This document shows positions 1 through 23,543 of a stretch of 23,543 nt of DNA, piece after piece; position 1 is the stretch's first letter, and every line of letters begins with the position of its first letter. A program made the position numbers and the translations under genes. A model generated the notes under the pieces. The model was not told where the DNA came from. It was given only the letters and a program-made list of their open reading frames with translations, and searched no databases. The DNA is taken from contig JBOEGF010000062.1 of the NCBI GenBank assembly GCA_050633305.1, positions 1-23,543 of the forward strand, read 5' to 3'. The stretch is from Nannocystales bacterium. GTDB taxonomy: Bacteria > Myxococcota_A > Polyangia > Nannocystales > Nannocystaceae.

Positions 1-1506
1 GTGCAGGAGATCGAGAACATCACAGATCTCGACACGGCGAAGCACGCCCTGGCGATGGCGTTTGCAGAGATCCAGCGTCTCAACAAACGCATCGCGACGC
101 TGACGACCCAGCTCGCAGCGGCGAAGGGCAAGGCTGAGGCAGACCAGCTTCAGTTGGAGCTCCAGCATCTGCAGGAGCAGCTCGGCGCGTTTCAACACAA
201 GGTGTTCGGCGACTCGTCGGAGAAGCGACCGCGCGGCAAAGGTTCGCGACCTGCGAAGAAACCGAAGCGCGGCCACGGGCCTCGCGAGCAGCCCGAGTTG
301 ACGAAGCAAGAGGTCCTCTTCGAGCTGCCCGAAAGCGACCGCAGCTGCCCTTCGTGCGGAGAGCAGATGGCCGCCGTCCCGGGCCTGACCGAGGACAGCA
401 CCGTGATCGCGAAGCTCTCGCAGCAGTTTTGGGAACTGCTGGCGAAACGTCAGAAGTACCGATGCTCGTGCAACGGCGCGTTGCGGGTGGCACCGGGCCC
501 GCACAAAGCGATCGAAGGCGGACGGTACACGTTGGACTTCGCGGTGAACGTCGCGGTCGACAAATACGCCGACGCGCTGCCGCTTGAACGTCAAGTGCGG
601 ATCATGAAGCGTGCCGGGCTGCTGTGCGATTCGCAGACGCTGTGGGACCAACTCGACGCACTCGCCGTGCACCTCGAGCCGAGCTATCTCGCGCTGCGCG
701 AGTACATCATCGGCGCGGATGTCATCGGTGCGGACGAGACTTGGTGGCGGCTGATGCAGAAGAAGGCGAACAAGAAATGGTACGCCTGGGGCCTGACCAC
801 GCACGATGCGTGCTGGTACAAGCTGGCCGACAGCCGCTCCGCCAAACTCGCCTCGGAAGTTCTCGAGGGCTTCGAAGGCACGGTGCTCTGCGACGGCTAC
901 AAGGCGTACGAGACGGTCGCGAAAGAGTGTCGGTCGATCAAGCTGGCGCACTGCTGGGCACACGTTCGCCGCAAGTTCGTCGAGGCTGAGCCGAACTATC
1001 CGGTTCCGTGCGGCGAAGCGCTCGAGATGATCGGCGAGCTCTTCGCCATCGAAGACGGACTGCTGAAAGCCGACGCTCTCGAAGGCGATGCGAAGATCGA
1101 GTTGCTCAAGCTCCGGAAGGCGCAGCGCGAGAAGTACTCTCGCCCGCTACTCGACAAGCTCAAAGCTTGGGCGCTGACCCAGCGCGGGCTGCCGAAGAGT
1201 GGATTGCGCAAAGCGATCGACTACATGCTGCTGAGATGGAAGGGGCTTTGCGCCTTCCTCGACGACCCGCACGTCGAGATCCACAACAACCAGACCGAGC
1301 GTGCGCTTCGGGGCATGGTTCTCGGGCGGAAGAACCACTACGGCTCGCGTTCGAAGCGAGGGACCGAGGTCGCGGCGATCATGTACAGCCTCGTCGAGTC
1401 GGCGAAGCTGTGCGGCGTGAACCCGGTTGAGTACCTGTTCAAGGCGGCCGTTCGAGCGACCAAGACGCCCGGCGCAACGATGCTGCCCAACGAACTGACC
1501 GTGTAG
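1..1506 (+). CDS. tnpC: IS66 family transposase TnpC
   Basis: N-terminal coiled coil ending FGDSSEK, CPSCG..CSC zinc finger, LPLERQ, ADETWW, CDGYKAY, CWAHVRRKF, NNQTERALR, GRKN and AKLCGVNP motifs typical of IS66 TnpC. Confidence 0.95.
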   Translation: MQEIENITDLDTAKHALAMAFAEIQRLNKRIATLTTQLAAAKGKAEADQLQLELQHLQEQLGAFQHKVFGDSSEKRPRGKGSRPAKKPKRGHGPREQPELTKQEVLFELPESDRSCPSCGEQMAAVPGLTEDSTVIAKLSQQFWELLAKRQKYRCSCNGALRVAPGPHKAIEGGRYTLDFAVNVAVDKYADALPLERQVRIMKRAGLLCDSQTLWDQLDALAVHLEPSYLALREYIIGADVIGADETWWRLMQKKANKKWYAWGLTTHDACWYKLADSRSAKLASEVLEGFEGTVLCDGYKAYETVAKECRSIKLAHCWAHVRRKFVEAEPNYPVPCGEALEMIGELFAIEDGLLKADALEGDAKIELLKLRKAQREKYSRPLLDKLKAWALTQRGLPKSGLRKAIDYMLLRWKGLCAFLDDPHVEIHNNQTERALRGMVLGRKNHYGSRSKRGTEVAAIMYSLVESAKLCGVNPVEYLFKAAVRATKTPGATMLPNELTV

Positions 1507-1528
1507 CCGCGGCTTTCGCCGCCGCTAC
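1503..1528 (+). terminator. GC-rich hairpin at tnpC stop
   Basis: GTAGCCGCGGC-TTTC-GCCGCCGCTAC, stem with one mismatch; no U-tract. Confidence 0.35.
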
Positions 1529-1569
1529 GCGACGAGTTCGTGCTCTGGCCCGGCACGGCGAGGACTTAC

Positions 1570-1800
1570 TCTCTTCGAGTCCGTCAGCGCCCTGAAATCC
1601 GCACAACAGAGCTCCGGCGTCTCTTTGGGGATCGTTCGACCGTGCTCGATCGATGGAGTTCGGTTGCGCGACAAGGGAGAGGATGCGCGGCGTGAGTGGC
1701 AAGAGCGCGAAGATGAGATCATCAACCAACCCCGTCTGAACTACATGCTCGAGCCCATGCGTCTGGCCTTCATTGACGTGGATGTCATGGTCCGATGGAC
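1570..1800 (+). pseudogene. 3' part of a conserved hypothetical gene interrupted by IS66
   Basis: Frame is open from 1571: LFESVSALKSAQQSSGVSLGIVRPCSIDG...AFIDVDVMVRW, starting exactly at the IS end with no start codon; the right boundary is approximate. Confidence 0.6.
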
Positions 1801-2280
1801 GAGTGCGCCTGCATTGCTCCGTTTTCCTTGGCGTAGACGCCGGACGTTGGAGCCTATCGAGACCGTGAGCGCACGTAGGCCGGCCGGATCCACGACCCTC
1901 GCGTACCGCGCCGCCCTGGAACCGGTAATGTAACATCGTATGTTGTATTAATGGTTTCAAGAAAACACCGCTCAGGCGCCGCTATGCGCCGCCAGTAGCA
2001 GCCGCACTCGCCATCCTTGCCGCTACCACGCCACGTGCCCATGCGAGAAGTGACAAGGGTGCTGAGCTAGCTCCTCGCAGAGCGATTCGCTCTGGGGCGT
2101 ACGTCCTCGTTGCACCTGGGACCTCACAACTCCGGCTGCAGAATCGCGGCTATCCGCGGATGAGGCGGCTTGGGCTTGGGGCCTCGGTGGCGGATACGTT
2201 TGGCGGCCCGACCGCTTGCTCCGTATGTCCGTTGGGGCGTCGTTCGAGCATGCCCCGCTTCGCTTCACGGACAGCTCCTA

Positions 2281-2326
2281 CAGCGGGGAGGAGTTTCCAG
2301 CGGGGAGGAGTTTCGGTTCCTCCCCG
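2281..2326. repeat. 17-bp tandem duplication plus hairpin
   Basis: CAGCGGGGAGGAGTTTC at 2281-2297 and 2298-2314; CGGGGAGGA (2301-2309) pairs with TCCTCCCCG (2318-2326). Confidence 0.85.
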
Positions 2327-2334
2327 TTCTGCGC

Positions 2335-2512
2335 TTAGGCGAAGAGATGAGGCGAGCGCTCGAGCAAGATGGCGCGGGCTTCGGCCTCGGCGGAAGGAAT
2401 TTCCTCCCCCACCTCAACCGTATCCGGGTTGATCCGCAGGCTCTCCGGTCGTGGGTCAGAGGGGCTCTTGGAACACTCCACGCTGATCCATTGGAAGTTC
2501 TTGAATGCCGAT
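2335..2512 (-). pseudogene. Upstream part of the same hypothetical gene, in inverted orientation
   Basis: Minus frame reads SAFKNFQWISVECSKSPSDPRPESLRINPDTVEVGEEIPSAEAEARAILLERSPHLFA*; HLF overlaps the LF that begins the 1571 fragment through the shared TCTCTTCG. Confidence 0.55.
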
Positions 2513-2625
2513 CAGGCCCTTGCATGCCGGTGTCTACGCGGTAAGGGCCAACGTGTCCCGCATTGGTCCGTCGGCCGCCGAGCCGGCGAGGACGGGCTCA
2601 GCAGACAGGTTGTATCTTTACGGGG

Positions 2626-3306
2626 ATGGGGCGAAGTAAGAAGGCGGCGGCACCCGCCCGTAGCAACACTGAGCTACGAAGACTAGTGCTGGAGTACTTC
2701 TATGAGCGAAGTCAGAACGCCACGAGTGCTCGAGGGAAACAGGGACTGGCGATAAAAATCAGCGATGTCAAACGCGAACTAAGACTCTCTGAGCAGCTGT
2801 CCCAGAAGGAAGTAATGGCGAACCTATTGTACCTGTTGAGTGAAGGGTGGGTAGAAGAGGAGAAGGTGGAGAAGCAGGTGCCGACGAAATCCGGAACGGT
2901 AGTGCCCAGCACGACCAGCTACTACAAGATTACGGCGAGGGGCATCGACAAAATCGAAGGGGAAGGAGAGTTTACCATGGACAAATTCAAGGGAATCAAG
3001 ATCGAAGCGACGGGGCAGAACATCATCACCGTGGGGGATGGGAACCAGGTCAATGCGCTTCACAAGGAACAGGCTGACGCGCTCCTCCTGCTCCGTTCAT
3101 CAGTCCTAACCGCGCCGGAACTCAGCGAGCCAGGCAAGCTCGATATCGTCTCCGATATCGACACCATCCAGACCCAGCTGGCGAAGGCGACTCCGAGCAG
3201 AACAATTGTCTCGGCAGCGTGGGATTCGATTAAGAACCTCGCCACAGGGGCCTCGCTCGCCGTGAACCTGGCCAAAGTGGGCGAGCTTCTGGCGCCCCTT
3301 TGCTAG
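2626..3306 (+). CDS. Hypothetical protein, possible winged-helix N-terminal domain (226 aa)
   Basis: Well-formed ORF from ATG 2626, visibly lower GC than neighbours; NLLYLLSEGWVE...YYKITARGIDKIE resembles a wHTH recognition helix and wing. Confidence 0.7.
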   Translation: MGRSKKAAAPARSNTELRRLVLEYFYERSQNATSARGKQGLAIKISDVKRELRLSEQLSQKEVMANLLYLLSEGWVEEEKVEKQVPTKSGTVVPSTTSYYKITARGIDKIEGEGEFTMDKFKGIKIEATGQNIITVGDGNQVNALHKEQADALLLLRSSVLTAPELSEPGKLDIVSDIDTIQTQLAKATPSRTIVSAAWDSIKNLATGASLAVNLAKVGELLAPLC

Positions 3307-3395
3307 TGTCCTGGTCGCCTAATTTGCTCGAGAGTTGGGGGTGTTGTGGCTCGGGAGTATGCGCGGAGCCGAGTAATTCAGTCCTCGGGAAGCGG

Positions 3396-3605
3396 TAGGC
3401 GGGATACATCACCAACGTTTGGACCGGCGAGGGCTGGTTGTATCTCGCTGTTGTCATCGACCTCGGCTCGCGCCGCACCGTCGGCTGGGCCGTCGCGGAG
3501 CCCATGAAGACCGAGCTCGCTCGAAGCGCGTTGACGATGGCCCTTGGAGGACTGCGATCCTGTGCATCACACCGAATGCGCGAACGCGGGTGCCAATACG
3601 CGTCC
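3396..3605 (+). pseudogene. IS3 family transposase (integrase core) relic
   Basis: *AGYITNVWTGEGWLYLAVVIDLGSRRTVGW...ERGCQYAS matches W-x-x-DIT...GWLYLAVVID..SR...DRGSQY; Trp changed to TAG and the first catalytic Asp to Tyr. Confidence 0.85.
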
Positions 3606-4020
3606 GTAGTGCAGGATCGGGTCAACGCGCGCTCTCCGGCTGGCGTTCGCGCAAGTTCCTCAAGCTCGCTGGCCCAATCGACGAACCGCCGGAGGAGGAG
3701 GCCGCAATCCCGAGGATCCCGCCCGCATCAGGCACAGCGCGACGCGAGCCTGCAACGCCACTGTGCGGGGTCGAAGGTACGTGCCCGGCCGCATCGGCCC
3801 CAGCAACACCGCGCACCACCGTCGCCGGAAGTTTAACGCCCTAAGAGGCCACAGCTAGTCTGTGGGTCCCCGAAGGAGCAGAGCACAGGGTTGCTCGCCG
3901 GCCGAGCGCAGGCGGCCTCGCGGATCAGCCATGGGCCCAGTACCGAACACTCGAACACTTGAACTCACCCCAGAAGTGGGTCCGCCTTGCGCGCCGGGTG
4001 TGGAGGGCCACCGACACAAG

Positions 4021-4053
4021 CCGATTGACAGTCGGTTTTTTGCCCCCCATGCT
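4021..4053 (+). promoter_or_regulatory. Sigma70 promoter with overlapping palindromic operator
   Basis: TTGACA (4025-4030), 17 bp, CATGCT (4048-4053); imperfect palindrome CCGATTG-A-CAGTCGG (4021-4035) covers the -35. Confidence 0.75.
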
Positions 4054-4080
4054 TCCGCGGCAATGCCATCGCGCGCCGAC

Positions 4081-4488
4081 ATGCGTTCGACTCCCTGGGG
4101 TCTCCTGGGCGAGCTCGAGCTCGCTGTCCTTGAGTGTCTTTGGGACTCGGGCGGTGCGGATGCCAAAGAGGTCCACGGCAAGCTCGGGCAAACGCGCGGC
4201 ATAACGTTGAACACCGTGCAGTCGGCGATGAAGCGATTGCACGAGAAGGCCTTGCTCCGGCGAACCAAAGTCAGCCACGCTTTCGTCTACGAGCCGGCGC
4301 TGACCAAAGAAGACTTCCAGCGTGACGCGGTGGGAGAGGTTGTCGAAGCCCTCTTGCATGGTGAGGCCGATGCGATGGTTGCCGCATTCGTCGATGTTGC
4401 GGAGCGTGCAGGCGGTGACACCCTCGCGCAGCTCGAGCGTCTGATCGCCGACCGACGTCGCGCCAACGCCGATACGGGGGCGAAATGA
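4081..4488 (+). CDS. BlaI/MecI/CopY family transcriptional repressor
   Basis: LGELELAVLECLW, TVQSAMKRLHEKALLRR, HAFVYEP; alternative start ATG 4063; no CopY-type C-terminal Cys motif. Confidence 0.92.
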   Translation: MRSTPWGLLGELELAVLECLWDSGGADAKEVHGKLGQTRGITLNTVQSAMKRLHEKALLRRTKVSHAFVYEPALTKEDFQRDAVGEVVEALLHGEADAMVAAFVDVAERAGGDTLAQLERLIADRRRANADTGAK

Positions 4489-5465
4489 ACGTCCTTGTGG
4501 TCGCCCTGCTCGCGGCCATCTCGTTCACGGCGCTCACCGCTGCCGCGACAGCCCTGGCCTACCCACACGCACGTTCGTGGATCGGCCGACTCTCCGGCGA
4601 ACGCAGGAGTGCGATCCTGCTCGGCGTCCTCGCGACCCCCTTCGTTGCGGGCATCCTGCTCACCGCGCTCGCGCTCCTGCCGGGACTCGTGGGCATCGCG
4701 TGGCCGGGACTGGACCACTGCACGGGCCACGACGACCATCATTTTCATCTGTGCCTGGTTCACACCCCAGGCCTCGCAGGCCTTGGTTCGTTCACCGCGT
4801 TCATCTGCGCGGCGTTCGTTCCCGCTGGCGTTCGATTGGGCGCCACGGCCGTTCGCGTCCACCGGGCGCGCCGCTTGGTCGGCATCCTCGACACCAACGC
4901 GACGCTCGACGCCGGCGGGTCCCATGCGGTAGTGGAGTCGGAGCTCCCCTTTGCGCTGACCGCGGGGCTCCTTGCGCCGCGGGTGTTCGTGACCTCGGCG
5001 CTGCTTCGCGACCTCGACTCGACTTCGATTGCAGCCATGCTCGCGCACGAGGCTGCGCACGTGCGTCGGCGAGACCCGCTGCGAAAACTTCTCGGCGACA
5101 TGCTCTCCGCGTTTCACCTCCCGGGAGCCCGCTCGACGCTGCTGGCGGACCTCTCCTTGGCCTGCGAAGAATCTTGCGACGAAAGTGCCGCCGCGCAGAT
5201 CGGCGACCGCGCGGACGTTGCGGCTGCCCTCGTGGCGTTGGGGCGCTTGATCGAACGAACACCGGAGCGCCCCGCGCTGGTGGGCGCAGCGTTTGGAGAT
5301 TCGGACATCGAAACCCGCGTTCGCTCGTTGCTCAGCGCACCGAAGATCGACCCGCGCATTCCGAGTCGCGGAGTGTGGATCGCCGGGGCCACCCTGGTCG
5401 CGGCTCTGGTGGTCGTTCCGGTGCATCACATCACCGAATCACTTCTCGGTTCCGTACTCGGATAG
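4485..5465 (+). CDS. M56 (BlaR1-like) membrane metallopeptidase with a His/Cys-rich loop and no penicillin-binding domain
   Basis: TM helices, TAGLLAPRVFV, HEAAHVRRRD zinc motif, ACEESCD; loop DHCTGHDDHHFHLCLVH; ATGA overlap with the repressor gene. Confidence 0.9.
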   Translation: MNVLVVALLAAISFTALTAAATALAYPHARSWIGRLSGERRSAILLGVLATPFVAGILLTALALLPGLVGIAWPGLDHCTGHDDHHFHLCLVHTPGLAGLGSFTAFICAAFVPAGVRLGATAVRVHRARRLVGILDTNATLDAGGSHAVVESELPFALTAGLLAPRVFVTSALLRDLDSTSIAAMLAHEAAHVRRRDPLRKLLGDMLSAFHLPGARSTLLADLSLACEESCDESAAAQIGDRADVAAALVALGRLIERTPERPALVGAAFGDSDIETRVRSLLSAPKIDPRIPSRGVWIAGATLVAALVVVPVHHITESLLGSVLG

Positions 5466-5475
5466 CAAGACGCCC

Positions 5476-6771
5476 ATGGCACCCGGACAACGAAGCCCAC
5501 TCTCAAAACCGATTGTCAGTCGGTGTATCTCCCTCGCCCTGGCTGGGTGCTTGGGCTCCAGCACGGCGAGCGCCGCCGCCGACCCGCGGGCACTGACCGA
5601 GACTGAGGCCTTGGAGCGAGCGTTGACCAACCCCTCCCTCGCCGAGCTTCGCGCAGGATGGGTAGGGGCCGCCAAGGCGGATGGTCTCGATCGGGCGGCC
5701 TGGCAGAATCCGTCGCTTTCGTACACCCGCGAGCAACTCATCGGCAGCACCGTCTTGGGCGAGGACTACCTCACCCTCTCGCAGCAGTTCGATCTCTCGG
5801 GCCGCAGGTCTCTGGCTCGTCAGGCCGCGGCGCAGCGCGAGGGCGCAGCCGGGCACTCGGCGGACGCCGTCCTGCTGGAGTTCAAGGCGGAGGTTCGACG
5901 ACGATTCTATCGGTTGCTCCACGCTCAGCGACGTCAGGCCTCGCTTTCCGCCTGGCACGGGCGAGTCGGGCAGCGCCTCGAGGCTGTGGTCGCGCGCGAG
6001 GCGGCTGGGGACGCGGCGGCGTATGACCGGGTCCGCCTCGAGCAAGAGCTGACGGCCATCGAGGCACGCATGGCAAAGGAGGGAGCGGGGAAGGCGAAGG
6101 CGTGGGCGCTGCTCCGTGCGTTGGTGGACGGTGCCTCCCCCGAAGAGCGTGGCGGATGGTCGCGGGCCGAACCGCGCCTCACCGGCGAGCTTCTGCCGTC
6201 GCGGTCCGGTCTGGCCAAGCAGGACGCGGTGGATCAGCTCACCGACCTGCCCAGCGCCAAGGCACGCGAAGCGGAAGCACGGGCACTGAGGCTGGACGCG
6301 CGAGGGTCGTCACGATGGTGGGTTCCCAACCCCAGCGTCGGTGCTGGCTACAAGGGGGTCGACCTTGGCGGCGGGGCTCGGGCAAACGGGTTCGTATTCA
6401 CACTGAGCATTCCGTTGCCCGCGTTCGACCGCCGACGAGGAGACAGGACTCGAGCGGTCGCGCAGTCCCAATCTCTGGGTGCCCAGACGAACTTGGCCGC
6501 AGCCGAGGCGCGCGGACAAGCGGCGGGGCTGTGGGAGGAGCTGAACCACCTTAGCGCCGCCGCGCAAACCCTGGCGCAAGACGGGGGACGACAATCCGAA
6601 GCCCTGCTCGCTGCCGTAGAGGCCGGTTACCTGGGCGGCGAGATCGGCGTCATGGAACTCCTGGACGCCTACCGAAGCGCAACGAGTACCGACCTCATGG
6701 TCCTCGACCTCGCCATGGACGCTCGCCGGGCCGAGATCGATCTTTCCCGACTCACGGAGACCGCAACGTGA
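5476..6771 (+). CDS. czcC: TolC/CzcC family outer membrane efflux protein
   Basis: Signal peptide, NPSLSY, LSIPLPAFDR, YLGGEIGVMELLDAYR motifs; start taken at ATG 5476 because the longer ORF overlaps the M56 gene. Confidence 0.88.
   Translation: MAPGQRSPLSKPIVSRCISLALAGCLGSSTASAAADPRALTETEALERALTNPSLAELRAGWVGAAKADGLDRAAWQNPSLSYTREQLIGSTVLGEDYLTLSQQFDLSGRRSLARQAAAQREGAAGHSADAVLLEFKAEVRRRFYRLLHAQRRQASLSAWHGRVGQRLEAVVAREAAGDAAAYDRVRLEQELTAIEARMAKEGAGKAKAWALLRALVDGASPEERGGWSRAEPRLTGELLPSRSGLAKQDAVDQLTDLPSAKAREAEARALRLDARGSSRWWVPNPSVGAGYKGVDLGGGARANGFVFTLSIPLPAFDRRRGDRTRAVAQSQSLGAQTNLAAAEARGQAAGLWEELNHLSAAAQTLAQDGGRQSEALLAAVEAGYLGGEIGVMELLDAYRSATSTDLMVLDLAMDARRAEIDLSRLTETAT
5509..5523. promoter_or_regulatory. 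Second copy of the putative BlaI-type operator
   Basis: CCGATTGTCAGTCGG, 14/15 identical to 4021-4035. Confidence 0.6.
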
Positions 6772-8330
6772 AGTTCATCCACCGACCGACCCTCGTGCTC
6801 GCGGGAGTCCTTTCCGCCTGCTCACTTTTCCATCCCGATGATCACGCGCACGATGCCGAGGGGGAACACGCCGCCCCGGGCGACAAACGAGATGCGGTCG
6901 CGTCCACGACCTGGACCGAGAACACGGAGCTGTTCGTCGAGTTCCCGGTCCTGGTGGTCGGGCACGAATCGCCCTTCGCCGCCCACTTCACTTGGCTCGA
7001 AGGTTTCGGGCCGGTCGCCACCGGCCAAGTCTCGGTGGTGTTGTCCGGTGGGGGCGGGGCGGAGGAGACATTCTCCTCCGAACCCAGCAGCACTCCTGGA
7101 ATCTTCCGACCCGTGGTCTCCCCTTCGCACGCTGGCGAGCGCCAAGTGCTCGTCGTGCTGGAGTCCGCGGGAAAACGCGAAGAGCATTCGCTCGGGACCA
7201 TCCGCGTCCTGGTGGCGCTCCCCGATGCGCCGCCATCGGAGCCGGAGGACGACGGTTCGATCAGCTTCCTCAAAGAGCAGCAGTGGAAGATGCGCTTCTC
7301 CACCGCCGTCGTGCGTACCGGGAGCATGAGGCCTTCGTTCTCGGCGTTTGGAACCGCCGGGCCCCGAGCTGATGGTGACGTCGTCGTCGGCGCTCCGGCC
7401 ACCGGTCGCCTCGTGACCGCGAAGGGTCCGCTGCCCGTCGTGGGCAGTACGGTCGACAGCGGTGGAGTCCTGGCGCGCCTGATTCCGCGCCTCGAGGGCA
7501 CGGCGGACGTCGCCTCCCTCGACCTCGCCGGGGCGGCGGCCCGCCTGGATGTTGAGCAGGCGGTCCGCGAGCGCGAGCGCCTCGAAGGTTTGCTCGCGAG
7601 CGGCGTCGTCCCGGAGCGCCGGGTCGCCGAGGCTAGGCACGCCGAAGCCGCGGCGCGAGCTCAACTCAAGGCGGCGAACCGGCGCACGGGGCAGTATCGA
7701 AGGGTGCAGCGCGCGGGGGGCAAGGGCGCGCAGGGCATCGAGGTCCGCACGCCCCTGGCCGGGTCGGTGCTCGAGATTCATGCGGTGGCAGGCGCGTTCG
7801 TGGAGGACGGCGCCCCTTTGTTCCGCGTCGTCGACCCCAAGACGCTGTGGCTCTCGGCACGGGTCCCCGAGATCGACGTGCCGCAGATCTCAGCCATCGA
7901 CGGCGCCTGGTTCGACGTGCCCGGAGCGGAGCGACGGGTCGAAGTTGGGGCCGACGCTCTCGTCACCCGAGGAGGTGTGGTGGACCCGGTCACGCGCACG
8001 GTCGACGTCGTGTTTGCCATCCCGAACCCAGACGGACTCCTTCGGGTCGGAGCCGCGGTCCAGGTCCATCTGACGATCGGTCAGAGCACGGACGCGCTGT
8101 CGGTCTCGGAGGAGTCCATCATCATCGATTCGGGGCTGGCATACGTGTTCGTCCAAGCGGGCGGAGAGAGCTTCGAGCGGCGACAAGTTCGCACCGGGAT
8201 TCGAGATCGCGGCCGGGTGCAGATCATCGAAGGTGTGACCGCCGGCGAGCGTGTCGTGGGTGACGGCGCCTACGCGGTCAAGCTGGCATCGGCGTCCACC
8301 GCTCCCCCAGCCCACGGACACGCGCACTAG
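6768..8330 (+). CDS. czcB: RND efflux periplasmic adaptor (CzcB-like), lipoprotein
   Basis: Lipobox LSAC, His-rich N-terminus HPDDHAHD, APATGRL and TPLAGSV lipoyl halves, DPVTRTV, GERVVGDGAY, C-terminal HGHAH. Confidence 0.92.
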   Translation: MKFIHRPTLVLAGVLSACSLFHPDDHAHDAEGEHAAPGDKRDAVASTTWTENTELFVEFPVLVVGHESPFAAHFTWLEGFGPVATGQVSVVLSGGGGAEETFSSEPSSTPGIFRPVVSPSHAGERQVLVVLESAGKREEHSLGTIRVLVALPDAPPSEPEDDGSISFLKEQQWKMRFSTAVVRTGSMRPSFSAFGTAGPRADGDVVVGAPATGRLVTAKGPLPVVGSTVDSGGVLARLIPRLEGTADVASLDLAGAAARLDVEQAVRERERLEGLLASGVVPERRVAEARHAEAAARAQLKAANRRTGQYRRVQRAGGKGAQGIEVRTPLAGSVLEIHAVAGAFVEDGAPLFRVVDPKTLWLSARVPEIDVPQISAIDGAWFDVPGAERRVEVGADALVTRGGVVDPVTRTVDVVFAIPNPDGLLRVGAAVQVHLTIGQSTDALSVSEESIIIDSGLAYVFVQAGGESFERRQVRTGIRDRGRVQIIEGVTAGERVVGDGAYAVKLASASTAPPAHGHAH

Positions 8331-8338
8331 GACTCCAG

Positions 8339-11300
8339 ATGATCGACTCTATCATTCGCTGGTCCCTACAAAATCGCCTCGTCGTGCTCACGGCGGCGGT
8401 CATCCTCTTGGTGTGGGGCGCGGTCGAGACGACCCGCACGCCGGTCGACGTCTTCCCCGACCTCACCGCGCCCACGGTCACGGTGATCACCGAGGCGCAT
8501 GGCATGGCGCCCGAGGAGGTCGAGACCCTGGTGACGTTCCCCATCGAGACCGCGCTCAACGGTGCCGCGGGTGTCCGCCGGATTCGGTCCTCGACCGCCG
8601 CCGGCATCGCGCTGGTCTGGGTGGAGTTCGAGTGGGACACCGACATCTTTCGCGCCCGCCAGACGGTTGCCGAAAAGCTCCAGTTGGTTGCGTCCACGCT
8701 TCCATCCGAGGTCGAGCCCCCGGTGCTTGCGCCCGTTACCTCGATCATGGGCGAGATCATGTTCGTCGCGGTGCAGTCCGAGGCGCACAGCCCGATGGAC
8801 GTGCGCACACTGGTCGACTGGACGATTCGTCCTCGGCTACTCGCGGTTCCGGGCGTCTCCCAAGTGGTGCCCATCGGCGGAGCCCGCAAGACGCTGCAAG
8901 TCGCCGTGAACCCGGAGAATGCCCTGCAGCGCGGGATTGCGCTTTCCGATGTCATCGAGGCGACCCGATCCGGGAACCAAAATGCCGCCGCAGGGTTCTT
9001 AGTGGAGGGGCCACAGGAGAATGTCGTGCGGGGGATCGGACGGGCGCAGACCCCTGAAGACCTCGCGCAGACGATGGTCGAATCCGCCGACGGCTACCCG
9101 ATCGCAGTGCGTGAGGTCAGCCAGGTCAGCTGGGCTGCGGGCGTCAAGCGCGGCGATGGGTCGTTTGGCGCTTCGCCGGCGGTCGTCATCGGCATTCAAA
9201 AACAACCGTCGGCCAACACTCTCGAACTCACCGGTCGCATCGACACCGTCCTCGACGACCTGGAAGCTTCTCTTCCCGACGGGATGACCCTGCAAAGGGA
9301 GGGGTTTCGGCAGGCGAGCTTCATCGGCAGAGCTGTCGATAATGTGTCGGCCGCGCTGCGAGATGGGGCGATCCTTGTCGTCATGATCGTGCTGGTGTTC
9401 CTGGCCAGCGGCCGCGCGACCATCGTTACGGCGCTGGCGATCCCCCTGTCGTTGCTCTGCACGGTTCTGTCGCTGCAGTTTATCGGCGCGAGCATCAACA
9501 CGATGACGCTCGGCGGCATGGCGATTGCCGTGGGTGCGCTCGTGGATGACGCGATCATCGACACCGAGAACGTCGTCCGCCGGCTGCGGGAGAACGCCGC
9601 CCTTGCTGCGGAAGAACAGCGCGCCGCGATCACGGTCGTCTTCGAGGCGAGCCGAGAGATTCGGACTTCGATCGTCTTCGCCACGCTGGTCATCGGACTG
9701 GTGTTCGTGCCGGTGTTCTTCCTCGAAGGGGTCGAAGGGCGGCTCTTGGCGCCCTTGGGCTTTGCGTACATCGTGTCGCTGTTCGCATCGCTGGTCGTCG
9801 CGCTCACGGTCACACCCGTGCTTTGCCTGATCCTTCTGCCCGGGTCTCGGGTCGTCCGCCGCACCACGACCCCAGCCGCCACCCGGATCCTGCAGACGAT
9901 GTACGCGCCCGTGCTCGCGCTGACGCTGTCGCGGTGGAGACCCATCAGCGCCGCATGTCTGGCCCTGCTGGGTGGGTCGGTCGTCGTTCTCGGCATGTCG
10001 GGACGAGCGTTCCTGCCGGAGTTCAACGAGGGCGCCCTGACCATCAGCGTGGTCACCATTCCGGGCACCTCGCTCGAGCAGTCCAACGCCCTGGGCACCT
10101 GGGTCGAGGAGATTCTGATGGAGCAGCCGGAGGTCGCGTCCACGACCCGCCGAACGGGTCGGGCCGAGCTCGACGAGCATGCGCAGGGAGTCAACGCCGC
10201 CGAGATCGATGTCCGGCTCACCCAAGAAAGCTCCAGCGACGGGCGAACGCGCGCGGCGTTCTCCGAGGCGCTGCGAGCCGAGTTCGCCCTGATCCCCGGG
10301 ACGGCGGTCATCATCGGTCAGCCGATCTCACACCGCATCGATCACATGCTCTCGGGGACCCGGGCGAACGTGGCGGTCAAGATCTTCGGGCCCGACCTTC
10401 AGGAATTGCGTCGCCTCGCCGAGCGAGCCCGGGCGTCCATGGAGGGCATCGATGGGGTCGTCGATCTCACCATCGAGCAGCAGTCCGAGGTCCCCACGAT
10501 ACTCGCGCGCTTCGACCGGGCGGCCCTCGCTCGTTATGGCCTGACGATCCAGCAGGCGTCCGAAACGATGGAAGCGGGCGTTCGTGGTCTCTCGGTGTCG
10601 CGGGTCCTCGAAGGGAACATCAGCTTTGACGTTGTCGTGCGCCTGGACCCGGCCCCGTCCGACTTCGAGTCGCTGGGTGACCTGTTGATCACATCGCCCA
10701 GCGGAGCACGGGTGCCCCTACGGGCTATCGCGCAGCTCAACCGCGATGTAGGACCGAGCACGATTTCGCGGGAAGACGTGGAGCGCAAGGCGGTCGTGTC
10801 ATGCAACGTCGCGGGCCGGGCGTTGGGCAGCGTGGTGCAAGACATCCGTGCCGCCGTAGGCACGGAGGTCCCCCCGCCGGACGGCTATCGCATCGAGTAC
10901 GGCGGGCAGTTTCAGAGCGCCGAGGAGGCGTCGCGCATCCTCCTTCTGGTCGGGGCCGGGGTGATTTTGGGTATCCTCGTCCTGCTCGTGGCCGCGCTGC
11001 GTTCCACGCGCGACGCCCTGCTGGTGATGCTCAACCTTCCGCTCGCGCTCATCGGCGGCGTGCTCGGCGTGTTCCTGTCCGGGGGCGTCCTCTCGGTCGC
11101 GTCGATGATCGGCTTCATCACCCTGTTTGGCATCGCAACGAGAAACGGCATCATGCTCGTCTCCCACTTCGGGCACCTCGTCGAGCAGGAGGGGGTGACG
11201 GATCGGAAGGAGGCGGTCTTGCGTGGATCCGTCGAGCGCCTCGCCCCGATCCTGATGACGGCGATCGCCACCGCCCTGGGGTTGGTGCCCCTCATGTTGG

Positions 11301-11461
11301 CGGCTGGCGACCCGGGGAGCGAGATCCAGGCGCCAATGGCGGTCGTGATCCTGTCCGGCCTGGCCACCTCGACCGCCTTGAACATGCTCGTCGTCCCCGC
11401 GTTGTATCTTCGTTTCGGACGCTACCGACTTCACCGCAGGACTTCCGATGCACGAACATGA
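8339..11461 (+). CDS. czcA: CusA/CzcA family heavy-metal RND permease
   Basis: 1040 aa; VDVFPDL, PEEVETLVTFPIE, TM4 GGMAIAVGALVDDAIIDTEN, FLPEFNEG, GIATRNGI, ERLAPILMTA. Confidence 0.96.
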   Translation: MIDSIIRWSLQNRLVVLTAAVILLVWGAVETTRTPVDVFPDLTAPTVTVITEAHGMAPEEVETLVTFPIETALNGAAGVRRIRSSTAAGIALVWVEFEWDTDIFRARQTVAEKLQLVASTLPSEVEPPVLAPVTSIMGEIMFVAVQSEAHSPMDVRTLVDWTIRPRLLAVPGVSQVVPIGGARKTLQVAVNPENALQRGIALSDVIEATRSGNQNAAAGFLVEGPQENVVRGIGRAQTPEDLAQTMVESADGYPIAVREVSQVSWAAGVKRGDGSFGASPAVVIGIQKQPSANTLELTGRIDTVLDDLEASLPDGMTLQREGFRQASFIGRAVDNVSAALRDGAILVVMIVLVFLASGRATIVTALAIPLSLLCTVLSLQFIGASINTMTLGGMAIAVGALVDDAIIDTENVVRRLRENAALAAEEQRAAITVVFEASREIRTSIVFATLVIGLVFVPVFFLEGVEGRLLAPLGFAYIVSLFASLVVALTVTPVLCLILLPGSRVVRRTTTPAATRILQTMYAPVLALTLSRWRPISAACLALLGGSVVVLGMSGRAFLPEFNEGALTISVVTIPGTSLEQSNALGTWVEEILMEQPEVASTTRRTGRAELDEHAQGVNAAEIDVRLTQESSSDGRTRAAFSEALRAEFALIPGTAVIIGQPISHRIDHMLSGTRANVAVKIFGPDLQELRRLAERARASMEGIDGVVDLTIEQQSEVPTILARFDRAALARYGLTIQQASETMEAGVRGLSVSRVLEGNISFDVVVRLDPAPSDFESLGDLLITSPSGARVPLRAIAQLNRDVGPSTISREDVERKAVVSCNVAGRALGSVVQDIRAAVGTEVPPPDGYRIEYGGQFQSAEEASRILLLVGAGVILGILVLLVAALRSTRDALLVMLNLPLALIGGVLGVFLSGGVLSVASMIGFITLFGIATRNGIMLVSHFGHLVEQEGVTDRKEAVLRGSVERLAPILMTAIATALGLVPLMLAAGDPGSEIQAPMAVVILSGLATSTALNMLVVPALYLRFGRYRLHRRTSDART

Positions 11462-12389
11462 GATCGAACGCTTTGAGCACCGTCACTCCTTCGTCAGCGA
11501 TCGGCACACCGGCGCGGAGCGGCGGACTCGCTGGGTCGTCGGCCTGACGCTGGTCATGATGGTGGCGGAGATCTCCGGCGGCATGTTCTTCGGATCGATG
11601 TCACTGCTCGCGGATGGATGGCACATGGGAAGCCATGCCGCCGCGCTCGGGGTGGCCGCCTTTGCCTACTGGTTCGCACGCCGCCATGCCGCGAACCCGA
11701 GGTACAGCTTCGGGACGGGGAAAGTCGGTGCTCTCGGTGGTTTCGCGAGCGCAGTGGGGTTGGTCCTGGTCGCGCTCCTGATGGTTGGCGAGAGTGCGTG
11801 GAGGTTGGCGACGCCGGTATCGATCATGTTCGACCAGGCCATCGCGGTCGCGGGCGTGGGCTTGGTCGTCAACCTCGCGAGTGCGTTCATCCTTCGAGAT
11901 GACCACGACCACAACCACGGACATAGCCACGACCACGATGCTCATCGCGATCACAACCTTCGCGCCGCATACCTGCACGTTCTGGCGGACGCGCTCACTT
12001 CTGTTCTCGCGATCGTGGCTCTCATCGCGGGTAAACTCTACGGCCTGACGTGGATGGACCCGATGATGGGCATCGTCGGTGCCCTGGTGATCTGCAGGTG
12101 GTCTTACGGACTCCTACGCGACACGAGCGGCGTTCTGCTCGATGCCGAGGCTGGAGACGCCCGCCGGGCCGCGATCCAGCGCAAGATCGAAGCTGACGCC
12201 GACAACCGGGTCGCCGACCTCCACATCTGGCGTGTGGGGCCCGAACATCTGGCCGGTATCGTCGCCGTCGTCACGCACGATCCGAAGCCGCCGGAACACT
12301 ACAAGCGCCTGCTGGAAGGGGAGTCAGACCTCGTGCACCTGACGGTTGAGGTTCTCTCGTGCCCGGGCGACTCACCGAAGGCAGCCTAA
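11448..12389 (+). CDS. dmeF: CDF family Co/Ni efflux transporter, DmeF-like
   Basis: SMSLLADGWHMGSH, FGTGK, His-rich loop HDHNHGHSHDHDAH, DHNLRAAYLHVLADALTS, DLHIW. Confidence 0.9.
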   Translation: MHEHEIERFEHRHSFVSDRHTGAERRTRWVVGLTLVMMVAEISGGMFFGSMSLLADGWHMGSHAAALGVAAFAYWFARRHAANPRYSFGTGKVGALGGFASAVGLVLVALLMVGESAWRLATPVSIMFDQAIAVAGVGLVVNLASAFILRDDHDHNHGHSHDHDAHRDHNLRAAYLHVLADALTSVLAIVALIAGKLYGLTWMDPMMGIVGALVICRWSYGLLRDTSGVLLDAEAGDARRAAIQRKIEADADNRVADLHIWRVGPEHLAGIVAVVTHDPKPPEHYKRLLEGESDLVHLTVEVLSCPGDSPKAA

Positions 12390-12958
12390 CGAGCGTGAAG
12401 CCAATGCTGGGTGCCAAGCTTCCGTTTCGATCGCTCTCCACCGGTATGCAACCGGCTTCTGCCGCCGCTCCTCGACCTCCTGACGAGACTTGAGCCACGT
12501 TGCGAGCCCGGCAACAACACCCAGCCACGGGCTCAGAAGCTCACCCCAGAACCATCCGAACACCAGCTCACGACGAAGCAACTCGAGCGTGCTGATGCAG
12601 CGAACGCCGACCTCCGAAGGGCGCATACGTCCGGAATCTTGACGTTCGGACGCTATGTTCAACTTCTTCGGGTTCGCGGCCGCGGAGCGCGCGACCACCG
12701 AACTGACGGGGTTGTCTTCCCGGCGCCCACCGTGGTCCGGTGTCCCCATCCGCCAAAATGTAGTGGCGCCCATCGCCGACTTCAACCGCGTCGCTGACCG
12801 GCATGCCACGAAGCCCACGCGCCGGGTGGACCGGCCTCGATGCGATCGTCGAGCTCCTCAACGACGTTGCGATGTGGTTCCGCCCCCTGAAAACCCGTAC
12901 TGGAGCGGACCGGGGCGGGCCCGGACGAGACATCCGCCGCAGGGGAGGAGGCTGAGCA

Positions 12959-13508
12959 TCACTTGTTCGCCCCGCATTTGCCCTCTCCCCCGCACTTAGC
13001 CTCGGCGCCACACTTCATTTCTCCCCGGTCATCCTTGTGCTTGGTGGCTGCCGCTTTCTTCGGAGCCGTGTCTGTTGGCGCTTTCGCAGGCACCGCGGGG
13101 GGCTCTTTCGGAGCCACGACCTCTGTGACCGCGCGCGCCTGGTCTGGGGAAACGGACGGGGTACGCTTCGAGCGGCGACGCTTCTTGGCCGCCTTCGGCG
13201 GCGGCGACGGCACCACAGCAGGCTCGCTCGCCGCTGCAGCGACACCGCCTTCGAGCGGATCCACGTTCGCCCGGTCGGCGATCGGCACAGCAGGCACGTC
13301 CGGCTCTGCGGATGCTCCGCACTTGCCGGCCCCGCACTTCCCTTCGCCGCACTTTCCCTTCGCCGCAGCTTGCCTCACCGGCGTCAGCAGCCGGAAGAAC
13401 CTCTTGAGCTGGTGTCGAAATCTCGGGGGCGGCTGGGCTATCGCACGCGACCAGGGCTGCTCCTGTCCCGAGGGCGGAGAGGATTTTGTAGATTGTTTTG
13501 GCGTCCAT
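12959..13508 (-). pseudogene. Frameshifted lipoprotein with seven xxxCG repeats (EGKCG type, HvfA-like); 182 aa if repaired
   Basis: Lipobox LVAC; one extra A at 13353-13355 (GGGAAAG versus GGGAAG in the adjacent 15-bp repeat) joins two ORF-track frames: EASCGEGKCGEGKCGAGKCG...EMKCGAEAKCGGEGKCGANK. Confidence 0.8.
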
Positions 13509-13515
13509 GAATCCC

Positions 13516-14949
13516 TCAAGTCGCGCAGCAGCTGAGCTTGGAGACGTCTTTTCCGAACGTGATTGCGGCGAGCTTGATTCCTTCGGAGAGCGTCAAGTAC
13601 GGGTGCAGCAGTTCGCGCAATTCGGCGATCGTCAGCTGGCCGCGGATTGCGACTGCCAACTCCATGAGTAGCTCGGATCCCTCTGGGGCGAGGATCCGAG
13701 CCCCCAGCAGTCGGTCCGTTTTTCGGTCCCGGATGAGCTTGATGAAGCCGCGAGTGTCGCGGGCCGCGAGGGCGCGTGGAACGTAGCTCATGGGCAACGT
13801 CGCAGCTTCGGCGTCGAACCCCGCCGCGCTCGCCTGCCGTTCGTCCATCCCGATTCCTGCCACCTGCGGGTCGGTAAACACGACCCATGGCGTGGGTTGA
13901 CCGCTGCGAAGGAGGGACGCGTCGGAGAGCGCATTTCTAGCCGCCCGTGCCCCATCGGCAGCTGCGGTGTGCACAAACATCTCGCCGCCCGCCACGTCGC
14001 CTGCAGCCCAGACTCCCGGTGCCGTGGCCTGCAGGTGCTTGTTGACCCGGATGAAACCACGGTCGTCTGTCTTGACGCCGGCGGCGTCCAGCCCAAGTGC
14101 ATCTGTATTGGGCACGCGCCCTGTGGCCAGCACAATGTGCTCCGCGCGGAACGTGACGCGCTCGCCATCACGTTGGCCGTGCAGCACCGCCTCGCCGGAC
14201 TCGCGCTCCACCGATTCGATTTGGACGTGGTTCTCGACCGCCACCCCCTCCTCGACCAGAAACGTCGCGAGCCCGTCGCCGATGTCTGGAAGTTCGCGCG
14301 ACAACAGCCGGCTGCGCGTGACGATGGTGACCTTCGTGCCGAAGCGGGCGAACATCTGCGCGACCTCCAGCGCGATGTAACCTCCGCCGACAACGAGCAT
14401 CGAGGTGGGAAGCGCCTCGAGTTCGAACGCACTCTCGTTGTCGAGATACCCGACCTCGCCCAGCCCTGCGATTGGCAGCGAGGCCGGCCGGGCCCCGGTC
14501 GCGATGATGATCTTGTCTGCGAGCAATCGGCGCCCATCAACCTCGACCTCGGTCGCGCTCACCAGACGAGCTCGGCCGTCGATGCGGGTGAACCGCGGGA
14601 GATCGGCGACCACGTCGACATACTTGGCTTGCCGGAGTTCCTCCACCAACGCTCGCTTCTGCGCGATGACCTGCTTGAAGTCCGAAACACGCCCCGAGGT
14701 TTCCACCCCGGCGAACGAATGTCGCTGCGCGCGATGAACCACATCCGCCGCACGGATGAGTGTTTTCGAGGGCACACAGCCGACGTTGACGCAGGTTCCA
14801 CCGATCGGCAGACCGTCGTTGATCATCGTGACGCGCGCACCCAACTCGGAGGCCGTGATCGCAGCGGAGAAGGCGGCCGATCCTCCACCAACGATCACGA
14901 CGTGTGGGGGAGCGGAAGGGACAACCGACATGTTCTTTTTCGTGCTCAT
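13516..14949 (-). CDS. merA: Mercuric reductase without N-terminal NmerA domain
   Basis: GGGSAAF, GGTCVNVGCVPSK, LRQAKY, HPYLT and C-terminal LSCCA. Confidence 0.96.
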   Translation of the reverse strand: MSTKKNMSVVPSAPPHVVIVGGGSAAFSAAITASELGARVTMINDGLPIGGTCVNVGCVPSKTLIRAADVVHRAQRHSFAGVETSGRVSDFKQVIAQKRALVEELRQAKYVDVVADLPRFTRIDGRARLVSATEVEVDGRRLLADKIIIATGARPASLPIAGLGEVGYLDNESAFELEALPTSMLVVGGGYIALEVAQMFARFGTKVTIVTRSRLLSRELPDIGDGLATFLVEEGVAVENHVQIESVERESGEAVLHGQRDGERVTFRAEHIVLATGRVPNTDALGLDAAGVKTDDRGFIRVNKHLQATAPGVWAAGDVAGGEMFVHTAAADGARAARNALSDASLLRSGQPTPWVVFTDPQVAGIGMDERQASAAGFDAEAATLPMSYVPRALAARDTRGFIKLIRDRKTDRLLGARILAPEGSELLMELAVAIRGQLTIAELRELLHPYLTLSEGIKLAAITFGKDVSKLSCCAT

Positions 14950-14984
14950 TGGATAGCTGCCGACGGGTGCGGGCGGGAGACGGT

Positions 14985-15650
14985 TCAGGAGTTGACGGCC
15001 GCCGACGGATAGCCGATGTCGGTCGTGGCCTTGGTGAGGTCGTCAACCTGCACCTTGGCGGGGTCGAACTCGACCACCGCCTGCGGCGGATTGCTCGTCA
15101 CGTCGATCACCTTCACGCCGTCGAGGGCTGCAAGCGCCTTGCGAACGTTGTGGGGGCATGCCGCGCAGGTCATGTTCTCGATCGAGAGCACGACACGCTC
15201 GCGGTCTTGTGCGACGGGGGCGGCTGCGAGTGCCTGGGCGGTGGCAGCACTGCCTGCGGGCTCGCTGTTTGACCCGTCTGCCCACCCAACGATGCTCGGC
15301 ACCATCAAGAGTCCACCGACCAGCAGCGCGACGCCCCACAGGGCAGCCTTGTTGACCCGGTCGGTGCGTGGGTCCGCGCAAAGGCTGCCCGGCACACACG
15401 CCTCCGGCTCCGAGGATTTGGCGTAGACGCGAGAGAAGGCGAACCCGAGGAAGCCACCCGTCGCGAGCGTGAGCAGGGGTTTGATCGGCTCGAGGAACGT
15501 CAGGCTGCTCATCCAGGCACCCGACGCGCCCAGAGCGATCAAGACAAGTGGCCCCACGCAGCAGATCGACGCCGCCACAGCAGCGCCAATGGCCGCGCCA
15601 AGAGTTCGGCGAGAACTGACCTTCGATTGGATTGGGTTCGTACTTGACAT
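14985..15650 (-). CDS. merT: MerT-MerP fusion mercury transporter
   Basis: ASICCVGPL, GAW, LEP and ACVPGSLCA (MerT), followed by HMA domain NMTCAACPHNVRKAL...GYP; alternative start GTG 15656. Confidence 0.92.
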   Translation of the reverse strand: MSSTNPIQSKVSSRRTLGAAIGAAVAASICCVGPLVLIALGASGAWMSSLTFLEPIKPLLTLATGGFLGFAFSRVYAKSSEPEACVPGSLCADPRTDRVNKAALWGVALLVGGLLMVPSIVGWADGSNSEPAGSAATAQALAAAPVAQDRERVVLSIENMTCAACPHNVRKALAALDGVKVIDVTSNPPQAVVEFDPAKVQVDDLTKATTDIGYPSAAVNS

Positions 15651-15692
15651 GGTCACGTCTAGGCAAACGAGATTGCCTCTCCAGAAGTTTCG

Positions 15693-16121
15693 CTATTGAA
15701 CGACCGTACTCAACTCCGGAGTCGGGTCGAGTGCTTCGATCAGTGGGCAGGCATGCGGGGACAGAGACCCGCAAGAGCGAACCAGCCCTCTAGAGCTTTA
15801 CGCATCGCACACAGGTCCAAAAACTCTGGCTTCGACTTCTGCGTTCTTCGCCTTCGCTCGGCTCCGCATCCGCCCGCACTATGCCTCGCTGCGGCTGCCT
15901 CGCAACGCGAGCATCTCCTCGACGTCGTCAAGAGAAGAACCCAACTGCTGGGCCCGCGTGATGAAGCGGATGCGGCGCAGCACTTCCTCACCGTAGCGGC
16001 GCCAACCCGAAGTCGGAGATTCAGGCTGTCGGATGAGACCTCTCCGCTCGTAGAATCGGATGGTCTCGACGTTGACGCCCGCCTCAACGGCCAGCCGACC
16101 AATAGTTCGTCCTTCGGACAT
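15693..16121 (-). pseudogene. merR: Second merR copy, inactivated
   Basis: GVNVETIRFYERRGL HTH; TAG at 15879-15881, then two frameshifts; the remainder still reads CGRMR...SCGSLSPHACPLIEAL. Confidence 0.85.
15695..15725 (-). promoter_or_regulatory. Degenerate MerR-type promoter/operator upstream of merTP
   Basis: CCGACT-CCGGAGTTGAGTACGGTCG(19)-TTCAAT; weak -35; overlaps the 3' end of the merR pseudogene. Confidence 0.5.
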
Positions 16122-16141
16122 GTGCAGCCTCCCTGGTCATC

Positions 16142-16173
16142 AGCGTAAGCTCCGGACACGGGTACGGAGTCAA
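16142..16173 (-). promoter_or_regulatory. MerR-type promoter/operator
   Basis: TTGACT-CCGTACCCGTGTCCGG...-TACGCT with 19-20 bp spacer, similar to Tn501 TTGACT-CCGTACATGAGTACGG. Confidence 0.8.
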
Positions 16174-16314
16174 GCGCGGTCTGCCGGCTGCATCCAAGAG
16201 CCCGCTATGCGGATCTATGGGCGGCACCTTGGTGCCCGGTGCCGTACGTGAGAACGGCGACGCTCTGTCACCTGCGGCCCGCTGCCTGTTCGGCTCCGCG
16301 GAGGGCAGCGCTGT

Positions 16315-16737
16315 TCACGAGCGAGTGTCGAGCGCATCGAGGATCGGGCATGGGCGGCCGGTCCCATCTTCAGGACAAGAGCCCGCAAGATCCGCCAGCA
16401 CGTCTCTCACCGCCATCAGGTCGCGGACCTTGTCATCGATCTCCGCGATCTTGTCCCCAGCCTTCTTGCTCACCCGTTTGCACGTCGCTGGACTCGCGGA
16501 CCCACGGAGCCCAAGCAGCTCCTTAACCTCCGCCAGGGTGAAACCGAGCTGCTGGGAGCGCTTGATGAACCGTATGCGACGCAGCGCGGTCTCGTCGTAT
16601 CGCCGCCAGCCTTGCAGAGGCTTGCGCGGCTGCCTGAGCATTCCAATGCGCTCGTAGTACCGGATCGTTTCCACGTTCACCCCCGCATCCTGGGCGAGCC
16701 CGCTGATCGTCCAGGTTTCCTGCTCCAGGTCGGCCAC
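16315..16737 (-). CDS. merR: Hg(II)-responsive regulator MerR
   Basis: GVNVETIRYYER, RFIKRSQQLGFTLAEV, three Cys (TCKRV, SCPEDGTGRPCPIL) at the Hg-binding positions. Confidence 0.92.
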   Translation of the reverse strand: MADLEQETWTISGLAQDAGVNVETIRYYERIGMLRQPRKPLQGWRRYDETALRRIRFIKRSQQLGFTLAEVKELLGLRGSASPATCKRVSKKAGDKIAEIDDKVRDLMAVRDVLADLAGSCPEDGTGRPCPILDALDTRS

Positions 16738-16739
16738 TA

Positions 16740-16755
16740 CCGTATCTTAGTACGG
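16740..16755. promoter_or_regulatory. MerR operator next to the merR start (autoregulation)
   Basis: CCGTA-TCTTAG-TACGG, 2 bp from the GTG start. Confidence 0.7.
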
Positions 16756-16834
16756 AACTCGTACCTGCGCACTGGCGGACGGAACCTGGACGGCGGCCGT
16801 TGGATGGGCGGCACGAGGAGGTAACGAAACAGCC

Positions 16835-16865
16835 TTGAATCCGGACCCTGGTACGGAGCTATCCT
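16835..16865 (+). promoter_or_regulatory. MerR-type promoter/operator for the Fe-S gene-merB unit
   Basis: TTGAAT-CCGGACCCTGGTACGGAGC(19)-TATCCT. Confidence 0.85.
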
Positions 16866-16871
16866 GAGCGC

Positions 16872-17330
16872 ATGGAAGCACCGGTCACGACCTGCCCTGC
16901 ATGTGGATCGCGCGGACGTCGCGTCGCGGACGCCACTGTAGAAAATCTGGTGAAAGGTGACCATGCAGCCGCGCTTGCCGGTCGTGCGTTGTTCTGTTCG
17001 AGCGGAACGTGCGAGGTCGTCTACTTCGAGCCTGGCGGCGTCGTGGTCCCGAAAGCAGATGTTCGCGTGCCGGTGTTCCAGAAAGAGACCGACCCTGCGC
17101 GTCCGGTCTGCTACTGCTTCGATCATTCGGTGGAGGACGTCGTGGCCGCCAAACGCGCCGATGGGAGCAACGCGATCGTCGAGTCGATCACCGCCGCGTG
17201 TCGAGCCGGCCTCGACCGCTGCGAGGAAACGAGCCCTCAGGGCCGTTGCTGTCTCGGCAACGTACGGGCCGTCGCAAAGGCTCCCCCACAGGCCAAAACA
17301 TCCCCCTCGTGCTGCGGAGACAGCCCGTGA
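16872..17330 (+). CDS. Cys-rich Zn/[2Fe-2S] metallochaperone-like protein (Archaeoglobus CopZ N-terminal domain type)
   Basis: CPACG, FCSSGTCEVVYF, VCYCF, CEETSPQGRCC, C-terminal SCC. Confidence 0.85.
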   Translation: MEAPVTTCPACGSRGRRVADATVENLVKGDHAAALAGRALFCSSGTCEVVYFEPGGVVVPKADVRVPVFQKETDPARPVCYCFDHSVEDVVAAKRADGSNAIVESITAACRAGLDRCEETSPQGRCCLGNVRAVAKAPPQAKTSPSCCGDSP

Positions 17331-18046
17331 AGACTGAGGATTCTCCACACAATGGCCGAGGTCTCACCGCGGAGGCTGATCGCTTCGAACACATCTCCCG
17401 TAGCCTGCTCGCCGCATCGACTTTTCTCGACGGCGCGCAGGCGGCCCTGACTCGGACCGTGTACAGGGCGCTCGTGCAGGGGGCTCCTGTCTCGATCGAT
17501 ACTGTCGCCGCAACGGCAGGGTTCTCCGCAGACAGGGCCGAGGAACTCTTGGCGCAGGGACCAGGGTTGACCCGCGATGACCGCGGAGCCATCGTGGGCT
17601 ACGGCGGCCTCACGTTGAGGGAAACGAAGCATCAGTTTCGAATCGATGGGAAGCGGCTCTACACCTGGTGTGCTCTGGACGCGTTGTTCTTGCCCGTCGT
17701 GATTGGGCGAGGGGCCGACGTAGTTTCCATCTCCCCGACGACTGGTGAAACGGTCCGGGTCCGCGTTGAGGCCGATGGAACATCAACTTCGGCCCTTGAA
17801 GGGGTCATGGTGTCCTTCGTGACCCCGCAGACCCCATTGGCCGCGGATGTCCGCGCGAGGTTCTGCTGCTTTGTCCACTTCTTCGAGTCCCGGGACGTCG
17901 CCGAGCAGTGGGCGACGACCCAGTCGGACATCGAGATCTTGTCGCTGAGTCGGGCGTCCGAACTCGGGCGGCGCTTGACGTACCGGATGTTCGGAGCCGC
18001 GCCGGAGCCCGTTGCGGACGCGGTCACCCCGTTTACAATCCGGTGA
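17327..18046 (+). CDS. merB: Organomercurial lyase
   Basis: GLTLRETKH, LYTWCALD, FCCFVHFF; GTG start overlaps the upstream stop (GTGA). Confidence 0.9.
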   Translation: MKTEDSPHNGRGLTAEADRFEHISRSLLAASTFLDGAQAALTRTVYRALVQGAPVSIDTVAATAGFSADRAEELLAQGPGLTRDDRGAIVGYGGLTLRETKHQFRIDGKRLYTWCALDALFLPVVIGRGADVVSISPTTGETVRVRVEADGTSTSALEGVMVSFVTPQTPLAADVRARFCCFVHFFESRDVAEQWATTQSDIEILSLSRASELGRRLTYRMFGAAPEPVADAVTPFTIR

Positions 18047-18073
18047 CCGGGCCCGATTTCGTTTGGATCCGCG

Positions 18074-18946
18074 TCAGTCAGACGCGACGGACCTGATCGC
18101 CGCCTCGAGCTTCACTTCATCACCCGCTTCGTAGTTGCGGTGGCTGAAGACGACGGCGCCGGTGCTGTCGAGGACGAACGTGAGGGGGATGCTGGCTCCC
18201 TTCGCGTGTTGTGCGAGGACCTCGCCATCAGGATCGAGCGCGATGCCGTAGGTGACACCGCGGTCTTTCGCGACCTTCCGCAATGCAGGGTGGTCCTCCG
18301 ACGCGTCGATGCTCACGCTGATGAACTCGACCCCCTTGGGGCCATAGGTCTCGTGCAGCTTCACCAAATGAGGCGCCTCCTCCAAGCACGGGGCGCACCA
18401 ACTCGCCCAGAAGACGACGACCGCGGCTCGCTTGCCGAGGACCTGACCGAAGTCGTAGGTCTCGCCCGACAGGAGCGGGAGGACAAACGGCTTCCCGCGT
18501 GTTGCAAGCTCAGTGGCTTTGGTTGGCTCAAAGTCCCACTGGATCTTGTAGTCCTCACCCCGGGTCTTCCCGTGGGCCAGGATCGCGGCCTCGAGTTCCG
18601 GCCGTGCGACCTGGGCGCCGCCGTTCAGATGAGCGTTGAACACCCCGGTGTCGGGGTCGAAGTCGACCTTGTTGATTGCTTGCAGCCCTTCCAGGGCTCG
18701 CTTGACCCCGTTGGGTCAACCCATTCACAACGCGCCGTTGATCCGCCTCATCCCGTCGATCGTGAACTGAAAGTCCTCCTCGTAGACCTTCTGCGCCCCA
18801 GCATCACCGGCTGGCTCAGCTCTCGCGACGACGTCGCCGGCCTCCCGCGGAGAGGAGCTGTCTGCCGGCGCGGGGGCCGAGCCAGAGCGACAAGCGCTCA
18901 GGCTCGCGGCGAGGAAGAGGACCGTTCGCAGTGGGCGGATTGCCAT
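18074..18946 (-). CDS. Putative double-selenocysteine lipoprotein: HMA-like domain (UMGU) fused to a TlpA/thioredoxin domain (WCAPC), 290 aa
   Basis: One frame from ATG 18946, lipobox LSAC; in-frame TGA at 18727-18725 and 18718-18716 in FTIDGMRRINGAL-U-MG-U-PNGVKRALEGLQAINKVDFD; continues into FWASWCAPC and SIPLTF. Confidence 0.8.
18682..18719 (-). promoter_or_regulatory. Two hairpins after the UGA codons, candidate bacterial SECIS
   Basis: mRNA UUGACCC-AACG-GGGUCAA (18719-18702) and AGCCCU-GGA-AGGGCU (18698-18684); the GGA loop is 23 nt after the second UGA and 32 nt after the first. Confidence 0.55.
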
Positions 18947-18953
18947 GTCATCG

Positions 18954-18984
18954 AGTATCGCACCGTACCGTAGTACGGAATCAA
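18954..18984 (-). promoter_or_regulatory. MerR-type promoter/operator for the UxxU gene
   Basis: TTGATT-CCGTACTACGGTACGGTGC(19)-GATACT, perfect CCGTAC-N4-GTACGG dyad. Confidence 0.88.
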
Positions 18985-19199
18985 CGCGCTTGTTGAACGT
19001 GACGCCTGCAGGCCAGACTCTCGCCATGCCGTGCCGACTCGGACTCGCCATCTGCCTCGGCTGCAGCTCGGGCTGCGGTGAGGTGGGTGAACCACCGGAG
19101 GTCGACTCGAGCGACGGCCCCTCTGGCAGGGGGTCAACCGGACCCAGTGCCACCGACGGCGGGTCCACCTTGGGTCGCGTTCTTCTCCGACGCGGTCGA

Positions 19200-19515
19200 C
19201 ACCGTAGACACGTCTCCGCGGGCAAACCGTGGCGCACGTAGCTCGACTGCACCTCGCGGCCGATGAACGTGCAGAAGACCGGCTCGTCAGGATCGAGGTC
19301 AAGACCGACCCGAAACTTGAGCCACGGCCCCAATGCCTCGAACGACTCGGGCTCGATCCCCGCCAGCCGCGGCTTGCCCGCCCTTCCCTCGCCGCACCCA
19401 GACGCCGCCCTCCTCGGGGCGCAGCAGCTCTTCCACGCACAGGTCGAGCTCGCTAGAGAAGTCGATCGCCCGCTGCGTCATCGCGACCATAATCGCATCC
19501 CGCGATCGCGACTAA
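19200..19515 (-). pseudogene. Tyrosine recombinase/integrase relic
   Basis: RDR...LDL...VWVRRGKGG / frameshift / KPRLAGI...PWLKFR...PVFCT...SYVRH; several frameshifts; cut at a Tn3-like IR; left boundary approximate. Confidence 0.65.
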
Positions 19516-19553
19516 GGGGTGCCCGGCCGGATCGTGAATTTTAGTACGCTCAC
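19516..19553 (+). mobile_element. Tn3-family-like 38-bp terminal inverted repeat
   Basis: GGGGTGCCCGGCCGGATCGTGAATTTTAGTACGCTCAC: GGGG start, AT-rich core, ACGCT near position 33. Confidence 0.6.
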
Positions 19554-19658
19554 GATCGGGTGCTCAGGCGTCTCGAACCCGCACAAGGCGACGGTTGAGG
19601 ACGCCCTGGCCGTACCCGCCTCTTGCGCACCGGGCCCGTGCGCGCGAAGGTGAGGAGC

Positions 19659-20524
19659 ATGCGAAAGGAGATGCTGATCGCGCTGGGTGTTCTGGCGCCG
19701 CAAATCGCATCCGCATCCAACGGCGCCGGTCAACGCACGCCTCCGATCTACCCGCTTGCCGCGTGCATCGCGGAGGTGGATCGAAGCGTGGACCCGGTGT
19801 TCCACCTCGACATCGGGTTACCACGCGAAGACTTCATGGTGAGCGACGACGAGCCCGAGGACTCGCGGCGCCTGCAGTTTTTCCTCGTGTGCGAGGACAT
19901 CCCCGCCGAGCTTCAAGACCTTCCCAACTGGGTCACCGTGGCCGAAGCCGAGGACGCTCTCGCCCGCGGCAGCATCGAAGCGATACCGCCCGACGAGGAC
20001 ATCCTTGAGCGGCGTGACGACCTGCAGGGCTGCGTGTTCCCGATGAACACGTCCGCGCAACGCATCCCGATCACCTGCAATGCGACGCAGGCCGGGCTCG
20101 ACTTCGATACCAGCAACGTCCCGGTGGGCAACTACGTCGTGCGCGGATACACCTATGAGCCGCCGCTCAACCTCTGGAGCGAGCGACGCGGCGTGGTCCG
20201 GGTCTCGGACGATGTCGACGGTGCACCGGCGACGGTCGGTCTGCGCACACCATCCCTCGACGGCGTGCAGCTCCGGCCGGGATCACCGTTTCCGATTCGT
20301 GGTTGTGCAGCTGGAACCTCCGACGTCGTCTTGCAGTGGGCATCGCTCATCAACCTCGGCGGCGACGACGACGACGCCGCCTGGCAGACCTTAGCCACGG
20401 TCACCCGAGCCGGCTCCTTCGAGATCGATTTCGACCCGCCTCTGGACGCCGTCGGTCAGCCGCTGTTGATCCGCGGCGTCGCCGGTCCACAAAGCACCGT
20501 CCCGTGGATCGACCATGCGGAAGG
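19659..20524 (+). pseudogene. Secreted acidic hypothetical protein, 3' truncated by a mini-IS3 (ORF runs on to 20645)
   Basis: GAGGAG RBS, signal peptide MRKEMLIALGVLAPQIASA; composition changes abruptly at the IS end. Confidence 0.7.
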
Positions 20525-20622
20525 TGGAATTGCCCCGAAAAAGTGGACGGTTTTCAGGCGGCGATTCTCACGGCTTGATCGGGTCCCAAGTTCGGTGTCC
20601 ACCAAAACGGGGCAGGTCTACA
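20525..20622 (-). mobile_element. 98-bp mini element with IS3-family ends
   Basis: TG...CA termini; TGGAATTGCCCCGAAAAAGTGGAC versus reverse complement TGTAGACCTGCCCCGTTTTGGTGGAC; residual ...IAA* codons before one IR. Confidence 0.75.
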
Positions 20623-20770
20623 CATGCTGTTATTCTTCTCCATGACCGGCTCCTTTCGTGTGCGGCTCTGGGCTTGCCCAACCCGCGGTCTTCATGACAC
20701 CGACCATTGTCGGCTCTCTCCTCCGAGAGAGAAATCCCTCGAAGGAGAGCCGGTCGTTCCATAGGGTCTA
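20623..20770 (-). mobile_element. Left end of a putative IS (IS110-like): 127-nt structured leader plus the first 7 codons (MEKNNSM)
   Basis: AAGGAGCCGGTC-ATG at 20643; long inverted repeat 20644-20658/20740-20755; outer 34 bp recur inverted at the window end. Confidence 0.5.
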
Positions 20771-21445
20771 GCCCCGAAGGCTTGGGACGATGTCACACTT
20801 ATCTGGCTCACGGCACGCACCCTGCGTACAGATCAGTCCGTTGCCGCATTCGAGCGAACATGGGTCACCAGGGCTGGTGGCCTCCGCCTCGCAGATGCCC
20901 CGGATGCAGGCACCTTCACCGCAGGCGTGTGATCGGTGCTCACACGCCTCCCCCAGCACTGCCTGCTGGACGCACGTCCCTTCCGCGGGAAACGTTGAAC
21001 TCCCCGTCAGGCAAAACAACGATGGGCCGCAGTCGTCCAGCACAACCCCCAGCGAACAGGGCTCCCCCGCCCGTCGCTCCCCGAGAAGGATCCGACAGTC
21101 GGGCAACGAGCCCTCAAACTCGCACCCCGGTCCCTCCAATCGTTCTAGTAGGTCCTGAGCACACTCTGCATCGAACTCAATCTGCATGCGCAGAGCCTCT
21201 TGCTGGAGGGACTCGAGCCGCCAGCCGTAGTCCGCATACAACTCCGTGTCGCAGCCGCAGCGTTCAGTCAGGTCGCGGTAGATGTCGTCGTCCTGCTCGA
21301 AGAACTCGGCGATGTCTTCCGCGACCTCAGACTCCACATCACTTGCCGGTTCGCCGAGTTCGACCAGCGGTGAGCACCCCGGTAACACGGGAAGCAGGGA
21401 CAGGGACAGGGACAGGGACAGGAGAGACGTCGGGGCGCGCATCAT
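20768..21445 (-). CDS. Cys-rich lipoprotein of myxobacterial type
   Basis: Lipobox LPGC, acidic, repeated GEPC/GEAC/GDPC..C modules; the stop TAG coincides with the repeated element end, so it may be truncated; start uncertain (21442-21481). Confidence 0.75.
   Translation of the reverse strand: MMRAPTSLLSLSLSLSLLPVLPGCSPLVELGEPASDVESEVAEDIAEFFEQDDDIYRDLTERCGCDTELYADYGWRLESLQQEALRMQIEFDAECAQDLLERLEGPGCEFEGSLPDCRILLGERRAGEPCSLGVVLDDCGPSLFCLTGSSTFPAEGTCVQQAVLGEACEHRSHACGEGACIRGICEAEATSPGDPCSLECGNGLICTQGACREPDKCDIVPSLRG
21395..21423. repeat. (CAGGGA)4 plus partial hexamer repeat
   Basis: Encodes LSLSLSLSL in the signal peptide. Confidence 0.9.
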
Positions 21446-21572
21446 GGAGGCATCCGCATCACCCATGAGCCTGGGCGACACAGGATGAACCCCGCCACTC
21501 GGCGCCGCTTACACTCGGGGCGTGGGGAACATCGGAAGTCGGGTGGCCCCGAGAGGTCTCCCCCTCGGGGCT

Positions 21573-21610
21573 GGGGGTCGAAGCACATCCGAGAAAAATG
21601 TTGCGCTTAG
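21573..21610 (+). mobile_element. Tn3-family 38-bp terminal IR downstream of tnpA
   Basis: GGGGGTCGAAGCACATCCGAGAAAAATGTTGCGCTTAG. Confidence 0.75.
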
Positions 21611-21788
21611 GACTTATGCGCAAAGTAAACCCCGCTAACCTCCTGAAGTCACGTGACTGGCGACGGCCTGAAGGATGAGGGCCGGGCACGTGGGCGATCG
21701 CCGCGTCGCTTCCAGAGCGATGGACGGCCGTTCAGAGCGAGGGCTCGGACGCTCGGTAAGATTATGCGCGAAGTGGTCCCCCTCGTTG

Positions 21789-23030
21789 TCACAGCTCGAA
21801 GCGGTACATCCCCTGGGCGTTGACGTGTCCGAACCGCATCGGGGAGATGTGCCCGAGCAGCTCCAGCGGTAGCGACTCCCCGGGTTTCGACGCTGTAGAT
21901 CAGTTCGGTGAAGGAGGCGTGCTGCTTGCTGCCATCGAGGTAGAGGTCTCCGCTTCGGAGGCCGTCGCGGATTGCGACGGCAAGGCTTGTCTCCCAGAGA
22001 CTCCGGTTGACGACGCGGCCTTTCACAACGAGCCCAGCTCTCCACTTCTTCGGGACGAAGTCGAACGGAGCGTCGCGAGGGAGCCTGCCGATGCTGCCGT
22101 TGTCGAGAGCCCGAACGAGCTCGATCGCCTTGATGATGCTCTCTGACCCGGGCTCGGCGCGGAGAGGAAGCCCCATCACCCGCGGCAAGAATCTGCGAAG
22201 GGGGCCGTATGCTGCGCACAGCTCGTCGCGGAGACCGTGCCGTGCCGCCTTCTGCCCGCGCTCGGCATGCTCGACGACGCTGAGGAACTCCTGAGCCCCG
22301 CTGTCACCCCCAAGGGAGGTTTCCCATGCCGCTCCGAGCGTCACGTCAGCATCGGGATCAAGCCCGCGCTCAATGGCTGCACGCACCTTTTGTAGAACCT
22401 TCGAGGTTGCATCGTTGCTCTGCTGCCATCGCAGCATCTTGCTGTCGTGGTGCCGTCTCTTTGCCCGCTGCCACATGAGGGTGATGTAGTGGTCGGTCAT
22501 CACCACGGACTCGTCGAGGAGGCGACTGCGAGCGGTCAGCAAGTACGCCACGACCAGCGCATACCGCCTCGACGGCCTCAGTCGCCGAAGCTCCCAGGCG
22601 TTGTATCGCTTCGTCTGCTCCGCCTGCTCGGCGAGGCGTGCTGGCGTTGCCAGGGCGGGTAACGCTACGGACGACAAGTCGAGCAGCTCGACCTGTTCGA
22701 GGCGATCGAGCTGCTCCAAGATGTTCACCGCCTTGGCGCTCTTGGCCGAGCGGTGCAGCGCCGAGAGGACCGACGTCCCCTCGGTCACATCCAGCACGCG
22801 CTGGTCGATCACCTCGCGAACTTTCTCTGGAAGCGCGTCGGCGATTTCCTCCAGCAGGGATGACTCTGCCTGGGCGTGGGCGGAGGCCACGAGTTTGTCG
22901 AGCACCGTCTGACCTGCCCGCACGAGCTCGCGCCTCTGAAGCCACGCCCGCGCGCAGGCATGCAACCCGTCCCGAGAGCTTCCGCCATGAGCCAGGCGCA
23001 GGAGCTCCGCACTGAGAGCAGAGGCGTCAG
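21789..23030 (-). pseudogene. tnpA: Tn3-family transposase, internally deleted
   Basis: N-terminal part (LDKLVASA, RRYALVVAYL, LRRFLP, WETSL...LRSGDLYLDGSKQH) joined near 21883 to the C-terminal tail GHISPMRFGHVNAQGMYRFEL* in another frame; DDE region missing. Confidence 0.85.
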
Positions 23031-23138
23031 ACTCCGGCGGGCTCGAATGAGCCGCTTGATGTCCGCTCGCTGGTTGTCCAGCGTCTGCTCCTCGGTGCTG
23101 ACCCGCAGGTAGACCGCTGTTCGCTTCTTGGCCGCCAT
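23031..23138 (-). pseudogene. Serine recombinase (resolvase) N-terminal fragment
   Basis: MAAKKRTAVYLRVSTEEQTLDNQ, the catalytic Y-x-R-V-S motif; similarity lost after about 35 codons. Confidence 0.85.
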
Positions 23139-23213
23139 TGCCGTGGGCGTACAACGTGGAGGCTGCGTCGGTTGCGCTGTGAGCGGTTTTTACACGGATA
23201 TGGTTCCTACCCG

Positions 23214-23507
23214 GCCTACAGCTCCAAGGAGCTGATGCCCGGTCCGTAGAACAACGGTGACGAAGCCTTGGCCAAGTGGGTGGCGTCCAACGCGATCGCG
23301 ACCTACCACTTCGCGGGTACGTGCGCGATGTCGGAGGACACCACGGCGACGACCTACACGCGCCTGCGGCTGCGCGGGGTGTCGGGCATCCGCATCGCGG
23401 ACGCTTCGGCGATTCCGACGACTCCGGTCTCGGCCCTCAACGCGCCGAGCATGCTCGTGGGCTATCGCGCGGCAAAGTTCATCCGCGAAGAACGCCTACC
23501 GAACTAA
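23214..23507 (+). pseudogene. GMC oxidoreductase C-terminal fragment
   Basis: ELMPGP*...TYHFAGTCAM...LRGVSGIRIADASAIP...NAPSMLVG; internal TAG at 23247, no 5' part. Confidence 0.85.
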
Positions 23508-23509
23508 CT

Positions 23510-23543
23510 TAGACCCTATGGAACGACCGGCTCTCCTTCGAGG
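23510..23543 (+). repeat. Exact inverted copy of 20737-20770, start of a second element copy running out of the window
   Basis: TAGACCCTATGGAACGACCGGCTCTCCTTCGAGG, 34/34 match. Confidence 0.9.

Follow-up and report, generated by a model that had tools for sequence, protein, structure and literature searches.

In mercury-resistance (mer) systems, metal-free MerR represses from a dyad placed in an over-long promoter spacer, and the binding of Hg(II) realigns the -35 and -10 elements; MerT-P brings Hg(II) into the cell for reduction by MerA, and organomercurials are cleaved by MerB. Tn21/Tn501 have one operator that is common to the divergent merR and merT genes. TnMERI1 of Bacillus megaterium has a co-oriented merR, an extra merB and several operator/promoter regions, and we know of no selenoprotein, zf-CopZ or TlpA members in it. 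A MerR2 regulon has been predicted in Pseudomonas pseudoalcaligenes CECT 5344, with proposed MerR boxes upstream of non-mer genes including the dithiol oxidoreductase gene dsbA (PMC10433974). Bacterial heavy-metal selenoproteins have also been predicted, with roles that PMC13188914 describes as open.

The locus described here lies in a window of 23,543 nucleotides, the whole stretch of DNA analysed, from a Nannocystales bacterium. It is like Tn21/Tn501 in its dyad, 19-20 bp spacer, three-cysteine MerR, merT, merP and merA, but it has no operator shared between divergent genes: merR2 points the same way as the structural genes, with merT-P-A downstream of it, and merR1 diverges from a zf-CopZ-merB unit over two separate boxes, its own operator being 85 bp from the activated promoter. 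Moreover, MerT and MerP are fused, MerA lacks the N-terminal HMA domain, and merD was not seen among the window proteins that were profile-scanned. The first-pass annotation had assigned the Tn501/Tn21 architecture to this locus, whereas its layout is mainly that of co-oriented promoter, merR and structural genes, which is the usual mer layout in the phylum. TnMERI1 shares the co-orientation, the additional merB and the multiple operators, although its MerR2 lacks the Hg cysteines that the extra MerRs keep here. Compared with the CECT 5344 regulon, which has a looser motif, scattered targets and no selenoprotein (no occurrence of 'selen' in the main text), the island likewise places MerR-type boxes ahead of non-mer genes. 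We regard it as probable that this is a mercury-resistance island in which three MerR-type promoters co-induce merTP-merA, zf-CopZ-merB and a predicted two-selenocysteine lipoprotein, together forming a patchwork regulon.

Five CCG(T/G)A-N6-T(A/C)CGG dyads, just as the first-pass annotation had listed them, are present in the window, against 0.13 expected from shuffles (0/100 shuffles reach five) and a genome-wide background of 66 in 11.0 Mb, or about 0.14 per window. Three of them, and not four as had been claimed, belong to complete promoters, in which a TTG -35 and an xAxxxT -10 stand 19-20 bp apart with the dyad in the spacer, so that MerR-type boxes do head three transcription units as proposed. 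P2 (16142..16173, minus strand; box 2 at 16152-16167; TTGACT, 20 bp, TACGCT) heads the merR2-merTP-merA-xKCG unit, with a matrix score of 34.3 bits and genome rank 2. P4 (16835..16865, plus strand; box 4 at 16841-16856; TTGAAT, 19 bp, TATCCT; 34.1 bits, rank 3) is followed by the zf-CopZ-merB unit, with a start codon 6 nt past the -10. P5 (18954..18984, minus strand; box 5 at 18963-18978; TTGATT, 19 bp, GATACT) contains the best dyad of the genome (21.6 bits; total matrix score 32.4 bits, rank 4), and the ATG of the selenoprotein gene lies 7 nt past its -10.

Boxes 1 and 3 had been treated as equivalent to the others, but neither is an activating promoter, as neither strand offers a TTG -35 with a valid -10 at 19-20 bp. 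Box 1 (15704-15719), within the 3' end of the merR2 pseudogene and ahead of merT-P, has CCGACT at the -35 place, lacks on both strands any -10 that carries A2 and T6 at a distance of 19 or 20 bp, and scores too low in the promoter matrix for either of its reporting thresholds; it is probably a decayed promoter or a weak operator ahead of merT-P. Box 3 (16740-16755) is a strong dyad (17.4 bits, with a -35 score of -18.7 and no -35 on either strand) over a TAAGAT -10-like hexamer (16749-16744) that lies 6 nt upstream of the merR1 start, the box itself ending 2 nt upstream; it is likely an autorepression operator of merR1. Plus-strand promoters through box 1 (TTGAAC) and through box 3 were dismissed for lack of a valid -10, and so were the one-mismatch dyads at 14047, 16242 and 18002, since shuffles average 3.87 such matches.

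The promoter matrix, built from 17 promoters of other genomes, found four sites at 32-35 bits in the host genome and a next best of 17.6, a test that is partly circular because the host boxes supplied the pattern by which the training promoters were chosen; these sites are the three in the window and one at a merR operon on another contig (C63). A rule-based scan, separate from the matrix, returned the identical four. The standard sigma-70 scan, with 0 promoters, is uninformative here because its spacers are restricted to 16-18 bp. A box by itself proves no function and is not specific to Hg, given that in G363 the same dyad stands ahead of a copper-oxidase operon and that no mer-type gene follows 6 of the 20 examined sites.

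merR1 (16315..16737, minus strand) encodes an intact Hg-type MerR with C86, C121 and C130, which align with C79, C114 and C123 of the Bacillus protein, and with an 8-residue metal loop. It is likely leaderless, its start codon being GTG here and ATG in runs X4 and X7. The best NCBIfam family of MerR1 is TIGR02051 at 136.1 bits, under the cut-off of 150.85, and the MerR of contig C63 is also under it (135.5 bits). The best PDB matches are the Hg-MerRs 4ua1 and 5crl, with all three cysteines aligned and 93.7 and 89.5 bits against at most 67.9 for other metal sensors. Hg(II)-MerRs are recognized by three Hg-ligand cysteines, the last two of them separated by a loop of 8 residues (PMC4551924), and MerR1 has both features, so that it is likely, as a prediction from its residues, an Hg(II)-responsive sensor. 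Missed at first was merR2 (15693..16121, minus strand), a pseudogene detected by three-frame translation (tblastn 50% to MerR1), with an in-frame TAG at 15879-15881 and compensating frameshifts near 15820 and 15786; both indels are absent in run X7, a related strain (among the 40 of 332 difference rows listed). The third merR, on contig C63 and likewise overlooked at first, is intact, encodes the three cysteines and has its own MerR-type promoter.

The first-pass annotation had placed one MerR over all boxes, and in that reading five working operators would form one integrated system with a functional xKCG lipoprotein. The clustering of five real dyads in 3.3 kb speaks for it, but the genome has two intact three-cysteine MerRs beside the pseudogene, which leaves 'one MerR' unsupported, and the matrix recognizes no promoter at box 1 or box 3. 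The xKCG gene (12959..13507, minus strand), the last of the merA unit, begins 8 nt past the merA stop and is frameshifted near 13353, with its lipobox leader and KCG repeats in separate frames; run X7 lacks the one-base difference (among the 40 of 332 difference rows listed), which favours a working gene. Its signal peptide and KCG repeats resemble the Buf_EGKCG/oxazolin precursors described in PMC12452194, where bufferin fusions (MerC-bufferin) are already recorded in mercury clusters. However, it departs from such loci, which combine an intact precursor with an adjoining MNIO gene: it is broken, no MNIO/DUF2063 gene adjoins it (0/7 MNIO matches of the genome are on its contig), and its matches to NF050137 (19.0 against a cut-off of 19.5 bits) and NF050188 are weak. 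The leader was matched in 0/71 genomes of the order, and neither a KCG repeat nor an xKCG gene was found in the other mer loci examined. Overall, a single-MerR system with five working operators and a functional xKCG protein appears very improbable.

Among the genes under P2, the merT-merP fusion (14985..15650, minus strand) has Pfam MerT and HMA domains, while its NCBIfam MerTP, MerT and MerP matches are all under cut-off. merA (13516..14949, minus strand) encodes a mercuric reductase (TIGR02053, 521.5 bits against 454.45) that keeps the CVNVGC active site, HPYLT and the C-terminal CC. On the plus strand, zf-CopZ (16872..17330) encodes a putative [2Fe-2S]-Zn metallochaperone in cysteine form, with PF18423, NF047645 (103.8 bits against 100) and a PDB match to 2hu9 (E 7e-15), the seleno-form model NF045877 reaching 69.4 against 190 bits. 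It is followed by merB (17327..18046), an organomercurial lyase (NF009710, 197.5 bits against 193) in which C96, D99 and C159 are conserved by alignment to 1s6l and position 117 is Ser instead of Cys, as in the '117alt' variant among the described MerB signatures (PMC8261052).

The unannotated gene behind P5 (18074..18946, minus strand) is predicted to be a bacterial selenoprotein gene, whose 290-residue product would have a lipobox, an HMA-fold domain (U74-M-G-U77) and a TlpA/ResA domain (WCAPC). Its UGA codons (18727-18725 and 18718-18716) are retained in 8/8 other genomes and align to Cys in homologues (P0147 and HMA CxxC proteins) with flanks conserved on both sides; nucleotides around them are near-identical in relatives at 28-54% protein identity, and two tandem SECIS-like hairpins (18684..18719, minus strand), recognized by folding only, lie just 3' of them. 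The host has selA, selB and selD over cut-off and tRNA-Sec, and selA was found in 5/5 UxxU-bearing relatives tested. In the AF2 model (pLDDT 93.5 and 88.5), the UxxU domain adopts a beta-alpha-beta-beta-alpha-beta fold in which the metal pair precedes helix 1, and Foldseek relates the TlpA part to ResA and the HMA part to HMA/MerP folds, including MerP 1osd and 1afi. Like NF041115 and NF045683 (MerT/CopZ selenoprotein; PMC13188914 Table 1/NCBIfam), the predicted protein would have selenocysteine for the metal-binding cysteines of an HMA-type domain and a suspected heavy-metal role, but it differs in its longer pre-UxxU loop, lipobox and fused TlpA domain, and it scored 17.5-18.8 bits with the NF041115 UxxU model (cut-off 95). 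A contig scan with the whole protein recovered mainly generic TlpA, the UxxU domain being covered in 1 of the 80 loci listed, and the one metagenome locus found is near-identical to the window and hence not independent. A profile search of 1.84 billion representatives gave mainly multi-HMA proteins, with 7 short matches inspected.

UxxU-TlpA and zf-CopZ genes recur with MerR-type promoters or mer-type operons across the phylum. Among the 8 other genomes with the UxxU-HMA/TlpA gene, it follows a MerR promoter in 2, accompanies mer-type genes and an ArsR instead of a MerR in 3, comes after merT-P in 1 (unpublished) and has no mer context in 2. One genome (G161) has promoter, merR and UxxU/TlpA as one operon; in another (G210), a second MerR promoter directly after merA leads to a UxxC lipoprotein and a UxxU-HMA/thioredoxin lipoprotein; a third (G340) has the order merT-merP-zfCopZ-merA-like-UxxU; and G103 has a cysteine MerT-HMA-thioredoxin fusion with a MerR promoter. 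zf-CopZ is led by a MerR promoter in 2 other genomes, in one of them (G132) as a zfCopZ-MerT-HMA fusion, and G196 shows the order merR-merT-merP-zfCopZ. A survey of 17 merA-like loci found UxxU in 1, merB in 1, zf-CopZ in 0 and xKCG in 0. The accessory membership proposed in the first-pass annotation thus holds for UxxU-TlpA and zf-CopZ in mer contexts, though not for zf-CopZ in that survey, and fails for xKCG. As for its being an undescribed system, the multi-operator arrangement is precedented by TnMERI1, so that the count of five boxes carries lesser weight, while the literature searches turned up no report of a selenoprotein under MerR control, and 'MerR' has 0 occurrences in the selenoprotein review (PMC13188914).

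P5 might instead be an orphan of rearrangement, with only the core mer genes Hg-regulated and the selenoprotein serving general redox or metal functions in the envelope and having no mercury role. Orphan MerR boxes are known in G310 and G378, two relatives from the host's own family (G069 and G013) have the gene with neither mer neighbours nor a MerR-type promoter, and two genes on the contig are decayed, beside transposase genes of IS66 and Tn3. Nevertheless, the quality of the P5 dyad and the close spacing of its start codon argue otherwise, as does the recurrence of MerR-promoter control in G161 and G210, from two other families and in different gene orders, so that an orphan P5 seems unlikely.

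The main inducer of the regulon could also be a different soft metal (Cd, Zn, Cu or Au), which the HMA, zf-CopZ and UxxU proteins would handle. The HMA fold resembles Cu/Zn/Cd chaperones equally with MerP, zf-CopZ is named after a copper chaperone, heavy-metal P-type ATPase or RND efflux genes are near the ArsR-linked UxxU versions, czcCBA-dmeF adjoin the island within the window, and MerA over cut-off is absent from the single-contig genome G223. Yet bona fide merA and merB are headed by the identical promoter type, MerR1 carries the Hg-type triad and loop length, and the rule-based scan found no MerR-type promoter ahead of the czc genes; we therefore consider a regulon devoted to another metal quite unlikely.

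Under the preferred reading of a patchwork mercury regulon, mercury likely induces a selenium-based trap, because three MerR-type promoters head the detoxification genes and the predicted selenoprotein gene. Judging from the promoters, Hg(II)-bound MerR would switch on the P2, P4 and P5 units jointly, and the boxes may be read by both MerR1 and the C63 MerR, with box 3 repressing merR1 and box 1 being a relic. The UxxU-HMA domain could act as a membrane-anchored periplasmic MerP analogue whose two selenolates hold Hg(II) between them, the CxxC of the attached TlpA domain could keep the selenol pair reduced or unload it towards MerT, and zf-CopZ might shuttle metal at the cytoplasmic side of MerT. 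The modules would each have arrived with their own MerR promoter, and the xKCG gene and merR2 appear to be decaying in the host strain.

Selenoproteins are usually regarded as the victims of mercury. It is conceivable, though we hold this only tentatively, that a selenium arm exists phylum-wide, in which a MerR- or ArsR-induced periplasmic di-selenol HMA protein captures mercury as Se-Hg-Se and is recycled by TlpA, in some lineages without MerA (as in G223, with MerT-P and zf-CopZ). Surveys of mer operons overlook such members, the 7 database relatives found all being C-terminal fragments without the UxxU motif. Three families of the phylum each place a selenoprotein gene behind a mercury-sensor promoter, which makes the question of its role directly testable.

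The first-pass annotation placed five MerR-type dyads in the window at coordinates that are exact (box 1, 15704-15719; box 2, 16152-16167; box 3, 16740-16755; box 4, 16841-16856; box 5, 18963-18978), five against 0.13 expected, but it overcounted them, since the boxes are not equivalent. Scanning the host genome for a TTG -35 element, a dyad inside a 19-20 bp spacer and an xAxxxT -10 element, scored on 12 consensus bases, returned 28 sites with at least 9 matches, and the four at 11-12 were boxes 2, 4 and 5 and one site on contig C63 of the same genome. These four also scored 32-35 bits (next host site, 17.6) with a matrix trained on 17 promoters, all from other genomes, a test that is partly circular because the training promoters were picked by a pattern taken from the host boxes. 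Box 3 has a strong dyad and no -35 element, and overlaps a TAAGAT hexamer 6 nt upstream of the start of merR1 (16315..16737, minus strand), a start position supported by an ATG there in sequencing runs X4 and X7. The box 4 and C63 promoters show this -10-to-start spacing too, as do 7 of the 17 promoters used for training (6-8 nt in those), and box 3 is probably a site of autorepression for merR1, whose transcript would be leaderless. Box 1, with CCGACT in the expected TTGACT place and no usable -10, lies inside the tail of a merR pseudogene and is most likely a decayed promoter for merTP-merA. Of the five boxes, three are thus predicted to mark activating promoters, one is likely a site of repression and one a relic.

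MerR1 keeps C86, C121 and C130 with an 8-residue loop, a feature that PMC4551924 links to the Hg selectivity of MerR; its closest structural relatives are Hg-MerRs, and its score lies below the TIGR02051 cut-off. A second gene overlooked at first, merR2 (15693-16121), is interrupted by a stop codon in frame and by two frameshifts that compensate each other, and reads as a merR pseudogene; a run X7 contig from a separate study, about 96% alike at merR2, has neither indel. Contig C63 holds a third merR, intact, three-Cys and with its own promoter, so that the proposal of one MerR is unsupported. That gene belongs to a second mer-type operon (G000:C63:23626-25502; L179:4626-6502), where the MerR promoter and merR precede genes for a DF-family/MerC-like fusion and for two further proteins, one small and thioredoxin-like, the other MerP-like with the metal motif CRGW. 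The same merR-DF/MerC-thioredoxin arrangement is present in G161, G353, G310, G447 and G130, and no merA was found beside it in the stretches retrieved from these genomes. Since the recognition helices of MerR1 and the C63 MerR are near-identical, each would likely read the other's sites. A MerR regulon with non-canonical members, as first proposed, therefore keeps its real boxes and three promoters and loses its five equal boxes and single MerR; it appears to be a patchwork served by two MerRs, with the regulation and function of its members predicted from sequence.

Contig C62, which is the entire window, is a metal-resistance island in an 11.0 Mb, 66% GC genome, comprising an IS66 transposase (1-1506), BlaI/M56 regulators heading czcCBA and dmeF (3862-12389, without a MerR-type promoter in our scan), the mer region and, at the opposite end, a partial transposase of the Tn3 family (21649-23154). 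Transposases at both ends are consistent with a mobile island. Neither MerA (E <= 1e-120) nor the UxxU domain was found in six same-genus genomes, which are 72-94% complete. Metagenome contig L099:6267-7266 (window 19525-20524) bridges C62 and C63 via a multicopy gene of 1 kb. On this join, box 5 and the C63 merR would be separated by about 6.8 kb; its sequence, however, mismatches the copy of that gene in the window, and it may reflect recombination or chimeric assembly.

Among the core genes, MerA scores above its model cut-off with signatures present, MerT and MerP form one fused protein, and MerB has C96, D99 and C159 and lacks C117, a form termed '117alt' in PMC8261052. The Fe-S protein (zf-CopZ, 16872..17330, plus strand) is an NF047645 member; it was absent from all 17 merA-like loci surveyed, and is tied to the MerT path by a zf-CopZ-MerT-HMA fusion immediately after a MerR-type promoter in G132 and by the order merR-merT-merP-zf-CopZ in G196. 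The xKCG lipoprotein is the weakest of the claimed members: placed for co-transcription with merA, its gene is frameshifted in the window and in near-identical L099, free of the frameshift in run X7, absent from all other loci examined, and has no MNIO partner gene nearby.

The box 5 promoter heads a gene (18074..18946, minus strand) that, with TGA read as Sec, encodes a 290-residue lipoprotein with U-M-G-U in a predicted HMA-fold domain and WCAPC in a predicted TlpA/ResA domain; selA, selB, selD and tRNA-Sec are all present in the host. Among 71 genomes of the order, 2 carry a relative, as do 5 of 400 sampled phylum genomes (two TGA codons) and one named MAG. The two TGA codons are retained in 8 of 8 and are followed by near-identical nucleotides and predicted hairpins. 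Database proteins P0047, P0050 and P0147 share the HMA loop, two with W at both Sec places, probably TGA translated under another code, and the third with CxxC, so that the family likely reaches beyond this phylum.

Gene contexts of the relatives vary. G161 has MerR promoter-merR-UxxU/TlpA, with merA on a separate contig; this operon is convergent with an arsR-gapdh-arsJ arsenate operon (L118:6108-8745). In G210 one MerR promoter heads merTP-merA and another, directly after merA, heads the genes of two lipoproteins, one of UxxC type and one of UxxU-HMA/thioredoxin type; the former (L151:3742-4914; 390 residues, W-U-P-T-C motif, Pfam SelP_N match) is predicted to be a second MerR-controlled selenoprotein. 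G340, G223 and G322, a single family and so not independent cases, have the UxxU gene with zf-CopZ and ArsR, accompanied by merT/P in two of the three and by a merA-like gene in a single one; L117:8912-11163 of G223, a single-contig genome without MerA over the cut-off, holds merT-P, zf-CopZ, UxxU-TlpA and arsR together. The UxxU gene follows merT-P on a 2.3 kb contig of G468, an unpublished genome that is the sole source of this context and gives one row in both profile-search/model alignments, and it lacks mer context in G069 and G013. Furthermore, a MerR promoter in G103 heads a MerT-HMA-thioredoxin fusion of the cysteine form, which marks an HMA metal site plus thiol reductase as a recurring unit.

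A strict promoter-plus-dyad pattern was found in 19 of 401 phylum genomes (26 sites in total; the reversed control gave 5), with four such promoters in G447 and two each in G310 and G210. Outside the host, 20 sites were examined: 14 lie ahead of merR or a mer-type gene, in one case a regulator without the first cysteine preceding a copper oxidase, and six do not. PMC3466566 gives co-oriented merR in 52 of 272 operons and multiple merR in 5 of 272; three operator/promoter regions are also reported for Bacillus TnMERI1, and a broader MerR regulon has been predicted in P. pseudoalcaligenes. The full gene set was in no examined locus besides near-identical strains.

UxxU HMA and MerT selenoproteins are already catalogued (PMC13188914); the window's UxxU-HMA/TlpA fusion scores far below those models. 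MerR is never mentioned in that review and has 0 occurrences in the Haft and Gwadz preprint and in Zhang and Gladyshev 2007, and the main texts of the literature searched yielded no account of a selenoprotein controlled by MerR. What would be new is control by MerR of a predicted MerP-like lipoprotein that carries two selenocysteines and a fused reductase domain, and a predicted selenoprotein under a MerR-type promoter recurs in two other families.

What the first reader, a model, noticed from the sequence alone, without database searches (positions are those of the whole stretch)
18074..18946. Hidden double-selenocysteine (UxxU) HMA-TlpA lipoprotein under MerR control
Seen: the ORF track gives two pieces, but they share one frame broken only by TGA-ATG-GGT-TGA (codons 74 and 77). 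The context TIDGM-RRINGAL-U-M-G-U-PNGVKRALEGL aligns with this window's own MerP domain SIENM-T-CAAC-PHNVRKALAAL, so both TGAs fall on the metal-binding Cys positions. The frame has a lipobox, a C-terminal WCAPC thioredoxin domain, the best MerR box in the window, and no other lesion. Established: UGA encodes Sec given SelABCD and a SECIS, and Hg binds selenols more tightly than thiols. Inference: an exported Hg-scavenging or redox selenoprotein whose TlpA domain recycles the UxxU site. Standard annotation would miss it.
Basis: partly seen in the sequence, partly recalled or inferred. Interest (0 to 1): 0.95.

Follow-up and report, generated by a model that had tools for sequence, protein, structure and literature searches.

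The report
Hidden two-selenium lipoprotein in mercury cluster
Two apparent stop codons inside this mercury-resistance-cluster gene almost certainly encode selenocysteine, giving an exported protein that joins a selenium-based metal-binding domain to a disulfide reductase, from a family that protein databases hold only as broken halves.

Summary
Confirmed. Window 18946-18074 (minus) is one 290-codon frame broken only by TGA74 and TGA77. The host has selA, selB, selC and selD. All 13 other close (TlpA-type) homologs found keep both TGAs, and a hairpin fitting the bacterial SECIS model lies within range of both. A distant clade (16 further UxxU genes, mostly Planctomycetota) carries a classical thioredoxin; five have a third Sec in its active site, and one is fused to MerT-MerP. 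With Cys standing in for Sec, AlphaFold gives an HMA fold plus a ResA/TlpA fold behind a lipobox. No close Cys form was found; two database proteins show Trp, probably TGA misread (unverified). Nine of 13 core loci have mer-type neighbours, but MerR control is not general and many carriers lack MerA. Best reading: a lipid-anchored periplasmic Hg(II)/soft-metal capture protein whose own reductase keeps the diselenol reduced; function is inferred only. UxxU HMA selenoproteins are known (NF041115, cut-off not met). The HMA-reductase fusion is absent from a 2026 inventory of 119 families. This scan noted related Sec-HMA proteins, one fused to thioredoxin, on other DNA. Verdict: new variant of a known kind.

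The parts
18074..18946 (-). Full gene: 290-aa lipoprotein, signal + linker + HMA(UxxU) + TlpA/ResA domain
18954..18984 (-). MerR-type promoter/operator: -35-like TTGATT, dyad CCGTAC-N4-GTACGG (18963-18978), 19-bp spacer, -10-like GATACT; ATG 7 nt downstream (probably leaderless mRNA, inferred)
   Evidence: MerR operator consensus recalled, and matched to the boxes ahead of merR/merT in relatives
18890..18946 (-). Lipoprotein signal peptide ending in lipobox LSA-C19
   Evidence: Cys column conserved in 14 of 15 aligned members
18785..18889 (-). Ala/Pro/Ser-rich flexible tether (residues 20-54)
   Evidence: pLDDT mostly under 50
18533..18784 (-). HMA (MerP/CopZ-fold) domain with a 6-residue insertion between GM and the metal motif
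18725..18727 (-). TGA = Sec74, first metal ligand position
18716..18718 (-). TGA = Sec77, second metal ligand position, followed by an invariant Pro
18702..18719 (-). Hairpin 1 (UUGACCC-AACG-GGGUCAA) that contains the second UGA; possible auxiliary recoding element
   Evidence: 2 of 7 pairs with two-sided changes; not recovered by RNAalifold
18684..18698 (-). Predicted SECIS, AGCCCU-GGA-AGGGCU; loop 32 nt after UGA74 and 23 nt after UGA77, so one element can serve both
18083..18499 (-). TlpA/ResA-type thioredoxin domain, WCAPC at 18386-18397, Ile-Pro at residues 253-254
17327..18046 (+). merB organomercurial lyase, convergent with the gene
   Evidence: NF009710 197.5 bits, cut-off 193
16872..17330 (+). 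CopZ_Nterm_CC Fe-S metallochaperone-like gene behind its own MerR-type box (16841-16856); frequent neighbour of the family
   Evidence: NF047645 103.8 bits, cut-off 100
16315..16737 (-). merR with three Cys at the positions typical of Hg-MerR (pattern recalled)
   Evidence: TIGR02051 136.1 bits, cut-off 150.85
15879..16121 (-). Second, C-terminally truncated merR behind a MerR-type box (16152-16167)
14985..15656 (-). MerT-MerP fusion (CAACP) behind a MerR-type box (15704-15719)
13516..14949 (-). merA mercuric reductase with C-terminal CC
   Evidence: TIGR02053 521.5 bits, cut-off 454.45

Best explanation
The gene encodes a real double-selenocysteine lipoprotein. Both UGAs are decoded by the host SelB using one SECIS (about 95% likely). 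When Hg(II) activates MerR, the protein is made, lipid-anchored and exposed to the periplasm (inferred). Its HMA domain binds Hg(II) or organomercury between Sec74 and Sec77 as a high-affinity soft-metal capture site. The fused TlpA domain, recharged by DsbD, keeps that pair (and probably MerP's CxxC) reduced against periplasmic oxidation, as TlpA does for the copper chaperone ScoI. Captured metal is buffered and passed to the MerP-MerT-MerA/MerB route. Shown computationally: reading frame, Sec machinery, SECIS fit, folds, promoter and neighbourhood. Inferred: export, metal identity, direction of electron flow and hand-off.
For: Host selA, selB, selD above cut-off and one tRNA-Sec. Both TGAs in 13 of 13 other core homologs and in 15 of 17 profile matches in 14 of 201 Planctomycetota genomes; the other 2 are UxxC. 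selA above cut-off in 13 of 14 other UxxU carriers, and the 14th has a contig-end selA fragment plus selB, against 67 of 121 phylum genomes; 12 of 13 against 27 of 39 in Planctomycetota. A hairpin fitting the bSECIS model in 17 of 17 loci, 15 of them at -7.1 kcal/mol or lower; among control codons 1149 of 2633 have any such hairpin and 346 of 2633 reach -5. Gly codon GGT in 14 of 14 core genes against 14% in the host's long ORFs. HMA fold (Z 9.4, rmsd 1.9, 70 residues to 1fvq; MerP 1osd and 1afi also hit) and ResA fold. mer-type neighbours in 9 of 13 core loci. L221 is a MerT-MerP(CxxC)-HMA(UxxU)-thioredoxin fusion, and L129 an all-Cys MerT-HMA-thioredoxin fusion in a merR operon. Five distant members have UxxC in the thioredoxin. 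DsbD in the host. TlpA reducing ScoI/CoxB before metalation: PMC6669012, passages. Hg affinity for selenol: PMC11639659, passages.
Against: No expression or protein data. MerA is above cut-off in only 3 of 16 other carriers (a fourth, adjacent and with C-terminal CC, scores 442.6 against 454.45). A single-contig carrier (G359) has merT-merP next to the gene, but its best MerA hit lacks the C-terminal CC. Four of 13 core loci show no mer gene and four use ArsR. CusA-type RND, a CopA-type ATPase and arsJ occur nearby. Transfer from a selenolate site to thiolate MerP/MerT should be uphill, and diselenides are harder to reduce than disulfides (recalled chemistry; one search gave no usable source). 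RNA structure support is mixed: single-strand z = -1.53, RNAalifold did not recover the hairpins, and the +1-slid control equals the covariation score (0.175 against 0.165).
Confidence: 0.55

Rival explanations
1. Redox relay rather than metal store: electrons flow DsbD to TlpA to UxxU, and the exposed diselenol reduces or de-metalates periplasmic dithiols (MerP, MerT loops, other envelope proteins) damaged during Hg stress.
For: Every UxxU member whose DNA was read is fused to a thioredoxin-fold domain, of two different subtypes; five carry Sec in the thioredoxin too. The insertion displaces the canonical Thr before the motif. Salmonella Scs reductases protect envelope redox under Cu without changing Cu levels (bioRxiv 10.64898/2026.05.22.727170, passages).
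Against: The domain keeps the HMA fold and the C-x-x-C-P register of MerP. Stand-alone inserted HMA proteins without a reductase also exist (UxxC forms in L209 and L212; P0092 and P0118).
Confidence: 0.17
2. The physiological metal is not Hg alone. It is a general soft-metal (Cu(I), Ag(I), Au(I), possibly As(III)) envelope chaperone/reductase recruited into this mer cluster.
For: Most carriers lack a MerA above cut-off. ArsR regulators in 4 of 13 core loci; CopA-type ATPase, CusA-type RND, and arsJ with its GAPDH nearby. The top fold matches are Cu-handling HMA domains. The CopZ_Nterm gene is the most constant neighbour.
Against: A perfect Hg-MerR-type dyad and a three-Cys merR in this genome; merT, merP, merA or merB adjacent or fused in many loci. 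Fold rank does not tell the metal.
Confidence: 0.15
3. Terminal selenium sink: Hg bound to the two selenolates is not passed on but immobilised, ending as Hg-Se adduct or HgSe after deselenation, which gives protection independent of MerA.
For: RSeHgSeR adducts decompose to HgSe in animal and chemical systems (PMC11639659, passages). The core clade has no Cys form, and MerA is often missing.
Against: A fused reductase and tight linkage to the importer MerT argue for turnover and hand-off. Two Sec per bound Hg is costly. Missing MerA may reflect incomplete MAGs.
Confidence: 0.1
4. The TGAs are real stops or Trp: a 73-aa lipopeptide and a separate TlpA are made, or the gene is a pseudogene.
For: Databases annotate exactly these two pieces. 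An in-frame GTG exists at codon 102. Two related proteins show WxxW.
Against: Two in-frame TGAs held at the two ligand positions across two phyla with sequence conserved on both sides; co-occurrence with selA; SECIS fit. The host's only UCA-anticodon tRNA is tRNA-Sec, and TGA ends this very gene. The GTG at codon 102 has no SD-like sequence. In P0118 the only two Trp are those two sites, which fits a gene caller reading TGA as Trp (inference).
Confidence: 0.03

Closest known systems
[quoted passage not shown]
   Same: HMA-type domain with Sec at both metal-ligand positions; predicted only.
   Different: 74-position single-domain model. This protein scores 17.4 bits against a cut-off of 95, and distant members reach 57-81. 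It has a 6-residue insertion before the motif, a lipoprotein anchor and a fused TlpA/thioredoxin domain.
MerP, periplasmic Hg(II)-binding protein (TIGR02052; PDB 1osd, 1afi)
   Same: Same fold, C-x-x-C-P register, export signal and mer-cluster setting.
   Different: Sec instead of Cys, insertion, lipid anchor and own reductase; the cluster also has an ordinary MerP fused to MerT. No TIGR02052 hit for this protein at E 0.01.
TlpA/ResA periplasmic thiol reductases (B. diazoefficiens TlpA reducing ScoI/CoxB; Salmonella ScsD; B. subtilis ResA)
   Same: ResA-like fold (Foldseek E 1e-13 to 1st9/4nmu), CxxC, membrane anchor; proposed job of keeping a metal site reduced (PMC6669012).
   Different: The presumed substrate is in the same chain and is a diselenol; below every TlpA/ResA model cut-off (best 61.9 against 170).
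NF045683 MerT/CopZ fusion-like heavy metal transport selenoprotein, and the SAO-system selenoproteins (Haft and Gwadz)
   Same: Selenoproteins tied to mer-like metal handling and truncated in databases.
   Different: Different domains: no MerT in this protein, and NF045683 is not among its hits at E 0.1. The SAO system is described from anaerobes, mostly Firmicutes.

Membership tests
Bacterial selenoprotein | In-frame UGA at a conserved Cys-equivalent position, with conservation on both sides | tested here: met
Bacterial selenoprotein | selA, selB, selC, selD in the genome | tested here: met
Bacterial selenoprotein | bSECIS: G-led apical loop 16-37 nt after UGA, stem of 4 or more pairs, MFE at or below -7.5 | tested here: met
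   Loop at +32/+23, hairpin -7.8 kcal/mol (model from PMC13188914). My scan is a simplified version, and 44% of control codons pass its loosest form.
Bacterial selenoprotein | Close Cys-containing homologs (Sec/Cys pair) | tested here: not met
   None close among 68 hits, 57 hits, profile search of longer proteins (weak test) or pattern scan. Only generic CxxC HMA domains and UxxC forms (L130, L209, L212).
Bacterial selenoprotein | Se shown in the protein | not testable with these tools
   needs 75Se or MS
NF041115 UxxU_metal_bind | Score at or above 95 bits | tested here: not met
   17.4 bits; best distant member 81.2 with two HMA domains
NF041115 UxxU_metal_bind | UxxU in an HMA domain | tested here: met
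NF041115 UxxU_metal_bind | Small single-domain protein (model 74 positions) | tested here: not met
   290 aa, two domains
HMA superfamily (PF00403) | Ferredoxin-like beta-alpha-beta-beta-alpha-beta fold with two ligands at the start of helix 1 | tested here: met
   Model with Cys for Sec, pLDDT 91.8; Z 9.4 to 1fvq and 1opz
HMA superfamily (PF00403) | Pfam gathering score 24.8 | tested here: not met
   22 bits, lowered by the insertion
MerP (TIGR02052) | Score at or above 92.55 bits | tested here: not met
   no hit at E 0.01
MerP (TIGR02052) | Binds Hg(II) and passes it to MerT | not testable with these tools
   context only
TlpA/ResA-type thioredoxin domain | Thioredoxin fold, CxxC and conserved Pro; Redoxin/AhpC-TSA above gathering score | tested here: met
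   PF08534 63 against 26.6, PF00578 62.5 against 26
TlpA/ResA-type thioredoxin domain | Reductase activity fed by DsbD | not testable with these tools
   DsbD is present in the host
MerR regulon | Dyad inside a long (19-20 bp) spacer promoter (definition recalled) and a cognate merR | tested here: met
   holds for this genome and 3 other core loci only
Lipoprotein | Lipobox Cys after a hydrophobic leader | tested here: met
   By motif only, no predictor available

The most novel reading that the evidence does not exclude
The family is a selenium-based, self-regenerating mercury trap of the bacterial envelope: the UxxU site out-competes thiols for Hg and can immobilise it as Hg-Se, the fused reductase (itself Sec-armed in some members) re-arms unused sites, and this protects cells even without MerA. 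That would be a genetically encoded use of the Se-Hg antagonism, a second route of Hg resistance beside reduction to Hg(0).
Probability: 0.15. Interest if true: 0.88.

Novelty: new variant of a known kind. Interest (0 to 1): 0.63.

Why it matters
Predicted bacterial selenoproteins linked to Hg exist, but the 2026 review says their roles in metal detoxification still need investigation (PMC13188914). This family offers a compact test case: a two-domain protein under an Hg-type promoter in an intact merRTPAB cluster, with natural UxxC, triple-Sec and four-Sec variants and a MerT-MerP fusion for comparison. It also has no close Cys homolog, which Cys-pair pipelines and deep-Sep require (PMC12013277), and probably decodes two UGAs with one SECIS.

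Tried and rejected
Metagenome locus scan was swamped by generic TlpA and gave only a near-identical copy of the window (L040, 99.8%). Profile search of longer proteins gave 0 of 7999 candidates (weak evidence). No match in plasmids. No relative of P0092 in viral contigs, so the Trp question stays open. NF041115 had no member above cut-off in 201 phylum genomes, so no true member was available for direct alignment. No RNA holder listed. The sigma-70 scanner found no promoter because it allows only 16-18 bp spacers. Of 36 pattern hits, 23 were dropped as unrelated frames or proteins. Rejected: pseudogene or assembly error; TGA=Trp in the host; membership in NF041115, MerP or any NCBIfam model. 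Literature searches showed no paper describing an HMA(UxxU)-thioredoxin/TlpA fusion. Haft and Tolstoy 2025 was not held and was seen only through the review's table. BSepDB main text had 0 hits for six terms. No supplements were opened, so an entry there cannot be excluded.

Full report
OBSERVATION. The minus-strand frame 18946-18074 translates, with TGA read as Sec, to 290 residues with U74, U77 and a TGA stop (coordinates). The protein has a lipobox (LSA-C19), a low-confidence tether, a domain with GM-RRINGAL-U-MG-U-P, and a C-terminal WCAPC domain. Profile comparison with the window's own MerP puts both U on its CxxC, with a 6-residue insertion (probability 92.5%). Contigs from two independent metagenome studies cover both TGAs without a listed change (the third run, X1, may be the source of this DNA, and X8 does not cover the site).

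HOST. The window is contig C62 of an 11.0-Mb, about 66% GC genome. A same-family genome matches a record titled Nannocystaceae (G010 = L150), so the host is probably a myxobacterium (inference). It has selA (397 bits, cut-off 268), selB (265, cut-off 242), one tRNA-Sec and a selD with its own in-frame TGA and a GGUCU-loop hairpin at +32. It also has a DsbD.

HOMOLOGS. The top 21 of 68 protein hits (45-65% identity) are all fragments that begin after the UxxU; none is full length. The upstream 73-aa piece is also in the database, once on a contig of the same length as the best downstream fragment. In DNA, 2 of 59 relatives have the full gene with 2 TGA, and 0 of 6 same-genus genomes do. A motif scan of 185,579 genomes that allowed TGN at both sites gave 36 hits; 13 are homologs and all 13 have TGA at both sites; 23 were unrelated. 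With G042 this makes 13 other core (TlpA-type) genes, all with TGA-ATG-GGT-TGA; one of them (L151) is partial. A profile of the HMA domain found 6 of 400 other phylum genomes and 17 matches in 14 of 201 Planctomycetota genomes, 15 with UxxU and 2 with UxxC. These distant members carry a classical thioredoxin and form a separate branch (99/98 support, long branches; one search included three of them). Five have a third Sec in the thioredoxin (UxxC), one has a second Sec-bearing HMA (four Sec), and one is a MerT-MerP(CxxC)-HMA(UxxU)-thioredoxin fusion. Among 57 hits in 1.84 billion representatives, the HMA-type ones are generic CxxC repeats except two with the insertion, P0092 and P0118, which show Trp at both sites. 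They come from contigs of 1.2 kb or less, and in P0118 these are the only Trp, which fits TGA read as Trp by a gene caller; I could not see their DNA.

SEC SIGNALS. selA is above cut-off in 13 of 14 other UxxU carriers tested. The 14th (G356 = L147, unpublished; counts that include L147 rest partly on it) has a contig-end fragment and selB. The baseline is 67 of 121. In Planctomycetota it is 12 of 13 carriers against 27 of 39 non-carriers; kin are not independent and the baselines are high. The bSECIS model (loop of 3-9 nt led by G, 16-37 nt from UGA; PMC13188914 passages) is met in 17 of 17 loci for both UGAs by a single hairpin, at +32/+23 (or +31/+22) or +25/+16. In the control, 1149 of 2633 codons have any such hairpin and 346 reach -5 kcal/mol. 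The same hairpin register recurs in the Planctomycetota genes. Synonymous choice is fixed near the site (GGT 14 of 14 against 14%; CTG 14 of 14 against 35%). Against: the single-strand fold is not significant (z -1.53), RNAalifold found another weak helix, and although 5 of 12 named pairs show two-sided changes, the +1-slid control matches the covariation score; two subclades use different hairpins.

STRUCTURE. With Cys standing in for Sec, AlphaFold2 on a 15-row alignment gave pLDDT 86.8 and pTM 0.77, with a beta-alpha-beta-beta-alpha-beta domain at 59-136 and a thioredoxin fold at 155-288. Foldseek matches the latter to ResA. The N-domain alone (pLDDT 91.8) matches HMA domains including MerP, CopZ and NmerA (best Z 9.4, rmsd 1.9, 70 aligned). 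Whether the two active sites can meet was not tested.

CONTEXT. The window holds merA, merT-merP, two merR (one truncated), a CopZ_Nterm gene and merB, flanked by CusA-type RND and CDF efflux genes, an IS66 and a Tn3 remnant. The gene has its own perfect MerR-type dyad in a 19-bp spacer promoter; the operator consensus is recalled, but the same dyad precedes merR/merT in relatives. Nine of 13 core loci have at least one homolog of the window's mer-cluster genes; four do not, three of these on short or ending contigs. merR with the box lies upstream in 3 core loci and ArsR nearby in 4. MerA is above cut-off in only 3 of 16 other carriers, and the single-contig G359 has merT-merP beside the gene without a recognisable MerA. 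A distant all-Cys MerT-HMA-thioredoxin fusion sits in a merR operon in G089.

MECHANISM. Most likely (0.55 for the whole chain; about 0.95 for the selenoprotein itself): Hg-activated MerR induces a lipid-tethered periplasmic protein whose diselenol captures Hg(II), while its TlpA domain, fed by DsbD, keeps that site and probably MerP reduced, buffering and feeding MerT-MerA. The precedent is TlpA reducing ScoI and CoxB before copper loading (PMC6669012, passages). The fusions with MerT-MerP and the repeated pairing with two different thioredoxin types support functional coupling (inference). Weak points are the uphill hand-off from Se to S ligands and the difficulty of reducing a diselenide (both recalled), and the frequent lack of MerA. 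Rivals: redox relay (0.17), other soft metals (0.15), terminal Hg-Se sink (0.10; chemistry in PMC11639659, passages), no read-through (0.03).

KNOWN AND NEW. The inventory of 119 prokaryotic selenoprotein families (PMC13188914; parts 1 and 2 of 3 of section 7 read, including the whole Table 1) lists a UxxU metal-binding protein (NF041115), a MerT selenoprotein and a UxxC P-type ATPase, but no HMA-thioredoxin/TlpA fusion. The window protein and 7 distant relatives stay below every NCBIfam cut-off, and for the 15 aligned members no dedicated model appears (which gives scores only for the first). Other papers were seen as passages only: PMC9312934, bioRxiv 2022.07.06.499078 (59), PMC8261052, bioRxiv 2026.05.22.727170 (83), PMC13326102 (87, no hits), PMC12013277, PMC10298544, PMC1976440 ('UxxU' does not occur in its main text) and PMC5769350. 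Searches showed no description of this fusion. Haft and Tolstoy 2025 was not held and no supplements were read. The scan's own notes had nothing by sequence or place but six by words, on other genomes: exported UxxU HMA proteins in Acidobacteria, a UxxC MerP-like protein, and one HMA(UxxC)-thioredoxin (unchecked AI notes, not used as support).

VERDICT. A real, conserved and apparently undescribed selenoprotein family: it works like MerP with a built-in TlpA, but is not a member of NF041115 or MerP by score or architecture. New variant of a known kind; interest 0.63.

Noticed in passing
L209, L212, L218, L219, L220 (G523, G647, G522, G612, G573); L217 (G575): Distant family members with three Sec (UxxU HMA plus UxxC thioredoxin) and one with four Sec (two Sec-bearing HMA domains); G523 and G647 also have neighbouring small UxxC HMA genes.
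   Followed up: partly
L221:1084-2298 (-) (G487): Single frame MerT-MerP(CxxC)-HMA(UxxU)-thioredoxin.
   Followed up: partly
L132:819-2210 (-) (G352): MerA-like flavoprotein next to the family gene with TGA at the first redox-active Cys and no C-terminal CC. No SECIS by my scan and 0 of 301 genomes by pattern, so either a nonsense mutation or a rare selenoenzyme.
   Followed up: partly
window 12959-13508 (-): Just downstream of merA, a lipoprotein-like ORF shifts frame into KCGEGKCG repeats resembling metal-binding MNIO-modified peptide precursors (resemblance recalled; no NCBIfam hit for either frame; no Pfam hit for the 159-aa frame). L040 has the same frameshift.
   Followed up: partly
window 16841-16872 and 18946-18984; L120, L146, L167: MerR-type promoters here sit only 6-8 nt ahead of the ATG, suggesting leaderless mRNAs in these mer clusters.
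   Followed up: no
L159:4229-5760 (-) (G364): Downstream of the Phycisphaerae member, two further in-frame TGAs in LLSPT-U thioredoxin-like motifs; a selenoprotein-rich metal cluster.
   Followed up: no
L129:1051-2837 (-) (G089): merR, a small Cys-containing thioredoxin-like gene and an all-Cys MerT-HMA-thioredoxin fusion in one operon.
   Followed up: partly
window 15879-16121 (-); 1-1506 (+); 21649-23154 (-): Truncated second merR, IS66 transposase and Tn3 remnant; the metal island looks mobile and the gene was not found in 6 same-genus genomes.
   Followed up: no
   Followed up: partly
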